Assembly: GCA_964563385.1 (NCBI GenBank)
Contig: CAZLVV010000002.1
Span: 154 to 64,153 of the forward strand
Length of the DNA stretch: 64,000 nt
Direction of reading: 5' to 3'
DNA from: an uncultured Gammaproteobacteria bacterium
GTDB lineage: Bacteria > Patescibacteriota > Patescibacteriia > 2-12-FULL-60-25
The position numbers were made by a program, and so were the translations under genes. Each line of letters opens with the position of its first letter. The stretch's first letter is position 1. A model generated the notes under the pieces. The model worked only from the letters and a program-made list of their open reading frames with translations, made no database searches and was not told where the DNA came from. Positions 1 to 64,000 of the stretch are shown here, one piece after another.

Positions 1-34
1 CAAGAAAACGTATCTAATTAATCAAGTTTTCAAT

Positions 35-754
35 CTATTTTACATTATTATTCTCGCTATCGTAATTTTCATCACTTCCACTCATTTGTTCATCCATTTT
101 TTTAAAATTTAAATATGTTTTTACAATTCCATAAATCAACAAAACAGTAATCAATAAAACCGGAAAAACTAAAATAATTCCGTAAATATTCCAATATGCA
201 GTCAAAGGCATTTCAGAGTAAACTTGATTTTTTATTTTTGCCAATTCAACAAATGTTCTATAGGCAGACCGCCAAGATTTATCTTCTCTATTTCCGATAA
301 TCAAAACATATGGTTTTTCATTATCTGGCAAAGAACTAATAGTAATCGTATGCGTTCCACTCGCAACTTCAACAAAAAATTCAGGACCTAAAAAATATCC
401 ATTTCCTGTAAATTCATCTTTATAATAATTCCACTCATCTTCTTCAAAAATCAAATCCGCCTTTTGCGACTCCCCATTCTGATCTTTATAATTTACATGC
501 ATCATCACATTTTTGGTGGCCCAAGGAACATCAGGAATACGTAAAACCGCTTTCAACTCACCCGGTTCAGCAAAATTTATCACATATCTTGCTGGTTTTC
601 CAGGTAATTTGGCATAATATCCAATTTCATGGATCGGATCTTCAACATCATATTTAACTTCCGAACCCGCAAATCGCGGTTCATAAGCAAAAACCGCAAT
701 CGGCATAATAACTAGCAAAAACACAAAAGATGCAATATATTTTTTTTCTCTCAT
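35..754 (-). CDS. hypothetical exported protein with N-terminal signal/anchor and C-terminal TM helix
   Basis: 239-aa ORF. Hydrophobic N-terminus (IASFVFLLVIMPIAVFA) and hydrophobic C-terminal stretch (IILVFPVLLITVLLIYGIV). No family recognised. Confidence 0.55.
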   Translation of the reverse strand: MREKKYIASFVFLLVIMPIAVFAYEPRFAGSEVKYDVEDPIHEIGYYAKLPGKPARYVINFAEPGELKAVLRIPDVPWATKNVMMHVNYKDQNGESQKADLIFEEDEWNYYKDEFTGNGYFLGPEFFVEVASGTHTITISSLPDNEKPYVLIIGNREDKSWRSAYRTFVELAKIKNQVYSEMPLTAYWNIYGIILVFPVLLITVLLIYGIVKTYLNFKKMDEQMSGSDENYDSENNNVK

Positions 755-854
755 ATAACTCTGTTATTTTTAATCAAAAATATAAAAAAAGCAATTCATA
801 ATATTATTTAACTTACAAAAATTAATACTTTATTTAATATTATCAAATAAAAAT

Positions 855-877
855 AAAATCCGATAATATCGGATTTT
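855..877 (-). terminator. rho-independent terminator downstream of the tRNA pair
   Basis: Perfect inverted repeat AAAATCCGAT / ATCGGATTTT around a 3-nt loop. On the minus strand it is followed by a U-rich run and starts 5 nt after the tRNA-Tyr 3' end. Confidence 0.55.
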
Positions 878-881
878 GTTA

Positions 882-966
882 TGGTGGGTAGGCCAGGATT
901 CGAACCTGGGAAGGCTGAGCCAGCAGATTTACAGTCTGCCCCGTTTGACCGCTTCGGTACCTACCC
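882..966 (-). tRNA. tRNA-Tyr (anticodon GTA), type II with long variable arm, CCA encoded
   Basis: Hand fold of the reverse complement. Acceptor GGGTAGG/CCTACCC, anticodon stem GCAGA/TCTGC, loop CTGTAAA, long variable arm, T-arm CCAGG-TTCGAAT-CCTGG, 3' ACCA. Confidence 0.9.
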
Positions 967-1035
967 AACTCTGCTAAAATTTTATAAAAAATATCTTAAA
1001 AAAGAATAACTCTTCATGTAAAATTTTAGCGTAAA

Positions 1036-1111
1036 TGGAGCCGTTGACCGGGATTGAACCGGTGACCTTCTCCTTACCATGGAGATGCTCTACCAGCTGA
1101 GCTACAACGGC
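1036..1111 (-). tRNA. tRNA-Thr (anticodon GGT), discriminator U, CCA encoded
   Basis: Hand fold. Acceptor GCCGTTG/CAACGGC, D-arm GCTC-AGCTGGTA-GAGC, anticodon stem TCTCC/GGAGA, loop ATGGTAA, T-arm ACCGG-TTCAATC-CCGGT, 3' TCCA. Confidence 0.9.
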
Positions 1112-1200
1112 AAAAATGTCCAAAAAGTATAATAAATAATCTTAAATTAGTCCAGTTACTTATAAACAAGGTATTTTCAAAAAAATTAACAAAGTGCATT

Positions 1201-2106
1201 TCAAACTATATTTTTTTTTAAATCTTCAATTCTTTGTTTGTATTTTGCTAATTTAGGTTGATCATCTAAAACCAAACGCAATTTATCATATTTTTTCTTG
1301 GCGTCAATAGCCTCACCTAACTCTATTAAACATTCCAAAGCCAACTCTTGATATTTTATTGATTTTGGATCCAAATCCGTTGCTCTTTTAATTGATGGCC
1401 AAGCTTCTTTATAAGCGCCCATATCAATATAAAATTTTGCTAATTCCGCATGTCTATTCGCAAGTCTTGGTCTAATTTGCACAGCTTTAATTCTATAAGC
1501 TTCTTCTAATCTTTTATCTTTATCAAAATTAGCTATATCCGCTAATGAAGCATAAACAACATCATCAACTTGTTTAACTTTTAACAAATATTCAAAAGTT
1601 TCTTTAGCTTGAGGCATCATTTTTTGCTTCAAATAAATCAGACCAATTCCTTTATAAGCTTCCGAATTTCTATTATCCATCAATAAAATTTCCAAATATC
1701 TTTTTTCTGCATCCGCCCATTTCAAATCCCTCGCCAAACTGCGCGCTTCATCCAAAAGCAATTTAATTCTCTCATCTTGACTTGGAGCCACTTTAGCAAA
1801 AGGATGTTTTGCTTGTTCGTAAAAACGATTTAAATTTAATAAATTTAAATAACTGCGATGAAAAGCTGTCTTTAACGAAAAAATGAAACGTCTATACAAA
1901 ATCTTTAATGGTTCCACTTTCCCGCTTTGAATACGTTTGAATCTTTCTTTTACCAGTTCGTCGCGTTTTTGCTTTTCTTTTTCTTCCTTAATTGAATCCG
2001 GATCTATTAAACGTATTTCATTCCAATGTTTATAAATTAAAAACAATATTGCGGTAAAACATACTGACGCAACTCCAACCGCAATCCAAAATAATATTTG
2101 ATTCAT
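1201..2106 (-). CDS. membrane-anchored TPR-repeat protein
   Basis: ORF 1201..2142. Start moved to the ATG at 2104-2106 (MNQILFWIAV...), which abuts the tpiA stop. N-terminal TM helix, then TPR-like repeats (AEKRYLEILLMDNRNSEAYKGIGLIYLKQ...). Confidence 0.7.
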   Translation of the reverse strand: MNQILFWIAVGVASVCFTAILFLIYKHWNEIRLIDPDSIKEEKEKQKRDELVKERFKRIQSGKVEPLKILYRRFIFSLKTAFHRSYLNLLNLNRFYEQAKHPFAKVAPSQDERIKLLLDEARSLARDLKWADAEKRYLEILLMDNRNSEAYKGIGLIYLKQKMMPQAKETFEYLLKVKQVDDVVYASLADIANFDKDKRLEEAYRIKAVQIRPRLANRHAELAKFYIDMGAYKEAWPSIKRATDLDPKSIKYQELALECLIELGEAIDAKKKYDKLRLVLDDQPKLAKYKQRIEDLKKNIV

Positions 2107-2107
2107 G

Positions 2108-2866
2108 TTAGTTTGGTATCGCGTTTCTGCACAAAAGGCCAAAAACGCGCGGATCCAACGAAGCTCCTCCGACTAAAGCGCCGTCAATCCCAGTAGTTGT
2201 TAGATATTCGCTAATATTATTTGGATCAACAGATCCGCCGTAAATAATTCTAGTTCTTTCCGCAATTTGTTGATCAAATTTTTTTGCAATCGTAGCGCGA
2301 ATTATTTCATGAGCTTCTCTAGCTCGTTGGCTAGGACATGATTTGCCACTACCTATAGCCCAAATTGGTTCATATGCAAAAATAAAAGGTGTTCTTGCTT
2401 CCGGATCCAATTTTGTTATAACCGCAGTTACTTGTTGTCGTAAAATTTTATTGGTTTCTTTATTCTTGTTTTGTTGCGCAGTTTCTCCTACGCATATAAC
2501 CGGTATAATACCTGATTTTTGAGTCGCTACAGCCTTTTTCTGTATCATTTCATTATTTTCTTCAAGATATTGTCTACGCTCGCTATGACCAATTAAACAA
2601 TAAGTAACGTCAAACTCTTTTAGCATAGAAGGTGAAATCTCACCCGTATAAGCTCCGTCAACTTCCCAAAAAACATCTTGAGCAGCTAATGAAGGTATAG
2701 AAGCTCTTCCTAAAGAAGCTCTAGCCGCCGCCAGAGAAACATGCGGAACGGCCACTGCAATATCAACATCTTTCGGCAATCTTTCGCGTCTGAATGCTCT
2801 AATCCAGCCCCCTGCTTTAATAGGGCCATAATGCATCTTCCAATTAGCAATAATTAATGGGTTCAT
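2108..2866 (-). CDS. tpiA: triosephosphate isomerase
   Basis: Motifs ANWKMH, IGHSERR, AYEPIWAIGSG and YGGSV. Start chosen at MNPLIIANWKM, immediately after the upstream stop. Confidence 0.9.
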   Translation of the reverse strand: MNPLIIANWKMHYGPIKAGGWIRAFRRERLPKDVDIAVAVPHVSLAAARASLGRASIPSLAAQDVFWEVDGAYTGEISPSMLKEFDVTYCLIGHSERRQYLEENNEMIQKKAVATQKSGIIPVICVGETAQQNKNKETNKILRQQVTAVITKLDPEARTPFIFAYEPIWAIGSGKSCPSQRAREAHEIIRATIAKKFDQQIAERTRIIYGGSVDPNNISEYLTTTGIDGALVGGASLDPRVFGLLCRNAIPN

Positions 2867-2867
2867 A

Positions 2868-4151
2868 TTATTTTCTAGCAATTATTTTAGCAAAATCATT
2901 TTTGGAAGCTATAGGACCAATTGCGGCTCCAACCATTTTATTTGGATTTAATATCTTTCTGGCAACTCTTTGAATATCTTCTGATGTAACTGCTTTTATT
3001 TTTTTTATTATGTCTTTTGGTGATTCAAAATTATGTTCATAAACCCAATTCGCTCCATACCATCTAGCTAGCACTGCTGTATCTTCCATATGCAAAGACA
3101 TGCTTCCGGTTACATGATCTTTAGCTCTTTGTAACTCATCCTTAGTTACAGTCTGTTGTATCATCTTATTCAATTCTTCATAAATAGCTCGTATCGCTTC
3201 TTTCAACCTTGTTTTATCTAATCCAGCCCAAATAGTCAAGATACCTGTATCTTCTAGTGATTCATGCATAGCACGAATTGCATAACACAAACCTCTTCTT
3301 TCTCTAATTTCTATAAATAACCGCGAAGACATATTGCCCCCCAAAATCAATGATAACAATTTTGCCACTTGCCTATCTTTATGCCCATAAGGCAATCCGT
3401 AAAAACCTAAAGCTAACTGAGTTTGTTCGGTTTCTTTTTTCTGAAAAACTATGGGTTGTTTTAATTTTTTAGGCTCTTTAAAACACGCAAACAAATTATC
3501 TGTATGTTGTTTTGGAATTTTAACGCTTCCAAAAGTTTTTTCAAATTCTTTTACAATTGCTGGCATAATTTTACCAGCTAACACAATAGTTATACGTTCG
3601 GGTATATAATAATCATGATGAAATTTTACCAAATCATTTCTTTTTATTTCACGAACCGTTTTTCGCGTACCAGCTATATTCCATCCCAAACTAGAACCAG
3701 AAAACATTGCTTCCTCTAACAAATCTGCAATATGATCGCGAGGATTATCTTCATACATATTAATCTCTTCTAAAATAACTTTACGCTCTCTTTCAATTTC
3801 ATCAGGATCAAATTTAGAAAAAAACAACATATCGTAAAGCATGTCTATTGCCAGCGAAGTGTGATTAGCATCCATCTTTATGTAATAACCAGTAATATCT
3901 TTACCCGTATAAGCATTATATTCTGCTCCATAACGATCAAGCTCTTTAGAAATATCCAAAGTCGAAGGTCTCTTTTCCGTGCCTTTAAACATCAAATGTT
4001 CCACAAAATGCGCAGCTCCATTAATCTTGATTGATTCATATCTAGAACCAACCTTAACCAACACCAAAAGAGTCATGGACTGCGCTCCGTCTTTTGGGAC
4101 TAAAATTAGTTGCATGCCATTTTTTAATTTTTTGCTATGTATATTTTTCAT
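2868..4151 (-). CDS. M16 (pitrilysin/insulinase) family zinc peptidase
   Basis: 427 aa with the inverted zinc motif HxxEH (GAAHFVEHLMFKGT) and the two-domain length typical of M16B peptidases. Confidence 0.85.
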   Translation of the reverse strand: MKNIHSKKLKNGMQLILVPKDGAQSMTLLVLVKVGSRYESIKINGAAHFVEHLMFKGTEKRPSTLDISKELDRYGAEYNAYTGKDITGYYIKMDANHTSLAIDMLYDMLFFSKFDPDEIERERKVILEEINMYEDNPRDHIADLLEEAMFSGSSLGWNIAGTRKTVREIKRNDLVKFHHDYYIPERITIVLAGKIMPAIVKEFEKTFGSVKIPKQHTDNLFACFKEPKKLKQPIVFQKKETEQTQLALGFYGLPYGHKDRQVAKLLSLILGGNMSSRLFIEIRERRGLCYAIRAMHESLEDTGILTIWAGLDKTRLKEAIRAIYEELNKMIQQTVTKDELQRAKDHVTGSMSLHMEDTAVLARWYGANWVYEHNFESPKDIIKKIKAVTSEDIQRVARKILNPNKMVGAAIGPIASKNDFAKIIARK

Positions 4152-4167
4152 AAAAAATTATCAACTA

Positions 4168-5541
4168 TTACAATGAACTTATTTTTTGTTCAAACCATTT
4201 CATTAAATTATCAATTTGCACACGTTCTTGATTCATTGAGTCTCTTTCTCTAATTGTAACCGCATTATCATTTTCAGTTTCAAAATCAATAGTTACACAA
4301 TAAGGTGTTCCTACCTCATCCTGTCTTCTATATCTTTTTCCAATTGAACCAGTTTCATCATATTCAATACGATATTTCGCACGCAATTCTTTCGTAATTT
4401 CATTAGCTCTTTGTTGCAAATGTTCCTTTTTGAATAACGGCAAAACAGCTATTTGCACAGGAGCAAGATGTGTAGGCAAACTCAATACATATCTAGTATC
4501 AACTTCATCTTCATTTGCTGTTGGCACATCCTCTTCCTTATAAGCGCTTAATAAAGTTGCTAAAAATGTTCTGTCAATTCCAAACGATGGTTCTATCACA
4601 TGGGGCAAAACTTTTTCACCAGTTACGGAATCCATAATTCTTAAATCAATGCCCGAAGCTTCCATATGTCGCTTTAAATCAAAGTCAGTTCTATAAGCTA
4701 ATCCATACAATTCTTTTAATCCAAAAGGATAATTATACTCAATATCAATTGTTCGTTTCGAGTAATGAGCCAATTCATTTTTATCTATTTCATGATAATA
4801 AACTTCATCCTCTTTAATACCCAAAGATTTTATCCAATCTTTCATATCTTCCAACCACTCCTCAAACACTTTTTGCCATTCTGAATCATCTTTTGGCGGA
4901 GCGATAAAATATTCCATTTCCATCAAATTAAATTCCACTTGTCTAAACAAATAATTACCCGCTGTTATTTCATTGCGAAAAGCTTTGCCGTATTGAGCTA
5001 TTCCGAAAGGCAATTTAACTCGCATTGTATCTGTTATATTTTTAAAATTTACAAACATTCCTTGCGCTATCTCTCCACGCAAAAAAACTGGCTTCGCATC
5101 ACTTGATATCGGCCCGATATGAGTCTCAAACATCAAATTAAAAGTTCGTGGTTCCGTCAACTCACCTTTGCATTTTGGACAAGGTAATTTTGAAACTCCT
5201 TCAAGAGCAATATTTTGTTCTTCAGCAAGATGATCAGCTCGAAATCTTTCTTTGCATTTTTTACAATCAATCAATGGATCCGTAAAGTTATCAACATGCC
5301 CTGAAGCCTCCCAAACTTTGGGATTCATTAAAATCGCGGAATCCATTCCAACCATATCAGCCCGAGATTCCACAAACTTTTTCCACCAAGCATCAATAAT
5401 ATTTTTCTTAAGTTGAGCGCCATATGGACCATAATCCCAAGTATTAGCCAACCCGCCGTAAATCTCTGAACCAGGATATACAAACCCCCTTCTCTTCAAA
5501 AGCGCCACTAACTTATCCATCTTATTTTCATTTTTAGACAT
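4168..5541 (-). CDS. glyQS: glycine--tRNA ligase (alpha2 dimeric class II type)
   Basis: 457 aa. N-terminus LLKRRGFVYPGSEIYGGLANTWDYGPYG and overall layout are typical of GlyQS-type GlyRS. Confidence 0.9.
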   Translation of the reverse strand: MSKNENKMDKLVALLKRRGFVYPGSEIYGGLANTWDYGPYGAQLKKNIIDAWWKKFVESRADMVGMDSAILMNPKVWEASGHVDNFTDPLIDCKKCKERFRADHLAEEQNIALEGVSKLPCPKCKGELTEPRTFNLMFETHIGPISSDAKPVFLRGEIAQGMFVNFKNITDTMRVKLPFGIAQYGKAFRNEITAGNYLFRQVEFNLMEMEYFIAPPKDDSEWQKVFEEWLEDMKDWIKSLGIKEDEVYYHEIDKNELAHYSKRTIDIEYNYPFGLKELYGLAYRTDFDLKRHMEASGIDLRIMDSVTGEKVLPHVIEPSFGIDRTFLATLLSAYKEEDVPTANEDEVDTRYVLSLPTHLAPVQIAVLPLFKKEHLQQRANEITKELRAKYRIEYDETGSIGKRYRRQDEVGTPYCVTIDFETENDNAVTIRERDSMNQERVQIDNLMKWFEQKISSL

Positions 5542-5685
5542 ATCTATTTAAAACTTCCAATCACTACAGCAATTATTTTTATAACGTTAATCCTGTCTCG
5601 TTCTACGTCATAACTTTAAGATATGCTTAGCGACTAGTTCAAAGTAATTAATCATGCTGTAGTAATATTGATGCTTAGATTTTTA

Positions 5686-6240
5686 TTAGATCGACATGAC
5701 ATCTTTTTCTTTTTGCGCAACCAGTTCCTCAACTTTTTTATTAGCCCTACCTACCACTTCATCCAATTTTTCTTGATAAGAATACTTTTCATCTTCAGTT
5801 ATGGTCTTTGCTTTTTCATCTTTAATAATTTGTTCACGAACTTCTTCGCGTATATTTCTAATAGAAATCCTGGTTTGTTCGGCCTTTTGATTAATTAGTT
5901 TAACTAAATCCTTGCGATTCTCTTCGGTCATTGGCGGTAAATTCAAATGAATTACAGTACCAGCAACTTTAGGAGTTATACCCAAACCAGAGCCAATTAA
6001 CGCTTTTTCAATCTCTTTAACTAAATTTTTATCCCATGGCTCAATTTGAATCGTGCGCGCATCCGGTATGGTTATTGAAGCCACGCCTTTCAAATCCATG
6101 CTTTGGTCGTAAGCTTCAATTCTAATATCCTCCACCAATTCAGCTGTTGCGCGATTAGTACGCAAATTTTTAAGATCTTTCGTAAAATGGGCTAAAGTCT
6201 GTTCAAAACCAGACTCGGCCTCTTGTATATAATTTAACAT
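5686..6240 (-). CDS. frr: ribosome recycling factor
   Basis: 184 aa. LRTNRATAELVEDIRIEAYD...ITIPDARTIQIEPWDK matches the RRF family pattern. Confidence 0.9.
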   Translation of the reverse strand: MLNYIQEAESGFEQTLAHFTKDLKNLRTNRATAELVEDIRIEAYDQSMDLKGVASITIPDARTIQIEPWDKNLVKEIEKALIGSGLGITPKVAGTVIHLNLPPMTEENRKDLVKLINQKAEQTRISIRNIREEVREQIIKDEKAKTITEDEKYSYQEKLDEVVGRANKKVEELVAQKEKDVMSI

Positions 6241-6357
6241 ATATTTGAAATAACATTTTGCACAATTTTTAGCTTTTAGTCAACAAAAAATCAAAATCGG
6301 ATTCTGAAATTAAGAACCTCAAGCTTATTCATACAAAATATTATTTTGATACTTTAA

Positions 6358-7443
6358 TCATCTTTTTATTTTAGATGGCTTAATCCCCAAATAAGCCAAA
6401 TTACCATCAATTGGATCAATTAACACAACCGAACCATGATTTGTCGTGGGTAATTTTTTAACTTCCCAAGTCATACCAGCGTCTTGCGTAAAGACTAAAG
6501 CAGTTGGGCCTGTATATATCATCTTTTTCGGATCATTCGGATCAATAGCTAAATCGGAAATTTTATTTTCGCCTATATCAGTTATTAAAGACATGGCCTC
6601 CCATGTAGCTCCTTGATCAATTGACTTTGCAATACCATCTTTATGCACTAAATAAATCAAATTCGTATCAACCGGATCAGGCACAACCTTAACAACCCTA
6701 CGAGCATTCCCGATATCGCCAAACTCTTTACGAATTTGCAACCAAGTCACTCCAGCGTCTAAGCTTTTCCAAATTCCATCTCCATCCGTACCAGCATACA
6801 CTAATCGCGAATCATGCGGACTTATAACCAAAGATGAAATTGGCGCGTTCGCTCGTTTTATCACTTTCCAAGATTCACCCTCATCTTCCGATTTGAGTAT
6901 ATCGCCATTACTTACACCGGCATAAATCAAAGTTGGATTAAACCAATCTACTATTATTTGAGTAAAAGAAACTTCGGTACGCGGATCAAAAAATTTAACT
7001 TCCCAATCTCTGCCACAAGTTTTTGTTTTATAAATCTTATTTCCGCTAACCGCATACAAAGTGCATTTATTTTTAGAATCAACTGCCACGGCTCTTACAT
7101 TTTTTGCTTCCAAAGTTTCAGATCTGCGCCAAGAATCTCCTCCATCATAAGAATATATCAATCCATTTTCCAATGTACCAAGGTATATAGCCAACCTATC
7201 TTGCGGATCAATAGTAATAAACTGTACACCAAATTCCGCCACCGAAGGCGTAAGAGTTGCGCCTTCTACATATGCTATTTTATGCACCCATGTTTGACCT
7301 CTATCCGAAGTTTTCCAAATACCCATATCCGGCCCAGCTGTAGAGGTATTTTTTTTAGGAGCAAAGCATCCTTGTCCTAATAAAGGCAGTATTAAAAATA
7401 ATGCCAAAACCCAAGCAATATTTTTTGAAATATTATTTTTCAT
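6358..7443 (-). CDS. BNR/Asp-box beta-propeller lipoprotein (Ycf48/sialidase-like fold)
   Basis: Signal peptide plus lipobox-like LLGQGC. Six SxDxGxTW-type Asp-boxes (TSDRGQTW, SYDGGDSW, SEDEGESW, SLDAGVTW, SIDQGATW, TQDAGMTW). Confidence 0.75.
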   Translation of the reverse strand: MKNNISKNIAWVLALFLILPLLGQGCFAPKKNTSTAGPDMGIWKTSDRGQTWVHKIAYVEGATLTPSVAEFGVQFITIDPQDRLAIYLGTLENGLIYSYDGGDSWRRSETLEAKNVRAVAVDSKNKCTLYAVSGNKIYKTKTCGRDWEVKFFDPRTEVSFTQIIVDWFNPTLIYAGVSNGDILKSEDEGESWKVIKRANAPISSLVISPHDSRLVYAGTDGDGIWKSLDAGVTWLQIRKEFGDIGNARRVVKVVPDPVDTNLIYLVHKDGIAKSIDQGATWEAMSLITDIGENKISDLAIDPNDPKKMIYTGPTALVFTQDAGMTWEVKKLPTTNHGSVVLIDPIDGNLAYLGIKPSKIKR

Positions 7444-7552
7444 ATATTTATATTATACAACAAAATCAAGAGCAATGAAATAAACCACTCTTCTTGTCAT
7501 TTTTCATCTGAAATAAATCAATCTATTCTTTGAAATTGTATATAAAAACACA

Positions 7553-8485
7553 CTAACTAATAACCAATGAGCTCGGATAAGCATTCGGCAAACCTGTGGG
7601 CAGTATTAAATTTTTATTACGAGATACCTGAATCGCGGATCCTTCTAACATAATTCTGGGACTAATTGATCCATTTAAAGCATTCAAAGCATCAATTATA
7701 CCCTGCCCCAAAATAATACTTTTATCGGTTTCGGTAGCCATTAAATTTCGCACTTCTTCCATACAAGCATTCAAAGCATCACTCCAACCCTCACGAGAAT
7801 CTTCTTGCTCTTCAACTATACGTCTTAACTCATCAATTGCCTCTAAACGAACTCCTAAACTCTTTGCGTTCACAAAATCAATAGCCCCTTGACGATATGG
7901 AATTAATACATCTTTTTCCATCATAGCTAAACCGGGTTTGCCTCTAGCCCCTCTTGCAAGTTTTTTGGCGCTTATAGCATCCTTCCCTTTGGCAATCAAA
8001 GCCGAAAAAATTAAATCCTCAGCCACCAATCCCATACTAATATGAACCATTCTGCTAAAAATTGTGATCGGGATTGTAGATAATTGTTCGGCTATACCAA
8101 TAAAAACCGTATCCGAGGGTGGATCTTCCATAACTTTCAACAAAGTATTAAAACCTTCTTGATTCAACCAATCTATTCTGGGCAAATACACAATCATTCT
8201 ATTTGCAATTTGCGGTCTTTCATATAATCTAGCTCTAGCCTCACGCACTATTTTTACCCCTATCTCTTTTTTTCCTTCTTCGGGAAGCAAAACTATCACA
8301 TCCGGATGTGTTTCCAATGATCTTATTTCATCCAAATCAGCCAATCCGCGCACAAATTTTTCCGCTAATAGTGTTTTTCCGATATGCGCCGGCCCACTAA
8401 ATAAATACGCAAAAGCCGGCTTTTTCTTCCAAAGGGGTAACATTTTTTTAATTGATTCATGACCTATAACTTCATTCAAATTCAT
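7553..8485 (-). CDS. holB: DNA polymerase III delta-prime-like clamp-loader subunit
   Basis: AAA+ N-terminus (GHESIKKML...AYLFSGPAHIGKTLLAEKF) and a size typical of HolB. Start set to the ATG at 8483-8485 (MNLNEVIGHE); the ORF track start is 8515. Confidence 0.7.
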   Translation of the reverse strand: MNLNEVIGHESIKKMLPLWKKKPAFAYLFSGPAHIGKTLLAEKFVRGLADLDEIRSLETHPDVIVLLPEEGKKEIGVKIVREARARLYERPQIANRMIVYLPRIDWLNQEGFNTLLKVMEDPPSDTVFIGIAEQLSTIPITIFSRMVHISMGLVAEDLIFSALIAKGKDAISAKKLARGARGKPGLAMMEKDVLIPYRQGAIDFVNAKSLGVRLEAIDELRRIVEEQEDSREGWSDALNACMEEVRNLMATETDKSIILGQGIIDALNALNGSISPRIMLEGSAIQVSRNKNLILPTGLPNAYPSSLVIS

Positions 8486-8626
8486 GCTTAAAAGCTTACC
8501 ACAAATTAAAAACATAAAGCTAGATGCTCAAAAATTTAACTATACAAAACAAATATAATATTTCCTCTCAATCTAAAGAAAAAACCGGCATTTCTGCCGG
8601 ATTCCTAATAAGTGATGAGATTATTC

Positions 8627-9901
8627 TTATAAGAAAGGAACGTTTTCAATGCCGATTCCAAATAAAATCGGCGCGTCAAATCTACCCTGAATGGGCTCGA
8701 CTTTTGGATCAAGGATCCCATGTCTTCCGTAACGATAACCCGCGCCAATCCTGCCCAAAAGATAAAGATTAAATCCCTTAACCGCCTCATTCGGTTCATT
8801 AAGGTCTGCGATGTTCAACCGCCCTTCGGCTTGCGGACCAATCCAGAATAAACGACCTTGTTGAACATCGGTTCGACTATAACGATGAGTTCCTATTCCG
8901 ATGGAAACGCTTCCCGAATCTGCCGAATAGCGATATCCGCCAAAAAGATGCATTTCCAACATACTCTTTTCAAAGTAATCAGAAGCTTTTCCGCCTCCAA
9001 AAACCACAATCGCGCGATGACGGCCGTTTGTTGATAGAGATGGATACAAACCTGCCTCCAAGCCTCCAGCACGCATAAACTCATCGTATAAGGTAAAAGA
9101 TTGAAAAGTAAAGTAAAAATTCATACTCCAACCCATAAGAGCCGGCTCGATATTCGCCATGTTGCTTTTCTTAACCTCTTCAGCCAATCCCATGGCCGCA
9201 CTAGCCATGGCTTCAGTACCATTCATCCGTTGTTCAAGGCTGTTTATTCTCGAATTGAAGTGTTTGGCATATTCAATGATATGATTGCTCATTAAATGCA
9301 AGTGCTCGTTATAACCAACCAAAGTCAAGTCAATATCTTTTAACAATTGCACTTGTGCTTCGTAGTTATTCGAAATATTCACAGGTACTGGTTGACCCTG
9401 ATTCACGTAACTTTGCGCACGATTTTCTAAATCCTTCAATCTAGATTCAATTGCCAAAATTTGCTCGTATATTGCCTGATGCGTGTAGCAAAACTTTTCG
9501 GTTCCACCCGGTTGGGTTAAATAAAAACCTCCAACAGCTTTACAAGCATCTTGCTTAGAAGGGCTTTTAACAGTCTTTTGCGTCGAATTAGTCGTATTGC
9601 GTTTGTCACTTTTTTTCGCCGGTGGACAGTTGGAAGGGCAATGATTAGTCACACCTTCATAACAAGCTCCTAACAACGCACTAACCGCACTTTTTTCACC
9701 TGCTGATAATTTATCATTCGCGCAAGCCGGAATATTACCGCACAACGCAGTAATGTCACGCTTTGATTCATCAAAACAAATTAACTTCAATTGAGCTTCG
9801 CAAGCCTTGATGCATTGATCCAATGCCGATGCTTCAGCTTTTGCTTCATACACAAACAACAGAGAAAACATCACTGTAACCATCATTATACGAAGTTTCA
9901 T
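8627..9901 (-). CDS. secreted protein: Cys-rich N-domain, coiled coil, Gly/aromatic-rich beta-type C-terminal domain (GC-rich island gene 1)
   Basis: 424 aa. Signal peptide MKLRIMMVTVMFSLLFVYEAKA. Strong SD (GGAGAAGGAG) upstream of the ATG. Sampled lines give about 43-50% G+C. C-terminus ...FGIGIENVPFL. Confidence 0.7.
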   Translation of the reverse strand: MKLRIMMVTVMFSLLFVYEAKAEASALDQCIKACEAQLKLICFDESKRDITALCGNIPACANDKLSAGEKSAVSALLGACYEGVTNHCPSNCPPAKKSDKRNTTNSTQKTVKSPSKQDACKAVGGFYLTQPGGTEKFCYTHQAIYEQILAIESRLKDLENRAQSYVNQGQPVPVNISNNYEAQVQLLKDIDLTLVGYNEHLHLMSNHIIEYAKHFNSRINSLEQRMNGTEAMASAAMGLAEEVKKSNMANIEPALMGWSMNFYFTFQSFTLYDEFMRAGGLEAGLYPSLSTNGRHRAIVVFGGGKASDYFEKSMLEMHLFGGYRYSADSGSVSIGIGTHRYSRTDVQQGRLFWIGPQAEGRLNIADLNEPNEAVKGFNLYLLGRIGAGYRYGRHGILDPKVEPIQGRFDAPILFGIGIENVPFL

Positions 9902-10124
9902 TTTTCTCTTCTCCTTCTCCCTTTTGTCTCTTTCTTTATTAAGTGAAAGTTCAATTTTTCTGGCTTATTTAGACAGTTTTTTCCACTTTTGTCAAATATC
10001 CAACCTTTTTTAACTCAAAAAAACGCTAAATCTAGTGATTAATTAACATAACATCACTTTCTATTCTTTCTTTAAAAAAATAAAGTCGTTCTCTCTCAAC
10101 ACTTACTAAAATTATTTTCTTTAC

Positions 10125-10158
10125 AAAAAAAACCCCTTCAAGCAAGCGCTTAAAGAGG
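10125..10158 (-). terminator. rho-independent terminator after island gene 2
   Basis: Minus-strand RNA CCUCUUUAAGC-GCUU-GCUUGAAGGGG forms an 11-bp stem including G-U pairs, followed by U8. It lies 65 nt downstream of the stop at 10223. Confidence 0.7.
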
Positions 10159-10222
10159 TTTAAAGCATAAAAGTTACATTAAATATTACATTAAGAAGAT
10201 ATTAGCCTCGCCCATTACATGA

Positions 10223-11407
10223 TTATTCCACTACCGGACGAGAGTTGTAGTATGGGAAGGATCCAGACGCCTCGCAACTTTGAGTACCGGACGGCTTCAT
10301 GACACCGTTGGATTCCCATCGTTGTTTTACCGGAACGCCATCTTTCCACAAACGCACTGTGCAGAGAAGCGTAATCGCGTGCCCCTCCATGGCATCAACT
10401 TGAGTCGGGGTAACACATGGTGCCGGAGCATTGCCAGAGCCATCACCCGCATATCGACCAAAGCCCACAGAGCCCTGCCCCACAAATGTAGGATAATCAG
10501 GAGCCGGGACATCGAACGTGCAGGCTGTCTTTCTGCCTGTGCTAACGCATCCGGTCAGCGGACCATATGCGCGACCCGCCCAAGAACCCTCTGGTTGAGG
10601 TGACTGCGCCCATGTTTGAGCTTCACAGTCCACTTCATACTTAAGGGTAACATTGGTACTAGCGGTGCCACACACTCCGCCTTCGTCAATTTGCCCATCA
10701 CAATTGTTATCTTTCCCATCGCACACTTCCGTGGCTCCGGGATGAACAGAGGCGTCTCCGTCATCGCAATCACCGGCAATGCTCACATATCCATCCGGCT
10801 TTTGCACAGAGACTTTAGTGCGGTTGGGGTTGCCGTACGAATCGCCATCCGCATCCTCGTACCAAGTCTGCGAAGTACCACACACTCCGCCTTCATCGAC
10901 TTGCCCATTACAATTATTGTCTTTCCCATCACACACTTCCGTGGCTCCGGGATGGACAGAGGCGTCTCCGTCATCGCAGTCATCGTTGTTGCCTACATGG
11001 CCCGAAGGCGGATTGGTTCCGGTAACCGGATTCGCTTCCGCATCCCCATAACCATCACCATCCGCGTCTGGAAAATATTCGCATACACATTGCTCATACT
11101 TTCCATCCACACACTTTTGCGTACCACTCGCCCCATCAGGGCATTTGCAATCGCGCATTGCGCCTTCCGGCTCACATTCAGGAGCTTTACTTCCTGTGCC
11201 ACCGGCTCCTGCCATTCCGCCAGTTCCACCAGTAGCTCCCGTGCCCCCGGTTTCAGTTCCACCGGTTTCACTCCCGCCCGAGCCAGCTTCTCCCCCGCTT
11301 CCAGCCATTCCGCCAGATGCGCTGAGATCAGCAAAGTCATCGGTCTCCTCAAGACATCCACCAAACACCAAGCCACAAACCACAACGATAAAGCTCATTT
11401 TTTTCAT
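10223..11407 (-). CDS. lipoprotein with Gly/Thr-rich linker and two Cys-rich D-x-D-x-D / PGAxExCDGxDNxC repeats (MopE-like putative metal-binding motif)
   Basis: 394 aa. Lipobox VFGGC. Low-complexity SGG/TGG linker. DADGDGYGD and DADGDSYGN followed by CDDGDASVHPGATEVCDGKDNNC(N/D)GQ(V/I)DEGGVCGT twice. SD AAGGAAGGA upstream. About 55% G+C on one sampled line. Confidence 0.8.
   Translation of the reverse strand: MKKMSFIVVVCGLVFGGCLEETDDFADLSASGGMAGSGGEAGSGGSETGGTETGGTGATGGTGGMAGAGGTGSKAPECEPEGAMRDCKCPDGASGTQKCVDGKYEQCVCEYFPDADGDGYGDAEANPVTGTNPPSGHVGNNDDCDDGDASVHPGATEVCDGKDNNCNGQVDEGGVCGTSQTWYEDADGDSYGNPNRTKVSVQKPDGYVSIAGDCDDGDASVHPGATEVCDGKDNNCDGQIDEGGVCGTASTNVTLKYEVDCEAQTWAQSPQPEGSWAGRAYGPLTGCVSTGRKTACTFDVPAPDYPTFVGQGSVGFGRYAGDGSGNAPAPCVTPTQVDAMEGHAITLLCTVRLWKDGVPVKQRWESNGVMKPSGTQSCEASGSFPYYNSRPVVE
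10668..10982. repeat. two about 105-bp near-identical direct repeats spaced 210 bp apart inside the lipoprotein gene
   Basis: 10668-10772 and 10878-10982 align with a few mismatches (CCACACACTCCGCCTTC...GGCGTCTCCGTCATCGCA). They are in frame and encode the duplicated Cys-rich module. Confidence 0.85.
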
Positions 11408-11527
11408 CTTATTCCTTCCTTTCTTTTTTTAAAGTTCATTTTCGCTAAAAGAGCGAAATTTTTTATTTTTAGATCAAATCCGATCCAAAACTTCAATCTT
11501 TTTATTGATTAAAGCCTTGGAAAGAAT

Positions 11528-11551
11528 GGGCGAATTAAACTTAATTCGCCC
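11528..11551 (-). terminator. palindromic hairpin downstream of island gene 3 (possible terminator)
   Basis: GGGCGAATTAA-AC-TTAATTCGCCC lies 22 nt after the stop at 11573. Only a weak U-tract (AUUCUUUCC) follows on the minus strand. Confidence 0.4.
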
Positions 11552-11572
11552 AAAGACTGTAATAAACTAGAA

Positions 11573-12838
11573 TTAGAATTGACCCATGACGCCAATGCCA
11601 GCGCCAAAGGTCGCACCCGATTCTCCACGCATGGGTGGGGAGGGATGCTGTTCAGTGGGAGCGCGAAGAAAGGCAGAATCTCCATACGCAAGATTCATGT
11701 GAGGAACCACACAAAAAGAACCTTGCGAGTATGCCTCCGCTTTAGGGCAGAAGGAGAACGCCACTTCTCCGCCATACCGCCTACCCATGGCCTTAAAACC
11801 ATCCATGAGCAAAAGCTGTTGCCCCATGCCTCGGAGATGGAGTTTGTATTGTCCATCATCATCAAGGTCGAACAGTGGCCCGGTGTAGATAGTTCCTTCA
11901 AGACCAAGAGCAGAGTTTCCACTCTCTTTCATTTCGCTAGAACTACCAATTCCGAGCCTTCCTCCGAGTTCTAATCGCAAAGAGCTGGTATCAGAAAGAG
12001 GTGGGGTGATCCAACCACCCTCCAGGGCCATTCCAACATAATTCCGCCCTGCATAGCGAGAATATGTCCCTGTGGCGCCCAGTCGAAAGATTTGTCGATC
12101 GCGACCAAGTCGTTGAACCGCTTCGCACAAATCCCTCACACCTTGTGGCGCATTTTGATCCGCGCACATGGTGTTCAGAATCGCTTGATGACGGTCAACA
12201 CGTTCATCCAAACCTTCCAATCGCTCTCGAAGGAATTTTACACCTTCAGCATTGAGCTCAATCTGCTGGGCATGGCCGTTTAGAATAACCATGACTTCCG
12301 CCATCTTACCCTCAACACCATTCAATCTGGTGTTTGTTTGAGAAGCGAAAGTCATCAGCCGATTCAAGCCCTCTGCAATAACTTCCGCATTGGGCTCCAC
12401 ATTCGTAGGAAGGCAAACTCCAAGACCTTTGTAATACTCGGTCTTGGTTCCATCATTCGCCTTGACTGTTCGAACCATGCGCCATGACTTGGATAGCTCG
12501 TAACCATCCGGACAAACGCATGCGCCCTGTTCAATACGAGCTGTATTTTCCTTATTCTGAACAGTGTATTTATTATCTTCAAAAACAATACGCTGTTCAG
12601 TGGGAGCTTCGCACTTCTCCCAGGTAAAGACGCGCTTTGTTTGCGCGCGTGCCTTTTCGAGGCACTTGGCGATATCATCGCATGTCTCAACCTTATTATC
12701 CTTTGAAGCATCGCTCGAACTATCTGACGAGTCACTCCCTCCTGCAACTTCTCCTTCTTCAGCGAATACCATTTTCACAGAAAAAACGACGAATAAAACA
12801 GAAAACGCAAAACTCCAAAACAACTTGTTCGTATTCAT
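11573..12838 (-). CDS. secreted protein: Cys-containing N-domain, coiled coil, beta-type C-terminal domain ending in Phe (GC-rich island gene 3)
   Basis: ORF 11573..12898. Start set to the ATG at 12836-12838 (MNTNKLFWSFAFSVLFVVFSVKMVFA), which has AAGGAG 6 nt upstream. C-terminus ...GATFGAGIGVMGQF. About 53% G+C on a sampled line. Confidence 0.7.
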   Translation of the reverse strand: MNTNKLFWSFAFSVLFVVFSVKMVFAEEGEVAGGSDSSDSSSDASKDNKVETCDDIAKCLEKARAQTKRVFTWEKCEAPTEQRIVFEDNKYTVQNKENTARIEQGACVCPDGYELSKSWRMVRTVKANDGTKTEYYKGLGVCLPTNVEPNAEVIAEGLNRLMTFASQTNTRLNGVEGKMAEVMVILNGHAQQIELNAEGVKFLRERLEGLDERVDRHQAILNTMCADQNAPQGVRDLCEAVQRLGRDRQIFRLGATGTYSRYAGRNYVGMALEGGWITPPLSDTSSLRLELGGRLGIGSSSEMKESGNSALGLEGTIYTGPLFDLDDDGQYKLHLRGMGQQLLLMDGFKAMGRRYGGEVAFSFCPKAEAYSQGSFCVVPHMNLAYGDSAFLRAPTEQHPSPPMRGESGATFGAGIGVMGQF

Positions 12839-13327
12839 CTCTTTCTCCTTTTGCCCCGCACATTGGGGCGCTTGTTGTAGCGCCCCTTTAGAGGGCAATG
12901 GTTTGACTTTTCCACATTTCTCTTAAGTCTCTTAAGAGAAACTTTTTTTCTAGTTTCTTTTTTTCTAGTTTAATGTAAAGTTCGCATCACACACATTATT
13001 GCCGTGTGATGTTTAAGTCGTCTCATGGTGGATGAGGTGAGGAGGAAAACATCCCACCCGCGCATGAAACGGCTTAAAAACCACACTTCAGTAAAGTTAC
13101 GAATAGAGAACATTAGCATAATTTAATCAAAATGTCAATAGTAAAATTATTGATCAATCAATAATCAACTCCATTTTAACCACATCTATTTAAACTATTC
13201 GAGTATAAACAAACTTCAATATAAAAAAATTACTTAATTTAGCAAAAAAATTAATTCATTTCCTTATTTTATAGAAATGAATTTCGTATTTATTACACTA
13301 AAAACTATTATTTATAATTAATTAAAA

Positions 13328-13939
13328 TTATCTCACCCTTTTTATTCTGCCCAACACCCACGCCGAACCAATAAGTAGCCCTAGTAAAGAGCCAAAGCTC
13401 AAGTTCGTAGCAAAATCCGGTTTAGCAAAATATCGGCTCGGCAAAGGATCATCAATTATCTGCACACGTACCGAATATCCAAAAAAATTAGGAGCTTGTT
13501 CAGCAAGTTGACGCGAAACAGCCACCGCAATAGCCGTAGCTTGAGCCCTTTCTGGATGATAAGCCGTAACATACATTATACCCGTGCCGGGCGTAACCCC
13601 AACTTGCACGGTTCGCGCCCATTCGCGCCGTTTTTTTATTTCATCGTTCAAAGTAAAATAATTAGCATTAACTCCACCCTCTTTTATCACTCCATTAAAA
13701 AAACTAGATGAAAAAACCAATTCAACCAAATTTTGCCCTATTCTTTCTGTGGATTTTATGGCCGTATAAGGATCCACTCCGGTAACATTTGTTTGCGTAA
13801 TCAATAATCTAACTTGTGAAGAATATTTTTTGGTTTGCATCAAAGAAAAAATCAAAGCCAAAACAAAACCCAACGCCGTCAGTAAAACTATGAGACGCCA
13901 TCCACGAATGTACAAATTAAATAAATTGATAGAGGGCAT
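13328..13939 (-). CDS. Wzz-like polysaccharide chain-length determinant domain protein (two terminal TM helices)
   Basis: 203 aa. N-terminal TM followed by KKYSSQVRLLITQ, and a C-terminal TM (FGSLLGLLIGSAWVLG). This topology is typical of the Wzz/PCP N-terminal domain. The family call is from memory. Confidence 0.55.
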   Translation of the reverse strand: MPSINLFNLYIRGWRLIVLLTALGFVLALIFSLMQTKKYSSQVRLLITQTNVTGVDPYTAIKSTERIGQNLVELVFSSSFFNGVIKEGGVNANYFTLNDEIKKRREWARTVQVGVTPGTGIMYVTAYHPERAQATAIAVAVSRQLAEQAPNFFGYSVRVQIIDDPLPSRYFAKPDFATNLSFGSLLGLLIGSAWVLGRIKRVR

Positions 13940-13978
13940 GAAACTAAATACTATTATAATCCAAAACTCATTTCGTTT

Positions 13979-15175
13979 TTAAAATGTTTTGCTTGTAATT
14001 TGTTTTCCAAGTGTTACAGGGATATCGAGCTCTTCGCCGTTACGCCATACTCTAAGAGTAACATTAGCGCCCGGAACAAATTGCAAAATAATATCCCCAA
14101 GATCCAAACTTTCATCTATTATATCACGATCAACTCGTAAAATCACATCGCCAGCTTTTAAACCCGCAACAGCCCCTGCTCCACCCGGTATAATTGCCGG
14201 TAAATTTACGTTCGCCGAATACAACCACGCGCCTTTTTCTGGCAATTTCAAATTCGAATCAAGCGAACGCACTAAAGAAACATTTACACTTCTTACACCC
14301 AAAGTCGCATGCTCAATTTGTTGTTTAGTTATTAAACTCTGCAAAGATCCTGAAACTATTGCTCCCGGAATAATGTTTAATCTATCGCCTGATCCGGATT
14401 CGATCAAACCGACCAATGCCCCACTAGCATCCCAAACCGAAGCTCCGGCTTCGGATTCTTGAATTTGTCCGATTGCTACAATTCTCCGACTTATATTATC
14501 TGATGAAACAGCTTCCCCCGAATTATTTGCTCGTGACGAGGCTATAACGGAAGGAATAAATTGCGTTGGTCCAACCTCAAGCCATACACCAATTCCAGAT
14601 CTTCCGGACAAAGGTTTGGCAAATGAAGCCACAGAAGCATTAGAAGCATTAATTTTTAAGAATGCAACATCCGTTGATGAATCCAAAATAATTTGTTCAA
14701 CTCTATTCATTTTTGCATCATGCCAAATATATAAATTTGAATTCAAAACAGGTTTAATCGCTTCATGCGCTGTAGCAAACCAGCCATCCGAAGTCATGGC
14801 CACGGCTCTTGCTTTTGCATCGTCTTCAGTTAAGGCTAAAACAGTTGATTTAGGTTTTTGAGCATAAACAATACCCACAGTTGATTGGCGGTCCAATAAA
14901 GATTTTGGCGCCAATCTCGGCGAACCATCAAGCATGGTTAATGGTACTAATTTTATTGTGGTTGATGCAACACTTGAATCAACTTCAACTCCGGTTTTAG
15001 TTCCTGATGCCATATTATGCGTGTGAGCAGACAATTCTCTATAATCCACTAAAATCTTATTCGCAGTTTTATCAGCCATTATCCACCCCGCCATACCACC
15101 AGCAACTATTGATAAAAAAACTTGCCCCGTTATCAATAAGGCAATCATCAAATATCTTTTTACATTGGCTTTCAT
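13979..15175 (-). CDS. membrane-anchored trypsin-like (HtrA/DegP-like) serine protease with C-terminal PDZ domain
   Basis: 398 aa. N-terminal TM. His region GWFATAHEAI, Asp region DVAFLKI, Ser region EAGASVWDASGALVGLI (diverged from GNSGG). PDZ-like AGLKAGDVILRVDRDII...VTLRVWRNGEELDIPVTLG. Confidence 0.7.
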   Translation of the reverse strand: MKANVKRYLMIALLITGQVFLSIVAGGMAGWIMADKTANKILVDYRELSAHTHNMASGTKTGVEVDSSVASTTIKLVPLTMLDGSPRLAPKSLLDRQSTVGIVYAQKPKSTVLALTEDDAKARAVAMTSDGWFATAHEAIKPVLNSNLYIWHDAKMNRVEQIILDSSTDVAFLKINASNASVASFAKPLSGRSGIGVWLEVGPTQFIPSVIASSRANNSGEAVSSDNISRRIVAIGQIQESEAGASVWDASGALVGLIESGSGDRLNIIPGAIVSGSLQSLITKQQIEHATLGVRSVNVSLVRSLDSNLKLPEKGAWLYSANVNLPAIIPGGAGAVAGLKAGDVILRVDRDIIDESLDLGDIILQFVPGANVTLRVWRNGEELDIPVTLGKQITSKTF

Positions 15176-15232
15176 AATTTATATGCAAATAATATAACAA
15201 TATCCAAGCCTTTTTTCAAGATAAATATTTAT

Positions 15233-15994
15233 CTACAACCATCGTGATGTGATTAATATAACACTTAATAAAATCACTGCCGTCGCGCCCTCCAGCCATG
15301 CCTGCTTTTTAACCGGCAAAGGATTATATAAATATCGACGTAAGCGCAACATAAAACTAAACAAAATCATTGCTATAGCGCCTTGAGCAAACATGGATAA
15401 AGGCAACATTATTCCCAACAATCCTAAATGCAAACCCGTTATAAAACCTACCAGCATCCATCTTTGATTCTGTTCTTTAGTTGCTTCTGGATGACCCGTT
15501 GTGCGAAACAAAATTAATCCCAACACTACCATAATCAAAACATGAATCCAAAAAGGGGTATGCACAAAAATGATAAGACCAACGGAAGTTGCCACTATAT
15601 AATAAATAATAAAAGGCACATAAGCGATATTTACCCTAGATAATCCATGAACCGGATATCTAGGCGGAGCAAAAGCTAGCAAAAACAAAAGCTCCAATGA
15701 AAGATAAGTGCTCACACCTGCCAAAATCATAATCGCAATTATTTGCGTGCTCCCTTCAGCAAGTAATAATGCAAAAATTAACGCGAAGATAAAAATTAAA
15801 GTTGGTAGCATTTTTTCTATTAAATCCTTATAACCAACTCGCCCACGCGCCATCCAAAAAGAAGCCAAAGGCAAAAATATCACTCCAAACAAAGCCATCC
15901 AAGGATATTGAAACGGATAACGAGTTTGAATCCAAAAACTTAAAACAATTGCTATCGAGCAAATAAAAGGCAATAAACGATAAAAAAATATCAT
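15233..15994 (-). CDS. polytopic integral membrane protein, unknown function
   Basis: 253-aa ORF, hydrophobic almost throughout (about 7-8 predicted helices by eye). Overlaps the upstream gene by 4 nt. Confidence 0.65.
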   Translation of the reverse strand: MIFFYRLLPFICSIAIVLSFWIQTRYPFQYPWMALFGVIFLPLASFWMARGRVGYKDLIEKMLPTLIFIFALIFALLLAEGSTQIIAIMILAGVSTYLSLELLFLLAFAPPRYPVHGLSRVNIAYVPFIIYYIVATSVGLIIFVHTPFWIHVLIMVVLGLILFRTTGHPEATKEQNQRWMLVGFITGLHLGLLGIMLPLSMFAQGAIAMILFSFMLRLRRYLYNPLPVKKQAWLEGATAVILLSVILITSRWL

Positions 15995-16887
15995 GGCTTT
16001 AGAGGACCGATTAATAATCTAACTTTCGTGTCGGATATCGTTACATCTTGAATTCCATATCCATTATCTAAAAGAATTTTCCAAGTGCCAACATCTCTTT
16101 CAAAAAAATATCCAATCATTTGCATAGACAAACTGCCAGGTATTGGCAAATCGCCAATTTTAGCATCTTTAACTTCCAACATAACTGTTCCATTATTATG
16201 CAATACGGGCATCATCTTTACTAATATTTGCGCCTGAAAAATCTCTTTCCATGTTATATAAAAATACATTTCAATTTCATCCTGCAAAAATACAACTTGC
16301 GCAATTTCAACTTTATACTCCGGATTACGCAATCCTTGATGCACAACTCCTTGCAATAAACCCGTAAAATCTTTTTCACTTACATCCAAAGCAATAGGAA
16401 TCTGATTATCCACGCTTTTTTCTTGCAATCTTTTTGTTAAACTATCACTAAATTGATTCCAATCCTGCGGTTGCGCGATTACTATTCTGGTCGGTTTAGG
16501 CGCATTGTAAAAATTAGCAAAAATCGGCAAAGCCAATAATCCTGATTTTAATAAAAAAAATAAAATTATCAAAATAAAAATTAAAAATGTTGCCAAAATC
16601 AAAATTCCACTGCTAAAAATATCTCCCCAAATTATTTTAGCCGGTTTTACAATCCTTTCCTTTTCAGAAACAGGCTTCAGCGTTGGCAAAGGCGGTATTA
16701 AATTTTGTTGATTCGCTTGTTTTGTTTGAAAATCGTCATTAATAGAACTTGTTGTAATCAAAGGAGGAGTTTCTTGAGGTAACGGAGGTATTGGAGGAAT
16801 ATTGACAGTTGGAATTTCATTCGCACTTTCCATGCTTTTAACTTGTTCCAAATTATTTTCTATATTTGTTTTTTCTTCATCAGGCAT
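15991..16887 (-). CDS. single-pass membrane protein with Pro-rich N-terminal region, unknown function
   Basis: 298-aa ORF. PPIPPLPQETPPLI tract and a central TM helix (SGILILATFLIFILIILFFLL). Translationally coupled to the downstream gene. Confidence 0.6.
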   Translation of the reverse strand: MPDEEKTNIENNLEQVKSMESANEIPTVNIPPIPPLPQETPPLITTSSINDDFQTKQANQQNLIPPLPTLKPVSEKERIVKPAKIIWGDIFSSGILILATFLIFILIILFFLLKSGLLALPIFANFYNAPKPTRIVIAQPQDWNQFSDSLTKRLQEKSVDNQIPIALDVSEKDFTGLLQGVVHQGLRNPEYKVEIAQVVFLQDEIEMYFYITWKEIFQAQILVKMMPVLHNNGTVMLEVKDAKIGDLPIPGSLSMQMIGYFFERDVGTWKILLDNGYGIQDVTISDTKVRLLIGPLKP

Positions 16888-16954
16888 AGGATTTTTGCAA
16901 TATTTCGTTTATAAATCTCTTAACATCTATAATAAGTTTAATGAATTTTAAATA

Positions 16955-17977
16955 TCAAATTCTGGATTCTCTATAAATTCTAATTTCTTTTATTATAACC
17001 ATGAAAGCCGTGGCAAAAGGGATAGCCAATAATGCTCCCGCTATACCAAACAAACGAGCGCCCACTAACATAGAAACAATACTAATTAAAGGATTTAAAC
17101 CTACAGCCTTCTGCATAATTTTAGGAACTATAATATGATTTTCGGCCTGTTGTATCACTATCAACGCCACTAAGATCAACAATCCTTGCAAATTTGATTG
17201 TGTAAAAGCCACAAAAATAATTGGCACACTACTTAATATCGGACCCAAATATGGTATAAATTCTAACAAACCCGCGAAAATAGCAAAAACCAAAGCCCCC
17301 TCAATCCTAAACATGCTCAAAGCAATAAATACCATTATTCCTATAAGAAAACTTAAAATAGCCTGCCCCGCAAACCAACGCCCCATCTGTTGTTGCAACT
17401 CGTCAATCAAATGTAAAGCAAATTTTTTATGTTTTTTTGGAATCCAATCATTAACCAATGTTAAAGCTTTTTTATCTTGAGCCACCAAATAATAAGTCAT
17501 AACCAAAACTATTACCAAAGTAGCAATACTTCCAAAAATTCCTGACAATACTTTTAATACATTGGCAACAATTTCAGCAATTTTTGTTTGTATCGAAGCA
17601 AAGCTACCATCCGGCAATAAATCATATTTTGCTGTGATATCTTTTATACCGCTCATAGCGTCTTGCAACGATTCCCATTTGGCGCCAAATATTGGACCCA
17701 ATTTTAAAGCCTGATCCACTAAAGTCGGCACCATCAACATTATAGTTAAAATCAACAATCCTATTCCTATAATATAAGCAAAAATAACTGTTAAGCCTCT
17801 AGGCACATGATATTTATAAGCCCAATCAGCCAAAGGTTGAATCAAAGATGCTAAAAATAGAGCCGTGGCTATGATAAAAATCACTTGCCAAGCACGCCAT
17901 AACAAAAATAATCCGGCCAAAACAGCCAATATCTTCAACAAAGTTGCCACTGTAATATTTACCTGAATTTGTTGCAT
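16955..17977 (-). CDS. AI-2E family transporter (PerM/UPF0118)
   Basis: Multi-TM protein with the family-typical C-terminal region (GLLEFIPYLGPILSSVP...NHIIVPKIM). Start set to the ATG at 17975-17977; the ORF track start is 18019. Confidence 0.8.
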   Translation of the reverse strand: MQQIQVNITVATLLKILAVLAGLFLLWRAWQVIFIIATALFLASLIQPLADWAYKYHVPRGLTVIFAYIIGIGLLILTIMLMVPTLVDQALKLGPIFGAKWESLQDAMSGIKDITAKYDLLPDGSFASIQTKIAEIVANVLKVLSGIFGSIATLVIVLVMTYYLVAQDKKALTLVNDWIPKKHKKFALHLIDELQQQMGRWFAGQAILSFLIGIMVFIALSMFRIEGALVFAIFAGLLEFIPYLGPILSSVPIIFVAFTQSNLQGLLILVALIVIQQAENHIIVPKIMQKAVGLNPLISIVSMLVGARLFGIAGALLAIPFATAFMVIIKEIRIYRESRI

Positions 17978-18081
17978 AATAAACCCAACCACCCCATTAT
18001 TAACAGTATAACACATCAACCGAATGGTAACAGTATATAATTAATTTGAGATTCAGCAATTTTTAGTTTATAGTAATTCCT

Positions 18082-18534
18082 ATGTCTATTCTAGCCGTAA
18101 ACCGTAAAGCTAAATTTGAATATGAATGCCTCGATATTTTTGAGGCTGGTTTGGAGTTAACTGGCCAAGAAGTAAAATCCATTCGTGATGGAGGAGCTAA
18201 AATTGACACGGGTCATATTATTGTCAGAAAAAATGAATTATGGCTTATCGGAGCCAATATTGCGCCATATAAAAGAGCCTCCAATATCAAAGATTACGAT
18301 CCTCAAAGATCTCGTCGATTGTTATTACACAATAAACAAATCAAACAATTAATGGGTAAATTAAGCGAAAAAGGCTTGACAGCCATACCTGTTTCCCTAT
18401 ATACTCGCGGTAATCGCATAAAGCTCGAACTATGGCTGGCGCGTGGTAAAAAGACCTTTGAAAAACGGCAAAAAATAAAAGAACGCGATATAAATCGCGA
18501 AACTAAGCGTATTCTCCGTGAACATAATTATTAA
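18082..18534 (+). CDS. smpB: SsrA-binding protein
   Basis: 150 aa. NRKAKFEYECLDIFEAGLELTGQEVKSIRDG matches SmpB, and it lies immediately upstream of the tmRNA. Confidence 0.9.
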   Translation: MSILAVNRKAKFEYECLDIFEAGLELTGQEVKSIRDGGAKIDTGHIIVRKNELWLIGANIAPYKRASNIKDYDPQRSRRLLLHNKQIKQLMGKLSEKGLTAIPVSLYTRGNRIKLELWLARGKKTFEKRQKIKERDINRETKRILREHNY

Positions 18535-18579
18535 TATTATATTGTTATATTAAAGTTAAAGTTTATCAAAATTAAATCC

Positions 18580-18970
18580 GGGGATGCCGAGCTTCGACGG
18601 TGCGTTTCAACTTATTCTGCAGGTCGAGCTGATACAACTCGTTAAACTGCATCAAAAACGATAATTGCCAACATCGTAGAAAAAGCTAAAGCCGCCATTG
18701 CCAACGCAATGCGCGCGCCTCAAGCTGTACCGGTTCTCGCTTAAGACAACCGTCGATCCCCGTAATGAGCTCGTCATTACGGCGTGTATCGTCATATTAC
18801 GAGCTAAGGTTTACATTCCGGCGCCAATGTAAACACAAAAAGGCATGCGCCAACAGTTATCGCAACTCGCTTGCTCCAAGCGATAACTGTATATTTGAGC
18901 AAGCCAAGCCTGTGAAGATGAATAAGCGGTTCGTATCCGGACAGGGGTGCAACTCCCCTCATCTCCACCA
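18580..18970 (+). ncRNA. ssrA: tmRNA (SsrA)
   Basis: The 5' GGGGATG pairs with the 3' CATCTCC-A-CCA to form a tRNA-Ala-like acceptor with a G3:U70 wobble. T-arm GGGGTGCAACTCCCC. Internal tag frame 18667-18744 (GCC AAC ... GCT TAA). Adjacent to smpB. Confidence 0.9.
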
Positions 18971-19103
18971 ACTAATTAAAATTAAAGTTTTTCAAGATTA
19001 AAATCCATTAAGATAAATAAATTACTCTTAATAAATTTCAATCTTTAAACTTGATAAATTAATGAAAAACTTATAACTTTAATCGTGTAACTCAAAATAT
19101 TAA

Positions 19104-19661
19104 ATGCGCATACATTATAAACGCCGTCGAACACTACATAAATTCGACCAAATAAAATACCGGTACAATGATAAAATTCGAGTGCCGGAAGTTAGAGTTA
19201 TTGATGACGAAGGCGTGCCAAAAGGCATCATGCCAATCAAAGAAGCTCTAGCTTTAGCCGAAGAACGTGGCATGGATTTAGTCGAAGTTTCGCCCAAAGC
19301 CGAACCTCCGGTTTGCAAACTTCTGGATTATGGCGCATTCAAATATCAAAAAGAAAAAGAACTTAAACAACAAAAAGCTCATGCTCGCAAAGTTGAAGTC
19401 AAAGGCATCAGATTATCAGTAAAAATAGGTGTTGGAGATTTAGAAATCCGTAAAAAACAAGCTCTCAAATTTTTGGAAGAAGGTCAAAAGCTAAAAATCG
19501 AAATAATTCTCCGCGGACGCGAAAAAGCTCATGGTGACATAGCTATACAAAAAATCCAAGAATTCATCGCGCAAATAGCTGAACACTACGAACTTTTTAC
19601 CGAGCAAGCTCCTAAACGCCAAGGAGGTAACATTTCGGCAATAATCGGCAGAAAATCTTAA
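19104..19661 (+). CDS. infC: translation initiation factor IF-3
   Basis: 185 aa. IRVPEVRVIDDEGVPKGIMPIKEALALAEERGMDLVEVSPKAEPPVCKLLDYGAFKYQ matches IF-3. Sits in the infC-rpmI-rplT arrangement. Confidence 0.9.
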   Translation: MRIHYKRRRTLHKFDQIKYRYNDKIRVPEVRVIDDEGVPKGIMPIKEALALAEERGMDLVEVSPKAEPPVCKLLDYGAFKYQKEKELKQQKAHARKVEVKGIRLSVKIGVGDLEIRKKQALKFLEEGQKLKIEIILRGREKAHGDIAIQKIQEFIAQIAEHYELFTEQAPKRQGGNISAIIGRKS

Positions 19662-19741
19662 TAATCTAATTCAAGCTCTCGATTTCTAGTCACTGGCTCA
19701 TTTAGCTGATGGCTGGTAAATGATGGCTAGTAACTAAAAAT

Positions 19742-19942
19742 ATGTCTGGTAAAATGAAAACTCATAAAATGATAAGCAAACGGGTAAAGGTCACAAAATC
19801 TGGAAAGTTATTAAAACGTGCGGGAGGTCAAGATCATTTTAATAGTCGAGAATCCGGTAACACCACACGAGGTAAACGCTCCGATAAAATCATTTCAAAA
19901 GCTTTTACCCGCACAGTCAAAGTACTGGCTCGCGTTAAATAA
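19742..19942 (+). CDS. rpmI: 50S ribosomal protein L35
   Basis: MKTHKMISKRVKVTKSGKLLKRAGGQDHF pattern. The true start may be the second ATG at 19754. Confidence 0.9.
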   Translation: MSGKMKTHKMISKRVKVTKSGKLLKRAGGQDHFNSRESGNTTRGKRSDKIISKAFTRTVKVLARVK

Positions 19943-20010
19943 AATACACAATAAGTATTACATCAATCTTATTCTTATATTTTAATTTAAATTTTTATAC
20001 CTAATTCAGT

Positions 20011-20349
20011 ATGCCCAGAGTAAAACGCGGTACACATCATATTAAACGCCGTAAAAACATTCTTGCCCGCACCAAAGGAATGATGTGGGGAAGAAAATCT
20101 AAAATAACACAAGCCAAAGTTGCTTCCACTAAAGCGGGTTTGCATGCATTTACTGATCGCAAACTCAAAAAACGTATAAACAAAGGATTGCAAAATATTC
20201 GTATTAACGCATCTGCAAGATTACTTGATACTTCATATAGCAAATTAATTGGACAAATTAAGAAAAAGAACATCAAATTAAATCGTCGCGTTTTGGCTCA
20301 AATAGCCGATAAATATCCAGTTGTTTTTGAAAAAATCGCTAAAGTTTAA
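20011..20349 (+). CDS. rplT: 50S ribosomal protein L20
   Basis: MPRVKRGTHHIKRRKNILARTKG N-terminus; 112 aa. Confidence 0.9.
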   Translation: MPRVKRGTHHIKRRKNILARTKGMMWGRKSKITQAKVASTKAGLHAFTDRKLKKRINKGLQNIRINASARLLDTSYSKLIGQIKKKNIKLNRRVLAQIADKYPVVFEKIAKV

Positions 20350-20371
20350 AAAATATCCACATATTAAACAA

Positions 20372-20398
20372 AAAATCCGCTCAAAATCGGATTTTTTT
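20372..20398 (+). terminator. rho-independent terminator after rplT
   Basis: AAAATCCG-CTCAAAAT-CGGATTTT stem-loop followed by a T-run, about 20 nt after the rplT stop. Confidence 0.6.
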
Positions 20399-20499
20399 GT
20401 GATATAATATCAACATAATTATACGTTCAATCTCTACGTCATATTCAATAAGTCTAACAAATTACATTTATTGAATCTTCGTTAATATTTTAATATTTT

Positions 20500-22938
20500 A
20501 TGTTAAAACAAGAAGGGTTATCATCTCCATCTTCTCAAGAAAAATTTTCTTCCAAGCAAGAAAAGCAACCAAAAATTAAAGAGATAAAACAACTTGCACC
20601 CGAATCACAAGAGGCGCAAAATTTTTATATTTCCACTGAAAAACTTTTAGATAAATATCATCAAAATCTTATCCAATACAATAAAGAATTGATGTCTTCC
20701 TCATATAATGATGAAATTGCAAAGGACCTAAAAACAGAATTACAACAGATGTGGGATCAGCTTCATAACCTTACGCCTACAATCAAAGAACATGAATACA
20801 TGGTCTTGGATCAAGATATAAAAAATAAAATGATAGAACTATCTAATGAAATAGATAATCTACCCACATTTCCCGGCCAAGATCTCGAACCTCGTGAAGC
20901 TAAAAAACCAGCATTAAATCGCAACATTGATACAGTTATTGTTAATCGCGAAAACGCCAAAAAACAAGCAGAAGAGCATCTTCGCAATCAAGAAAAAGTC
21001 AAAGCCATGCGTAAACAATTAGCTAAGCTCAAGTCATCGTTTGCGGGTAGCTATAAAATGAACACAGTTCACGCTTCAATTTTACTACCACAAATTGTTG
21101 CCTTGCATAAAAATAAAGGCGTTCAACAAAAAGGACAAGGAGGAATTTTAAATTGGATCAAAAACATCGCTGGAGCCCCAGATAAATCAACAAGTAAATT
21201 TACAGCCGAAGAAAGAGCCAAATATTTAGCATTAGATTTAACAAAATTTAAAGCTGATCTCAAAGAAATTCAACAAAGAGAAAAAGAATATAACACCCTT
21301 TGGAATCAAGTTCAAAAAACTGAAAAAAGCAAAAATTTTGATATTGTCGAAGATTTGGAACCTGATGACAGTATCAGCTTTGTAACCCTACGCGAAGGCT
21401 TCAATGATGAAATTCGTAATGCTTACAATGAAGGAGACTCTGCCAAAGCACTACAGTTAAAACAAGAATTGGATGAAGCTTATAAAAATCTACAGGCTCA
21501 TTTCCCAGAAATTTTGCGAGAACGAGTAGAGCAATATCCAATGGATAATTTTTCCGATCAAGAATCCATAAATCCAACCGAAGTTACTCGCGAATTCGAA
21601 TCAGCTAAAACTTTAAAAACACAAAGCACTAAAGACTTAGAAATTGAGTCTGCTGTTACACTTAAAACTCAAAAAACCGAACAACTAGAAAAAGAAAAAC
21701 AAGTAGAAGCAGAGAGAAAAGAAAGACAAGCAAAAATCGAGGAAACCATCAAATCTTTTGGAGGTGATGAAAAAGCTCGACAAAAAGCCTCACAAATGTG
21801 GGAAGATGCTTTTGTAAAATTAGCCATGGTTGAACGCTCCGGTATATTGGAACCAGGTAAAAAAATTGGAAACGCTTTAGATTATGTTCATGCTTACGCC
21901 ACCATGCAAATGAAAGCCACCGAAATGGAACAATTGATGGCTCAAGCTGAGCAAAAAATCATTAATGATACAATAGATTCTTTTGGAGGAGGAGAAGCTG
22001 GCAGAGACAAAGCTGGAGAAATTTGGAATTTAGCCAATCAAATGATGGGTCAAGATTCTTCAGAAGCCGAAGTGCAACGTCAATTTGGTTTTACGCGCAT
22101 GGAATATGTTGAAGCTTGGGCTGATTTATCCAAGGCTCATATCAAAAAAGACAAGGATCTTATAGAATCATTGGAACAACGAGTATACAACATGACTAAA
22201 AAATTATTAGGAGAAGAAGGTCAAAATCTAACCAAAAAACGTTTTGACTCAGAATGGAATTTCTTAGTCGATTCTGGTGCTTCTCGTATGGGAAACATGC
22301 GCGGAATTGGTCAAAATCGCGCCCGCCAAGAATTAGGTCAGCAAATTGAAAAAATTTCTGGCCCGCAACCTATCGAGCTAACTACCGAAGCTTCTCGTAG
22401 CACCGAACGCATCTCCGGTCCCAAAGCATATAGCATGGAATGGGCCATGAATTTATTACCTAATGCCAATTTAGAATGGGATAAAATTGCCAACACTATT
22501 TCTGCAAAACCTTACAATGAACGTAGAACAATATTAAACACCATTAATAATGAAATAAATAATCTTATTAATAAATTAAATCGATTAGATGACATATCTG
22601 AAGAATATAAAAATCTTAAAGCAATAACCGAGATTATGGTCGGGAATCCACCAGAAGCGACTCGTTATGTCATGCTTAAAGTTTTCACGGATGGGGCTTT
22701 TTTCAACGTCAAACCCAATGATGCAAAAGCTAAAAAAGCCATTCTAGATACAATTAAAGCCATAGATCAATTATTAAAATCCAAGCCTGAAACTAAATCT
22801 AAATCCTCACTAAAAGAAGAGTCACCTACTCTAAAAAATAAAGATCTTGTACCAACATTAAAAAGAAAGCCTACTAAAACATTAAAAAGACCTAAAAAAC
22901 CAAGCTCATCACACTCTCCAACTTTAAGAAAAAAATAA
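20500..22938 (+). CDS. large Lys/Glu/Gln-rich coiled-coil-type orphan protein with basic C-terminal tail
   Basis: 812-aa uninterrupted ORF with no signal peptide. Internal duplicated segment (IKSFGGDEKARQKASQMWEDAF / IDSFGGGEAGRDKAGEIWNLAN). C-terminus KRKPTKTLKRPKKPSSSHSPTLRKK. Confidence 0.7.
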   Translation: MLKQEGLSSPSSQEKFSSKQEKQPKIKEIKQLAPESQEAQNFYISTEKLLDKYHQNLIQYNKELMSSSYNDEIAKDLKTELQQMWDQLHNLTPTIKEHEYMVLDQDIKNKMIELSNEIDNLPTFPGQDLEPREAKKPALNRNIDTVIVNRENAKKQAEEHLRNQEKVKAMRKQLAKLKSSFAGSYKMNTVHASILLPQIVALHKNKGVQQKGQGGILNWIKNIAGAPDKSTSKFTAEERAKYLALDLTKFKADLKEIQQREKEYNTLWNQVQKTEKSKNFDIVEDLEPDDSISFVTLREGFNDEIRNAYNEGDSAKALQLKQELDEAYKNLQAHFPEILRERVEQYPMDNFSDQESINPTEVTREFESAKTLKTQSTKDLEIESAVTLKTQKTEQLEKEKQVEAERKERQAKIEETIKSFGGDEKARQKASQMWEDAFVKLAMVERSGILEPGKKIGNALDYVHAYATMQMKATEMEQLMAQAEQKIINDTIDSFGGGEAGRDKAGEIWNLANQMMGQDSSEAEVQRQFGFTRMEYVEAWADLSKAHIKKDKDLIESLEQRVYNMTKKLLGEEGQNLTKKRFDSEWNFLVDSGASRMGNMRGIGQNRARQELGQQIEKISGPQPIELTTEASRSTERISGPKAYSMEWAMNLLPNANLEWDKIANTISAKPYNERRTILNTINNEINNLINKLNRLDDISEEYKNLKAITEIMVGNPPEATRYVMLKVFTDGAFFNVKPNDAKAKKAILDTIKAIDQLLKSKPETKSKSSLKEESPTLKNKDLVPTLKRKPTKTLKRPKKPSSSHSPTLRKK

Positions 22939-22952
22939 TTTCAGAAAATATT

Positions 22953-22976
22953 AAAACTCCGCATACGCGGAGTTTT
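22953..22976. terminator. bidirectional terminator between convergent genes
   Basis: AAAACTCCGC-ATAC-GCGGAGTTTT is flanked by A-runs and T-runs on both sides. It sits between the stop of 20500..22938 (+) and the stop of thrS (-). Confidence 0.65.
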
Positions 22977-22992
22977 ATAATAATTAATTCAA

Positions 22993-24822
22993 TTATTTTT
23001 CTCTTCTTTGAATTTCTATTCTCAAATCGGTTATAAATTCATCTTTTTGTTTTTGATATTGATCTTTCACTCCCCGTTTACGAATAGTCAAATCACCAGT
23101 AATTTCTTTATCTCCAAAAACAATCATATAAGGCACTTTTTTTAATTCAGCGTTACGAATTTTTTTGCCAACCGATTCTGCAACCTGATCAATTTCAGCG
23201 CGAATACCAAAATCCCGCATTTGTGTCATTATTTTTAAAGCCGGCTCTATATGCCTATCCGCAACAGGCAATAGCATTACCTGTATCGGAGCCAACCAAG
23301 TTGGGAAAGCTCCAGCATAATGCTCAATTAATAAACCAATAAAACGTTCAAAGGACCCAAATAAAGCCCTATGCAACATATATGGCTGTTCCTCAACATC
23401 CTCTTTATTAATATAAGTCATTTTAAATCTCTCTGGCAGATTGAAATCAAATTGCAATGTGGAACATTGCCATTCTCGTCCTAAACAATCTTTTATTTTA
23501 AAATCAAGCTTTGGGCCATAAAACGCAGCTCCACCAACATCCTTAGTTATATTCAATCCTTTTTCACGCGCAACTTTTTCTAATACCTTTTCTGTAAATT
23601 CCCAGCCCTCGTCACTACCAATTGCTTTTTGTTTTTTCGGATCTCTTACGGATAAATAAACATGAACGTCTTTTATATCAAAACCAAACGATTTAAACAT
23701 GAATAAAGTAAAATCCACAACATTTTTTAATTCAGTTTCAACTTGATCAGCGCGACAAATAATATGCGCGTCATCTTGTGTAAATCCACGCACTCGAGTC
23801 AATCCAGATAATTCGCCTTTCTTTTCAAATCTATAAACCGTTCCACACTCTGCCCATCTAAAAGGTAAATCGCGATAAGATTTAAGTCCATTTTTATATA
23901 TTTGCACATGAAATGGACAATTCATGGGTTTCAATAAATATCTTTCCGATACAACAGCTTCATGTTTATCTTGCTCATCTTTCAAACTCTTTCCTATCTC
24001 CAATGGAGGATACATCGAATCATTATAAAAACCCCAATGCCCCGAAGTCTCCCATAAAGCCTGCTTGCCTATATGGGGCGTTCTAACCAAATTATAACCA
24101 TTCTTCAGATGTTCAGCGTACCAAAAATCCTCAATGACACGCCATAAAATTGCTCCACGAGGATGCCAAAGGGGCAAACCCAAACCAACCATCTCATCTA
24201 TATGAAATAAATCTAATTCTTTACCTAGTTTACGATGGTCACGTTTTTCTGCTTCTTCAAGCAAAGCTTTATGTCTATTCAACTCTTCTTGCGTCGCAAA
24301 ACATAAGCCATAAATTCTTTGCAATTGCGGATTGGTTTTCTCGCCACGCCAATACGCGCCAGCTATTTTATGTAATTCAAAAACGCCAATTTGGCCAGCC
24401 GTTTCCACATGAGGGCCACGACAAAGATCCGTAAAATCACCCAACTTATACACAGTTGCCTTATTTTTCTTTTCAGGATCTATATCCCCTTTCTCTTCAT
24501 CGCTAATTTTTGTGGTTCCTTTTTCTTTCAAATCATTAAGCAATTCCACCTTAAAAGGTTGTTTCAAAGATTCAAAAAGCTTTATTGCCTCATCTATATT
24601 CATTTCCGATTTTAAAAACGGCTTATTTTCTTGCACGATTTTCTTCATTTCAACTTGTATCGCCTCCAAATCTTCTGGTGTGACTGCGCGCCCAATATCC
24701 ATATCATAATAAAACCCAAAATCAATTACCGGACCAACTCCAAATTTGGCTTCCGAAAATAATCTTTGTACCGCGCTTGCCATAACATGCGCCGCACTAT
24801 GTCTCATTATTTCAATATCCAT
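22993..24822 (-). CDS. thrS: threonine--tRNA ligase (no N-terminal TGS domain)
   Basis: 609 aa. Starts at MDIEIMRHSAAHVMA...GPVIDFGFYYD (editing-domain HxxxH region). Class II core motifs (RDHRKLG, FRWAECGTVYRFE, RVRGFTQDDAHIIC) and anticodon-binding domain are present. Confidence 0.92.
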   Translation of the reverse strand: MDIEIMRHSAAHVMASAVQRLFSEAKFGVGPVIDFGFYYDMDIGRAVTPEDLEAIQVEMKKIVQENKPFLKSEMNIDEAIKLFESLKQPFKVELLNDLKEKGTTKISDEEKGDIDPEKKNKATVYKLGDFTDLCRGPHVETAGQIGVFELHKIAGAYWRGEKTNPQLQRIYGLCFATQEELNRHKALLEEAEKRDHRKLGKELDLFHIDEMVGLGLPLWHPRGAILWRVIEDFWYAEHLKNGYNLVRTPHIGKQALWETSGHWGFYNDSMYPPLEIGKSLKDEQDKHEAVVSERYLLKPMNCPFHVQIYKNGLKSYRDLPFRWAECGTVYRFEKKGELSGLTRVRGFTQDDAHIICRADQVETELKNVVDFTLFMFKSFGFDIKDVHVYLSVRDPKKQKAIGSDEGWEFTEKVLEKVAREKGLNITKDVGGAAFYGPKLDFKIKDCLGREWQCSTLQFDFNLPERFKMTYINKEDVEEQPYMLHRALFGSFERFIGLLIEHYAGAFPTWLAPIQVMLLPVADRHIEPALKIMTQMRDFGIRAEIDQVAESVGKKIRNAELKKVPYMIVFGDKEITGDLTIRKRGVKDQYQKQKDEFITDLRIEIQRREK

Positions 24823-24837
24823 ATTTATTTACTAATT

Positions 24838-24879
24838 AAAAATCCGACCAGCCCTCTGTTTTATCAGAAAACTTGTCGG
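24838..24879 (-). terminator. T-box attenuator (terminator) hairpin immediately upstream of thrS
   Basis: Minus-strand RNA CCGACAAGUUUUCUG-AUAAAA-CAGAGGGCUGGUCGG forms 15 pairs with 1 mismatch and 3 G-U, followed by AUUUUU. Its 5' arm overlaps the 3' strand (CCCG) of the antiterminator helix A1. Confidence 0.55.
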
Positions 24880-25058
24880 GACGACTTGTGATTTTATGCA
24901 ATCACAAACCGCGGTTCCACCCGTATTTCTGCTCATCGTCAAATTGAAACATACAATTAAAATTCCAACTGATGATTATTAGCTGTTAAGCTATTTTGCA
25001 GACTCTCTTTTCTTTATTTGTGATCTGAAACATATCAGACCCTCGGTTGGTGGCCGAT
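24838..25058 (-). promoter_or_regulatory. T-box riboswitch leader of thrS
   Basis: Minus-strand AAUACGGGUGGAACCGCGG (plus coordinates 24909-24923 cover CGGGTGGAACCGCGG) matches the T-box core GGGUGGNACCGCG. It folds as A1 CGGG/CCCG, 7-nt bulge UGGAACC, and a long A2 helix. Bulge UGGA is complementary to the UCCA end of the tRNA-Thr in this window. Confidence 0.6.
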
Positions 25059-25064
25059 ATAAAT

Positions 25065-25093
25065 ATAATATACAATCTGCCTTTTAACGTCAA
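25065..25093 (-). promoter_or_regulatory. sigma70-like promoter of the thrS T-box leader
   Basis: Minus strand reads TTGACG (25088-25093), a 17-nt spacer, then TATTAT (25065-25070). Confidence 0.45.
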
Positions 25094-25148
25094 ACAGAAT
25101 AAATTATAAATTTATTACTTTAGTTTTTATCGAAAGATAATTTAATAT

Positions 25149-26390
25149 TTAGTTAACAATAATCCTGATCTTATCTTTCATGCTTGGCAATCTTTGCACC
25201 CAATTTGGTTGCAGATTCACATCAACTTCTTTAACTCCATCAATTGCAGACCATTTACGAATAACTTCATCCATAGGCAAGCCAACTATGGTATCTTTGC
25301 GAAAAACCGAACTGGATTCAGTAAGTTTACTCATTGCTTCGGCTTTTACAGCCAAAGTGGCTGTGCCTTTTGATTCGTCGGCTTTATCCAATTTAAATGA
25401 TATTTGCGACATATCAATATCGGATAATGAATAACCTTCAGGCAATTTTTGTGTCAATTTTGTTCTTATTAAAGAAGCCAAATCTTCTTTGGGAAAGAAT
25501 ACTGCGGTTACCGTTATTCTCACTTGAGCCATAAATCTATCCATTATTTGTCCCGGCGCCGCATTGCTTTGTTTTTTTGGTTCAGTCACCCAAAAAATCG
25601 ACTCCCACGACGGATCAGCTCCAGCCTCTAGTGTCAAAGTTTTTTTGGCTGTTTCAAAAACTGTAGCATATAATTTTTCTTGAGCTTTGGCTATAGCATC
25701 GGCAGTCACCATTGTTAATGGACCAGAACTGCTATTCTCGCCTACAATATCCGTAATCGTTTCAGCAAATATTTTATCTTGCAAACCTTCCCAAAGGCCG
25801 GGAATAGTCATCTTTACTCCTTTATTAATTTCAAATTCAAAACCCTCTTTGTCCGAAGTAATTTCAACCTCAACCGACCCTCCTGCTGGCACACTGATAT
25901 TTTTATTTATTCTGTAAAGTTTATTATCATTCGTCAACAATCTCGTTGTGGCCACCAAAGGCTGTTCTTTTGAATAGTTATTAATAATTTTAACCTTGCC
26001 CGTAGTTTTAGTTGGAACTCTAGGCGTATCCACACTCGGTTCTATTGGTAGTACCTCATATTCTTTGGCTTCAACATATGTGCCACTAACAATCCTGCCT
26101 CGTATTTGATTGGATTCCGGCGAAGTGGCAATATCAACAAACGTCTCAACTCCAATAGGCTCTTCATCAACCGTTACTGTTATAGTTGCTTTTACTGATG
26201 ATGTCCATAATGCTACCGCTATAACCGCCACGGTCATTAAAACAAAAGTAACAGCTATATTTCGAAATGTTTTTGGAGTTGCTGGTTGCGGAAAAGTACT
26301 TCTAGACATTCCATGGGAAAGTTTAATAGCCATACTAATATAGTATAACACAACAATTAACAAAACTAAAATAATCAATAGAATAAACAA
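25149..26390 (-). CDS. membrane-anchored hypothetical protein
   Basis: 413-aa ORF with N-terminal TM helices (MFILLIILVLLIVVLYY; FVLMTVAVIAVALW) and a large extracytoplasmic domain. No family assigned. Confidence 0.65.
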   Translation of the reverse strand: MFILLIILVLLIVVLYYISMAIKLSHGMSRSTFPQPATPKTFRNIAVTFVLMTVAVIAVALWTSSVKATITVTVDEEPIGVETFVDIATSPESNQIRGRIVSGTYVEAKEYEVLPIEPSVDTPRVPTKTTGKVKIINNYSKEQPLVATTRLLTNDNKLYRINKNISVPAGGSVEVEITSDKEGFEFEINKGVKMTIPGLWEGLQDKIFAETITDIVGENSSSGPLTMVTADAIAKAQEKLYATVFETAKKTLTLEAGADPSWESIFWVTEPKKQSNAAPGQIMDRFMAQVRITVTAVFFPKEDLASLIRTKLTQKLPEGYSLSDIDMSQISFKLDKADESKGTATLAVKAEAMSKLTESSSVFRKDTIVGLPMDEVIRKWSAIDGVKEVDVNLQPNWVQRLPSMKDKIRIIVN

Positions 26391-26452
26391 CTCATAATTA
26401 AAAATATAAGCTATAAAATATCAAATTAACAATAACACCTATTATTTGATAC

Positions 26453-29400
26453 TTAAAAACTTACTGTTCTTGGCCCAAGTATATCCTCAATTTGCTTGGT
26501 TACTTCTGGAGTAATATTAATTAACGCCGATGATCTAACTCTCCTTTGTCCATCAGCGCCATCAATTATAAAATCAACCTTCATTCCGCCTGGATTAGCA
26601 TCAAAAATTTTTTTCAATACCATAATAGTTGTTTCCGGTAAAATTGATCCCACTTTCAAAGATACAACAGTGGCTTTTTCTTTTTCCACCTCTTTAAAAT
26701 CTTCAATATTTTGAACATTGGTTCTTATTAAATCAGCGGATTCTGCGATTAATTCATCAATATTTTGATCCGTAATTACAAAAGCCGTCTCCGCCAAAAT
26801 TTTCATTTTACCCGCATCTTCTGATGGTCTTCCTGCTATCATTACAATATTTTCAGCCTCCCAACAATTAAAAGTTTCTTGCAAAACACGCGGGAACACA
26901 ATTACCTCCACATCCATTTCGCCATCTTCCAATCTACAAAATAACATGGGTTCGTTTTTCTTTTTAGTATAAATACGTTTAACCGAAGCAATAATGCCCG
27001 CAATCCTTACACGTTTTTCCTGCTTATACATTTTTAACTCTGAAAGTCGTAAAACCGAATCTCCTAATTTTTTAGCAACTTCTCTGAAAGGATGCTCCGA
27101 AACATACAATCCCAACAATTCTTTTTCCCAAGCCAACATATCTCTTTGTCTTAACTTTGGCGCTGGTGCTAAAGTTAATATCGTTTTTTGCGTCTCCATG
27201 GTTTGAGCAAATAAATTAAATTGTCCGCTAGCCTGTTCTCGCTCATTTTGTTTATGATAATCCAACAAACGTTCAATATTGTAAAACAGGTCTCCTCTAT
27301 TTCCAAAGCTATCCAAGGCGCCGGATCGAATCAATGATTCTAAAGATTTTTTATTAATGTATTTTCCTCGTATTCTAATCAAAAAATCAGCCAAATCAAC
27401 AAACTTGCCATTGGTTTTACGTTCTTTAATTATTTCATCCACCACATCATTACCCAAGCCTTTAATTGCCAATAATCCAAATCTAATAATGCTCCGCGCG
27501 CCATTCTTTCTTTCAGTAGGATGTTGAATTGAATCTTTAACCACTGAAAATCCAGCAAAAGATTCATTAATATCTGGCGGTAAAACCGTAATCCCCATTC
27601 TCCGACACTCTTCAACTTCAATAGTGATACGATCCAAATTCATGCAATCCGAATTTAATAAAGCTGCCATAAACGCCTCCGGATAATGAGCTTTCAAATA
27701 TGCTGTTTGATAAGCAATATAAGCATAACAAGCCGCATGTGATTTATTGAATCCATAAGCCGCAAATTCTTCAAACTGCGCAAAAACTTGCTCTGCTTTT
27801 TCTTGCGGTACGCCATTTCTAACCGATCCTTCAATAAACTTAGCGCGCATTTTTACCATCAATTCCGCTATCTTTTTACCCATCGCTTTACGCAATGTAT
27901 CAGCTTCTCCTCCAGTAAAACCAGCCATATCTTTACTAACTTGCATGACTTGCTCTTGATAAACCGGAATACCATAAGTTTGCGCCAAAGCGTTTTCTGT
28001 TAACGGATGAATATATTGAATTTTTTCTTTACCATGTTTACGAGCTATAAAAGAATCAATAAATTGCATGGGGCCCGGGCGATAAAGCGCCACCATGGCA
28101 ATGATATCATCAATCTTCGATGGTCGAAGCTCACGTATATATCTCTTCATGCCATCTGATTCTAATTGAAAAACGCCCGTTGTTTCCGCTTTACTTAATA
28201 ATTCATAAGTTAATTCATCATCCAAGGGAATATTATCAATTACAATTTTATCCCCATGAACAGCCTCGATAATTTCTAAGGCCTCACGAATAATTGTTAA
28301 ATTTGATAAGCCCAAAAAATCCATCTTCAAAAGCCCAACAGCTTCAGCTGGATGTAAAGAATATTGAATCACTTGCTCAACGTCCCCGCCTTGAGCTTTT
28401 TGCAAAGGCGCGTATTTGGACAAGGATTTTGGCGCAATAACAATTCCGCAAGCGTGTTGACTAGCATGTCTGGCTGTACCCTCAAGTTTAGAAGCCAAGT
28501 CCAATAATTGAGTTATCTTTGGATCGCTTTCATCCAAGCTTTTAAGCTCCGGATTCTCGACCCTGGATTTGGCTATTGGAATATTCTTGCCTTGTACTGG
28601 CGGAGGTATTGCTTTAGCAACCTTATCAACCTCTTGAAAAGTCCAACCCAATACGCGACCCACATCGCGCACCGCCGCCCTTGCCGCCATTGTCCCAAAA
28701 GTAATTATGCCCGCAACTCTATCCGCGCCATATTTTTCCGTTACATATTGAATAACATCTTTACGCTTTATATCATCAAAATCCATGTCCACATCAGGCA
28801 TGCTAATACGATCCGGATTCAAAAATCTCTCAAAAAGCAAACCGTATTTCAAAGGATCCAAATTAGTAATTTTGAGCGCGTAAGCAATAATCGAACCAGC
28901 CGCCGACCCACGCCCCGGGCCAACAATAACTCCATTTTTTTTAGCCCAAACCACATAATCATTCACAATCAAAAAGTATCCCGGAAAATCCATTTTTTCA
29001 ATAACAGAAAGTTCGTATTCCATTCGTTCCAAAACTTCTTGTGTAACCGAATCTCCATATCTTTCTTTTATGCCTTCAAAAGTTATTTTTCGCAAATAAC
29101 TCATTTCCGTTTCACCTTCAGGGACCGGAAAAGTTGGCAACAGATTCTTGCCTAGTTCTATTGTAACATTGCATCTATCTGCGATTTTTCGCGTATTCGC
29201 AATAGCTTCAGGAACCTCGCTAAAAGCCATGACCATTTCATCTGCTTTGGTTAATGAATGATCCATATTACGAATAGAAAAACGATTTGTATCCGCTAAT
29301 AATTTACCGGCATGAATGCACTGTAAAGCATCTTGCGCTTCCGCGTCTTCTGGATTCAAATAATGCGAATCTCTTGTTGCAACCAAAGGCGCGCCTGTTT

Positions 29401-30070
29401 TTTGCGCCAACTTGATAATATTATTGTTAATATGAATTTGTGTCGGTGAATCCGGATGATATACCAATTCCAAAAAGAAATTATCAATCCCAAAAATATC
29501 CTGATACTCTCTTAAAACTTTTTCGGCTTTTTCCAAATCACCTTCATTACAAGCTTTAGGAATCTCGCCCTTCATGCAACCTGATAAGGCTATTATTCCT
29601 TCGTGATATTTTCTCAAATATTCTTTATCCATTCTTGCTTTATAATAAAAACCTTCCAAATAAGAAATGGAAACCAGTTGCAATAAATTTTGATAACCAG
29701 TAAAATTCTCTGCCAACAATGTTATGTGATAAGTCCAATCATCTATGCGCGCTCTTTTATCGTGCAAAGAATTGGGAGCCAAATCCGCTTCAACACCTAT
29801 AATCGCTTTTAATCCTTCTTTTTGACAAAATTCATAAAAATCCACGATTCCGTATAATCCTCGATGATCCGTCAAAGCTATCGCGTCATATCCCATGCTT
29901 TTAGCTTTAGCCACTATCTGCTTGGGGGTGGACAATGCATCAGATAATGAATACATGGAATGCACATGCAGATGCACAAACGGGCTCTTGCCATCATTAT
30001 TCGTCTCGCATTCCGCGCCTTGCGTCGTTGAGCTAGAATTTTTAATCTTTAATTCTTGATTATTGGTCAT
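26453..30070 (-). CDS. dnaE: DNA polymerase III alpha subunit
   Basis: 1205 aa. PHP domain FVHLHVHSMYSLSDA, polymerase core (GPGRGSAAGS, PDVDMDF), OB-fold and C-terminal region. Confidence 0.95.
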   Translation of the reverse strand: MTNNQELKIKNSSSTTQGAECETNNDGKSPFVHLHVHSMYSLSDALSTPKQIVAKAKSMGYDAIALTDHRGLYGIVDFYEFCQKEGLKAIIGVEADLAPNSLHDKRARIDDWTYHITLLAENFTGYQNLLQLVSISYLEGFYYKARMDKEYLRKYHEGIIALSGCMKGEIPKACNEGDLEKAEKVLREYQDIFGIDNFFLELVYHPDSPTQIHINNNIIKLAQKTGAPLVATRDSHYLNPEDAEAQDALQCIHAGKLLADTNRFSIRNMDHSLTKADEMVMAFSEVPEAIANTRKIADRCNVTIELGKNLLPTFPVPEGETEMSYLRKITFEGIKERYGDSVTQEVLERMEYELSVIEKMDFPGYFLIVNDYVVWAKKNGVIVGPGRGSAAGSIIAYALKITNLDPLKYGLLFERFLNPDRISMPDVDMDFDDIKRKDVIQYVTEKYGADRVAGIITFGTMAARAAVRDVGRVLGWTFQEVDKVAKAIPPPVQGKNIPIAKSRVENPELKSLDESDPKITQLLDLASKLEGTARHASQHACGIVIAPKSLSKYAPLQKAQGGDVEQVIQYSLHPAEAVGLLKMDFLGLSNLTIIREALEIIEAVHGDKIVIDNIPLDDELTYELLSKAETTGVFQLESDGMKRYIRELRPSKIDDIIAMVALYRPGPMQFIDSFIARKHGKEKIQYIHPLTENALAQTYGIPVYQEQVMQVSKDMAGFTGGEADTLRKAMGKKIAELMVKMRAKFIEGSVRNGVPQEKAEQVFAQFEEFAAYGFNKSHAACYAYIAYQTAYLKAHYPEAFMAALLNSDCMNLDRITIEVEECRRMGITVLPPDINESFAGFSVVKDSIQHPTERKNGARSIIRFGLLAIKGLGNDVVDEIIKERKTNGKFVDLADFLIRIRGKYINKKSLESLIRSGALDSFGNRGDLFYNIERLLDYHKQNEREQASGQFNLFAQTMETQKTILTLAPAPKLRQRDMLAWEKELLGLYVSEHPFREVAKKLGDSVLRLSELKMYKQEKRVRIAGIIASVKRIYTKKKNEPMLFCRLEDGEMDVEVIVFPRVLQETFNCWEAENIVMIAGRPSEDAGKMKILAETAFVITDQNIDELIAESADLIRTNVQNIEDFKEVEKEKATVVSLKVGSILPETTIMVLKKIFDANPGGMKVDFIIDGADGQRRVRSSALINITPEVTKQIEDILGPRTVSF

Positions 30071-30196
30071 ATCTACGTATTCGGCTGACGGCCTAAAGCC
30101 TGCCTTAATACTTAAATTTTACTTACATCACATCTTACTTACCTAATCAAAAAACGTCCACTTTGAACGTTTAGACTTTGTAATTATGGCTAAAAA

Positions 30197-30502
30197 CTAT
30201 GATTTTCTTTTTATTTTCTTTTTTTCTCCTGATCTAAATTCATTAAGCAACCCAGTAATTTTTGTTGCTCCTTTTGCCATTCCAGCGACATTGCCAATAA
30301 TCATTCCAAATTTTTCTTTAAAATGCGTAAAATCTTCCTCAATTTCAGCTACAATATCGCGAATATGTAAAACAACATCATTGCTTTGACGCACAAGACG
30401 AGCAATTTCAAACAACACCCAACCCATAAGGATTAAAACTATAAACAACCCTGTTCCAAAACATAGCCAAAAAAATGCTTGCGCGGTTTGTAAATCTATC
30501 AT
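30197..30502 (-). CDS. small membrane protein (N-terminal TM plus charged helical tail)
   Basis: 101-aa ORF. TM FFWLCFGTGLFIVLILMGWVLF and a K-rich C-terminus. Family uncertain. Confidence 0.5.
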   Translation of the reverse strand: MIDLQTAQAFFWLCFGTGLFIVLILMGWVLFEIARLVRQSNDVVLHIRDIVAEIEEDFTHFKEKFGMIIGNVAGMAKGATKITGLLNEFRSGEKKKIKRKS

Positions 30503-30638
30503 ACTAATTTAATTATAACATGTCTCGCCATGAACAACAAAATTTACGAGTAACAAACTTGCCAAACAAACAAAATAAGCATATAGTAAATAAATAATTA
30601 TTAAACACGAATATAATTTTTAATTTTTCTTTATTTAT

Positions 30639-30914
30639 ATGTTAAGTGATATCCCCAAAAAACTAGCGGGCTTAAACCCTGAACAAATTGATCAAGAAAT
30701 TTGTCGAGCCGGGCTAATGGCCGAACTTGACGCCATTAACCTCTACGAACAAATGTCGGCATTAGCTCAAGATCCTAAACTCAAAGAAATGTTAGCTGAT
30801 ATTGCCAGAGAAGAAAAAACCCACGTGGGCGAATTTCAAACTCTTTTGCTCCAAAAAGACGCGGAACAAGTTACAGAAATGGAGCATGGTAAAAAAGAAG
30901 TGGAAGAGATGTAA
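30639..30914 (+). CDS. small ferritin-like / rubrerythrin-type four-helix protein (EncFtn-like motifs)
   Basis: 91 aa. E-x-x-x-x-x-Y (MAELDAINLYEQM) and EEKTH (IAREEKTHVGEF) di-iron-type ligand pattern. A terminator follows. Confidence 0.6.
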   Translation: MLSDIPKKLAGLNPEQIDQEICRAGLMAELDAINLYEQMSALAQDPKLKEMLADIAREEKTHVGEFQTLLLQKDAEQVTEMEHGKKEVEEM

Positions 30915-30944
30915 CCTGAACAATAGAATAATAGTAAAATAAAA

Positions 30945-30973
30945 AATCAAAGCAATTCGCTTTGATTTTTTTT
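30945..30973 (+). terminator. rho-independent terminator after the ferritin-like gene
   Basis: AATCAAAGC-AATTC-GCTTTGATT followed by T6. It abuts the degenerate terminal CRISPR repeat. Confidence 0.65.
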
Positions 30974-30974
30974 A

Positions 30975-33900
30975 TTAACACTAAGTAGAAATTTAATAAA
31001 GCTATTTAACATCTAAATTATGAGATAGCTATGTTATATCTGCAAAAGTAGAAATTTAATAAAGCTATTTAACATCTAAATTATGAGATAGCTATGTTAT
31101 ATCTGCAAAAGTAGAAATTTAATAAAGCTATTTAACTTTTGCCGCTGGAATAGCATCCGAAATCTACAAAAGTAGAAATTTAATAAAGCTATTTAACCAT
31201 GAGTTACTCGTTAAGGAGTAATTATCTACAAAAGTAGAAATTTAATAAAGCTATTTAACATCTAAATTATGAGATAGCTATGTTATATCTGCAAAAGTAG
31301 AAATTTAATAAAGCTATTTAACTTTTGCCGCTGGAATAGCATCCGAAATCTACAAAAGTAGAAATTTAATAAAGCTATTTAACCATGAGTTACTCGTTAA
31401 GGAGTAATTATCTACAAAAGTAGAAATTTAATAAAGCTATTTAACGTGGTATCCCCCCCCTATGTCTCTCATCTACAAAAGTAGAAATTTAATAAAGCTA
31501 TTTAACAAAAAGTTTTTGGTGGGGCAATTGTATCTACAAAAGTAGAAATTTAATAAAGCTATTTAACGACTGTTTCCGGCTCCTACATTTGAATCTACAA
31601 AAGTAGAAATTTAATAAAGCTATTTAACTAGTTGATTTAATCAAAACTATTGAAATCTACAAAAGTAGAAATTTAATAAAGCTATTTAACTTCATCATGA
31701 ATCAACCAATCGGCGATCTACAAAAGTAGAAATTTAATAAAGCTATTTAACTTGAAACAGGAGAAACGAAAGTCAGATCTACAAAAGTAGAAATTTAATA
31801 AAGCTATTTAACTAATGTTAATCCGCAAGACTTATTGGATCTACAAAAGTAGAAATTTAATAAAGCTATTTAACTTGTTTTGGCTGATGGTATGTCGTTT
31901 ATCTACAAAAGTAGAAATTTAATAAAGCTATTTAACAACAAATACGGAAAAATATGAAAGAATCTACAAAAGTAGAAATTTAATAAAGCTATTTAACAAC
32001 TTCTACTGACAACAACTTAGAGATCTACAAAAGTAGAAATTTAATAAAGCTATTTAACAACGGAAGTTCCATTTTGTTTTCATATCTACAAAAGTAGAAA
32101 TTTAATAAAGCTATTTAACGAGATTGAGACCTCTTCTAAACCGAATCTACAAAAGTAGAAATTTAATAAAGCTATTTAACAAACAGGAACACATCCAAAC
32201 AACTAATCTACAAAAGTAGAAATTTAATAAAGCTATTTAACTAAACATAAAAGAAATAAGAATAAAAATCTACAAAAGTAGAAATTTAATAAAGCTATTT
32301 AACTTAAAATTGGCTCATACACCTGATACATCTACAAAAGTAGAAATTTAATAAAGCTATTTAACATGTATGTAAGTCCGCTTGTGCATTATATCTACAA
32401 AAGTAGAAATTTAATAAAGCTATTTAACCATTGTTGCATTCTCTAATCCGACACAATCTACAAAAGTAGAAATTTAATAAAGCTATTTAACAGCGACGCG
32501 ACGATCAAAACACTAAAATCTACAAAAGTAGAAATTTAATAAAGCTATTTAACAGCATTAGCTCAAAAACAAACATTCAAATCTACAAAAGTAGAAATTT
32601 AATAAAGCTATTTAACTTTTTTTGTATATTTTTTCATATAGATCTACAAAAGTAGAAATTTAATAAAGCTATTTAACTCCTGTAAAAGCTCTTTACCCCT
32701 ATCATCTACAAAAGTAGAAATTTAATAAAGCTATTTAACTTTAGCTATTCTTGCTGTTGTTGGTATCTACAAAAGTAGAAATTTAATAAAGCTATTTAAC
32801 ATTAACTAATGCAAAAAAAGATTTAATCTACAAAAGTAGAAATTTAATAAAGCTATTTAACCGATGTCGGTTGAGCAAATGTTCAAATCTACAAAAGTAG
32901 AAATTTAATAAAGCTATTTAACTGAGGTGTTTTTAGTTAGACGGAATGGATCTACAAAAGTAGAAATTTAATAAAGCTATTTAACACCAAATAAAACAAA
33001 ATTTAGAATTATCTACAAAAGTAGAAATTTAATAAAGCTATTTAACTTGTGCAGTCTCAAGTAAAGTATCTTGATCTACAAAAGTAGAAATTTAATAAAG
33101 CTATTTAACAGGAGTGCTTCAACTTACGATGTTGATCTACAAAAGTAGAAATTTAATAAAGCTATTTAACCACAATGTTAGATTTAAGATTCATATATCT
33201 ACAAAAGTAGAAATTTAATAAAGCTATTTAACATTCAATTTGAAGGAAGAGAATATTATCTACAAAAGTAGAAATTTAATAAAGCTATTTAACAAAATAA
33301 AAGAAAAACAAATTCCAAATCTACAAAAGTAGAAATTTAATAAAGCTATTTAACAGATCGGACTGCTAGGTGGGTGCAGATCTACAAAAGTAGAAATTTA
33401 ATAAAGCTATTTAACAAAGAAAGACGCTAGAAAAGTTATTATCTACAAAAGTAGAAATTTAATAAAGCTATTTAACTAGACGCCTATAGGTACCACCGCA
33501 GATCTACAAAAGTAGAAATTTAATAAAGCTATTTAACCACCCACCTGGCTGTCCTGTCTTCGATCTACAAAAGTAGAAATTTAATAAAGCTATTTAACTG
33601 AAAGCTATTGCGCGGACTCGCAAATCTACAAAAGTAGAAATTTAATAAAGCTATTTAACTTTATATTAGTCCTTACCTTACGGCAAATCTACAAAAGTAG
33701 AAATTTAATAAAGCTATTTAACGACAGGGCAAATAATTTAGTTTCTCTATCTACAAAAGTAGAAATTTAATAAAGCTATTTAACCTGTGGCTTTAAGCGT
33801 TGCATACGTAATCTACAAAAGTAGAAATTTAATAAAGCTATTTAACAATAATTTGGTTCTGAACGCCGATGTATCTACAAAAGTAGAAATTTAATAAAGC

Positions 33901-34339
33901 TATTTAACATGGTGTTAGCTCTAACACTGGCTGTATCTACAAAAGTAGAAATTTAATAAAGCTATTTAACTATTCCTCAATAATCCTCTGGCTTGGATCT
34001 ACAAAAGTAGAAATTTAATAAAGCTATTTAACACCACATCCGCTACGTCCTCGAGAAATCTACAAAAGTAGAAATTTAATAAAGCTATTTAACTATCTTC
34101 CGGCGTTTCCGGCGTATTATCTACAAAAGTAGAAATTTAATAAAGCTATTTAACAAACACAAACGGTAAGAGGCAGTTTAATCTACAAAAGTAGAAATTT
34201 AATAAAGCTATTTAACACGTGGAGGATGTTATTGGTGATCCGATCTACAAAAGTAGAAATTTAATAAAGCTATTTAACGTATCGTTTTTCCAAGTTGGCG
34301 GAAATCTACAAAAGTAGAAATTTAATAAAGCTATTTAAC
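30975..34339 (-). CRISPR. CRISPR array: 55 x 36-nt repeats, 54 spacers (25-27 nt, 50 unique), type V-A repeat
   Basis: Every unit was enumerated by hand. The plus-strand repeat is ATCTACAAAAGTAGAAATTTAATAAAGCTATTTAAC. Its reverse complement is GTTAAATAGCTTTATTAAATTTCTACTTTTGTAGAT, ending in the Cas12a handle. First repeat 30975-31010 is degenerate. Last repeat 34304-34339 adjoins the leader and cas2. Confidence 0.97.
31074..31445. repeat. 2 x 186-bp tandem duplication of a three-spacer block inside the array
   Basis: Units 31074-31259 and 31260-31445 have the same order: spacer A (27 nt), variant repeat, spacer B (25 nt), repeat, spacer C (26 nt), repeat. A third copy of spacer A lies at 31011-31037. 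Confidence 0.95.
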
Positions 34340-34502
34340 TCTTGGATTCGCTTTATTAAGCAAAAAAGATACAAATAATCCAAGATTTAGAATTACGACT
34401 TTTAGCTTAATAAAGCGAATTTTAAAAAATTAAGACCAAGGTTTTGCATTTTTTAAAATAGTTTTACAGAATTTATACTTTTAAATTGTCAAAGTGCTTA
34501 TA
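34340..34502 (-). promoter_or_regulatory. CRISPR leader (AT-rich, between cas2 stop and first repeat)
   Basis: 163 bp. A TTGACA hexamer lies on the minus strand at 34487-34492. A 16-bp perfect inverted repeat ATTCGCTTTATTAAGC (34346-34361) / GCTTAATAAAGCGAAT (34405-34420) is present. No ORF. Confidence 0.6.
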
Positions 34503-34784
34503 TCAACCTATACATATTAAATCCGATTCTTCATGTTTAGCATAACCATAACGCTTTATCTTCTTTTTACAACCTTCACATACCTGAAAAATAACTATAC
34601 TATCCGCTCCTGTAAATTCTTTTTTATATCTCAATTCTACCTCAGTGAGAATATTTTGCAATACCCGCGCGCTATCTTTAATCTCCCAAACAGAGTATTG
34701 AATTCTATTACCCCATTTTTCTAAAAATCTCGCAAATCTCGCGCGTGTTTTATTATTCTCAAAATCATAAGAAACTATAAGCAT
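34503..34784 (-). CDS. cas2: CRISPR-associated endoribonuclease Cas2
   Basis: 93 aa. MLIVSYDF...ARFARFLEKWGNRIQYSVWE is a ferredoxin-like Cas2 pattern. It starts 1 nt downstream of the cas1 stop. Confidence 0.9.
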   Translation of the reverse strand: MLIVSYDFENNKTRARFARFLEKWGNRIQYSVWEIKDSARVLQNILTEVELRYKKEFTGADSIVIFQVCEGCKKKIKRYGYAKHEESDLICIG

Positions 34785-34785
34785 A

Positions 34786-35754
34786 CTATCTTATTACAAA
34801 ATCTCGTAACTCATTCTCATTATTAAGAATATAATAATAATGATCGCGTATATAATTATAAATTTCCATTTTATTTTTTAATATGGCTTCTAAAAAAATT
34901 TTCGAATATTTTACATTTTTTTTATAGGAAAGATAATATTGACCTTTAATAACTCCAAAATCTTTAGAATCAAACCTGCCTAAATTATGCATTTTAATTA
35001 ACTCTTTATCTATAATGCATCTAAAAGGCTCCATCATATCGCACGCTAAAGATTTTCTTTGGAAGAATAATTTATGATATATGCCTTTATAAGTATCAAA
35101 ACCATACAGTCGCAAGATAGAATCTACAAAATTAAACAAATAAGTATACCCCATGTCTAACAAAATATTATTTTCATCAATTTTCCCTCGCGGTATACGA
35201 CGATGCCAATTTATTTGCTTAAAATAAGTTTGAAAAAAATCTTTCGAAACCGCGCCTTCAATACCACGCAATGATGCAAAATCTTTTGCTTTTTCAATTT
35301 GACTTATAACTGATTTTTTATAAATTGTTCTACTTTCTTCATTAATCGTATCAATCTCCGCTCCTCTTAAAAGAGCCAATTGATTGCTTATTTTATTGCT
35401 TACTATATGTTTAGCAATTATTAAAGCCCGTTCTTCATCCATTGTATACTGCTTAGCGCGTAATAAATAATTCCCTTCTGCATAAGAATTGATAGTCGCA
35501 TATATTTCCAAATTTTGCTTTAATAAAAATACCGAAGCGCCAACTTTATTTAATTTTTGTAATATTTTACTTGTAATTGTTACATCACCAACAACAAATA
35601 CGGCTAACAGTTTGTTTACTGGTATTTTATTTATAGTAACGCCTTCACTCTGGATAAAAACATTTTCATTACGCAAACTTAAATTACACTTTGGTAATTC
35701 CGAAGCTTCTAGAAAAAAAATTTGTTTTTCTTTAAAGTCAGGCGCTTGTATCAT
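34786..35754 (-). CDS. cas1: CRISPR-associated endonuclease Cas1
   Basis: 322 aa. Conserved C-terminal core LRGIEG...NILLDMGYTYLF...GIYHKLFFQRKSLACDMMEPFRCIIDK (E/H/D metal site pattern). Confidence 0.92.
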   Translation of the reverse strand: MIQAPDFKEKQIFFLEASELPKCNLSLRNENVFIQSEGVTINKIPVNKLLAVFVVGDVTITSKILQKLNKVGASVFLLKQNLEIYATINSYAEGNYLLRAKQYTMDEERALIIAKHIVSNKISNQLALLRGAEIDTINEESRTIYKKSVISQIEKAKDFASLRGIEGAVSKDFFQTYFKQINWHRRIPRGKIDENNILLDMGYTYLFNFVDSILRLYGFDTYKGIYHKLFFQRKSLACDMMEPFRCIIDKELIKMHNLGRFDSKDFGVIKGQYYLSYKKNVKYSKIFLEAILKNKMEIYNYIRDHYYYILNNENELRDFVIR

Positions 35755-36317
35755 ATTTTTTTACACAATTCACAGTATATACAATTGTGGCATTTAGTTT
35801 TGTTTGTATTATAATTAGTTATAAACGGATCAAATTCGCGTATGGCTTTTAATGTGCAATTAAATTTTTCTTTTATTTCATTATCAACTTTAACTTCAAA
35901 TGTTTTGTTATCAATTAGCGAGTGAATAAACATTGCTTTAATCTCATATCCCATTTCTTCCATGCATAATTTTTGCGCGTATAACTGAAAAATATACCCA
36001 TCATAAACATGATTTACTTTTCTTTTTCTCTCAACTAATCGTTTAGTCTTTTTATCGTAAATATCAATCTTGCCAATTATTCCATATTGCTCAGAAAACA
36101 CTTCCAACCCCTGTAAACAGTCTTTCTCTGATGAGTATTTTTTTGCGTCAATACTTTCATGCGCTATAGCGCCTGCAATTTGAGGTTTTGCCTTATATTC
36201 ATTATGATCAAAGCTTTCATAAACAGCATGAAAATATAATGAATACGGACAAAAAACATAATCATTTATTTTAGATATTTGAATATAATCATACATAAAC
36301 AACCATATCCTATGCAT
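35751..36317 (-). CDS. cas4: CRISPR-associated RecB-like exonuclease Cas4
   Basis: 188 aa. N-terminal Cys (VFCPYSLYF), IGKIDIY...ERKRK (D...ExK), FQLYAQ (QxxxY) and C-terminal CHNCIYCELC Fe-S cysteines. 4-nt overlap with cas1. Confidence 0.9.
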   Translation of the reverse strand: MHRIWLFMYDYIQISKINDYVFCPYSLYFHAVYESFDHNEYKAKPQIAGAIAHESIDAKKYSSEKDCLQGLEVFSEQYGIIGKIDIYDKKTKRLVERKRKVNHVYDGYIFQLYAQKLCMEEMGYEIKAMFIHSLIDNKTFEVKVDNEIKEKFNCTLKAIREFDPFITNYNTNKTKCHNCIYCELCKKI

Positions 36318-36352
36318 GATTTAATCATTTTGTCTAGATGTTAAGGTTAAAA

Positions 36353-39300
36353 TTACCCTACCTTGTTACTTTTTTGCGCAAAATTATCCCATTCTGTATC
36401 GCTTATATTTATATTTAAATCTTTCCAAGATAATTTGTTGCAATTACCTTGTTTATTCGCATGATCCGTAATTTTTTGCAAAATAATAATGCCTTTTCTT
36501 GCAATATTATACGCGCCATTATCATCTCCATTTTTTGGAAGTTCTTTTCCAAATTTTTCAGGATTTCGGCTATCAAAAAATGGCTTCACGGGAGAAAGAA
36601 TAAAATCATCTTTACATTCATGCTTAGCCTGTTCACTATCATCGGTATTACGTATTTGACAGATTAAATTAAAAAAGAAAATTAGATGCTCAAAAAACTT
36701 TTCATTTCCTTTTGTTTCTAGTTTTTCAATCTGAGCTTTAATATCATCATTAATATTTATTCCATACTTTTCAAAAAGCTCCTTCAAATTAGCAGGTTTT
36801 GAGCTTTTGAGATTTATATTCTCTACTTTACCATCGGTTAAATTAAAATAATGAGTATATCCACCAATATTATTATTCAAGCTTTTATTCCATTTAAATC
36901 GCTCTACATTCGAGCACACAGTCCAAACTGTATTCTTTGGATATTCTTTTAGTTCTTGAAACTTTTTAATATCATATTCAAATTCAAACATTCCATTTAC
37001 AAAATCAATACGAGAAAATTTTAAAATATCTCTTTTGGCCTTTTCTGCGTTTGAGTATCTCAAATATAAATTTGGCCTCCATCCGGTTAATGGATCAATC
37101 TTAGAAGTATAGGATGCTTTAGTGTAAAAAATTATTCCTGTTTGCTTTCCCATATCTTTAAAAGAAGTAAAAGGAGCAGAAAGTTGATATGCATTAAACA
37201 AATGTCCTGCTTGTTCTGGATCTTTTTCTTCTTTATTTATTAAATAACTCAATTTATCAATAAGAGCTTTTTCAAGTTGTTGATACACGCTTTTTTCAAT
37301 ACCTCCTCGAATTTGCTTAAAACGCATATTAAGATCTTCAAAAACGATAATAGCATTATATTGGATGGCAAGTTCCGCTAACTTATGCACTACTTGAGAG
37401 ATATAACCTTTTTTGAGGTCTTTAATCCCTTCCACAGCTTGCCAGTCTTTCCGCTCTTGCAAGCGTTTTTCAGCCTTTACTTCTAATTTTTGATGATAAT
37501 CAATTGCCTTTCCTTTTTCATCCTTTCCTACTAAATTCAAACTCCCACTATCAAGAATTTCTCCCTTTTGATTAATGACAGAAAAGTATGCCAAATTTTT
37601 CTCACCCCTATCCACTCCAATAATATTTACATTAGAATTTTTTGCCAAAAATAAATTGAGGTTAGGGTTAAGCTTAAAATATCTAGCTTCATCTTTAGTT
37701 CTATTAAGCGTAATTTTAACATGAAAAAAGATTTTATCATCTTTATAACGTTTATGATTCACAACTTCTTTTCCTTTTTTATCTTTTTTTGTGCCCAATT
37801 TTTGAACATCTGTTTTTGGTCGATAAAAAATTTCCGCCTGCCCATCGAGTTTTATAGGAAAATTAAGAGAGCTATTTTCTGTAGAAAAAAGCGATTCAAA
37901 ATAAAGTGTATGCAAATTCTTTGTCCCTGTAGATCCTTTATTCCAATCTTTATTATTAATTTGAAAGAGATAAAGTTTTTTTATTTTAAAATCACATTTT
38001 GTATTTTTAAAAATTTTATAGATTCCCCTATAAAGATACTCGGCTGATATAGATTCAAAAAAAATTCTATAAAAAGATCCTTTCTTTATTTCAAGGGCTA
38101 ATTCCTTCGCTGTTTCGTATTCATTATCTTCAATTTTTTTTATAAATTTAGAAAATTCAGGGAAAAATTGTACTCGTGTTTCTAAAACTTGTTTCATTCT
38201 TTGCAGAAGCTCTATATCATTCAATTTTTCCCGATCTTCTGAATATTTGTTTCCAAAAAGACCTTTATAAACTGAACCATAAAGAGTTTTTCCATCAATT
38301 TGCTTATAAACCATTTTTTCAAAATCTTCTCCATCATCTTTATATGCTTCCGGAAACTTTAATTTATCGAATAAGGTAGGAAAATCCGTAATTCCCAAAA
38401 AATAATCTCGTTTATTTCTAAAAATAAAACTGCAATATTGCGTATTACCCTCTGGGCTATCAGGCCATCCTTTCGCAAGATTCGCTTTTTCAAAATTTAA
38501 TTTCCATTTTTCCAAATCATATGTTTTTTTTGTTAAATAATTACGTAGTTTGTTATACACCTGAACAATCTCTTCATAAGCATTTTTATAAAATTGCAAA
38601 TATCCATTTATAGGATCCGTATAAAAAACATCAAGCTTATATTCAGTGTTCCATCTTCGCTTTTTCTCTACAGAAAAATATTTTGCCATTTGATAAATAG
38701 TCAAAACAGAATCAGCATAATCTTTAATTGCAACTTTTGCTTTTGAATCTATTTTCAAATCTTCAATCAATCTTTTCAAATCCTCTTGAAAAACAGAATA
38801 TCCTATTTTTTTATTATTAATTTCTCTTTCAAAAAGAGAAGAAAATTCATAATTTAAAATAGCTAAAAATTGCTCCCAAAGCGTTCTTTCTTCAAATTTT
38901 AAAACCTCATAATATCTTTCTTTCCAAAATTTTAGCGCAACTACTGTTTGCGAATCATTTATTTTCATTGCTTTTACGGCTTCTACTTCTATTGCTTCTA
39001 AAGCGTTTTTTATATGACAAAGCGCAAAAAAATCAGGAAACGAATATCCTCCTTCCTTCTGTTTAGCCTTTTCAGCAGAAGATGTAACAATATTAGCCTC
39101 TTTAAGAACCTTATAAAGAGAGTCTTCAAAACCATCTGTTTCACTTGTCCATTTACGCGAAATTGTATTAAAAGCTTCTTTAGAAAAATAAATTTCCTCT
39201 AAATTATAATTTTCTTGATGTTCTACAAAATCAATAAAAAGCTTTCTTAAAATTATTATTCTTTTTTCCGCCTGATGTGAAAATTCTTTCAATACATTAA

Positions 39301-40285
39301 AAAATTCTTCATCATCTTTAATTTCATCAATTAAAAATTTTTCTTTTTCACCAAGGATTTGATTATCCAAAGCAATAAAAAACGGTAATTTTTCATTTTT
39401 TTGTTGTCTATGAAGGTTAATGCATTCATTAAGCCCTTTTTTCTTTTCTCCATTTGGCAAGGTTTCTCCGCCTATAATTTTATTGTAAAAATCAATTCCA
39501 TCCTGAAGCAAACAAGAATTATAAAAATCTAAAGAAAAAATTTCAGAAAGAGCTTTTTCAAAATTATGCTCAACTTCCGTAAAATCCACTTTGTCTCGCA
39601 AACTTTCAAAAATCAAAATATTTGCGCAAAATCTCTTCAAGCTATCATTAATAATACGTGTTGCCAAAGCATAAGCGGTGCCATTATCTTTATAAAAGTT
39701 TTTTCGAGTTTCAAAAAATTTATCAAAATAACCAGTAAAACCTTTCCAACTACTAAAAACAGAAACCAGTTTTCCCGTTGATTCATCTAAAATTTCTACC
39801 GGAATAATTTCTCCATCTTTTTGTATGGGGTCATTCTGATATCTTTCTTTTAAAATAGATTCAAATACAGCCTCCTCAAAAAGAATCTCAATATCCTTAT
39901 TTTTTAAACCCTTATATTTTTTTGCCCAAAGCTCACCCTGTTTATCAAAAAATTTTACCACCTCTTTTCTTAATTTTCGCTCCTCATTTTTAAGTTTTTC
40001 ATCATTTTCCTTTTTATCAATTTTCCATTTTTTAAAAATTTCTAAATACACCTCAAGCTCTGACAATTTAACTCCTTGAAGCGCCTCACGAACAAACTCT
40101 CTATGAAGACGGTCAAAATATGATTTTGTTATTTCGTATTTTCTCTGAATCGCTTTATCTTTTTCAAAAATTTTAGCATCTTCGAGCATTTTTTGTGTAT
40201 TGCCCACCGGTTTCAATTCAAATTTTAAAGTTTTACTCAAAGAATATAGATTCGTAAGGTCGCTAAAAATATTACTTGAAGACAT
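36353..40285 (-). CDS. cas12a: class 2 type V-A effector nuclease Cas12a (Cpf1)
   Basis: 1310 aa. N-terminal LTNLYSLSKTLKFELKPVGNT. RuvC-I IIGVDRGEKNLAY, RuvC-II AIIVFEDLN, Nuc-like ICQIRNTDD...FILSPV, RuvC-III GDDNGAYNIARKG. No HNH insert. Sits directly upstream of cas4-cas1-cas2 and the array. Confidence 0.92.
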   Translation of the reverse strand: MSSSNIFSDLTNLYSLSKTLKFELKPVGNTQKMLEDAKIFEKDKAIQRKYEITKSYFDRLHREFVREALQGVKLSELEVYLEIFKKWKIDKKENDEKLKNEERKLRKEVVKFFDKQGELWAKKYKGLKNKDIEILFEEAVFESILKERYQNDPIQKDGEIIPVEILDESTGKLVSVFSSWKGFTGYFDKFFETRKNFYKDNGTAYALATRIINDSLKRFCANILIFESLRDKVDFTEVEHNFEKALSEIFSLDFYNSCLLQDGIDFYNKIIGGETLPNGEKKKGLNECINLHRQQKNEKLPFFIALDNQILGEKEKFLIDEIKDDEEFFNVLKEFSHQAEKRIIILRKLFIDFVEHQENYNLEEIYFSKEAFNTISRKWTSETDGFEDSLYKVLKEANIVTSSAEKAKQKEGGYSFPDFFALCHIKNALEAIEVEAVKAMKINDSQTVVALKFWKERYYEVLKFEERTLWEQFLAILNYEFSSLFEREINNKKIGYSVFQEDLKRLIEDLKIDSKAKVAIKDYADSVLTIYQMAKYFSVEKKRRWNTEYKLDVFYTDPINGYLQFYKNAYEEIVQVYNKLRNYLTKKTYDLEKWKLNFEKANLAKGWPDSPEGNTQYCSFIFRNKRDYFLGITDFPTLFDKLKFPEAYKDDGEDFEKMVYKQIDGKTLYGSVYKGLFGNKYSEDREKLNDIELLQRMKQVLETRVQFFPEFSKFIKKIEDNEYETAKELALEIKKGSFYRIFFESISAEYLYRGIYKIFKNTKCDFKIKKLYLFQINNKDWNKGSTGTKNLHTLYFESLFSTENSSLNFPIKLDGQAEIFYRPKTDVQKLGTKKDKKGKEVVNHKRYKDDKIFFHVKITLNRTKDEARYFKLNPNLNLFLAKNSNVNIIGVDRGEKNLAYFSVINQKGEILDSGSLNLVGKDEKGKAIDYHQKLEVKAEKRLQERKDWQAVEGIKDLKKGYISQVVHKLAELAIQYNAIIVFEDLNMRFKQIRGGIEKSVYQQLEKALIDKLSYLINKEEKDPEQAGHLFNAYQLSAPFTSFKDMGKQTGIIFYTKASYTSKIDPLTGWRPNLYLRYSNAEKAKRDILKFSRIDFVNGMFEFEYDIKKFQELKEYPKNTVWTVCSNVERFKWNKSLNNNIGGYTHYFNLTDGKVENINLKSSKPANLKELFEKYGININDDIKAQIEKLETKGNEKFFEHLIFFFNLICQIRNTDDSEQAKHECKDDFILSPVKPFFDSRNPEKFGKELPKNGDDNGAYNIARKGIIILQKITDHANKQGNCNKLSWKDLNINISDTEWDNFAQKSNKVG

Positions 40286-40398
40286 ATTATTTTTTAAAAT
40301 TTATATCCTAATTTATCAAATATATTTATATATTTATAAAATTTTATCTTTTTATAAATGCATCTTATAAAGAGATAAAATATCTCATCAAATAAAAA

Positions 40399-42840
40399 CT
40401 ATCTCAACTCCGCTTCAAATTTTTCTTTACAAGCCAACAAAACATCATTAATCACTCCATCAATCTCTTGTGAGGTAAGCGTTTTCTCCATTGAACCGAT
40501 GGTTAAATGCATGGCAATAGATTTTTTATTTTCCGCAATTCCTTTGCCTGCATAAGTATCAAACCATTCAACATTCAAAACTTTTTCATTTGCCCTAAGT
40601 ATTGTTAATTCAATATCACGATATTCAATATCTTTACATACAACTATAGCCAAATCACGCTTGGATTCCGGATAAGGCATTGGCGCAACATAAGATTTAT
40701 GAGTTTTAGCAAATTTTATTATATTTCGTAATTCTAATTGAGCGACGCCAACACGAGATTCAATTTTAAACGCTTCTGTGTACTTTGGAGAAATCTCGCC
40801 CACAGTAGCAAGCAATATATCATCTTTAAAAACCTGCGCTCCACGTCCTGGATGCCAAACATCATCTTTGGATTCACGTTTCCATCTAATATCTTTAATA
40901 TCCAATGTATCAAATATATACTCAACCATGCCCTTAACTTCACGCCATGGTGTATCATTTTTGTAATCAATGTAACCAATAACACATTGTGGAGATTCAT
41001 CAGGCAAATTATCCCAATTACCCTTTTTTCCATCTTTCCTCAAATACACATTAGAACACTCAAATAATCTTAAAACATCTACTCGCCCTTGATTGTTAGC
41101 AACAGCTTCAAGAAGTTGCGGAATTAATGAAGGCCTCATTACTTCCAAATCAACCGTCAAAGGATTTTGAACGTGTAATAATTCCCTAGAATCAAAACCA
41201 GATTTTGCCAATAAATCCTTAGATATAAACGAATATCCATAAAGCTCCGTATATCCAGCACCCACTAAAAGATTTTTTATTTTATCTTCCCAAATAATAA
41301 TAGCATCAGATTTTCGAGGAGAAATATCCATCGGTATTTTTGCCGGAATTTTTCCATATCCATAAACTCGCGCTATTTCTTCCACTAAATCCCTGCTCGT
41401 CTCAATATCATGATCCCTCCACCAAGGAACTTCTGCTGTCAATTTATTTCCTAAATTTTTAATTTTAAACCCAAGATGTTTCAAAATATCAATCATTTCT
41501 TTCTTAGGAATTTCGATTCCAATCAAATCATTTATTTCATTTGTTGTTATAGAAAAAGACTCAGATTTATATTTCTTTGTTTGTATGTCCACCGGAGCTC
41601 CTACGAGCTCACCGCCAGCCAGCTCTTTAACAAGCTCAATAGCTCGAGCCATGGCCGATTCTGGCCCTATTTGCGACAATCCTTTTTCAAATCTCAATTG
41701 CGAATCAGATTGCAACAACAATTTACGTGATCCTTTTCGCACCACTACCGGATCAAAAGTCGCGGCCTCCAAAATTATATTTACAGTTTTTTCAGTTGAC
41801 CCAGTCTCTTCTCCGCCCATTATACCCGCAACAGCTATCGGCTTTTCCGTGTCAGCGATAACCAAAATACTATCAAGCAAATCATAATTCTTTCCATCCA
41901 AAGCTAAAATCTTCTCGCCCCTTTTAGCATAACGAACATGTATCGTATCGCCTGCCAGTCTATCAGCGTCAAAAACATGCATAGGTTGCCCGGTTTCGTA
42001 CATCACGTAGTTGGTAATATCAACCAAATTATTAATCGGTCGAATACCAGCAGATAGCAATCTGCGCTTCAGCCACCACGGCGATGGCCCAACCCTAACC
42101 CCATCTATCCTTGTTCCAATATATCTCGAACATGCATCTTTAGCATCTATAACCACTTTTAATTTCTCATTCTTTAACACAGGTTGCGGAATAAGTTTCT
42201 TAGGATGATAATTAAACGGTGCCCCACAAATCACAGAAGCCTCTCGCGCCACTCCCACCATCCCCATGCAATCCGGACGATTTGAGGTAACTTCAATATC
42301 CATAATCACATCGCTTGCCAAACCCAAAACCTGAGCCAAAGGCGTGCCAAGATTAACTTTTATATCTGGAATTTCCTTACTCAAATCCAATACTTCACGA
42401 TCATCTTTAACCGGAAAGGCTTCCTCTAAACCAATCTCACCGGACGCGCAAATCATGCCCTCGCTCTTTTCACCACGAATTTCTGTTGACTTAAGTTCGA
42501 TCAAATCCCCCTCCCCATGCCAACGCACCTTAGCGCCAGGCATGGCCACAGCAACCATCTGACCTTCATACAAATTAGAACCTCCACAAACAATACGACT
42601 TAATTTTTTATCCTTATTCAGCATTCCTAAATCAACATCAACGAGCTTAAGCTTATCAGCCTTGGGATGATTAATAATCTTATTGATTTTACCCACATAA
42701 ATACCATCCAAATCAACTGTAGCCGGTAAAATTTTTTCCACCGATGGCCCGCAAAGCGAAATCTTGCTTGCAAATTCTTCCGGTGTTTGTTTTAAACTGA
42801 CATATTCCTTAAGCCAGTCGTAAGATACTAGTAAATTCAT
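40399..42840 (-). CDS. pheT: phenylalanine--tRNA ligase beta subunit
   Basis: 813 aa. N-terminal MNLLVSYDWLKEY, tRNA-binding (OB) domain, B3/4, B5 and C-terminal FDX-ACB-type region. Downstream of pheS. Confidence 0.93.
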   Translation of the reverse strand: MNLLVSYDWLKEYVSLKQTPEEFASKISLCGPSVEKILPATVDLDGIYVGKINKIINHPKADKLKLVDVDLGMLNKDKKLSRIVCGGSNLYEGQMVAVAMPGAKVRWHGEGDLIELKSTEIRGEKSEGMICASGEIGLEEAFPVKDDREVLDLSKEIPDIKVNLGTPLAQVLGLASDVIMDIEVTSNRPDCMGMVGVAREASVICGAPFNYHPKKLIPQPVLKNEKLKVVIDAKDACSRYIGTRIDGVRVGPSPWWLKRRLLSAGIRPINNLVDITNYVMYETGQPMHVFDADRLAGDTIHVRYAKRGEKILALDGKNYDLLDSILVIADTEKPIAVAGIMGGEETGSTEKTVNIILEAATFDPVVVRKGSRKLLLQSDSQLRFEKGLSQIGPESAMARAIELVKELAGGELVGAPVDIQTKKYKSESFSITTNEINDLIGIEIPKKEMIDILKHLGFKIKNLGNKLTAEVPWWRDHDIETSRDLVEEIARVYGYGKIPAKIPMDISPRKSDAIIIWEDKIKNLLVGAGYTELYGYSFISKDLLAKSGFDSRELLHVQNPLTVDLEVMRPSLIPQLLEAVANNQGRVDVLRLFECSNVYLRKDGKKGNWDNLPDESPQCVIGYIDYKNDTPWREVKGMVEYIFDTLDIKDIRWKRESKDDVWHPGRGAQVFKDDILLATVGEISPKYTEAFKIESRVGVAQLELRNIIKFAKTHKSYVAPMPYPESKRDLAIVVCKDIEYRDIELTILRANEKVLNVEWFDTYAGKGIAENKKSIAMHLTIGSMEKTLTSQEIDGVINDVLLACKEKFEAELR

Positions 42841-42947
42841 ATTAAATTAAATCAAACATTTCAAAAAATAACATAGTCATTCATTATCCACTAAATACTT
42901 CAAACTAACTAACAATATTTTAACGGATTTTGATAGATTTTTAGACA

Positions 42948-44012
42948 TTAAAATTGCTTCAAAAATCTAATATCATTTTGATAAAGAATACGAATATCAT
43001 CCAATTGCGTGCCCTCTTTCATCATAGCAACTCTTTCAATACCCCAACCAAAAGCAAAACCCGAATATTTCTTAGGATCCACGCCCGAAGCTTTAAGTAC
43101 ATTTGGATGCACCATGCCAGACCCACCAATTTCTAACCATCCCCGCTTGCAAACTTTACATTTTTTGCCATTAACTATTCCAGTAGCTCCGCAAACTCCA
43201 CAGGAAATATCGACTTCAAAAGAAGGCTCGGTAAATCTAAAATGATGCGGACGGATGCGTGAAATTCTGCCCGAACCAAAAAACTGCTCCGCAAAATAAT
43301 CCAAAATACCGCGTAAATGTGTAAGATTAACGCCCTTATCTACATATAATCCTTCAAACTGATGAAACATAGGCGCATGCGTAACATCAGACTGTCTACG
43401 ATAGCATTTAGCAATATTTAGCATTCTAATCGGAAACTCTCCACGTTCCAACTCATGCGCTTGCGCATTTGATGTATGTGGCGTCAAAACCATTTTACCC
43501 TCTTTTTGTTTATCCGATGAAACCGCATCCATAAAAAACGTCTCCCAATCATCTCGCGCCGGATGATCAGGAGGCATATTAAGCGATTCAAACGCATACC
43601 AGTCCCAATCAACTTCGGGATAGCGAGTACGATAAAATCCGATACGCTCAAAAATAGCCGTAATCTCCCTAATGGTTTGTGTAAGCAAATGAAAATGACC
43701 TTCAGCCGGACGATTTCCAGGCTCTGTCATGTCCGCGCGTTCAGTTTCAACAAGCTTAGCAAAACGATTATCCATCAATTCTTTGCGTCTCTTTTCCAAC
43801 AAATCCAATCCTGCTTGCTTTACATCATTGGCAAGGGCTCCCAAAACTGGCCTCTCTTCAGTAGGAACAGTAGCCAGCTCTTTTAACATTGCGGTTAACT
43901 CGCCTTTGCGCCCCAAATATTTAATCTCAAGTTTATCTAAATCTTCAAGCGTCTCTGCTCCGCCAATTTCTTTAAATATTTCTAGTCTTAAGGCTTCTAA
44001 TTGATTTTTCAT
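42948..44012 (-). CDS. pheS: phenylalanine--tRNA ligase alpha subunit
   Basis: 354 aa. Class II motifs (HPARDDWETFF, FRFTEPSFEVD, GSGMVHPNVL, GFAFGWGIERVAMM). Confidence 0.93.
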   Translation of the reverse strand: MKNQLEALRLEIFKEIGGAETLEDLDKLEIKYLGRKGELTAMLKELATVPTEERPVLGALANDVKQAGLDLLEKRRKELMDNRFAKLVETERADMTEPGNRPAEGHFHLLTQTIREITAIFERIGFYRTRYPEVDWDWYAFESLNMPPDHPARDDWETFFMDAVSSDKQKEGKMVLTPHTSNAQAHELERGEFPIRMLNIAKCYRRQSDVTHAPMFHQFEGLYVDKGVNLTHLRGILDYFAEQFFGSGRISRIRPHHFRFTEPSFEVDISCGVCGATGIVNGKKCKVCKRGWLEIGGSGMVHPNVLKASGVDPKKYSGFAFGWGIERVAMMKEGTQLDDIRILYQNDIRFLKQF

Positions 44013-44085
44013 ATCTTATTTTACGTCAAACATCTAACAATTTAGCAATAAATATTTGATCTTAAACTTTTACATTTAACGATAA

Positions 44086-45246
44086 TTATATTCCTATAAG
44101 ATTTTTAATCCCTCCCATAATAGCTCCACCATATTTAACCAAATCCCTAAAAGTTACTAAAATAACTAAAAGAATCAGTGATAAAAAAGCAATTTGATGA
44201 ATCATGGCTTCTAATTTCGGGCGCAATGCTTTGCGACGAACTTTTTCTATAAGCAAAAACACCACCCTGCCTCCATCCAATGCCGGAATTGGTAAAAAAT
44301 TGATCACAGCAAGATTAATCGAAAGAACTGCCATGAATTGTAATAATGGAACAACTCCTTGTTTAGCAAATTGACCAGTTAATATCGCTATACCAACCGG
44401 ACCAGAAACATTTTCATCAACTCCATTAAATGTAACAATATCTTTAATGATTCCCGCAAAAGCAAATAAAATCATTTTTGTATATGTATAAGTCGTAATT
44501 CCGGCTTGCCAAACAGCTTGATACCAAGCAAACTTAACAATACCCACATCTGCCATGGCCACCCCTATACCCGCTTTATTTATTTCCGGAATAAATGTTG
44601 GATTCAATTGTATTGCTTTTTCCAATTCATCACGCTTAATAATCATTTCAAATGAATTTTCACCCTGTTCTCCGATCAACCTTACCGCATCCGGATAATC
44701 AATCGGAGTTTGCCCTGCTATTTTAATAATTTGATCTCCGGCCATTAAACCCGCCTTTTCAGCCGGTTGATCTTTTAAAGTCTGCGTAATATTGATCGTT
44801 TTATCTTCTATAACCGCTCCTTTTGGCAAATCTTCCAAAATCGTCGGCACGCCCAGCATAAAAATTAAGGCAAATAAAACAAAAGCCAAAAACCAATTCA
44901 TGGTTACTCCGGCCGCAAGAATTATAATACGTTTCCAAATTGCAACCGCATGAAATGAATCCGAATCATTTACATCATCATCCGGATTTTCTCCCTTAAT
45001 TCTAACAAAACCGCCAAATGGAAGCCAATTTACTGACCAAATAGTATTTTTATACTTTGTTTCATCTTTGCGACTAACGTATTTCCACTTGCCATCAACT
45101 TTCACAAACCCAAAAATACGTGGAGGAAATCCATAGCCGAATTCTTCAGCTTTAACTTTAAAAAGTCTTGCGGCTAAAAAGTGCCCAGCTTCATGAATAA
45201 GCACCAAAACCGACAAAACCAAAAGAAATATGATAAATACAGTCAT
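44086..45246 (-). CDS. rseP: RIP metalloprotease RseP (site-2 protease, M50) with PDZ domain
   Basis: 386 aa. HEAGHFLAARLF (HExxH) in TM1, PDZ segment (AEKAGLMAGDQIIKIAG), and NFLPIPALDGG near the C-terminus. Confidence 0.87.
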   Translation of the reverse strand: MTVFIIFLLVLSVLVLIHEAGHFLAARLFKVKAEEFGYGFPPRIFGFVKVDGKWKYVSRKDETKYKNTIWSVNWLPFGGFVRIKGENPDDDVNDSDSFHAVAIWKRIIILAAGVTMNWFLAFVLFALIFMLGVPTILEDLPKGAVIEDKTINITQTLKDQPAEKAGLMAGDQIIKIAGQTPIDYPDAVRLIGEQGENSFEMIIKRDELEKAIQLNPTFIPEINKAGIGVAMADVGIVKFAWYQAVWQAGITTYTYTKMILFAFAGIIKDIVTFNGVDENVSGPVGIAILTGQFAKQGVVPLLQFMAVLSINLAVINFLPIPALDGGRVVFLLIEKVRRKALRPKLEAMIHQIAFLSLILLVILVTFRDLVKYGGAIMGGIKNLIGI

Positions 45247-45345
45247 GCGAGTATGTTACTTAAATAATAAGGTTTTGTGAAGAGTGAAAAACCTATTTTT
45301 GAGGTAATTTAAATATAATTGATTCATGTCGTAAAAACTAAAATC

Positions 45346-46125
45346 CTACAAAACAACCTTTTTTACTTTAATATTAACTTTTAGCCATTTCGCAATCAAA
45401 GCATCCAAATGCGTCGATGTATCTGTAAATAAAATCTCTTGTTTCCGATCCACTGTGGTTGTAAATAAATTCGGATATAATTCGAACGCCTTATCAATCA
45501 CAGCCTCTGCGGAGTTAATAATTTTAACTTTCTTACCCATAAATCTCTCAATCAAAGGCTGTAAAAACGGATAATGTGTGCATCCTAAAATCAATGATTT
45601 CACATTTTTTTGCCTCAAAGGAGTTAAATATCTGCGAATCATAATCTTTGTTACCTGGTCATCAATCAATCCTTCTTCAACCAAGGGCACAAAAAGAGGA
45701 CAAGCTTTTTGATAAACCTTAATTTTTGGATTTAAATTTTTTAAGATCTGTTCATAAATTCCCGATCCCACTGTTGCGCGAGTTCCCGTTATTCCAACCG
45801 AAGTTTTACTATGATCTACGGCTAATCTTACTGCAGGTTCAATCACTCCCAAAAACGATACTTCAGGAAATGTGGCTCTCAATTTATCCATCGCCAAAGA
45901 GCTAACCGTATTGCAAGCAATTATAACTAATTTCGCCCCTTTATTTATTACAAACCTTGCATCTTCCACCGCGTACTTCTCTACCGTCTCCTTACTTTTA
46001 TTTCCATACGGATATCGCGCCGTATCGCCAAGATACACAAAACTTACATCCGGATATTTTTTTAAAAGCTCACGCACTATTGTCAATCCCCCCACCCCCG
46101 AATCAAATAAACCAATCATATTCAT
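45346..46125 (-). CDS. murI: glutamate racemase
   Basis: 259 aa. GLFDSGVGGLTI, IIACNTVS and LGCTHYP catalytic Cys motifs. Confidence 0.88.
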   Translation of the reverse strand: MNMIGLFDSGVGGLTIVRELLKKYPDVSFVYLGDTARYPYGNKSKETVEKYAVEDARFVINKGAKLVIIACNTVSSLAMDKLRATFPEVSFLGVIEPAVRLAVDHSKTSVGITGTRATVGSGIYEQILKNLNPKIKVYQKACPLFVPLVEEGLIDDQVTKIMIRRYLTPLRQKNVKSLILGCTHYPFLQPLIERFMGKKVKIINSAEAVIDKAFELYPNLFTTTVDRKQEILFTDTSTHLDALIAKWLKVNIKVKKVVL

Positions 46126-46204
46126 GCCTCACTTGCATTTAGCAAAATAATATTAAAACTAAAATAAATAATAAAATCTATCTCTCTTCACATTCTACTA
46201 TTTG

Positions 46205-47632
46205 TTATTCATTAATTATATCCATAATTTCTTTAATTTTTTTATTCTTCAATTGATCTGTTGTCGCTTCCAAATTAAGCCGAATAAGCGGTTCAGTATT
46301 AGATTTCCGTAAATTAAACCACCACGCTTCATCATCTTTAGAATCTCCAAATTCCAAACGTTTTCCATCAATATCTACAATCTTGGTAGCTTTGCTTTCA
46401 TATTCGTTAATAACTTTATTAATCAATCCATCTTTATCTTTTACTTCAAAATTCATCTCTCCTGAATGAAAATATTTCCGCAAGCTTTTCCAATAATCAC
46501 TTAAATTTTTAAACGGATTGATTAACTCTTTCAGTAAAACCAACATCGCATAATCTCCACACTCCATATTCCAAAACTCCCTAAAATAATAATGCATAGA
46601 AAGCTCGCCCGCAAAAACCGCATCAACCTCCTTCATTTGATTTTTTATATTTGCATGACCCACTTTTGATAAAACAGACTCCCCTCCAGCATTCTCAATA
46701 GCATCTTTCACGGACCAAGAAGATCTTACATCATTTAACACTTTGCCTGATCCAAATTTAGCCAATTCTATTCTCGCAAAGATAGCAGTCACAATATCGC
46801 CAGGAATTTGCTCGCCTTTCTCGTCCACAAAACCAATTCTATCCGCATCGCCATCAAAAGCGATTCCCATAACAGCGCCTATTTCCACAACTTTTTTCTT
46901 CAAAGCGTCTAGCGTTTCTTCTTTAATTGGATTGGCCTCATGATTTGGAAAATTGCCATCAGGTTCAAAATACAAACGCGTAACTTTTAACCACGGTAAT
47001 TTTTCAAGCAATTTTGGCAAAACAAACCCTGCCATGCCATTTCCCGCATCAATCACAATTTTCATTTCTGGCATTTGATTTGATAATTCCGCTTTCTCAA
47101 TCACATAATCAACATATTTCTCAAGCGCTTTAGTATCTTCAACAAGTTTCCCCGTTTGCAATATTTGATCTTTAACAATCAATGTTTCACGCTGATCATT
47201 AGATATTAATTGTTCATTATTTAATTCATTAAAATTATCTCTAATTTTCTCAAGTCCGGACCCCAATCCAAGCGGAAGCATTTTTCCTGTTATAAACTTA
47301 AACCCATTATATTTTCCAGGATTATGACTAGCGGTAATCATAATTCCCAAATCAAACTCCCCTTCTGCCATTCCCATTAAAATATTAAACATTGGAGTTG
47401 AACATTGCCCGATTCTCACAATATCAACTCCATTTTGGATCAATGACATTATAAGCGCATCCTCCAATTCCGATGATGTCAATCTCATATCCTTGCCAAT
47501 CATAACTTTTTTTGGGTTTAGAGTTTTGATAACAGCCAAACCCAATTTTTCCGCAAAATTAGCGTTTATTACAGCCGGCGACTCTCCACGTATGTCATAT
47601 GATTTAAAAACCGAAAAAATATCCTCTTGCAT
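46205..47632 (-). CDS. alpha-D-phosphohexomutase (phosphoglucomutase/phosphomannomutase family)
   Basis: 475 aa. Active-site loop ITASHNPGKYNGFK, metal loop FDGDADR, sugar loop GELSMHYYF. Confidence 0.85.
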   Translation of the reverse strand: MQEDIFSVFKSYDIRGESPAVINANFAEKLGLAVIKTLNPKKVMIGKDMRLTSSELEDALIMSLIQNGVDIVRIGQCSTPMFNILMGMAEGEFDLGIMITASHNPGKYNGFKFITGKMLPLGLGSGLEKIRDNFNELNNEQLISNDQRETLIVKDQILQTGKLVEDTKALEKYVDYVIEKAELSNQMPEMKIVIDAGNGMAGFVLPKLLEKLPWLKVTRLYFEPDGNFPNHEANPIKEETLDALKKKVVEIGAVMGIAFDGDADRIGFVDEKGEQIPGDIVTAIFARIELAKFGSGKVLNDVRSSWSVKDAIENAGGESVLSKVGHANIKNQMKEVDAVFAGELSMHYYFREFWNMECGDYAMLVLLKELINPFKNLSDYWKSLRKYFHSGEMNFEVKDKDGLINKVINEYESKATKIVDIDGKRLEFGDSKDDEAWWFNLRKSNTEPLIRLNLEATTDQLKNKKIKEIMDIINE

Positions 47633-47777
47633 ATATTTATATTATTGACCAAACGCGACAATTCGTCTACACTAAGCGTATAATTTAATTAACAAAAAGC
47701 AAAAATTAAAATAATAAAAATCAATTTCGCTTTCTTTGTTATTTATTAGTTTAATAATTATTATTTAATATATAAAT

Positions 47778-48353
47778 ATGACAATTTTTTGGATACTTCT
47801 CATCGCTATCATAGTTATTGGCGCTTGGCTCATTGCGGTTTATAACGGTCTTATTAAAGCCAAAAACCGCACCGAAGAAGCTTTTTCGGATATTGACGTT
47901 CAATTAAAGCGTCGTCATGATCTTATTCCCAATTTAGTAAACACAGTAAAAGGTTATGCTTCGCACGAAGCCTCTGTTTTTACTCAAGTTACCGAAGCTC
48001 GCGCAAATGCCGTACAAGCAAAAACCATTGAAGAAAAAATCAATACCGAAAATCAACTAATGGGAACTTTAAAAACCCTTTTTGCTGTTGCTGAAAATTA
48101 TCCAGAACTCAAAGCTAATCAAAATTTTTTGCATTTACAACAAGAATTAGCTGATACAGAAAACAAAGTTCAAGCTTCACGACGTTTTTACAATGGCAAT
48201 GTTCGTGACTTCAATATCAAACTGCAAGTTTTCCCAACCAATATCATAGCTGGCATGCTCGGATTTAAAGCCTATAAGTTCTTCGAAGCCGAAGAAGAGG
48301 CTAAAGCTGTGCCAATTGTTGATTTCAGCAACAAACCAGCTGATAACAACTAA
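47778..48353 (+). CDS. lemA: LemA family membrane protein
   Basis: 191 aa. N-terminal TM then YNGLIKAKNRTEEAFSDIDVQLKRRHDLIPNLV..., typical of LemA. Confidence 0.85.
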   Translation: MTIFWILLIAIIVIGAWLIAVYNGLIKAKNRTEEAFSDIDVQLKRRHDLIPNLVNTVKGYASHEASVFTQVTEARANAVQAKTIEEKINTENQLMGTLKTLFAVAENYPELKANQNFLHLQQELADTENKVQASRRFYNGNVRDFNIKLQVFPTNIIAGMLGFKAYKFFEAEEEAKAVPIVDFSNKPADNN

Positions 48354-48365
48354 CTTCCAATCTTC

Positions 48366-48394
48366 AAAGTTCCGAACCTAACGTTCGGAACTTT
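48366..48394 (+). terminator. 12-bp hairpin after lemA (possible terminator)
   Basis: AAAGTTCCGAAC-CTAAC-GTTCGGAACTTT lies 12 nt after the stop. There is no clean T-tract. Confidence 0.45.
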
Positions 48395-48467
48395 CGGCTT
48401 ATTGCTAAATAAAATATTTTTTTAAAACAACAAACAAACACTTGAAAGCTGATAAGATTTTATAAAT

Positions 48468-49358
48468 ATGTATAACCAAATTGATTCCAACAAAAGAAAA
48501 ACCATATTTCTCATCGCTTCGTTTATTGTATTTTTAGCACTAGTGGGTTATTTATATGGTTATATCAATGGATATGGTTACACGGGGTTAATTTTGGCAT
48601 TAATTATTTCTACTGTCTGGACTCTTATTTCTTGGTATGCCGGTTCTGCGATTACTTTAGCAACTTTAGGCGCTCACGAATTAAAAGATAAATCTCAATT
48701 TCCAACTCTTTGGAATACCGTGGAAAATCTTTCTATTACCGCCGGTATTCCCATGCCACGAATCTTTATTGTTAACGACACCTCTCCTAATGCCTTTGCT
48801 ACGGGCCGAGACCCTCAACATGCCAGTGTCGCTGTTACAACGGGCTTACTGCAAATACTTAACAAAACAGAGCTCGAAGGAGTGCTCGCGCATGAATTGG
48901 CGCATATAAAAAATTATGATACTCGCATCATGGTTTTTATTGGTGTTTTAGTAGGCGCAATAGTCATGCTAGGTGATTGGATGTTCCGCTCTTCATTATT
49001 ACGAAGCAATGATCGCAAAAACGGCCATCCCGCAATAATGATTATCGGGCTCTTATTCATAATTTTATCACCCATAATCGCAGAGCTTATCAAATTGGCT
49101 ATTTCTCGTAGTCGCGAATACATGGCCGACGCATCAGGAGCTTTATTAACCCGCTATCCCGAAGGATTGGCTTCGGCCTTAGAAAAAATTCGCGATAACG
49201 CCACCCCCATGCGCCAACAATCTCAAGCCACAAATCATCTTTGGATTTCTGACCCTAAAGCCAAAAAATTATCCGAAAAAATATCCGGCTTTTTTGCTAC
49301 CCATCCTCCAATCAACGACCGTATCAACAAACTTCGAGGGATGCTCAACAATCCATAA
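48468..49358 (+). CDS. htpX: HtpX-type M48 membrane zinc protease
   Basis: 296 aa. Four TM segments and HELAHIKNYD (HExxH). C-terminal FATHPPINDRI. Confidence 0.88.
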   Translation: MYNQIDSNKRKTIFLIASFIVFLALVGYLYGYINGYGYTGLILALIISTVWTLISWYAGSAITLATLGAHELKDKSQFPTLWNTVENLSITAGIPMPRIFIVNDTSPNAFATGRDPQHASVAVTTGLLQILNKTELEGVLAHELAHIKNYDTRIMVFIGVLVGAIVMLGDWMFRSSLLRSNDRKNGHPAIMIIGLLFIILSPIIAELIKLAISRSREYMADASGALLTRYPEGLASALEKIRDNATPMRQQSQATNHLWISDPKAKKLSEKISGFFATHPPINDRINKLRGMLNNP

Positions 49359-49456
49359 CAAAAAACTTACAATATACAATATTCGTAATATTCATTTTAT
49401 TCTCCTAATTCAAACCACTTCATTAAAAATAAAAGCAAATTATTTTTGATATAAGT

Positions 49457-51949
49457 ATGTCACCCAACGATTTAATCAACCGCTTTACCACCCATCTTAA
49501 AGAAGCTTTGCAAAAAGCTTTGAGTTTCGCTGTATCCAATGGCAGAGCAGTGGTGGAGCCAGGAGATATTATCGTTGGTCTTTTAAATGAAAAAGGGGCT
49601 TTGGGAGGTGAAATATTGAATAAAGCAGGTTGTACTGTAACAGTAGCTTCAGAATTTTTCCGTGGTACTCCGGCTAATAAAAAATCATTAATAGCGCTTG
49701 ATCTTAGCGATCCGGTTAAAAAAATCATCGAAAAATGCGTGGTTATAGCACACTTGCACGGACATAAATTCGTGGGAACAGAGCATCTGGTTGCGGCCTT
49801 GATTGAATCCGAAGACAAAAAAGTTCTGGAGTTTTTTAAACAACAAAAAGTTAATTTAACTACATTAAAAAACCAAATCGAAGCAATTTTAAAATCCGAA
49901 TCCAATTTTCCAGAATTAAATCAAATAAGCAACCAAACTTTAAATGAAGATTTTCTTCCATCCATTTTACCAGAAGATGATTTATTAACTCCAACTTTTC
50001 CGCAACAAACAAATCGTCAATCATCATCTTCAGCGCTAGACTCATTCGCGCGAGACATAACTCATAAAGATATTGTTTTTTCTTTGGATCCGGTGATCGG
50101 TAGAAATACAGAAATTAACCGCATTATCGAAATTCTAATCCGCAGGACTAAATCCAACCCGATTCTACTAGGAGATCCTGGCGTTGGAAAAACAGCAATT
50201 GTCGAAGGTCTTGCCAAAAGAATAGCCGATGGGGATGTGCCGGATGCTTTGTATGGACACAAAATCCTTAGTTTGGATTTAGCTTCCACGGTGGCCGGAA
50301 CAATGTATCGCGGTGAATTCGAAGCTCGACTCAAACAAATTGTTGAAGAAGCAAGCAAAAATCCTCATATCATTTTATTTATTGATGAAATACATAATAT
50401 TGTTGGAGCAGGTTCCACATCCGGATCTTTAGACGCAGCCAACATTTTGAAACCAGCTTTAGCACGAGGCTTCATTCGCTGTATTGGCGCCACTACTTGG
50501 TCCGAATATAAAAAACACATAGAACCAGACTCGGCCTTAGAACGTCGTTTTCAACCCATAGTCATCAATGAACCCGATAAATTTGCAACACTTGAAATGC
50601 TTAAGGGTCTAGAAGAACGTTACGCTAAACATCATAAAGTAATTTATGCGCCACAAACTTTAGTCGCAGCCGTGGATTTTGCTGAACGCTTCTTAACGGA
50701 TCGTCTTTTTCCAGATAAAGCTGTAGATTTACTAGATGAAGCCGCCGCTTCGGTTGCCGCTCGTCGCCAATCCCGTGAATTTCGCGAACGTTTAGCGGTT
50801 TTAGATGCGGCTATTCAAGAAAAAATTCATGCTTCTGAAGAAAGTTTACGCAATCAAGACCTCACGCGCGCCGAAGCGTTAACACGTGAAGCTGAAAAAT
50901 TAATTGCCAATCGCAATCAAATGGAAAATGAAAAAAATCAATCATTGCAAAAAGAACGTCCACGAATCTTGCCCGAAGACGTGGCTCGTGTCGTTGCGCG
51001 CATATCCAACGTGCCCTTAGAAATGATCTTAGCTTCCGAACGTGAACGACTCAATGGCCTAGAAGAACGTTTGCGTCACCAAATTTACGGCCAAGATCAA
51101 GCTATTCAAGCCGTTTCGGATGTTATCCGCCGAGCTCGCCTTGGCCTGCAGGATAATAGACGTCCTAAAGCTTCAATGCTTTTTGTTGGTCCTTCAGGTA
51201 CAGGCAAAACCGAACTCGCTCGCTCCATTGCCCGTGAAATTTTTGCCAACGAAGACGCTTTAATTAAACTTGATATGAGTGAATTCGCAGAGCCACATAC
51301 CATTTCCAAATTAATCGGATCCCCGGCCGGTTATGTTGGCTATCGTGAAAGCGCTAAACTCACAGACGCTATTCGCAAGCGCCCACACGCTGTTGTTTGT
51401 TTTGATGAAATTGAGAAAGCGCACCCAGATGTTCAACACACACTTTTACAAATCTTGGAAGACGGTAAAATAACTGACGCCACTGGGCGCACAATCTCTT
51501 TTGCGCATTCTTACATAATCTTGACTTCCAATGCCGGTTCCGAACATGTGGATAAAAAATCAATCGGCTTTGGCAATGAACGCATTGCCATTTCCGCAAT
51601 TTTAAATGAACAAGTAAAAGAACATTTCAAGCCCGAACTATTAAATCGCCTTGATCGCATAATCACCTTCCAATCTTTAGATATTTCACATTTAAGAAAT
51701 ATTTTAGATTCAGAAATCACTCAAGTTTGCGCTCGTTTACAAAACATGCAAAAAGTAACTTGCGAAATTCCTGAAAGCGTTCGCGAATGGCTAATATCAC
51801 GACCCCTCCCTTCTGAACAAGGCGCCCGAGCCATTCGCCATTTAGTTGAACGTGAAATAACTTCTGTCATCTCTCAACACTTAATCAATCGCCGTAACAA
51901 ACGTCTAATACGTTTCACAACACAAAATGGCAAAATAATGGTAAAATGA
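49457..51949 (+). CDS. clpC: Clp/Hsp100 AAA+ ATPase, ClpC-type
   Basis: 830 aa. Clp_N repeats, two Walker A sites (GDPGVGKT, GPSGTGKT), a short middle domain (about 70 aa) and a KKSIGFG (IGF-type ClpP loop). Confidence 0.88.
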   Translation: MSPNDLINRFTTHLKEALQKALSFAVSNGRAVVEPGDIIVGLLNEKGALGGEILNKAGCTVTVASEFFRGTPANKKSLIALDLSDPVKKIIEKCVVIAHLHGHKFVGTEHLVAALIESEDKKVLEFFKQQKVNLTTLKNQIEAILKSESNFPELNQISNQTLNEDFLPSILPEDDLLTPTFPQQTNRQSSSSALDSFARDITHKDIVFSLDPVIGRNTEINRIIEILIRRTKSNPILLGDPGVGKTAIVEGLAKRIADGDVPDALYGHKILSLDLASTVAGTMYRGEFEARLKQIVEEASKNPHIILFIDEIHNIVGAGSTSGSLDAANILKPALARGFIRCIGATTWSEYKKHIEPDSALERRFQPIVINEPDKFATLEMLKGLEERYAKHHKVIYAPQTLVAAVDFAERFLTDRLFPDKAVDLLDEAAASVAARRQSREFRERLAVLDAAIQEKIHASEESLRNQDLTRAEALTREAEKLIANRNQMENEKNQSLQKERPRILPEDVARVVARISNVPLEMILASERERLNGLEERLRHQIYGQDQAIQAVSDVIRRARLGLQDNRRPKASMLFVGPSGTGKTELARSIAREIFANEDALIKLDMSEFAEPHTISKLIGSPAGYVGYRESAKLTDAIRKRPHAVVCFDEIEKAHPDVQHTLLQILEDGKITDATGRTISFAHSYIILTSNAGSEHVDKKSIGFGNERIAISAILNEQVKEHFKPELLNRLDRIITFQSLDISHLRNILDSEITQVCARLQNMQKVTCEIPESVREWLISRPLPSEQGARAIRHLVEREITSVISQHLINRRNKRLIRFTTQNGKIMVK

Positions 51950-52029
51950 TAACTGACCAAAAAGTTATACAATTTATGGTTAGTTATTAGTGGCTGATGA
52001 TTAATAAGCCATAACGTATATTATTAATT

Positions 52030-53496
52030 ATGCCACAAGGAGGAACAGCCAAAAAAACACAGCCTAATACGAGCGACAATAATCGCCCTTCTTCGAATAC
52101 GGCTAATAATAAACCAACCTCAACTCCTCCTGACACTTCGGAAATTGATGAAAATTGGGATACTCCGGCGACCTCAACTCCTCCTGACACTTCGGAAATT
52201 GATGAAAATTGGGATACTCCGGCAACCTCAACTCCTCCAGATACATCGGAAATTGATGAAAATTGGGATACCCCGGCAACCTCAACTCCTCCTGACACTT
52301 CGGAAATTGATGAAAATTGGGATACCCCGGCTAATGACAATTCTTTAACGCGTCAATCCAAGCGATTAAAGTATCCACCCGATACCCCAACCGAAAAAAG
52401 AACACCTCAAAAACCTCCCAGTAACAAAATTCTTCGCAAAACTGAACCATCAACACCAAAGATCACGCCTCGCTTAACCGGAGCCGGCTCTGCCTTGCCT
52501 ATCAGTAAAAAATCTAAAAAAAGTCCATCTCGTTCCGTTGGACCTCAAGCTATTGTAAGGCTGGTAAGCCCCATACAAATGGCTTCACGTTTACAAGCAA
52601 ATCAACAACGCGCTCGTTTAGATAATGCTCCGGGTACAGGTCCAACGCGCGAAGAAATGTTGGCCGATGCAGGCGCCGGAGGCGATCCTATTCTGCCCGG
52701 TCAATTTGATCCATTAAAAAGTCAAAGCGCTTTTGGACGTGAAGCTCAAGCTCCAGGATCCATGTCAACACCCACTAAATCAGAAACAGATGAACGCGGA
52801 GGAGGTCCTGTCATGTCTGATTTAGAACGTCAACGCGCAATGCAACTTAGTCAAGAAAAAATGGCAGCCACCGCCAGCGCAACCGGAGTTGCTGACGCAA
52901 AACAAACCGACTCCAAAGCCGAATCACCAGCTACTGTCACTTCCAGCGCAGAAACAACATCTCCATCAACCAAAGTCCCTGAACAAACAGAAGAAGAAAT
53001 CGAACAAACAACCGAAGAACAAACACCAACTGACGAAAAATCACCCAAAAAACCATCTTCAGATATTCAAACAGCGCAAAACATAGCTTCGGCCATGCAC
53101 ATGGAAAAAACCGCTAAAGCTTTAGGCGCGGCTAAAGCCATAGAAGGCAATATAGAAGCTGCACGCAAAATGCAACAATCAGCACGATCTTTTTGGAATA
53201 TTCTTAAAGCCGGTGAATTGGTGTCCAGTGTTACAATTTTTTCTTTGATAGTTTTAATAATTACAGCCAACATTCAAATGATCAATAAATATACTTTTAA
53301 AACTCGCATCATACCCTCAACATATCTCATTGAAGATGCTATCATCGTCTGCGCCGATTGCGCTTTATGCGGAGCCTCTTGTATATCCATATTCACATCG
53401 ACTGGTTTTATAATACCGATTATCGGATCCCTTCTCTGGTTAGCCGGAGTGTTAGGTTTAGATTATTTTGATATTATAGATTTAGGAATTTTATAA
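52030..53496 (+). CDS. membrane protein with long disordered Pro/Thr/Ser-rich N-terminal region carrying 4 x 18-aa tandem repeats
   Basis: 488 aa. Repeat TSTPPDTSEIDENWDTPA x4. C-terminal hydrophobic helices (VTIFSLIVLIITANI; IIPIIGSLLWLAGVLGL) with a Cys cluster CADCALCGASC. Confidence 0.7.
   Translation: MPQGGTAKKTQPNTSDNNRPSSNTANNKPTSTPPDTSEIDENWDTPATSTPPDTSEIDENWDTPATSTPPDTSEIDENWDTPATSTPPDTSEIDENWDTPANDNSLTRQSKRLKYPPDTPTEKRTPQKPPSNKILRKTEPSTPKITPRLTGAGSALPISKKSKKSPSRSVGPQAIVRLVSPIQMASRLQANQQRARLDNAPGTGPTREEMLADAGAGGDPILPGQFDPLKSQSAFGREAQAPGSMSTPTKSETDERGGGPVMSDLERQRAMQLSQEKMAATASATGVADAKQTDSKAESPATVTSSAETTSPSTKVPEQTEEEIEQTTEEQTPTDEKSPKKPSSDIQTAQNIASAMHMEKTAKALGAAKAIEGNIEAARKMQQSARSFWNILKAGELVSSVTIFSLIVLIITANIQMINKYTFKTRIIPSTYLIEDAIIVCADCALCGASCISIFTSTGFIIPIIGSLLWLAGVLGLDYFDIIDLGIL
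52117..52332 (+). repeat. 4 x 54-bp near-perfect in-frame tandem repeat
   Basis: Unit ACCTCAACTCCTCCTGACACTTCGGAAATTGATGAAAATTGGGATACTCCGGCG starts at 52117, 52171, 52225 and 52279, with only a few substitutions. Confidence 0.95.
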
Positions 53497-53556
53497 AAAA
53501 TTGATCAACCGCAGTCAAACCTATATAATAATAATAAACCAACCTCGCTTATTTAT

Positions 53557-54783
53557 ATGATCTCCATAACCGAAACTCAAAAAAAAATCTTATTTATTAT
53601 CTTTTTTGTAACTTTTACGATAGGCACCGGTTATGCTTTATATTATTTCTTTTTCAAACCTCTGCCTTCGCCCACTCTCGATACCGAAGAGACTCCACCT
53701 GCTTACACCGGCGCTCTCACACTTTCCGGCGAAAGAACTGCCGAACAACCTTTTATTCCTTCGCAACCCACAGGCCTTCCTGTTGCGGATCAGGTATCAA
53801 GTCAAATCACAGAAACCGCAACTACTGATGTTTTACGATCAAAAGTCACTCAATCTTTAAGTTTATCAAAAAATGGCCTGCCTCGTTATTACGATCCGCT
53901 TGATGGTCGTTTTTATCAACTGACTCCCGACGGAAAAGAACAAAAACTTTCCAATCGTCAATTTTTAAACGTCGAAACCATAAATTGGTCCAATATCAGC
54001 AATCAAGTTATTTTAGAATTCCCAGACGGAAGTAACATTTATTACAATTTCGATGAAGATCGCCAAGTCACTTTACCATCTCATTGGGAAGATTTTGCTT
54101 TTTCTCCTATTGAAGATAAAATTGTAGCTAAAAGTATTGGCCTAGATGAACGTAATCGCTTTTTAGTGGTGTCTGATGCTAACGGTAACGAAGCCACAGC
54201 CCTATATGAGCTCGGTTCCAATGCCGACAGAGTAATTCCCAGTTGGTCGCCAAATAACAGAGTTGTAGGGTTTTCAAAAACCGGAGATCCTTTGCCAGAT
54301 GACGGTGAAGAGATTCTTCTTTTGGGCAAAAATCACGAATCTTACAGACCTCTAAAAGTTGCCGGCAAGGGCTTTTTACCATCTTGGTCGCCAACTGGTA
54401 AACAATTGCTTTACAGTATTTATCACGCGCGTGATAACTATAAACCCATGCTTTGGATTTCTGATGCTTCAGGCGCTGAAATAGGACGAAATCGCCGTCA
54501 ATTAAATATCAATACATGGGCCGACAAATGTGTTTGGGATGATGAACAAACAATCTATTGCGGAGTTCCGATAGCCCTTCCAGATGGCGCTGGCTGGGAT
54601 CGTAATCTTGTGTCTTCAGTATCAGATAATATTTATCGTATAGATTTAAAAACCGGCACAGCAAAAAAAATCAATCAAACTCCTTTAACTCGTCCTATTA
54701 ATAACCCTCAATTAAACTCCGAACAAAACCAAATAATTTACACCGATACCATAACCGGACACTTGTATAAATTTGACCTTTAA
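53557..54783 (+). CDS. membrane-anchored beta-propeller protein with PD40/TolB-like repeats
   Basis: 408 aa. N-terminal TM. Repeated xPSWSPxxxxxxF/Y motifs (IPSWSPNNRVVGFS, LPSWSPTGKQLLYS) typical of WD40-like PD40 blades. Confidence 0.7.
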   Translation: MISITETQKKILFIIFFVTFTIGTGYALYYFFFKPLPSPTLDTEETPPAYTGALTLSGERTAEQPFIPSQPTGLPVADQVSSQITETATTDVLRSKVTQSLSLSKNGLPRYYDPLDGRFYQLTPDGKEQKLSNRQFLNVETINWSNISNQVILEFPDGSNIYYNFDEDRQVTLPSHWEDFAFSPIEDKIVAKSIGLDERNRFLVVSDANGNEATALYELGSNADRVIPSWSPNNRVVGFSKTGDPLPDDGEEILLLGKNHESYRPLKVAGKGFLPSWSPTGKQLLYSIYHARDNYKPMLWISDASGAEIGRNRRQLNINTWADKCVWDDEQTIYCGVPIALPDGAGWDRNLVSSVSDNIYRIDLKTGTAKKINQTPLTRPINNPQLNSEQNQIIYTDTITGHLYKFDL

Positions 54784-54786
54784 ACT

Positions 54787-55500
54787 ATGCAACTACATTT
54801 AAACGCGCAAAAAACAGCAATATTGATCATCATTTTTGCCATAGTTATTTTTATCGGTTCAGCCGGATATAAATGGTATAAAATTTCAACGAGCACATAC
54901 ATAGCCGGAGCTCCTCCAATTGATCTGGTTAATGAAATACCTCCAAAATCAGTACCTTATGATCAAATTAAACCGCGCGCTTTAACTCCTTACGACGCTT
55001 TCATTATCGGATCAGTCACCTCTTCTTATGGATTGATATTTTACGGAGATTATACGAACCTCGCATCAAATGCCTTGCTAGTTGAGCTTGTTTCTAAATT
55101 ATTGCCTTACGAAGATCTAGTTCGTTTAAATTGGCATTATCTCCCCGAAACAACCAAAGATGGCGACATGGGTTTTGAATCTGCTATAGCTTCTGAATGT
55201 TCACGTTTATTAGAGCAAAATTGGCCCTTGCACGAAGCACTGCTTAAAGAATCCGGCAAAAAACTTAGTCGTTCACGCTTAAAACAAATAATTGAAGAAT
55301 TTAGCGCTGACCCTGAAATGATTCACGTTTGTCAAAATAATTCCGTAATTCGTGAAAGCGTTAAAACAGCGATTCAAATAGCCAAAGGCGATGGCATTGA
55401 CAAAGCCCCTTTTGTTTTTGTGGGCACCGAAGCCATACCCGCATCCGAAGCCAATATTGAAAAAATCATCAATGCTCTTAGAGACTATATTAAAAATTAA
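54787..55500 (+). CDS. membrane-anchored hypothetical protein (possible DsbA-like thioredoxin fold lacking CxxC)
   Basis: 237 aa. N-terminal TM. At the place where DsbA/BdbD proteins carry FxDxxCPxC it reads FYGDYTNLASN. The C-terminal GIDKAPFVFVG resembles the cis-Pro loop. Fold assignment is tentative. Confidence 0.6.
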   Translation: MQLHLNAQKTAILIIIFAIVIFIGSAGYKWYKISTSTYIAGAPPIDLVNEIPPKSVPYDQIKPRALTPYDAFIIGSVTSSYGLIFYGDYTNLASNALLVELVSKLLPYEDLVRLNWHYLPETTKDGDMGFESAIASECSRLLEQNWPLHEALLKESGKKLSRSRLKQIIEEFSADPEMIHVCQNNSVIRESVKTAIQIAKGDGIDKAPFVFVGTEAIPASEANIEKIINALRDYIKN

Positions 55501-57058
55501 TTCAATTTTTGAACAAAAATCTTTAAATGTGTTTTTCACCAAAACGCTGTTATTTATTATTGTATTTTTTTCTTTAAATTTCCCTCTTTTTGCGTATGCG
55601 TCTTGTTGCACTTGTAATCACCCTCAAATAAAAACCGGAACCATTTGTATCAGCCAAGAAAACAATTCTTGCACTAATTTGGGATCCGTAAACGATGAAT
55701 TAAAATCCGCCACATGCAAAACCGAAAACAATAACTCTACTTGTCGCTTGGTGAAAGATGGTGGAGTCTGTGTCAACAATCCTAATACAACCGCTACCGC
55801 ATTCAAACTTAACGACATTCTTCCCAAAGCGCCTGAATCCACAGAACCCCCTCCTTCCTCCGAATCAACTGAATTCAAACCCACTCCATTCAAATTAAAC
55901 ATAGACATACCTGGTGCAAAATTCTCTAATCCTTCTTTACAACAAGGCATGTTATCCATCCCTTATCTTGGTCAATACATTCAAGCATTTTACAAATTAT
56001 TAATCGGCATAAGTTTAATTGCAGCCGCCATAATGATTATTTACGGCGGTTTTCGCTATGTAGTTTCAGCCACAGCTTCTAAAATCCAATCCGGTAAACA
56101 AATTATAATCGATGCTTTGATGGGTTTAGCTATAGTTTTAGGAGCATACGTAATTCTTGCTAATATCAATCCAAATCTTACTCAACTCGAAAGCCTAACC
56201 TTGCCGTTTGTTGAAAAAGTTCCATGGGATGAAATAGTAGGATCTGCCACTGAAAGGCCTAGTGAAGCATTACGATCTATTGGCAACCCTTCTGATAAAC
56301 AAGCAATAGCACAAGACATAGTACGCTATGCTAAAGAATTCCAAATAGACCCCTGCGTCTTATTAGCGATCTGCAATCATGAATCTGGATTCAAATGGCG
56401 ATACGAAGCTGAATTTATAAATAGAAGTCAGTATGATGCTACAGCGATTGGATATTGTGGCACACATGTAAATTTCTTCCTTGATAATGCAGGTTTTAGC
56501 AATAAAGTTGTCAATCTATTACGAAAAAAATTCCCAGAATTTCCTGCTTGGACTAATGGTAAAAGAAAAATGACTAAAGAAGAAAGAAATGAACGTATAG
56601 ATTGGGTAATAGCGCATCCTCAAGTTTCTTCTTATGTAGCAGCTTATGTATATTATGGCGAACTATCAAATACAAATGTAAATAAAAATGAAATACAAAC
56701 CATCGCAAGATATGGAGCGGGAGGAGGTTCAATGAAAAGATGGATCAATAAAACAAACTGCAAAGTTGAACCAAACATACGTATTAAAAATGCTGTTAAT
56801 CAAGATCGTGCATCAGTTTTAGCCAAATCATGCGTTCCATATGGTGTATCCATTCCAGGAAAAACGCCTAATGATTGCGAAAAAGATTCATATATATGCG
56901 CAGAGTTGAAAGCAAAGAAAAATAAAGGATCTACATTGTATGGTCATTGCCCTTCTAATCCAGACCAAGAATGCGTTGGTATGAAAACCGATGAATTTGC
57001 CCAATACGTACTAAATAAATATAATGAAATGCAAGCTCGCTTCCCTTTTTGCAAATAA
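55472..57058 (+). CDS. exported protein: Cys-rich N-region, conserved two-helix pilin-like membrane module, lytic transglycosylase (SLT)-like domain
   Basis: ORF 55391..57058. Likely start is the ATG at 55472 or the GTG at 55529, which would give signal peptide FFTKTLLFIIVFFSLNFPLFAYA. Shared module IPYLGQYIQAFYKLLIGISLIAAAIMIIYGG...ILANINPNL. SLT-like LAICNHESGF...AIGYCG. Confidence 0.75.
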   Translation: MLLETILKINSIFEQKSLNVFFTKTLLFIIVFFSLNFPLFAYASCCTCNHPQIKTGTICISQENNSCTNLGSVNDELKSATCKTENNNSTCRLVKDGGVCVNNPNTTATAFKLNDILPKAPESTEPPPSSESTEFKPTPFKLNIDIPGAKFSNPSLQQGMLSIPYLGQYIQAFYKLLIGISLIAAAIMIIYGGFRYVVSATASKIQSGKQIIIDALMGLAIVLGAYVILANINPNLTQLESLTLPFVEKVPWDEIVGSATERPSEALRSIGNPSDKQAIAQDIVRYAKEFQIDPCVLLAICNHESGFKWRYEAEFINRSQYDATAIGYCGTHVNFFLDNAGFSNKVVNLLRKKFPEFPAWTNGKRKMTKEERNERIDWVIAHPQVSSYVAAYVYYGELSNTNVNKNEIQTIARYGAGGGSMKRWINKTNCKVEPNIRIKNAVNQDRASVLAKSCVPYGVSIPGKTPNDCEKDSYICAELKAKKNKGSTLYGHCPSNPDQECVGMKTDEFAQYVLNKYNEMQARFPFCK

Positions 57059-57103
57059 TATCACAATCAAAATATTAACCTCAGCAAAAACTAACATAAT
57101 ATC

Positions 57104-58870
57104 ATGGATAAATTAAGTATAATTAAATATTTAAAAAATATTACTTATTTATTAAGTTTAATTTTTATTTTAACATTAACAACACCCGTTAAAGCGCAAA
57201 TAACTTTTAATTGTTATATTTGTCAAGTAGAATCAATAGAAAAAAGCGCCAGTTTCTGTATACAAATACCCAAAGGGCAATCTTTAAACAACTCAATTAG
57301 CATTCTTCAACAAAAATTCGAAAATAACATTACTGTAACATGCGACTCTAACACACTCACAAATATTCAATGTTCCAAATTAGGAACATCTCCAAATTCA
57401 ATCTGCCCAAATGATCCTGTTATTATAGATAAATTTAATCCTAAATCATTACCATTAGAAACTAAACAAACAACAAGCAATTCTGTCATTACAAATGAAA
57501 TCAAAAATACAGCTCCGATTCTTAATATATCCATACCTGGTTTAAATTTTTCTGATACTATTAATGAATCCGGTCAATCTCTTTTAGTACCTTATTTAGC
57601 ACAATACATTTCAGCATTGCAGAAATATCTAACAGGGGTTGCTTTAATCTTAGCGGCTATAATGATTATCATTGGAGGAATTAAATACATAATAGCTTCT
57701 ACCGGTGCAAAAATAGCACATTCTAAAGAAATAATCATTGATGCTGTTATGGGTATGGTTATTGTTTTGGGATCATATTTAATCTTAGTTAATATTAATC
57801 CAAACTTAACCTATCTATCATATCTACAAATTACTCAAGTTGAAAAAGCATCTTACAATCTTAATGCACCAATAGTCAAAGCCGAAGTAATAAAAGCCGC
57901 CACTCCTAAATCTCCAACTTTAATGCCTGTAATAAGATACGGAGGCACCACGCCTGTTACAAGTCCAGCAGAGATAAAAAAACAACCGGTTCAAGACACT
58001 CAAGGAAATTACATTGCACAAGGACAATGTCCAAATGGCATGATTATGATAAAAAATAGCCCTGCCTATACCGCCAAAACAACAAAAAATGTAAAGTCTT
58101 TTTGTATGGATAAATTCGAAGCTCCCAATATGCCAGGCGTAAAACCATACATTGGCGTAGCTGATCCTGAAGCAGACTGGTGGTGTAATGAACGAGGAAA
58201 AAGACTTTGTACAATTGACGAATTTCAACGAGCCTGTCTTGGGCCTGAAGGAACGCAAACTGTTATGTTTGGAACTGAATACATTAGAGGACGATGGTAT
58301 TACGAGGGTAAGGGGCCCTCAGCCAAATTAAAAGGAAACAATAACAATGAACCAGCTCCATGTAATTACGACAGTAAAAGTGATGTTTATCAAACAGAAA
58401 AATTAATAAAAGCTTACGAAAGTTTAACAGTTTATTTCACAAAAGAATATAGTGTTCTGAATCCTGATAATCCAAAATTAACTGATCCTCGATACAAGCG
58501 TTTATATGATGCTTGGAAAGACGCTATAGATAAATTTGCTAAACAAGAACCTAGTGGAGAAAGAATCAATTGTCGTTCAGTTGAAGGTGTTTATGATTTG
58601 TTAGCCAATACACAAGAAATTGTTTTAAGTGAATTAGGCGCTTCAAAAAGCATAGAAGAACGTATGGAGATAGCAAAAAAAGGTGCAACCAGTAAAGCAA
58701 AGCCTTATATGTGGGCCGGTTTCTACTGGTCACCTTTGCATCACTTGGGAAAAAACAATTCAAATGTTGGTTCTTTGCCTTCATGTACAGTAACGTCTGG
58801 AAGCGAACATACTTCCAACTATCGTTCACATGAAAATGGCTTTCGTTGCTGTTTAAGCTTAGAAGAATAA
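57104..58870 (+). CDS. exported protein: Cys-rich N-region, the same two-helix module, FGE-sulfatase (SUMF1-like) domain
   Basis: 588 aa. Module VPYLAQYISALQKYLTGVALILAAIMIIIGG...ILVNINPNL. FCMDKFEAPN...ADWWCNERGKRLCTIDEFQRAC...RSHENGFRCC matches the FGE-sulfatase pattern. Confidence 0.75.
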   Translation: MDKLSIIKYLKNITYLLSLIFILTLTTPVKAQITFNCYICQVESIEKSASFCIQIPKGQSLNNSISILQQKFENNITVTCDSNTLTNIQCSKLGTSPNSICPNDPVIIDKFNPKSLPLETKQTTSNSVITNEIKNTAPILNISIPGLNFSDTINESGQSLLVPYLAQYISALQKYLTGVALILAAIMIIIGGIKYIIASTGAKIAHSKEIIIDAVMGMVIVLGSYLILVNINPNLTYLSYLQITQVEKASYNLNAPIVKAEVIKAATPKSPTLMPVIRYGGTTPVTSPAEIKKQPVQDTQGNYIAQGQCPNGMIMIKNSPAYTAKTTKNVKSFCMDKFEAPNMPGVKPYIGVADPEADWWCNERGKRLCTIDEFQRACLGPEGTQTVMFGTEYIRGRWYYEGKGPSAKLKGNNNNEPAPCNYDSKSDVYQTEKLIKAYESLTVYFTKEYSVLNPDNPKLTDPRYKRLYDAWKDAIDKFAKQEPSGERINCRSVEGVYDLLANTQEIVLSELGASKSIEERMEIAKKGATSKAKPYMWAGFYWSPLHHLGKNNSNVGSLPSCTVTSGSEHTSNYRSHENGFRCCLSLEE

Positions 58871-58874
58871 AAAA

Positions 58875-60233
58875 TTAAGGCTTGTATTTCACATCACAAT
58901 TTTTCATAAGACTATGTGGAGGTGTTGGCGGGAAAGCACATTCCGTACAATCAATAGAATAAACTCCAGAATAATTATAGTGCCACATCTCTGAGCACAT
59001 TCTACGCCAACCAGCTTCAGCTAATATCTTTTGTAAAATTTTAGAATTTTCAATACCCATCGAAACCGTTCCATCAACTTGATTTACATTAGTTTTTTTA
59101 TCACAAAGCGGACCTCCAACAGTCAATAAATTAGCAAATTTATCATCTATTTTTAAATATTCTTTTTTCTTTCCTTTTTTAATCTTTAAAGTTCGCAACA
59201 TATAGCTCTTGTCTGACAAACCGCCTAAATTTACATCAATGGCCAAGCCTAAATTATGAGGAGATGCTCCCGGAAAAGTTAAACCACCACTATTCTTATT
59301 ACCAGTCGTCATCCTATTACACCATTCCTTCAAATGAGCTTCAACAGGCCTCGTTGTTACAGGTACATACAAAAAATACCCCTGCGCTTTTGCGATTTCA
59401 CCAGCTTTAATTAAAGCATTTTTTGCTTCCGGTATTAAATAAGCTCCTCCACCTTCTTTAGGAAAATATAAACCATATTGCTTTATTTGTTCTTCCGGAG
59501 TTAGATTTGAAATTTCGTTAAAATTCGCCAAATCACTTAATTTTGGATAAACAGATGTATCATATTCCAACTCTCCAGTAGCACACTTACACGATTCTAC
59601 GGTAGTGCATATCGCTCTCGCTGGTTTATATTTAGGATTAACTACACAGCCTTTATTTCCACCTCTATCCTCTCCTTCTGATAAAACCTGATCTGCTGTA
59701 GATGATTGAAAAGATTGTTGAGAAGAAACTGTAGAGTCACCCAATATATCTTCAATACTACTATCAGGATAAGCTTCACCCCACAATTTCTGTTCTGTTT
59801 TTAACATGGTTAAACCTGAAAAATTAAGTAAATTGGGATTAATGTTAGCAATAATTACATAAGCGCCTAAAAAAATAACCATACCCACTATAGCATCAAT
59901 CATTTTTTGCTTAGCATTTTGAACCTGAATTCCTGTTGAAGACAAAAGATATAAATAGCCACCATAAATCAACATAATTGCAGCAACCAGCACAGCAATA
60001 CCAACTGAATATTTAAAAAAAGCATAAATATACGTTGCTAAAAAAGGAATAGTTATATAATCACCATTAATAATAATAGGGCTTTCCGTAAAATCTAAAC
60101 CCTGAATCGAAACGTTTAACTCCGGTGCATAATAAACATCATCTTCTGCCGCATTTACAGAAAAGCTTATAAAACATAAAAAAACCAAAATCAAAATTTG
60201 AAAATAAAATATAAAACGAAGTTTAATAAACAT
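58875..60233 (-). CDS. exported protein: the same two-helix module, M15 (VanY/D-Ala-D-Ala carboxypeptidase-type) zinc peptidase domain
   Basis: 452 aa. Module IPFLATYIYAFFKYSVGIAVLVAAIMLIYGG...IIANINPNL. M15 motifs TTRPVEAH, SPHNLGLAIDV (SxHxxGxAxD), EMWHYNY. Confidence 0.78.
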   Translation of the reverse strand: MFIKLRFIFYFQILILVFLCFISFSVNAAEDDVYYAPELNVSIQGLDFTESPIIINGDYITIPFLATYIYAFFKYSVGIAVLVAAIMLIYGGYLYLLSSTGIQVQNAKQKMIDAIVGMVIFLGAYVIIANINPNLLNFSGLTMLKTEQKLWGEAYPDSSIEDILGDSTVSSQQSFQSSTADQVLSEGEDRGGNKGCVVNPKYKPARAICTTVESCKCATGELEYDTSVYPKLSDLANFNEISNLTPEEQIKQYGLYFPKEGGGAYLIPEAKNALIKAGEIAKAQGYFLYVPVTTRPVEAHLKEWCNRMTTGNKNSGGLTFPGASPHNLGLAIDVNLGGLSDKSYMLRTLKIKKGKKKEYLKIDDKFANLLTVGGPLCDKKTNVNQVDGTVSMGIENSKILQKILAEAGWRRMCSEMWHYNYSGVYSIDCTECAFPPTPPHSLMKNCDVKYKP

Positions 60234-60337
60234 TTATATTTTTATTAAATATTGTATCATCATTCCAATCTATTATCAAATTATTTTACATAGCACAATT
60301 ATTGTATTTAATAATCTTATAATTTATTATATACGTT

Positions 60338-61699
60338 ATGCCCAAATCCACACCCATTCATACCTGTTCCAAATGCGACGCTCAATTTCCTAAATGGAGT
60401 GGACGTTGCGAATCTTGTGGTTCTTGGGGCACTATCAGTAAAGAAACCGTTTTGCCAAGCTTAGAATCTAATTCCAGCTTCATGATTAAAGCATCTCCTG
60501 CTAAATTGACCTCTTTTCAATCCTTAATGCAAAATGATGCTAACGTAAAACGTGGAACAATTGTTGGCTTGGAAGCGATTGATACGGTTCTTGGCAATAA
60601 TTTGGTTCCCGGATCTGTAACTTTAATTGCCGGAGAACCGGGTATGGGTAAATCCACATTATTAACCGAACTTGCTCTAAAAATGGCTCAAGATGGCAAA
60701 AAAATCATCTATGTTACCGGAGAAGAATCTCCTTCTCAAATCAATCTTCGAATCAAACGCTTATCCAATTCCACACCAAATAACTTATATTTCTTAGAAG
60801 ATACTCAAACAGAAGTCATCTCGGCAACAATAGAGGTCGAAAAACCGGATCTTGTTATAATCGATTCAATCCAATCTATAAAAACAGCCGAAGTAACTGG
60901 TGAAGCCGGTTCGATTAATCAAGTTAAAACTTCAACCGCAATTTTAACTCAAACCGCCAAGAAAACTTCAGTGCCTATCATTTTAGTTGGTCAAGTTACC
61001 AAGGATGGCGATATTGCCGGTCCGCGAGTTTTAGAACATATTGTGGACACGGTCTTAAATCTCGAAGGAGATCGTTTACATCGTTATAGAATTTTGCGAG
61101 TTATCAAACATCGCTTCGGTTCCACGGATGAGATTGTTTTGTTAGATATGACAGAAACCGGTTTAAGAATTGTCCAAGATCCTTCAGCCACCATAATTGA
61201 AAATCGTCCAACATCAGCTCCTGGTTCAGCCATTGGTTGCGTTCTAGAGGGACGTCGTCCTCTTTTGGTGGAAATCCAAGCTCTAATCTCTCCTGCAGGT
61301 TACAGTACGCCAACCCGCAAAGCCACGGGGTTGGATGGCACGCGCCTCAACATGCTTTTAGCCGTTCTCTCACGACACGCTGGCCTTAAAGTCTACGACA
61401 AAGATGTTTATGCCAATGTGGCCGGAGGGCTCCCAATTCGTGATCCGGCTTCGGATTTAGCATTAGCTACTGCAATTTCAAGCGCAGTACACAACAAACC
61501 ATTAGAAGCTAAAACCGCTTATTTCGGTGAAATCGGCCTCACTGGCGAGCTTCGACCTGTTGCTCTTCCTGAACTTCGCATCAAAGAGCTTTCTCGCATG
61601 GGATTCACAACTATCATTTGCCCAGTTTCTAAAAATCTAAAACCAATAACCAACATTAACATTATTCAAGTTAAAACAGTCAGCGAAGCCTTGAGGTAA
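60338..61699 (+). CDS. radA: DNA repair protein RadA/Sms
   Basis: 453 aa. Zn finger CSKCDAQFPKWSGRCESCGSWG, Walker A GEPGMGKST, KHRFG (KNRFG-type) motif and a Lon-like C-terminal domain. Confidence 0.92.
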   Translation: MPKSTPIHTCSKCDAQFPKWSGRCESCGSWGTISKETVLPSLESNSSFMIKASPAKLTSFQSLMQNDANVKRGTIVGLEAIDTVLGNNLVPGSVTLIAGEPGMGKSTLLTELALKMAQDGKKIIYVTGEESPSQINLRIKRLSNSTPNNLYFLEDTQTEVISATIEVEKPDLVIIDSIQSIKTAEVTGEAGSINQVKTSTAILTQTAKKTSVPIILVGQVTKDGDIAGPRVLEHIVDTVLNLEGDRLHRYRILRVIKHRFGSTDEIVLLDMTETGLRIVQDPSATIIENRPTSAPGSAIGCVLEGRRPLLVEIQALISPAGYSTPTRKATGLDGTRLNMLLAVLSRHAGLKVYDKDVYANVAGGLPIRDPASDLALATAISSAVHNKPLEAKTAYFGEIGLTGELRPVALPELRIKELSRMGFTTIICPVSKNLKPITNINIIQVKTVSEALR

Positions 61700-61790
61700 T
61701 AAAAACCATATCATCATTCACGACTCAATTGGGAATTCATACTACTTCATCATTCCCTCACTATCATCATCACCTTCTCAACCCTCACCC

Positions 61791-63887
61791 TCACTCCCCA
61801 TGTTCCGTCTCCGTAAGCGACTCTGCGCGCTTGCGAAGTTTGGGATAGTTAGCAAGCATTGGATCAATTTGCATCAATTTCATGGCTTCATCACGAGCTT
61901 TTTGCATAACCACATAATCCTCCCAAGGCCTTACGTGATGAAAAATATTTTTTCCGGATTGTTGCGTGCCTAAAATATTTCCTGACCCTCTCATTTTTAA
62001 ATCTTCCTCAGCGATTACAAAACCATCATTAGAACGCTCCATTATCCTCAATCTATCAATTGAGACCGACTCATCAGTAGCGATCAAATAACAAGCGCAA
62101 TCTTTATCAGAGCGTCCAATACGTCCACGTAGTTGATGCAATTGAGCCAAACCAAATCTTTCCGCTGATTCAATTACCATAATAGTGGCATTAGGAATAT
62201 CAATTCCCACTTCCACAACTGTAGTGGCAATTAATATATCCGCTTTTTTATCCTTAAAATCAATCATTGTCTTATCTTTATCTACTGAATTCATTTTTCC
62301 ATGTAAAACCGATATTTTGAGATTTTTCAATGCTCCGGATTTTAACCGCAGAGCTTCTGCTTCCACACTTTTTGACCCCAACTTATCCGATGGGTCAATA
62401 AGCGGACAAACTATAAAAGCCTGTTCTCCACGAAATACAGCATCTATAATCGCTTTATAAGCCAAATTACGTCCAACATCCCCTATCAAAACATGAGTTT
62501 TAATAGGTTTTCTTCCGATTGGTTTGGTTTTAATAATAGAAACATCCAAATCACCCAAAAAAGTTAACGCCAAAGAACGCGGTATGGGAGTAGCCGTCAT
62601 TGAAAGCAAATGCGGAACCTTATTATCCAACCTTTGTAAAACTGTAAGCGCTTCTCTTTGCGCGACACCAAAACGATGCTGTTCATCCACAATCGCCAAA
62701 GCCAAATCCGGCGGGCATTGCCCCAACTGCAACAAAGCTTGCGTTCCAACAGCAATCACGCGACCCAAAGCCATTCTCTCTTTGGCTTCCGAAAGTTTCA
62801 TTAATTTTCCTTCGCCATTTTCATAAAATATTCGCGACGACGACGTCATTAACAATATCGGAATATGATGCTGTCCCAAAAACCTGCTCAATGTTATGGC
62901 ATGTTGTTTAGCTAATATTTCAGTTGGCGCCATAATTGCCACTGAATATCCTTGACGATGAACCATGGCCGCGCAAAAAATCGCAACAATTGTTTTGCCC
63001 GAACCCACATCGCCCTGTATCAATCGACGCATTGGACGAGTATTTTGCATGTCTTGCAAAGTCGCCCAAACCGCACGTTTTTGATCCGCAGTAAGCTCGA
63101 AAGGCAATTTAGCTACGAAATTTTTTGCAAAAACTTGATCAAACTTCACTTCCGGAGCGCCTTCTTGATCTGCTTTATTGCGCGCCAATCTTAAAGCCAG
63201 TTGATAATAAAAAACCTCATCAAAAGCAAAACGTTGCCGACCCAATTTTGCTTGTTCTAGAGTCTCAGGTTTATGAACATAATGTATTGCTGTTATCAAA
63301 CTTGGTTGTTTAGCATTACGCAATATTGAATCAAGTATAATATCCGGCGCATTATCAAATTCATCTAATACAACTTTCATGATTTTACGCAAAGTTTTTT
63401 GCGTAACCTGCCCGATCAAAGGGTAAACAGGAGCAATATTACCCGTTGCTACTGTTTTCTGATTCGCAGGTTCCCAAATCGGACTCGTAAAACTCCTCCC
63501 ATACTTAGGATGCAATCTCACAGTTCCGGAAACATAAATCTCATCACCGATTTTCACTTGATCCAGCATCCAAGGCTGATTAAACCAAGTAATACCAATA
63601 CTCCCCGAATCATCCTCCAATAGCCCGCGTATCATCACAATTCGCTTACGAAAAGTCGGTATTTTTTTTAATTGCTTGACTTTAGCTTTAATTGTAACAG
63701 ATTCACCTATGGGAATTTCGGCTATGGGCACTAATTGCGAATAATCATCATAACGACGAGGTAAAATAGACAATAATTCTCCTACCGTTTCCACTTCCAA
63801 TTTACTCAAAACTCGCCGTTGTTGCGCCGTTAATCCATGAATATAGCTTGTTGGATCATCCCAATTTAGCATATAAAACTCACGCAA
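61791..63887 (-). CDS. recG: ATP-dependent DNA helicase RecG
   Basis: 698 aa. Wedge/OB N-domain and helicase motifs GDVGSGKT, DEQHRFG, TATPIPRSL, QLRGRIGR. The start may be the second ATG (MLNWDDP). Confidence 0.92.
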   Translation of the reverse strand: MREFYMLNWDDPTSYIHGLTAQQRRVLSKLEVETVGELLSILPRRYDDYSQLVPIAEIPIGESVTIKAKVKQLKKIPTFRKRIVMIRGLLEDDSGSIGITWFNQPWMLDQVKIGDEIYVSGTVRLHPKYGRSFTSPIWEPANQKTVATGNIAPVYPLIGQVTQKTLRKIMKVVLDEFDNAPDIILDSILRNAKQPSLITAIHYVHKPETLEQAKLGRQRFAFDEVFYYQLALRLARNKADQEGAPEVKFDQVFAKNFVAKLPFELTADQKRAVWATLQDMQNTRPMRRLIQGDVGSGKTIVAIFCAAMVHRQGYSVAIMAPTEILAKQHAITLSRFLGQHHIPILLMTSSSRIFYENGEGKLMKLSEAKERMALGRVIAVGTQALLQLGQCPPDLALAIVDEQHRFGVAQREALTVLQRLDNKVPHLLSMTATPIPRSLALTFLGDLDVSIIKTKPIGRKPIKTHVLIGDVGRNLAYKAIIDAVFRGEQAFIVCPLIDPSDKLGSKSVEAEALRLKSGALKNLKISVLHGKMNSVDKDKTMIDFKDKKADILIATTVVEVGIDIPNATIMVIESAERFGLAQLHQLRGRIGRSDKDCACYLIATDESVSIDRLRIMERSNDGFVIAEEDLKMRGSGNILGTQQSGKNIFHHVRPWEDYVVMQKARDEAMKLMQIDPMLANYPKLRKRAESLTETEHGE

Positions 63888-64000
63888 TTAAGCTTAACAA
63901 ATCCATAAAACAAATCAAATAATCCGAATTTCACACTCTCTATTAACATTTCAATAAAATACGATTTTAGATATTAACTATCACTTTTTAAGCTCGACGA

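Follow-up and report, generated by a model that had tools for sequence, protein, structure and literature searches.

A type V-A CRISPR-Cas locus of a Patescibacteria (CPR) bacterium encoding a Cas12a with a variant WED-II/PI module

Introduction

FnCas12a recognizes a TTN/TTV PAM, and its locus in Francisella novicida U112 runs cas12a-cas4-cas1-cas2-leader-array, an order shared with the locus described here. Degeneration at the distal end is common in active CRISPR arrays. The conserved His of the pre-crRNA processing site corresponds to H843 in Fn and H759 in Lb (PMC11797020, PMC6711708). CPR bacteria have been known to encode Cas12a since 2015 (Zetsche 2015, as cited in PMC6509639), and 'group 1' Roizmanbacteria Cas12a carries an E-to-N change in RuvC-II (PMC6509639). 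Cas12a2 uses the Cas12a repeat and was originally classed as Cas12a (bioRxiv 10.1101/2022.06.13.495973).

Here, we describe a locus within a 64,000-nucleotide stretch of DNA (the window) that very probably constitutes a complete, currently active type V-A CRISPR-Cas immune system on the chromosome of a small-genome Patescibacteria (CPR) bacterium. Our functional claims rest on homology and on natural spacer-target pairs. The only departures of the effector from characterised Cas12a are a variant WED-II/PI module and an absent processing-site His.

Results

Four intact cas genes precede a leader and a long array

The initial annotation had placed four cas genes on this DNA, named three of them cas1, cas2 and cas4 from their motifs, and reported tightly packed junctions. 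We found all four ORFs intact at the same positions, and recomputing the junctions from cas12a through cas4 and cas1 to cas2 returned the same 35-nt gap, 4-nt overlap and 1-nt gap. TIGR04329, TIGR01573 and TIGR04328 all scored above cut-off on the corresponding products (Table 1), the models for Cas4 (TIGR04328) and Cas1 (TIGR04329) being type-V-specific. Public gene calls give cas4 products of 181 and 188 aa, the shorter one arising from an internal start.

Table 1 Features of the type V-A locus, in window coordinates.
Feature	Coordinates	Strand	Basis
cas12a (cpf1), single effector, 1310 aa	36353..40285	-	ORF; TIGR04330; Pfam; structure matches
Variant WED-II/PI (PAM-reading) module, residues 601-750	38036..38485	-	no PF22222 match; low P0005 identity
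WED-III loop of pre-crRNA processing pocket, residues 820-847 (FYRPKTDVQKLGTKKDKKGKEVVNHKRY)	37745..37828	-	alignment
RuvC-I Asp892 codon GAT	37610..37612	-	aligns to Fn D917
RuvC-II Glu983 codon GAA	37337..37339	-	aligns to Fn E1006
Nuc-domain Arg1212 codon (QIRNT)	36650..36652	-	aligns to Arg of FnCas12a QMRNS, Fn R1218
RuvC-III Asp1254 codon GAT	36524..36526	-	aligns to Fn D1255
cas4, 188 aa	35751..36317	-	TIGR04328 cas4_PREFRAN 207 bits, cut-off 70; Pfam Cas_Cas4
cas1, 322 aa	34786..35754	-	TIGR04329 cas1_PREFRAN 322 bits, cut-off 300; Pfam Cas_Cas1
cas2, 93 aa	34503..34784	-	TIGR01573 45.9 bits, cut-off 24.5; Pfam CRISPR_Cas2
Leader, 163 bp, A+T-rich	34340..34502	-	between cas2 and first repeat
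Spacers 1 and 2	34217..34303	-	exact protospacers in phage lineage
CRISPR array, 55 repeats, 54 spacers	30975..34339	-	newest spacers at 34339 end
Terminator-like hairpin, 14-bp stem then T run	30941..30971	-	directly past last repeat; consensus match only

The leader length and repeat count given earlier were recovered as well, the latter as 54 full 36-nt repeats (GTTAAATAGCTTTATTAAATTTCTACTTTTGTAGAT) and one truncated or degenerate terminal repeat (30975-31010). The leader has the same sequence in two sister contigs (L001 and L002) and contains a 21-nt inverted repeat (34346-34366 / 34400-34420) that adjoins the first repeat; a promoter scan gave no signal above background and picked out no single promoter. 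Fifty-one of the 54 full repeats are identical, and the spacers, 50 of them unique, measure 25-27 nt; at the leader-distal end some spacers are duplicated (A B C A B C C) and repeats carry a T-to-C change. The 3' end of the repeat is the canonical handle AAUUUCUACUUUUGUAGAU, which folds into a 5-bp stem (UCUAC/GUAGA) and recurs in the arrays of 17 related loci. A subtype that needs a tracrRNA had been raised as a possible objection to the type V-A assignment; our anti-repeat search, covering 24-46 kb of the window, found none, and thus there is no hint of a tracrRNA-dependent subtype.

The effector is a Cas12a with an invariant active site

Judged by profile and structure comparisons, the 1310-aa effector is a Cas12a (type V-A), as the initial annotation had argued from hallmarks of the family. 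The profile search proposed there, against the equivalog model TIGR04330 (cas_Cpf1), returned 735.3 bits (cut-off 300). Pfam recognizes the Cas12a REC1, REC2, RuvC_1 and NUC domains (NUC at 73 bits) and, in agreement with the earlier reading, no HNH domain. The effector aligns from one end to the other with solved Cas12a structures at E values of 1e-111 to 2e-142, the best-scoring being ReChb (E 2e-142), and FnCas12a matches over its full length (E 3e-126).

All motifs, residue numbers and codon positions of the earlier reading were reproduced. IGVDRGE begins at residue 889, IVFEDLN at 980, CQIRNT at 1209, the RuvC-III motif GDDNGAYNIARKG at 1253 and the N-terminal signature LYSLSKTLKFELKPVG at 13. 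The three catalytic acidic residues and the Nuc arginine proposed from these motifs align with their FnCas12a counterparts, and all four (D892, E983, D1254 and R1212) are invariant among 118 relatives. Alignment with FnCas12a is contiguous across RuvC-I, the bridge helix and RuvC-II.

The PAM-reading module and the processing loop depart from characterised Cas12a

The Pfam PI model PF22222 finds no match in the effector even at E<=10, whereas it scores 82 bits on the relative P0005. The effector and P0005 share 24-28% identity across residues 601-750 but 74-94% in most of the remaining 50-residue blocks; this pattern points to exchange of the WED-II/PI module by recombination relative to P0005. 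Over the same residues, identity to a variant group is 52-82%. A search of 1.84 billion representative proteins found the module in only 33, and all seven carriers tested are Cas12a by TIGR04330. Within the module, which contains GWPDSPEGNTQY (606-617) and DGKTLYGSVYKGLFG (664-678), GWPDSPEGNTQY stands in place of GWDxNKE, so that Pro occupies the position of As K548, and the effector has no KMxPK[VC] motif. The residue opposite As K607 varies with the aligner used, and its role could fall to a Lys (GKTLYG) that the variant group conserves. The AF2 model of WED/PI is confident and aligns full-length with Cas12a structures, ReChb being the top fold match; fold matches of a PI-only AF2 model to Cas12a are not significant.

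In the WED-III loop, no His occurs between F820 and N843, and the alignment yields no counterpart of the processing-site His in the effector. The position of Fn K869 is occupied by N843 (Asn), followed by H844. A His-less loop is common to nearly the whole CPR clade, presumably including PbCpf1 and PeCpf1, and the missing His may therefore simply be tolerated. The initial annotation had overlooked both the variant module and the absent His.

The newest spacers match one phage lineage

Spacer 1 (34279-34303) matches 25/25 nt in an IMG/VR contig (L077) and an NCBI contig (L081), with TTTC as the 5' flank and a DnaB-like helicase gene of the phage as target; spacer 2 (34217-34242) matches 26/26 nt in two contigs (L079 and L080) related to this phage, with the 5' flank CGTC. 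The sister contig L002 has the same cas operon, with 0 mismatches over 5783 nt, but its leader end opens with two spacers that differ from those of the window, after which window spacers 3 and 4 follow. Both L002-specific spacers, together with window spacer 1, find exact matches in one phage contig (L077, L081), so that four leader-proximal spacers from the two strains match a single phage lineage exactly. This phage contig was binned with a Parcubacteria MAG. The four protospacers have the 5' flanks TTTC, TTTC, CTTC and CGTC, with T at -2 and C at -1 in every case (P = 1.2e-5 for TC in 4/4 and P = 2.8e-5 for TTC in at least 3/4, with the contigs' own composition as background); one of the four flanks, GTC, lies outside TTV/TTTV. 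Targets were found for only 4 of 52 spacers (50 unique window spacers and the two from L002) in the collections searched, and we found no self-targeting spacer within the window.

The host is a CPR bacterium and the locus is of a well-known kind

The DnaE neighbours all belong to Patescibacteria, Uhrbacteria or Parcubacteria, which bears out the CPR-like host suggested earlier. The rarity and novelty then attached to the locus were overstated: the identical protein occurs on at least 14 public contigs in NCBI, JGI, ENA and Logan, and relatives are encoded by 74 species-representative genomes, mostly CPR. The locus belongs to a well-known kind and is not rare.

Discussion

We propose that the array would be transcribed from the leader on the minus strand and that Cas12a would bind the hairpin handle of each repeat, giving crRNAs that begin at the AAUUUCUAC handle and mature without tracrRNA. 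The handle and the missing anti-repeat are observed; the processing chemistry, which we infer, is uncertain, since the effector lacks the usual catalytic His. The crRNA-Cas12a complex would recognize phage dsDNA through a short T-containing PAM 5' of the protospacer, form an R-loop and cut both strands at the single RuvC site (D892, E983, D1254) with assistance from the Nuc domain (R1212); the residues follow from alignment and the cleavage from the family. Cas4-Cas1-Cas2 would then insert new 25-27-nt spacers at the leader end, a step supported by the spacer polymorphism between natural strains.

A refinement compatible with this explanation is that the effector is a working but functionally distinct Cas12a, whose exchanged module uses contacts outside the canonical lysines to read a PAM that is shorter or otherwise different (about NTC/KTC), and whose pre-crRNA matures non-canonically, either by H844/K845 together with a Lys-rich loop or by an RNase of the host. 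We regard it as possible, if somewhat doubtful. The silent PF22222 model, as opposed to 82 bits for the 70%-identical P0005, speaks for it, as do the loss of the canonical motifs and As K548, the closeness of residues 601-750 to the variant group and the scarcity of the module among Cas12a proteins; yet the WED/PI model still aligns full-length to Cas12a structures, and the As K607 counterpart is aligner-dependent, with the GKTLYG Lys a potential substitute. The protospacers have C at -4 in two of four and G at -3 in one of four, although three flanks fit FnCas12a-type TTV, two fit TTTV, and a PAM is not definable from n = 4. The lack of His in residues 820-843 would favour unusual maturation, but a loss common to nearly all of the CPR clade may be tolerated.

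Two further readings would replace rather than refine an active type V-A system. That the locus is a decaying relic with immunity lost is very unlikely: the canonical RNase His is absent, the collections searched gave no match for 48 of the 50 unique window spacers, and the leader-distal end is degenerate, as is usual in active arrays, but every cas ORF is intact, the catalytic residues are invariant, most repeats are identical, strains that have the same cas sequences differ in their leader ends, and the newest spacers have perfect targets in a co-occurring phage lineage. Least probable of all, to the point of being hardly credible, is a Cas12a2-like enzyme, an RNA-triggered indiscriminate nuclease acting by abortive infection without sequence-specific dsDNA cleavage. 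SuCas12a2 shares with our locus a Cas12a-type repeat and a related RuvC domain, the history of Cas12a2 shows how such an enzyme can be classed as Cas12a, and in all four natural protospacers the crRNA is complementary to the coding strand and therefore to the mRNA, on which a 5' TTTC flank becomes a GAAA-type 3' flank. Since the called genes of the phage contig all face one way, however, this strand bias (p about 0.06-0.13) amounts to 'same DNA strand'. The effector, moreover, passes the Cas12a equivalog model, aligns contiguously with FnCas12a from RuvC-I to RuvC-II, and differs from SuCas12a2 in having a Nuc domain, no zinc finger (CxxC occurs nowhere in it) and no insertion at the bridge helix; on these three grounds we rejected Cas12a2 membership.

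Taking the locus as an active type V-A system, its likeness to that of FnCas12a (PDB 5NG6, 6I1K) includes a 36-nt repeat ending in AAUUUCUACU-N-UUGUAGAU, the lack of a tracrRNA, RuvC D/E/D and Nuc Arg residues that align one to one, and a 5' T-containing PAM, with TTC in three of the four flanks here. It differs in that FnCas12a has GWDKNKE where our effector has GWPDSP, the WED-II/PI regions are not recognisably alike, Fn H843 and K869 lack equivalents, and the Fn locus resides in a gammaproteobacterium rather than a CPR bacterium. ReChb (PDB 8QWD-8QWF) likewise has the canonical GWDVNKE, MLPKVFF and a His-containing loop, none of which the effector shares. The nearest public relative, P0005 (1281 aa, from a metagenome assembly, 70-71% identity), resembles it at 74-94% in nearly every 50-residue block of 1-600 and 801-1100 and has an identical WED-III loop (PKTDVQKLGTKKDKKGKEVVNHK), but carries a canonical PI domain. 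Named NCBI matches at 49-56% identity come from Peregrinibacteria, Uhrbacteria, Moranbacteria, Roizmanbacteria and Gottesmanbacteria. Unlike 'group 1' Roizmanbacteria Cas12a, our effector keeps every catalytic residue. It falls in the same sequence clade as other CPR Cas12a, such as PbCpf1 (Parcubacteria), PeCpf1 (Peregrinibacteria) and the Roizmanbacteria and Dojkabacteria loci, and shares with them the short His-less WED-III loop and the repeat handle; whereas 103 of about 180 clade members checked keep the canonical GWDxNKE and KMxPK, it carries the rare variant module.

Locus organization and identity of the effector

The four cas genes are co-directional and tightly packed: cas12a and cas4 lie 35 nt apart, cas4 and cas1 overlap by 4 nt, and 1 nt separates cas1 from cas2. 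A recount of the ORFs and of the array reproduced in full what the initial annotation had described, namely the genes and their junctions, the leader and an array of 55 repeats, and the motif positions and codon coordinates that it gave were all exact. For cas4 there are two in-frame start candidates, and public gene calls give it 188 aa (JGI) or 181 aa (Logan).

We searched the encoded proteins against profile, domain and structure collections. The effector scored 735.3 bits against TIGR04330, the NCBI Cas12a equivalog (cut-off 300, E = 1.4e-220). The neighboring genes, previously recognized by motif as cas4, cas1 and cas2, all exceeded the cut-offs of their profiles: Cas4 matched the type-V-specific TIGR04328 (207 bits, cut-off 70), Cas1 the type-V-specific TIGR04329 (322 bits, cut-off 300) and Cas2 TIGR01573 (45.9 bits, cut-off 24.5). 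An adaptation module of the type V kind (cas4-cas1-cas2) is therefore what adjoins the effector and the array. Of the bilobed Cas12a layout (REC1, REC2, WED, PI, RuvC and Nuc), Pfam placed REC1, REC2, RuvC_1 and NUC on the effector, and it returned no HNH domain. All 26 significant matches among solved structures were Cas12a and covered the whole protein, in one unbroken alignment or in 2–4 stretches, the best being ReChb (PDB 8QWD-8QWF, E = 2e-142) and FnCas12a from Francisella novicida (E = 3e-126).

We compared the RuvC and RNase pockets with those of known enzymes by sequence alignment, using HMMER against FnCas12a chain 5NG6, whose numbering is offset by two residues from the native protein. 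D892, E983 and D1254 aligned with Fn D917, E1006 and D1255, and R1212 of the QIRNT segment aligned with the arginine of QMRNS (Fn R1218); none of the four residues varied among 118 aligned relatives. The protein thus has a single split RuvC nuclease (D/E/D), in which a Nuc insertion separates RuvC-II from RuvC-III, and the earlier description of a RuvC-only nuclease without HNH stands on both the Pfam result and this alignment. Taken with the crRNA handle and the lack of a tracrRNA candidate described below, the profile, structure and catalytic-residue results support the Cas12a assignment originally proposed.

Coordinates of the features discussed, on the window unless another contig is named
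Feature	Coordinates	Strand	Description
tRNA-Tyr(GTA)	882-966		
tRNA-Thr(GGT)	1036-1111		
tmRNA gene	18580-18970		tag peptide ANIVEKAKAAIANAMRAPQAVPVLA
CRISPR array	34339 down to 30975	-	54 full 36-nt repeats and 1 truncated terminal repeat (55)
Leader	34340-34502		163 bp, ahead of the array
cas2	34503-34784	-	ORF, 93 aa
cas1	34786-35754	-	ORF, 322 aa
cas4	35751-36317	-	ORF, 188 aa
cas12a	36353-40285	-	ORF, 1310 aa
Pre-crRNA processing loop	37745-37828		residues 820-847; His absent, Asn at the Fn K869 position
Variant WED-II/PI (PAM-reading) module	38036-38485		residues 601-750; no Pfam PI match
Protospacers, phage contig L077	4083-4107, 10690-10714, 13724-13748		
Protospacer, phage contig L079	2500-2525		

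The full 36-nt repeat of the array is GTTAAATAGCTTTATTAAATTTCTACTTTTGTAGAT; 51 of the 54 repeats are identical, three distal ones have C in place of T (GCAGAT), and the terminal repeat (30975-31010) is cut off after 28 nt. The 54 spacers are 25–27 nt long and 50 are unique, the last seven at the leader-distal end (30975-31409) forming a duplication of the pattern A B C A B C C. Within the leader, 6 nt from the first repeat, begins a 21-nt inverted repeat (arms 34346-34366 and 34400-34420, 95% complementary and 33 nt apart), whose arms contain GCTTTATTAA, present also within the CRISPR repeat. Directly after the truncated last repeat lies a 14-bp hairpin with a T run (30941-30971, minus strand), a possible terminator of the array transcript that would be common to a convergent EncFtn-like gene (30639-30914). 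A promoter and terminator scan returned 56 promoter-like sites where 52 were expected, a background level that does not allow a leader promoter to be called. Rfam matched no CRISPR repeat family and returned only the tmRNA and the two tRNAs.

Host and distribution

Housekeeping genes (pheST, dnaE, thrS and clpB) flank the locus, and every named neighbor of its DnaE (64–79% identity) is assigned to the “Patescibacteria group”, Uhrbacteria or Parcubacteria, supporting the CPR-like host proposed from the sequence. The further suggestion that such a host makes the locus unusual was not supported by comparison with public data. At least 14 contigs in NCBI, JGI, ENA and Logan already contain identical Cas12a, Cas1 and DnaE sequences, 305 protein clusters match the effector at E ≤ 1e-20, many of them named Cas12a from CPR phyla, and relatives are encoded in 74 GTDB species-representative genomes, the great majority of them Patescibacteria MAGs; the host genome itself is absent from the species representatives scanned. 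CPR Cas12a systems were recognized already by Zetsche et al. 2015, according to Chen et al. 2019 (PMC6509639). The locus is already in public databases and belongs to a well-populated CPR Cas12a clade.

Elsewhere in the window, large ORFs of 812, 413, 488, 408 and 555 aa (20500-22938, 25149-26390, 52030-57058) had no Pfam match, and a 588-aa protein beside them (57104-58870) gave weak FGE-sulfatase and T4SS-pilin-like matches.

crRNA handle and pre-crRNA processing site

The end of the repeat, AATTTCTACTTTTGTAGAT / AAUUUCUACUUUUGUAGAU, folds into a 5-bp stem like that of a typical Cas12a 5′ handle, and the handle is identical in arrays beside relatives at 17 other loci. Mature crRNAs would be expected to begin at AAUUUCUAC, directly after an A. 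A search of 24–46 kb for anti-repeats of at least 14 nt returned only one 14-nt A+T-rich match inside dnaE, which we attribute to chance; there is therefore no tracrRNA candidate, and a tracrRNA-dependent subtype, which the initial annotation had named as one outcome that would contradict it, is not indicated.

In characterized Cas12a enzymes, pre-crRNA is cut by a site in the WED domain for which Fn H843 and Lb K785 have been named (PMC11797020), and the Lb enzyme has been described as using a “conserved histidine (H759)” (PMC6711708). The His/Lys/Lys positions Fn H843/K852/K869 are characteristic of studied orthologs and not family-defining. The stretch F820-N843 of the window protein (FYRPKTDVQKLGTKKDKKGKEVVN) contains no histidine, and the position of Fn K869 (As K860) is occupied by N843, followed by H844. 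Nearly all of ~180 relatives have a loop of 21–31 residues without a conserved histidine, and the residues ahead of the conserved R-[YF] differ among them (NHK, DHK, QKN, EKK, KNK). A few relatives have a longer loop, and one distant protein, from a Marinamargulisbacteria MAG, has a canonical histidine-containing loop with an ILKDKRF tail. The missing processing histidine is a property of the CPR clade and not a peculiarity of this locus; maturation may draw on other residues of the protein or on an enzyme of the host.

A variant WED-II/PI module

The Pfam Cpf1 PI domain (PF22222) failed to match the window protein even at E ≤ 10, while scoring 82 bits on its closest public relative, P0005 (1281 aa), and 81 bits on P0017, a further Cas12a relative. 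In our alignment, the motifs of the window protein in this region recurred in a variant group of twelve relatives (P0006-P0011, P0016, P0035, P0037, P0051, P0058 and L008). In these proteins, GWPDSPEGNTQY (residues 606-617) stands in place of the usual GWDxNKExDN, DGKTLYGSVYKGLFG (residues 664-678) stands in place of PDxxKMxPK[VC]xFS, and a proline occupies the position of As K548, the PAM-contacting lysine. The variant module is marked by the motifs GWPDSPEGNTQY and GKTLYGSVY.

Across residues 1-600 and 801-1100, almost all blocks are 74–94% identical to P0005; in residues 601-750 the value falls to 24–28%, for two proteins that are ~70% identical overall. Over the same 150 residues, identity to the variant group is 52–82%, at or above the overall level of those proteins. 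These values come from pairwise alignments, since in the 118-sequence alignment the PI region was placed wrongly, which made identities look lower than they are. Such a sharp mosaic points to module exchange between close lineages, and indicates that a module of ~150 residues was probably swapped by recombination. Against 1.84 billion representative proteins, phmmer with residues 601-750 returned 33 matches at E ≤ 1e-3, 18 of them at E ≤ 1e-10; every full-length match lay at the corresponding position of a Cas12a-sized protein, the remainder being fragments, and all seven module-bearing proteins tested passed TIGR04330.

We ran AlphaFold on fragments. Confidence was high over most of the module in a 356-residue WED/PI fragment (pLDDT 85–96), with a mean of 80 for the PI fragment alone. 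This larger fragment (WED-II/PI/WED-III) could be aligned along its entire length to Cas12a structures (E = 3e-16, TMq ~0.5). For the PI-only model, the three best fold matches were Cas12a, none of them significant (E = 0.07–1.5, TMq 0.41–0.49). A proposed replacement of the PI lysine (As K607) by glycine was withdrawn, since HMMER and MAFFT place different residues there: K674 (HMMER), S670 (MAFFT) or, by eye, G669 lies opposite. K666 in GKTLYG, conserved across the variant group, is another candidate for the role of As K607. The literature searched yielded no paper on the motifs GWPDSP, TLYGSVY and NTQYCSF of the variant, and none on Cas12a with Patescibacteria and PAM.

Natural protospacers and the PAM

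Four leader-proximal spacers have exact protospacers: spacers 1 and 2 of the window and two spacers specific to L002, a sister contig from JGI. Window spacer 1 matched 25/25 nt within a DnaB-like helicase gene of the IMG/VR phage contig UViG_3300009690_000065 (L077), in which the two L002-specific spacers also matched 25/25 nt each, and window spacer 2 matched 26/26 nt within an ORF of more than 2454 aa on metagenome contigs L079 and L080. On the crRNA-sense strand the 5′ flanks were GGTTTC, GCCGTC, TACTTC and CTTTTC, with C at −1 and T at −2 in all four, T (three) or G (one) at −3, and T, C, C and T at −4. Relative to the phage contigs’ own di- and trinucleotide frequencies, this bias (TC in 4/4, P = 1.2e-5; at least 3/4 TTC, P = 2.8e-5) supports a 5′ T-containing PAM, and it also confirms the orientation of the array. 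Strict TTTV was present in only two of the four flanks (TTTC in both; the others read CTTC and CGTC). A short TTC/KTC motif describes the flanks better than TTTV in its strict form does, four sites being too few to define the PAM. The target of spacer 2 has the 5′ flank CCGTC (L079 2490-2499 / L080 263-272), outside TTV/TTTV; relaxation of the PAM, phage escape or an imprecise acquisition event could each explain it.

Among GenBank phages, BLAST of all 50 unique spacers gave only chance matches (E = 7), and exact scans of IMG/VR with spacers 2-7 found nothing. Beyond spacers 1 and 2, the window spacers had no match in the phage contigs L077-L081 at up to 5–6 mismatches except one low-complexity chance match, and no spacer had a self-target in the window.

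Phage lineage and spacer turnover

Common 21-mers chain L077-L080, which we therefore regard as one phage lineage. The L077 helicase has a 99% identical counterpart on the 40,247-nt NCBI contig MWCR01000012.1 (L081), deposited in the “Parcubacteria group bacterium ADurb.Bin192” MAG; this contig has the same three protospacers as L077 with unchanged flanks. None of the phage loci contains the CRISPR repeat. The spacer matches imply a CPR host for the L081 phage, so that a 40-kb contig earlier binned as “Parcubacteria” is linked to its host. Among the products of L081 is a giant protein of 3581 aa that combines ART-PolyVal, Eco57I-type methyltransferase and SNF2 helicase domains.

The cas operon of L002 has no mismatch to that of the window in 5783 nt, and its array (15947-16194; window 34143-34339) opens with two different spacers at the leader end, after which come window spacers 3 and 4. 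This pattern is characteristic of polarized acquisition at the leader end in diverging sister strains. The locus is a natural case of a Patescibacteria host still gaining spacers against a phage that can be identified. On the sister contig L001 (15947-16043; Logan, SRR8476232), a single spacer, flanked by one full and one truncated repeat, stands in for the whole 3.4-kb array; this collapse is a short-read assembly artefact and calls for caution with spacer counts in public contigs.

Implications and alternative interpretations

The locus as such adds little; its extra interest lies in the exchanged WED-II/PI module, with its hints of a shorter PAM, and in the missing histidine. Cas12a proteins that are ~70% identical can bear PAM-reading modules only ~25% identical, so PAM specificity may evolve by module exchange. 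We tentatively propose, as a possibility that we consider rather doubtful in its entirety, that the module is a rare exchanged WED-II/PI “allele” of ~20–30 Cas12a clusters, lacking the WED-II lysine and the KMxPK loop and naturally associated with a relaxed 5′ PAM of two to three bases (KTC/NTC instead of TTTV), combined with crRNA maturation, in this protein and across its CPR clade, without the catalytic histidine on which all studied Cas12a enzymes rely. Were both true, swapping of PI modules would be a natural route for Cas12a lineages to change PAM against phage escape, and the variant module would be a ready-made part for PAM-range engineering. The exchange bears on PAM engineering, and the absence of a “conserved” RNA-processing histidine from a large CPR clade bears on multiplex crRNA processing; both points lend themselves to cheap, standard assays.

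Two other interpretations of the locus were weighed. That it is a decayed relic is unlikely given four intact ORFs, invariant catalytic residues, the near-uniform repeats (51/54), turnover at the leader end and perfect phage matches. We conclude that this is a genuine, evidently functioning type V-A system, and the exact spacer-phage matches and leader-end turnover lend indirect support to the predicted RNA-guided, PAM-dependent staggered dsDNA cleavage.

The second interpretation, a Cas12a2-like effector, draws on the orientation of the targets: all four crRNAs are complementary to the coding strand/mRNA, the protospacers lying on the strand opposite the phage genes. Because every gene called on the phage contig has the same orientation and n = 4, this strand bias is not significant (p ~0.06–0.13). 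Cas12a2 is defined by a zinc finger (CxxC...CxxC) in place of Nuc and by a large additional domain where the bridge helix would be (bioRxiv 10.1101/2022.06.13.495973). The window protein contains no CxxC motif anywhere, its Pfam NUC domain scores 73 bits, and it aligns with FnCas12a without a break from RuvC-I across the bridge helix to RuvC-II, apart from a 2-residue gap. These observations rule out a Cas12a2 identity: whereas in Cas12a2 both Nuc and the bridge helix are replaced, the window protein has neither change.

Follow-up and report, generated by a model that had tools for sequence, protein, structure and literature searches.

Orientation, repeat handle and leader of a type V-A (Cas12a) CRISPR locus from a Patescibacteria-like bacterium

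From which strand is a long CRISPR array of an uncultivated bacterium read, do its guide RNAs form without a second RNA, and what cuts the 5' end of its crRNAs? These questions are raised by a locus within the stretch of 64,000 nucleotides analyzed here (the window). A preliminary description of the window had proposed minus-strand reading and a Cas12a-type repeat handle. The array and the adjacent genes comprise the following features, with positions counted from the first letter of the window:

36353..40285, minus strand: cas12a (1310 aa), with REC1, REC2, RuvC and Nuc domains
35751..36317, minus strand: cas4 of the type V kind (TIGR04328, 207 bits, cutoff 70)
34786..35754, minus strand: cas1 of the type V kind (TIGR04329, 322 bits, cutoff 300)
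34503..34784, minus strand: cas2 (93 aa), matching TIGR01573
34304..34339, minus strand: first, leader-proximal repeat; its last 19 nt (AAUUUCUACUUUUGUAGAU) are the crRNA 5' handle
34279..34303, minus strand: newest spacer (TTCCGCCAACTTGGAAAAACGATAC), 25/25 match to a phage helicase/primase gene with the 5' flank TTTC
30975..34339, minus strand: CRISPR array of 55 repeats (36 nt) and 54 spacers (25-27 nt), predicted to be transcribed from 34339 to 30975
31011..31409, minus strand: oldest part of the array, with a duplicated three-spacer block and three GCAGAU repeats (31038, 31101 and 31287)
30975..31010, minus strand: degenerate 55th (terminal) repeat marking the trailer end, with the 3' half of the stem gone
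30941..30971, both strands: 14-bp hairpin between A and T runs, a bidirectional terminator-like site immediately past the last repeat

The locus and its family

The effector is recognized by the Cas12a family model (TIGR04330, 735 bits versus a cutoff of 300), contains the Pfam domains REC1, REC2 (cas_Cpf1_2nd), RuvC_1 and NUC, and aligns end to end with the structures of FnCas12a, AsCas12a and LbCas12a (E = 1e-119 to 1e-126). Sequence identity to solved Cas12a structures is low, the best PDB match reaching about 480 bits over 1300 residues. The acidic RuvC residues D892, E983 and D1254 do not vary among 28 relatives; the one mapped residue by residue onto a structure is D892 (in VDRGE), which aligns with the aspartate of SIDRGE in FnCas12a. 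The effector family, the RuvC acidic residues, the adjacent and co-directional cas4-cas1-cas2 genes, the repeat end, the lack of a tracrRNA and the T-rich 5' PAM are those of type V-A.

The systems of Francisella novicida, Acidaminococcus and Lachnospiraceae (FnCas12a, AsCas12a, LbCas12a) share with the window the domain architecture of the effector, the operon order cas12a-cas4-cas1-cas2-array, a 36-nt repeat ending in AAUUUCUAC-N4-GUAGAU, the lack of a tracrRNA and a T-rich 5' PAM (TTC in the window). Compared with FnCas12a, the window protein has a WED-III segment shortened by 15 residues, Thr in place of the catalytic His and Asn in place of K869, and the leader of the array contains a 71-nt covarying element, whereas the canonical loci examined lack such an element. 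Cas12a proteins from metagenome-assembled genomes of Patescibacteria (CPR), annotated at NCBI as type V Cas12a/Cpf1, share 47-70 % full-length identity with the window protein as well as its short WED-III segment, and their loci have the same repeat handle, mostly with a UUUU loop, and the same leader element. The window locus is a further member of this group, without a difference of kind. An identical Cas12a protein is already present in NCBI, JGI, ENA and Logan assemblies. No GTDB species representative exceeded 64 % identity in its best-matching segment, and a metagenome scan with the Cas12a protein retrieved relatives at 49-61 % identity only and no further contigs of the same species. 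The locus is a textbook type V-A locus; in this respect the preliminary description was correct and adds nothing new. Very probably, it represents an active type V-A (Cas12a) CRISPR-Cas system of a Patescibacteria-like bacterium, with a minus-strand array, no tracrRNA and targeting beside 5'-TTC.

Positions 30975 and 34339 are the true limits of the array, which consists of 54 intact repeats (ATCTACAAAAGTAGAAATTTAATAAAGCTATTTAAC on the plus strand, 31038-34339) and one degenerate distal repeat. Among the intact copies, 51 are exact and the three listed above carry a single A to G exchange on the plus strand, i.e., U to C in the minus-strand sense, yielding the stem-breaking GCAGAU. The degenerate repeat (minus-strand sense) has kept its first 26 nt, but 5 of its last 10 nt are changed (TTAGTGTTAA versus TTTTGTAGAT), which abolishes the 3' half of the stem. 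Every one of the 54 spacers falls within the range of 25-27 nt given previously; due to duplication of the distal three-spacer block they represent 50 distinct sequences.

Reading strand, repeat handle and protospacers

In the minus-strand reading, the repeat ends in AAUUUCUAC-UUUU-GUAGAU. Its reverse complement, GUUAAAUAGCUUUAUUAAAUUUCUACUUUUGUAGAU, is identical to that reported in the preliminary description, and the Cas12a-type handle recognized there (5-bp stem UCUAC/GUAGA, UUUU loop, terminal U) was reproduced by ViennaRNA, with an energy of -4.8 kcal/mol for the repeat hairpin in the minus sense. The 19-nt handle alone is unusually stable (z = -5.4; 0 of 200 shuffles fold equally well). 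The type V-A repeat end (AUUUCUAC-N3-5-GUAGAU at the 3' end, in cas12a sense) is found in the window and also in 43 related loci, in all of which the repeat has the same orientation; here, positions -18 to -10 and -6 to -1 are invariant, whereas variation occurs in the loop and in the 17 nt upstream. For the variable 5' portion of the repeat, a second hairpin was considered and rejected, as it is weak and folds in only a minority of the 43 repeats.

The array is read from the minus strand, co-directionally with the cas genes and from a leader proximal to cas2, as had been claimed, and five independent lines agree on this polarity: (i) cas12a-cas4-cas1-cas2 are co-directional with minus-strand reading; (ii) degenerate or mutated repeats and duplicated spacers are all located at the cas2-distal end; (iii) a contig of the same species (L002) differs from the window only in two cas2-proximal spacers; (iv) the layout is common to the 43 related loci; and (v) a single phage contig contains three perfect protospacers, and 5'-TTC precedes each of these only when the spacers are read from the minus strand. 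Contig L002 agrees with the window in its leader and encodes an identical Cas12a; its spacers 1 and 2 differ, while spacers 3 and 4 equal spacers 3 and 4 of the window, revealing recent spacer turnover.

Reading from the plus strand, which would place the spacer at the 5' end and a repeat tag at the 3' end of each crRNA, is extremely improbable. Although the same 5-bp hairpin (-4.2 kcal/mol) also forms at the 5' end of the plus-strand repeat, all four cas genes lie on the minus strand, repeats decay at the 30975 end whereas spacers turn over at the 34339 end, and the handle occurs in cas12a sense at the 43 related loci. Moreover, the flank common to the protospacers is a 5' flank only when read minus, and resembles that of Cas12a in being rich in T. 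Being symmetrical, the terminator-like hairpin (30941-30971) would suit plus-strand reading as well and does not discriminate between the strands. A sigma-70 promoter scan of the leader yielded no convincing promoter and none on the minus strand within 34340-34502, and promoter-like sites overall were as frequent as expected from shuffled sequence. By eye, TTGTAT and GCGAAT are found spaced by 17 nt; the start site would fall at repeat 1, and the -10 box is poor.

Spacer 1 of the window and spacers 1 and 2 of L002 each match 25/25 to IMG/VR contig 3300009690_000065, which encodes a large terminase, a DnaB-like helicase and an exonuclease. The respective 5' flanks are TTTC, CTTC and TTTC, and the 3' flanks are unrelated, suggesting from three protospacers a PAM of 5'-TTC (YTTC). 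TTTC was also used in an adaptation study of F. novicida (PMC13034035). Searching IMG/VR with exact 20-mers of spacers 2-6 gave no hit, and BLAST of the array against GenBank phages returned no spacer match.

Anti-repeat search and the structured leader element

The preliminary description had reported no extended anti-repeat in 30503-40398 and regarded the array as apparently tracrRNA-independent. The former holds across the entire 64-kb window: on both strands, no exact match to the repeat beyond the array exceeds 14 nt (27652-27665, inside dnaE), and matches of at least 14 nt are reached in 9.5 % of Markov-simulated windows. At -18.6 and -20.8 kcal/mol, the best RNA-RNA duplexes formed with the repeat lie inside the range of shuffled repeats (minima of -19.6 to -25.1 kcal/mol), and an Rfam search of 30000-41000 at E <= 10 found neither a tracrRNA nor any other family. 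Tracr-independence is supported by the lack of an above-chance anti-repeat in 64 kb together with the negative Rfam search.

Two features are located between cas2 and the array:

34340..34502, minus strand: leader (cas2 stop codon to repeat 1), 24 % G+C, strongly structured (z = -5.1)
34347..34417, minus strand: conserved, covarying 71-nt leader element, P1 (9 + 4 bp) - GUC - P2 hairpin - UUUGUAUC - P1 3' arm

The element ends 7 nt upstream of repeat 1, and exactly this distance is observed in 27 of 31 loci. It is base-paired, with compensatory changes and a strand bias, and is present in 33 of 40 short-type but 0 of 5 canonical loci (counting loci with at least three repeats only). Its structure was obtained from a trimmed alignment, RNAalifold having returned no structure for a first, wide leader alignment. 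Leader elements are known from other CRISPR types, i.e., the leader-anchoring site of type II-A and the IHF sites of types I-E and I-F; boxA antitermination sites upstream of CRISPR arrays have reportedly been described by Stringer et al. in eLife in 2020. Like the element of the window, these are conserved at a fixed distance before the first repeat, but they are short linear motifs, whereas the former is a base-paired structure. [quoted passage not shown] The literature searched contained no paper on a structured type V-A leader, which is not proof of novelty.

As a conserved, structured, RNA-like element adjacent to the array and in cas sense, it would be the obvious candidate if a nearby tracrRNA or an RNA of short complementarity (scoutRNA-like) were required, the more so as, in the window, the 3' arm of its P1 has 10 nt complementary to the repeat (GCUUUAUUAA). 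Such a requirement is nevertheless very unlikely. Across 31 loci, pairing of each element with the repeat of its own locus (-7.3 kcal/mol) hardly differs from pairing with repeats of other loci (-6.8 kcal/mol), and 271 of 5000 permutations reach the observed value; with no within-locus excess of repeat complementarity, the element was rejected as an anti-repeat. Furthermore, the complementary arm is already taken up in helix P1, the 64 kb contain no anti-repeat, and characterized Cas12a enzymes work without a second RNA (PMC11127173). A nearby RNA covarying with the repeat, as expected for tracrRNA- or scoutRNA-dependent type V or type II systems, was not found.

Maturation of the crRNA

For the tracrRNA-independent, minus-strand array, transcription would start from the cas2-proximal leader (34340-34502) or earlier and run to the terminator-like hairpin. 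The last 18-19 nt of each repeat (A/G-AUUUCUAC-UUUU-GUAGAU) would then provide the 5' handle for the crRNA of the next spacer, with no tracrRNA taking part in guide-RNA formation, and family membership predicts mature crRNAs in which about 19 nt of handle precede about 23-25 nt of spacer. Guided by these, Cas12a would attack phage DNA beside 5'-TTC (YTTC), and new spacers would be inserted at the cas2-proximal repeat. Trimming of the transcript by Cas12a to a 19-20-nt handle is suggested by homology, on weaker grounds than the preliminary description assumed, in view of one segment of the protein:

37745..37828, minus strand: codons for residues 820-847 (FYRPKTDVQKLGTKKDKKGKEVVNHKRY), a shortened WED-III segment; canonical Cas12a has the RNase His, Lys and Lys here

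In FnCas12a, H843 acts as the acid, K852 as the stabilizer of the transition state and K869 as the base of the pre-crRNA RNase (PMC11127173). Three concordant alignments (phmmer against PDB chains, MAFFT with 66 loci and profile-profile comparison by hhalign) place T832 at H843, K833 at K852 and N843 at K869; hence two of the three WED-domain residues are absent, and only K833 retains the catalytic residue. The segment between FYR and KRY is the one shortened by 15 residues, a shortening seen in about 100 relatives as well. None of 103 relatives has His at position 832, where T, Y, K, F, M or a gap is found; position 843 is occupied by N, K, D, Q, H or E, and position 844 by H (43) or K (35). 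These losses bear on a single activity of the family and leave the family assignment untouched, the NCBI equivalog score being far above its cutoff.

Since the protein lacks the canonical catalytic His and one Lys, self-processing by Cas12a is not secured by family membership, and we lean only slightly towards Cas12a itself making the 5' cut of the crRNA. Alternatively, with the array as described, the 5' end may be produced by a rewired Cas12a site (e.g., H844/K845 near the position of K869, together with K833) or by a host ribonuclease, with the leader element possibly aiding expression or maturation; this has somewhat less than an even chance. It agrees with the residues missing at the H843 and K869 positions by all three alignment methods, with the complete lack of His at position 832 in the relatives and with the distribution of the leader element over short-type versus canonical loci. 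On the other hand, the handle and the invariant block from -18 are identical in both locus types, which fits the same cut site and the same mode of RNA binding, and positions 843 and 844 almost always include a basic residue or His, so that the base may simply have moved by one residue. In addition, no conserved accessory RNase gene is found beside the loci, and the link between leader element and short loop may reflect shared ancestry alone.

Viewed across the family, it is a rather doubtful but conceivable proposition that a large, Patescibacteria-centred Cas12a branch matures or expresses its crRNAs unlike the textbook enzymes. On this view, members of the branch, having lost the RNase His and one Lys of the WED domain and gained a conserved, structured 71-nt leader RNA, would rely on a rewired site or a host RNase for the 5' cut and on the leader RNA for array transcription, stability or maturation. 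No paper on the loss of RNase residues in any Cas12a branch was met in the literature searched, although this is not proof of novelty.

The locus is now fully oriented, with a 5'-TTC PAM suggested for an uncultivated Patescibacteria-like host, and the three perfect protospacers in IMG/VR contig 3300009690_000065 provide a link between host and phage. The covarying element of the leader may constitute a new RNA motif associated with CRISPR arrays. Cas12a owes its usefulness for multiplexed editing to the self-processing of guide arrays, a property that, to our knowledge, is assumed to be universal across the family. A whole branch without the catalytic His would change this assumption if its guides are processed otherwise, and the branch would then offer a variant active site for study.

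CRISPR array, cas genes and reading direction

The region at 30975-34339 is a CRISPR array, with exactly the coordinates and properties given in the preliminary description. Read on the plus strand, the repeat ATCTACAAAAGTAGAAATTTAATAAAGCTATTTAAC is present in 54 copies, 51 of them exact and three (31038, 31101 and 31287) carrying a single A→G change; a 55th copy (30975-31010) is degenerate, with 5 of its first 10 plus-strand bases altered. The 54 spacers measure 25-27 nt in the array read-out, again as described, and only 50 are distinct because a block of three spacers near 31011-31409 is duplicated. Immediately past the last repeat, at 30941-30971, a 14-bp hairpin is bordered by runs of A and T. 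All cas genes beside the array are encoded on the minus strand:

36353-40285, minus strand, cas12a (1310 aa; TIGR04330, 735 bits, cutoff 300; Pfam REC1, REC2, RuvC and Nuc)
35751-36317, minus strand, cas4 (TIGR04328)
34786-35754, minus strand, cas1 (TIGR04329)
34503-34784, minus strand, cas2

The genes pheT and pheS are located upstream of the cas genes, a small ferritin-like gene and dnaE downstream of the array. Elsewhere the window carries a tmRNA gene (18580-18970, 109 bits), two tRNA genes (885-1111) and a 54-nt tandem repeat (52115-52331, four copies, 94 % identity).

The reverse complement of the repeat, GUUAAAUAGCUUUAUUAAAUUUCUACUUUUGUAGAU, folds as predicted into the 5-bp stem UCUAC/GUAGA with loop UUUU and a terminal U; the 19-nt crRNA 5' handle alone has a folding z of -5.4. 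The minus-strand reading deduced from this handle, with the leader at the cas2-proximal side as had been proposed, agrees with four independent lines of evidence (repeat decay, spacer turnover, 43 related loci and protospacer flanks). Decay is seen at the end far from cas2: the last repeat no longer has the 3' half of its stem, and the three mutated repeats (GCAGAU, producing an A·C mismatch in the stem) as well as the duplicated spacers are likewise cas2-distal. A contig of the same species from a different JGI sample (L002) has an identical Cas12a and an identical leader; its spacers 1 and 2, counted from cas2, differ from those of the window, while spacers 3 and 4 are shared, and turnover therefore occurs at the cas2-proximal end. 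When the 43 loci are placed in the cas12a sense, AUUUCUACU-N3-GUAGAU is without exception the end of the repeat, and the array nearly always follows cas2; repeat positions -18 to -10 and -6 to -1 are invariant, variation being seen in the loop and in the 17 nt upstream. In another assembly of the species (L001, Logan SRR8476232, 15940-16040), the array consists of the leader, one repeat, one spacer (spacer 18 of the window) and a degenerate terminal repeat, most likely reflecting assembly collapse of the repeats rather than a real deletion.

The proposed absence of a tracrRNA held in an exact-match scan, a duplex scan and an Rfam search, none of which yielded an anti-repeat above chance. In the exact-match scan suggested earlier (both strands, whole window), the longest repeat match outside the array was 14 nt, inside dnaE, and at least 14 nt was reached in 9.5 % of simulated windows (n = 200). 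Minima of the sliding RNA-duplex scan (-18.6 and -20.8 kcal/mol) fell within the range of shuffled repeats, and Rfam matched nothing relevant.

Phage targets

Spacer 1 of the window and spacers 1 and 2 of L002 each match the IMG/VR contig 3300009690_000065 at 25 of 25 positions. When the spacers are read in the minus-strand direction, the three protospacers have the 5' flanks TTTC, CTTC and TTTC and nothing in common at their 3' flanks, i.e., a T-rich 5' PAM as expected of Cas12a. The phage contig, encoding a large terminase, a DnaB-like helicase/primase and an exonuclease, is targeted by the newest spacers from two populations of the window's host. The sites lie in the terminase gene, in the helicase gene and, some 140 nt away from where the exonuclease gene begins, outside any ORF of at least 150 aa. 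The G+C content of the contig (IMGVR_UViG_3300009690_000065) is 43.8 %, that of the window 35.9 %.

Spacer 22 (32986-33010) shares 21 of 24 positions with the P2 hairpin region of the leader element in the same locus (34372-34395), where chance would give about 0.05 such matches in the window. No TTC flanks the copy in the leader, so self-targeting is unlikely.

A solitary perfect Cas12a handle, AATTTCTACTTTTGTAGAT, occurs in Capybara microvirus Cap1_SP_223 (MK496751.1, ~3005-3025), intergenic, just upstream of the replication initiator gene and without an array; we take it to resemble solitary repeats that have been described as RNA anti-CRISPRs. A 28-nt repeat-like match is present in Methanosarcina virus MetMV (14854-14881).

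RNase segment of Cas12a

Over its full length, the window's Cas12a can be aligned with the structures of Fn, As and Lb Cas12a. The identical protein is found in NCBI, JGI, ENA and Logan assemblies, and relatives at 47-70 % identity stem almost entirely from Patescibacteria (CPR) genomes.

Trimming of its own transcript would be predicted for Cas12a because of the WED-domain RNase site, in which FnCas12a uses H843 as acid, K852 for transition-state stabilisation and K869 as base (PMC11127173). The WED-III segment holding these residues in FnCas12a, AsCas12a and LbCas12a lacks, in the window protein, the catalytic His and an equivalent of K869. Residues 820-847 (codons 37745-37828), FYRPKTDVQKLGTKKDKKGKEVVNHKRY, correspond to 43 residues in FnCas12a, the segment being 15 residues shorter, and place T832 at the position of H843, K833 at that of K852 and N843 at that of K869. 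Mapping by phmmer against the Fn and As chains, MAFFT with 66 loci and hhalign profile-profile comparison was concordant. Shortening and loss are likewise seen in about 100 relatives. None of 103 relatives has His at position 832; N, K, D, Q, H or E occupies position 843, and position 844 is His in 43 and Lys in 35. The canonical pattern xxH-x5-IxNK...YDxxKDKRF is found in seven more distant loci (L060, L061, L064, L066, L070, L074 and L076). The handle is identical in loci with the shortened segment (short-type) and in canonical ones; therefore, pre-crRNA may be cut by a shifted or rewired site of Cas12a, or by a host enzyme. Our literature search found no paper on loss of the RNase residues in any Cas12a branch.

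Leader element

The 163-nt leader between cas2 and repeat 1 is unusually structured (z = -5.1), and conservation of its final portion extends across phylum-level lineages, the core being the following element:

34347-34417, minus strand, 71-nt leader element (P1 enclosing GUC, P2 and UUUGYAUC)

P1 comprises a distal 9-bp helix and a 4-bp A/U helix; P2 is a variable hairpin, and UUUGYAUC is nearly invariant. Complementarity of the P1 arms amounts to -18.4 kcal/mol within loci versus -8.4 between loci (reached in 0 of 5000 permutations). RNAalifold predicts 18 pairs, 16 with compensatory changes. Across 39 sequences, in a model-fitted alignment that leans towards the structure, 94.5 % of cells are paired; shuffling lowers this share to 68.8 % and sliding of the partners to 57 % or less. 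Both sides change in 17 of the 18 pairs. In 23 of 31 loci the better fold is that of the cas-sense strand, which has twice as many G·U pairs (p = 0.002), G·U being the commonest state at the base of P2 (29/39). A second conserved box, AAAACCTnAGTCTTnAT (34429-34445, minus strand), lies upstream of the element and precedes a small local hairpin in many relatives; the window's minimum-energy fold pairs the CCTTGG of this box with CCAAGA immediately ahead of repeat 1.

A covariance model detects a single strong copy, on the sense strand, in each of 38 loci (e.g., L022, 14127-14198; L059, 15948-16018), nine of which lay outside the model-building set. The copy is always downstream of cas12a and, in every locus whose contig includes the array, directly upstream of repeat 1; the distance to repeat 1 is exactly 7 nt in 27 of 31 loci. 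With the same model the element is missing in all seven canonical-site loci, and where a locus has three repeats or more, it accompanies 33 of 40 short-type versus 0 of 5 canonical loci, an association which may reflect shared ancestry.

The element has no counterpart in Rfam. As an anti-repeat it was rejected, pairing with its own repeat being no better than with foreign ones (271/5000 permutations). The element may serve as a structured leader at the 5' end of the pre-crRNA, acting in stability or antitermination; it may combine a terminator for the cas operon with a promoter for the array; or it may help integration on the leader side. For F. novicida, integration in vitro required only positions -3 to -1 of the leader together with the repeat's first six bases (PMC13034035).

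The locus is an ordinary and evidently active type V-A system and adds one more example to an already known kind, and its spacer matches give the targeted virus a host assignment. The covarying leader element and the non-canonical RNase segment are worth a specialist's attention, both being traits of the whole Cas12a branch and not of the window alone.

Follow-up and report, generated by a model that had tools for sequence, protein, structure and literature searches.

The locus analyzed here raises the question of why three adjacent genes should encode the same membrane module followed by three dissimilar C-terminal domains and what such proteins could do at the cell surface. The genome is that of an uncultured, ultrasmall bacterium of the Patescibacteria/CPR, with a Candidatus Uhrbacteria MAG as the nearest named relative, and the window, that is, the entire analyzed stretch of 64,000 nucleotides, encodes proteins A and B on the plus strand and protein C on the minus strand (Table 1). 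All the ORF coordinates given in the first-pass annotation were verified, the peptide strings quoted there were all recovered verbatim in A, B, and C, and public assemblies also call A from position 55472, with 528 aa (P0165, 14 contigs). The block of about 105 aa that this annotation considered common to the three paralogs is a real homologous module of ~115 aa, with 46-55% identity and pairwise BLASTP E-values ranging from 2e-24 to 7e-30 (A-C, 7e-30, 47% over 116 aa; B-C, 5e-29, 47% over 113 aa; A-B, 2e-24, where the match extends to 260 aa, as a Cys-rich N-terminal domain is also common to A and B). Downstream of the module, no significant similarity was detected by BLASTP or in alignments. 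When the module HMM was run against every window ORF of 50 aa or longer, it matched only the copies in A, B, and C.

Table 1. Features of the locus (positions within the window)
Feature	Position	Strand	Description
Island gene X	52030..53496	+	488 aa, four 21-aa N-terminal repeats, 3 TM-like segments C-terminal
TolB/PD40-like beta-propeller, membrane-anchored	53557..54783	+	408 aa
Thioredoxin/DsbA-like protein, membrane-anchored	54787..55500	+	237 aa
Protein A	55472..57058	+	528 aa
Module of A	55877..56221	+	residues 136-250
C-terminal domain of A, SLT/lysozyme-like	56255..57055	+	DPCVLLAICNHESGF, GYCG, RYGAGGG, 10 Cys
Protein B	57104..58870	+	588 aa
Module of B	57500..57847	+	residues 133-248
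C-terminal domain of B, FGE-sulfatase/C-type-lectin-like fold	58001..58867	+	FCMDKFEAPN, EADWWCNERGKRLCTIDEFQRACLG, ENGFRCC, 10 Cys
Protein C	58875..60233	-	452 aa
Module of C	59790..60131	-	residues 35-148
C-terminal domain of C, M15/LAS peptidase	58878..59648	-	Arg295, Ser324-x-His326, Asp333, Glu415-x-x-His418

All three proteins start with predicted cleavable signal peptides of the AxA type. In A, a Sec-type signal peptide (approximately residues 1-44, ...AYA/S) is followed by a Cys-rich N-domain (residues 45-100, 8 Cys), a P/S/T linker, the module, and the SLT/lysozyme-like domain; B consists of a signal peptide (...VKA/Q), a Cys-rich N-domain (6 Cys), a linker, the module, and the FGE-sulfatase-like domain; C, without a Cys-rich N-domain, carries the module immediately after the signal peptide (...VNA/A), then a linker and the M15/LAS metallopeptidase domain. 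The module of A comprises, in order, the LNIDIPGAKF motif, TM helix 1, a short basic loop (SATASKIQSGKQ), TM helix 2, and NINPNL; the loop joining the two hydrophobic helices is K-rich, and the motifs LNxxIPGLxF and NINPNL are strongly conserved. In the AlphaFold model of B, strands (residues 129-162) precede a helical hairpin (H164-197/H201-231). Between the hairpin and each C-terminal domain lie the conserved N(I/V)NPxL junction and then a linker, and the cysteines, which come in even numbers (8+10 in A, 6+10 in B, 10 in C), are confined to the flanking domains. In F-pili, the loop between the helices is cytoplasmic/luminal and both pilin termini are outside (PMC5018250). After Sec insertion and signal peptide cleavage, the hairpins of A, B, and C would likewise lie in the cytoplasmic membrane, with the short basic loop toward the cytoplasm and the domains on both sides facing outward and disulfide-bonded, as in a VirB2/TraA pilin prior to membrane extraction.

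The resemblance of the module to TrbC/VirB2-type pilins, proposed in the first-pass annotation, is borne out through a related family and not through the TrbC/VirB2 model itself. Comparison of the 80-aa module core with the small pilins of PF18895 ('T4SS_pilin') gave an hhalign score of 99.25% (E = 5.5e-20) and, judged by these profiles, the core is homologous to PF18895, a VirB2-like pilin family abundant in Patescibacteria. The window proteins score 15.9, 20.8, and 23.0 bits against PF18895, below the Pfam gathering threshold of 26.6; the scores of relatives reach 35.5 and 29.1 bits, and the family is matched by 52 of the 90 close relatives and by 11 of the 13 A-type orthologues. Alignment of the window proteins with the TrbC/VirB2 Pfam model (PF04956) was not significant (E = 0.44). 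Sequence searches recovered neither solved conjugative pilins nor a solved PF18895 structure, no conjugative pilin was among the Foldseek matches to the full-length B model, and no demonstrated PF18895 pilus was found in the literature searched.

Given this homology, A, B, and C might be true minor or tip pilins, with a T4SS encoded elsewhere extracting the hairpin into a PF18895 pilus and the enzymes presented along the filament or at its tip, drilling a host wall, but we consider this improbable. The PF18895 arrays of Saccharibacteria are essential and T4SS-linked (PMC10633639; PMC12102498), a C-terminal fusion is topologically allowed because both termini of F-pilin are outside (PMC5018250), and a fused hydrolase could stand in for VirB1, which is missing in most Patescibacteria with VirB2 homologues (PMC12102498). 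However, no T4SS genes, including virB4, virB6, or a small pilin gene, were detected within the 64-kb window or in the 20-kb syntenic loci, a structural match to pilins was not obtained, and a domain of 270-340 aa per subunit would be hard to fit into the ~13 A rise per five-subunit layer (PMC5018250), an objection that loses weight with sparse incorporation or extended linkers.

The C-terminal domains had all been taken for cell-wall-active enzymes, which appears to apply to two of the three, A and C. In A, the NHESGF motif that suggested an SLT-like lytic transglycosylase falls in family-conserved columns: DPCVLLAICNHESGF holds the near-invariant Glu304, within a C.HE[ST]G motif that is near-invariant in the family alignment. 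The score of A against Pfam SLT is 16 bits, below the gathering threshold of 21.3, and SLT matches were found in 4 of the 13 A-family members (best E = 2e-5). Thus described, A is a putative lytic-transglycosylase/lysozyme-like peptidoglycan hydrolase with the catalytic Glu kept; it shares the motifs of SLT/GH23 lytic transglycosylases but is highly divergent and rich in extra cysteines. The assignment of C to the VanY-type M15 peptidases, based on SPHNLGLAIDV and EMWHYNY, was upheld: the R, SxH, D, and ExxH residues (Table 1) are invariant across the family alignment and align to VanX R71, H116, D123, E181, and H184, and the C-family profile matches LdcB/YodJ (4ox3, E = 4.4e-12) and VanX (1r44, E = 4.6e-10); C scores 16.4 bits against Pfam VanY (gathering threshold, 25). 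These motifs identify C as a predicted M15/LAS peptidoglycan zinc peptidase with the Zn-binding and catalytic motif intact, although it is highly divergent from, and richer in cysteines than, VanX, VanY, LdcB, and phage L-Ala-D-Glu peptidases. In B, the fold proposed for the C-terminal domain stands: B matches PF03781 (23.7 bits, threshold 23.3) and SUMF2 (1y4j, E = 6e-4), every top Foldseek match of the B model is an FGE (E = 3.8e-3, prob 0.96), and RLCTIDEFQRAC...GFRCC lies in family-conserved columns. The enzymatic assignment does not, because the CxxxxC pair is absent at the FGE active-site position and no recognizable catalytic site was found; therefore, B is not an established cell-wall enzyme. 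More likely, this highly divergent, extra-cysteine-rich domain, which keeps the structural motifs of FGE-sulfatase/C-type-lectin-like domains, is a binding or structural module rather than an FGE enzyme.

The three genes belong to a chromosomal island with the order clpC / X / TolB-like propeller / thioredoxin-like / 2-4 module proteins / radA, which was found, with the same gene order, in 13 of the 13 related contigs examined (L001-L008, L010-L014). Gene X, which matched no family, keeps its position in relatives, and in 11 of the 13 contigs the propeller gene precedes the module genes, the remaining two ending before that point. The last 29 nt of the thioredoxin-like gene overlap the 5' end of A; the thioredoxin-like product has two conserved Cys without CxxC, which leaves a role in forming disulfides without support. 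The presence of murI and glmM a few kb upstream indicates that the organism makes peptidoglycan. Holin/endolysin pairs come to mind when a two-TM hairpin occurs together with SLT, M15, or amidase-type domains. Nevertheless, a prophage lysis cassette, in which endolysin domains would be fused to a two-TM holin, is effectively refuted: PHROGs families matched 0 of the 6 island proteins, no phage genes were found flanking the island, A, B, and C have signal peptides and Cys-rich extracellular domains, and the island position is kept across a deep clade.

Somewhat unlikely, in our estimate, is that the hairpin is a mere anchor and the proteins are housekeeping autolysins that remodel the organism's own thin wall during growth, division, or insertion of pili or secretion machines, without any filament or attack on a host. 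A lytic transglycosylase and a carboxypeptidase make up a normal autolysin set, the island is vertically conserved among housekeeping genes with no T4SS genes nearby, and self-directed wall remodeling is equally compatible with the proximity of murI and glmM. However, a plain anchor would not require strongly conserved PF18895-type sequence with LNxxIPGLxF and NINPNL; the copy number of module proteins varies from 2 to 4 per island, with content differing between genomes; and enzymes acting on the cell's own wall should change at the pace of their neighbors. Between close relatives, the flanking genes are 82-88% identical and A is 77-97% identical through the module, dropping to 10-45% past residue 240, just after NINPNL, with the DNA breakpoint at ~56200-56230. 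The position of this drop suggests replacement of the C-terminal cassette; in L014, the C-terminus of A shares 65% identity with that of a more distant genome and only 37% with that in the window. Between strains, conservation covers the N-terminal part and hairpin, and the C-terminal domain has been replaced or has diverged strongly. Such fast turnover favors a variable external target, such as the wall of a host or neighbor, over pure housekeeping.

Fusions of this kind are widespread. The module was detected in at least 5,057 representative clusters at E<=1e-10 (22,722 at E<=1e-3), and in 143 of the best 150 clusters it is followed by at least 150 aa. Related genomes join it to many other domains, with C-terminal types including SLT, M15/VanY, FGE-like, C39-like peptidase, and glucosaminidase domains. 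The first-pass annotation knew of no described system with this architecture; indeed, no description of a pilin hairpin joined to a wall enzyme was found in the searchable literature, but thousands of such proteins are present in databases, some annotated as 'pilin'. The cargo types of module proteins (lysozyme-like, M15, papain-like motif, GH73-like) resemble antibacterial effector repertoires. Together with the sharp constant/variable border directly after NINPNL and the sharing of C-terminal cassettes with more distant genomes, this could point to polymorphic-toxin-like effectors, in which the N-terminal part and hairpin serve as a trafficking module for a C-terminal enzyme that is set free, for instance by a cut at the conserved Asn-Pro junction, and then kills or lyses hosts or competitors. 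We regard this as very improbable: there is no evidence of cleavage, the intergenic gaps (A-B, 45 bp; B-C, 4 bp; C-radA, ~100 bp) leave no space for immunity genes, several genomes keep the SLT / middle gene / M15 order, and Rhs, CdiA, LXG, or other known toxin-delivery domains were not found in the window proteins.

Thus, A, B, and C are probably the variable cargo of a conserved island, the VirB2/TraA-like topology of the hairpin implying that this pilin-like module would anchor domains that cut or bind the wall to the surface of the cell. Some copies may enter a PF18895 filament via the module, and the tethered domains would serve to breach the host wall or, alternatively, act on the organism's own wall. 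Polymorphic toxins (CdiA-CT after VENN, Rhs, LXG) similarly have a short conserved motif that joins a constant N-terminus to a swappable C-terminal enzymatic cassette, but here, adjacent immunity genes and known delivery domains are lacking, and the cargo is wall-active or wall-binding, not nuclease or pore-forming. The PF18895 arrays share with A, B, and C the N-terminal signal peptide, the homologous two-helix hairpin (core ...IMLIYGGFxYxxSxGxxxKVxxAKxxIxxAIIGL...), the tandem arrangement of sequence-divergent paralogues, and the phylum. The PF18895 pilins of Patescibacteria are described as small, stand-alone proteins, often encoded beside virB4 (Wang et al. 2023, PMC10633639; Quinonero-Coronel et al. 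2025, PMC12102498); in contrast, the hairpin here is embedded in proteins of 450-590 aa, preceded in A and B by a Cys-rich domain and followed by enzyme or binding domains of 270-340 aa, and the genes lie in a clpC-radA island away from T4SS genes. The TrbC/VirB2/TraA pilins are alike in the hydrophobic helical hairpin, joined by a short basic loop, that comes after the signal peptide and in the predicted N-out/C-out membrane topology, but differ in the lack of a significant sequence or recovered structural match, of large fused domains, and in polymerization, lipid binding, and cyclization, for which A, B, and C provide no evidence. Among the VirB1-type hydrolases of monoderm T4SSs are PrgK (pCF10), TraG (pIP501), and CwlT (ICEBs1) (PMC12102498). 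These are likewise membrane-anchored, extracytoplasmic lytic transglycosylase/peptidase domains that open the wall locally, but their genes are inside conjugation clusters, and SLT is combined with CHAP, LytM, or NlpC/P60 in one chain, as opposed to one variable domain per paralogue. VirB1-type hydrolases generally have a simple N-terminal TM or lipoprotein anchor and are not known to use a pilin-family hairpin. In effect, A, B, and C would combine a VirB1-type function and a VirB2-type module in a single chain.

Three neighbouring genes of the window encode proteins A, B and C, which the first-pass annotation had described as paralogs with a common block; pairwise comparison bore this out, and the peptide strings quoted there are present in the proteins. 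In BLASTP searches, A and B match with an E-value of 2e-24, and the alignment also takes in a Cys-rich N-terminal domain, whereas the A-C (7e-30) and B-C (5e-29) alignments are each confined to ~115 aa, with 47% identity. Beyond this block (hereafter, the module), which in A includes the motif NINPNL, the three proteins are mutually dissimilar, both in pairwise BLASTP and in alignments. A search of all ORFs of at least 50 aa with a module HMM detected exactly three copies in the window. Proteins identical to A, B and C are present in public assemblies, on 14 contigs.

Coordinates of the module proteins, the genes around them and the CRISPR-Cas components, as positions in the window
Feature	Position	Strand	Size or remark
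Cas12a	36353..40285	-	
Cas4	35751..36317	-	
Cas1	34786..35754	-	
Cas2	34503..34784	-	
CRISPR array	30983..34339		about 54 units of 61 bp
clpC	49457..51949		bounds the island
Protein X	52030..53496		unmatched by any family
Thioredoxin/DsbA-like neighbour	54787..55500		
Protein A	55472..57058	+	528 aa
Protein B	57104..58870	+	588 aa
Protein C	58875..60233	-	452 aa
radA	60338..61699		bounds the island

Motif inspection suggests that all three proteins start with a signal peptide of the AxA type (AYA/S in A, VKA/Q in B, VNA/A in C). In A and B, a small domain rich in cysteine (8 residues in A, 6 in B) and then a P/S/T linker come next; in C, the module comes directly after the signal peptide. Hydropathy and motif inspection show two hydrophobic helices connected by a short, Lys-containing loop. 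The hairpin itself contains no cysteines, and each of the C-terminal domains contains 10. From the positive-inside rule and the even cysteine counts, both domains flanking the hairpin should be extracytoplasmic. In an AlphaFold model of B (pLDDT 71.9, from a 14-sequence alignment), a beta-rich N-terminal domain is followed by short strands, the hairpin (H164-197/H201-231) and a C-terminal domain that stands apart; the model of C, obtained from a single sequence, was unusable (pLDDT 38.8).

The module had been likened to pilins of the TrbC/VirB2 type. This likeness holds at the level of the PF18895 ('T4SS_pilin') family but not for the TrbC/VirB2 family proper, PF04956, to which there is no significant match (for B, E 0.44 and 11.2 bits against the required 27.9; for the best relative, E 0.0081-0.019). 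All three copies match PF18895 consistently, though below its gathering score of 26.6 bits (15.9 in A, 20.8 in B and 23.0 in C), and relatives with the same long architecture exceed it (35.5 and 29.1 bits); PF18895 also matches 52 of 90 close relatives at E<=0.001 and 11 of the 13 A-type orthologues at E<=0.01. Small proteins of 87-197 aa with precomputed PF18895 matches, returned by a word-indexed homologue search, contain the same core as the module, IMLIYGGFxYxxSxGxxxKVxxAKxxIxxAIIGL, in some cases together with INPxL. When the three modules were compared with 13 such small proteins using hhalign, the match extended over 80 columns with a probability of 99.25% (E 5.5e-20). The layout of the family, namely, a signal peptide and then a pair of hydrophobic helices with a short basic loop between them, is present in A, B and C as well. 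Given the hhalign result, the relatives that pass the threshold and the frequency of matches among relatives and orthologues, we assign the module by sequence to the PF18895 family, as a hairpin of that family with a subfamily-specific N-terminal extension, LNxxIPGLxF. Searching PDB sequences with the PF18895 profile yielded no relative, the best matches being generic transmembrane hairpins. The 50 best PDB matches of the full-length model of B in Foldseek likewise include generic transmembrane hairpins but no pilin.

Taken as a single sequence, the C-terminal domain of C scores under the Pfam thresholds. A profile of 16 C-family sequences matches the LD-carboxypeptidase LdcB/YodJ (4ox3, E 4.4e-12), VanX (1r44, E 4.6e-10) and 4jid (5e-9), as well as enzymes of the VanY/VanXY type, and the NCBIfam model of D-Ala-D-Ala dipeptidase matches C with an E-value of 3.4e-7. 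Arg295, Ser324-x-His326, Asp333 and Glu415-x-x-His418 are invariant in all 16 sequences and align with the catalytic and zinc residues of VanX. The M15 VanY-type domain proposed for C is thus corroborated, with a complete zinc-binding and catalytic motif, and C is a predicted LAS/M15 peptidoglycan peptidase.

The SLT-like character proposed for A also stands, with a nearly invariant catalytic residue, although A of the window itself falls under the PF01464 (SLT) threshold: it scores 16.0 bits against a gathering score of 21.3 (E 0.009), and the match is limited to the first 24 positions of the profile. The profile matches 4 of the 13 A orthologues at E<=0.01, with the best E-value of 2e-5. In a 13-sequence alignment, the family retains DPC..LA.C.HE(S/T)G (HESGF in the window), with Glu304 nearly invariant. 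In the region of the catalytic helix, comparison with the profile of a second allele family (..TESGG..) scored 89.7% (E 1.8e-6). Family-1 lytic transglycosylases carry the motifs GLMQ and AYNxG; the relatives of A have G(I/A/V)CQ(I/V) and (S/G)Y(G/N)AG, and A of the window has GYCG and RYGAGGG. The A motif aligns with GH73 (5wqw) and goose lysozyme at non-significant E-values, to be taken as hints only; the PDB profile search with the A family gave nothing significant (only GH73, E 0.21), and no homologous protein was retrieved with the profile of the A C-terminus. With moderate confidence, we regard A as lysozyme/lytic-transglycosylase-like; the catalytic Glu is intact.

For B, described initially as an FGE-sulfatase/SUMF1-like, cell-wall-active domain, the fold was recovered but the cysteine pair of FGE was not. 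PF03781 (FGE-sulfatase) matches B barely above the threshold (23.7 bits against a gathering score of 23.3, E 4.5e-5) and 8 of 90 relatives, with the best E-value of 2.6e-8. The B family profile matches SUMF2 (1y4j, E 5.9e-4) and FGEs (E about 0.04), and the 13 best PDB matches of the B model in Foldseek are all FGEs, which is a weak but consistent signal (E 3.8e-3 to 6e-2; TM-score by target 0.33-0.43). The copper-binding catalytic pair of FGE, Cys336/Cys341 in the human enzyme, ~25-30 residues before GFRC, was not found in B: there is no CxxxxC motif, and C561 is the sole invariant cysteine in 537-579, a loop modelled with low confidence. Because a single invariant cysteine is found where FGE has a pair, B, although of the FGE fold, is probably not an FGE. 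Nothing ties this fold to cell-wall cleavage, and we infer a binding or structural role for B.

The module is widespread. A filter-only HMMER search of 1.84 billion cluster representatives detected 22,722 proteins at E<=1e-3, of which 5,057 pass E<=1e-10. Nearly all of the best 150 are 350-900 aa long; the module lies at about residue 117 and is followed by a median of 287 aa. Among these 150, eight (P0017, P0019, P0021, P0034, P0041, P0043, P0051 and P0142) are 'poly-pilins' with 3-4 tandem hairpins per chain. Fusion of the module to other enzymes in related genomes, a check that the first-pass annotation had proposed, was observed: Pfam searches of 90 of the best 150 identified FGE-sulfatase (8), M15 (8), VanY (6), SLT (5), Peptidase_C39_2 (4) and glucosaminidase (1) domains, and the majority of the C-termini in these 90 proteins have no Pfam match. 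The window and eight related loci together account for at least 12 C-terminal types. Two relatives illustrate how such proteins, of 410-546 aa, carry the label 'pilin' at NCBI.

The window is chromosomal and consists of housekeeping genes, among them those for tRNA synthetases, DnaE, an RseP-like protein, MurI, GlmM, ClpC, RadA and RecG. It also contains a complete type V-A CRISPR-Cas locus (30983..40285), in which the repeat, read on the minus strand, has the Cas12a-type end ...AATTTCTACTTTTGTAGAT. The GC content is 0.49 at 10001..12000 and about 0.35 elsewhere; the GC-rich stretch contains an ORF (10223..11407) in which putative metal-binding motifs of the MopE-like kind are repeated (E 6e-29), as well as a 441-aa ORF without a family match. 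Three further ORFs, 20500..22938 (812 aa), 25149..26390 (413 aa) and 8627..9901 (424 aa), have no Pfam match at E<=1e-3 or 1e-4.

The module genes form part of an island bounded by clpC and radA. A is preceded, at tight spacing and on its own strand, by the genes for the membrane protein X, a membrane-anchored TolB/PD40-like propeller and a thioredoxin/DsbA-like protein. All 13 related contigs compared have the arrangement clpC-(X)-propeller-thioredoxin-like-[2-4 module proteins]-radA-recG, although two of them are short and truncated upstream. The 13 comprise five metagenome contigs and eight GTDB species-representative loci, the latter from Candidatus Uhrbacteria, Parcubacteria and Patescibacteria MAGs and three Gammaproteobacteria-labelled records that are probably mislabelled. 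Among named genomes, a Candidatus Uhrbacteria bin comes closest, at ~78.5% identity in RadA and RecG. A promoter and terminator scan of 51.8-60.45 kb gave nothing above chance, so that the operon structure is read from gene spacing alone. The clpC and radA genes are adjacent in Bacillus subtilis, which suggests that the island was inserted into an ancestral clpC-radA unit.

The N-terminus of X contains four perfect 21-aa repeats, TPPDTSEIDENWDTPATS, and its C-terminus, three TM-like segments, one of them Cys-rich (CADCALCGASC); in relatives, the C-terminal part is 46-64% conserved and the N-terminal part is of variable length (410-800 aa). The thioredoxin-like protein, always encoded directly before the module genes, has conserved cysteines at 138 and 182. 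A role as a DsbA-type oxidoreductase is weakened by the absence of CxxC in 6 of 6 orthologues, where FYGDYTN..SN sits instead; the protein looks like a degenerate thioredoxin fold. A prophage lysis cassette (holin-endolysin) was also considered for the island and rejected, with no PHROGs match at E<=0.01 for any island protein and with housekeeping genes on the flanks.

Comparison with the two closest contigs, L013 and L014, points to rapid turnover of the C-terminal domains. The flanking proteins are 82-88% identical (ClpC 86-87%, propeller 85%, thioredoxin-like 81-82%, RadA 83%, RecG 87-88%). By comparison, A is 53% identical to its L014 counterpart, and only its first 308 residues align with that of L013; B is 76% and 36% identical to the L014 and L013 proteins, respectively; and C is 74% identical to that of L014 and matches that of L013 in the module only. 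In sliding windows, A stays at 77-97% identity over the module and as far as residue 240; just past NINPNL, identity drops to 20-45% (L014) or 10-20% (L013); at the DNA level, identity falls from ~75-85% to ~40-65% at about nt 56200-56230. The C-terminus of the L014 A protein resembles its counterpart in a more distant genome (65% identity; ClpC, 75%) more than that of the window (only 37%). The modules of one genome do not evolve in concert, since orthologous modules are more similar (82%) than paralogous ones (46-55%). In these alignments, the pattern is that of C-terminal cassette replacement at a conserved junction.

Other cargo types occupy island positions in L013 (11500..12807, minus strand), L010 (11618..13483) and L012 (10001..11899). 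One cargo type has a papain/NlpC-P60-like motif pair (..NCGNVAQC.. and GDWVYVY..GMHSMIFLGW), and another, a GH73-like motif (..TEG.GKC.. and YYNFGGVGC). In PDB profile searches, the family at the C position of L013 had no match, and the non-significant matches of the L013 A-type protein to goose lysozyme (E 0.59) and of the L010/L012 middle gene to AtlE GH73 (E 0.92) are hints only.

The best reading of these observations is that a pilin-derived membrane hairpin would present the wall-cutting domains of A and C at the cell surface, together with the B domain, which probably would bind the wall; the island that houses them is conserved, and its cargo changes fast. We further advance, as a speculation that we regard as rather unlikely, that in a deep clade of Patescibacteria the clpC-radA island recombines a T4SS-pilin-derived carrier with interchangeable wall-degrading and wall-binding cassettes. 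The product would be a polymorphic 'VirB1-on-VirB2' toolkit, on the surface or on a filament, adapted in each strain to host walls. Such a toolkit, if real, would explain why a separate VirB1 is missing from most Patescibacteria with VirB2 homologues. Little is understood of how ultrasmall episymbiotic bacteria fasten onto their hosts and tap them, and the family described here, a pilin-type hairpin carrying peptidoglycan hydrolases and binding domains in at least 5,057 representative clusters, offers concrete molecules. If the enzymes act on host walls, their alleles could mark host range, and incorporation of the module into filaments, should it occur, would represent a new mode of enzyme display on a conjugative-type pilus. 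If, more modestly, the module proteins are anchored autolysins, the finding still corrects the database label 'pilin' carried by two relatives.

The architecture is real and widespread, and it is undescribed in the searchable literature. The first-pass annotation knew of no described system with this architecture, and neither the fusions of a pilin module with enzymes nor the clpC-radA island are described in the full-text literature that can be searched, the coverage of which is incomplete. One study (PMC12102498) reports extra wall-related domains for VirB1 homologues only, and according to a review (PMC11665869), what the saccharibacterial T4SS does is completely unknown. The T4SS and pilin arrays are essential in the one ultrasmall episymbiont species tested (PMC10633639).

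Three known systems invite comparison. Polymorphic toxins and variable surface proteins display the same constant/variable pattern as A; however, polymorphic toxins have an immunity gene directly downstream, and the gaps after the module genes (45, 4 and about 100 bp in the window, and likewise in L013 and L014) leave no room for an immunity ORF. The PF18895/VirB2-like pilins of Patescibacteria form arrays of 2-11 genes with about 25% identity, often near virB4, that are essential in Southlakia epibionticum (PMC12102498, PMC10633639, PMC12857230). Unlike these small stand-alone proteins of about 90-200 aa, A, B and C carry large flanking domains; VirB4, VirD4 and VirB6 were not found in the 64-kb window, and neither the window nor the syntenic loci contain T4SS genes. 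The third comparison concerns membrane topology: TraA/VirB2 pilins have both termini outside and the loop between their helices in the cytoplasm, or in the lumen once they are part of the pilus (PMC5018250), and the topology predicted for A, B and C is the same.
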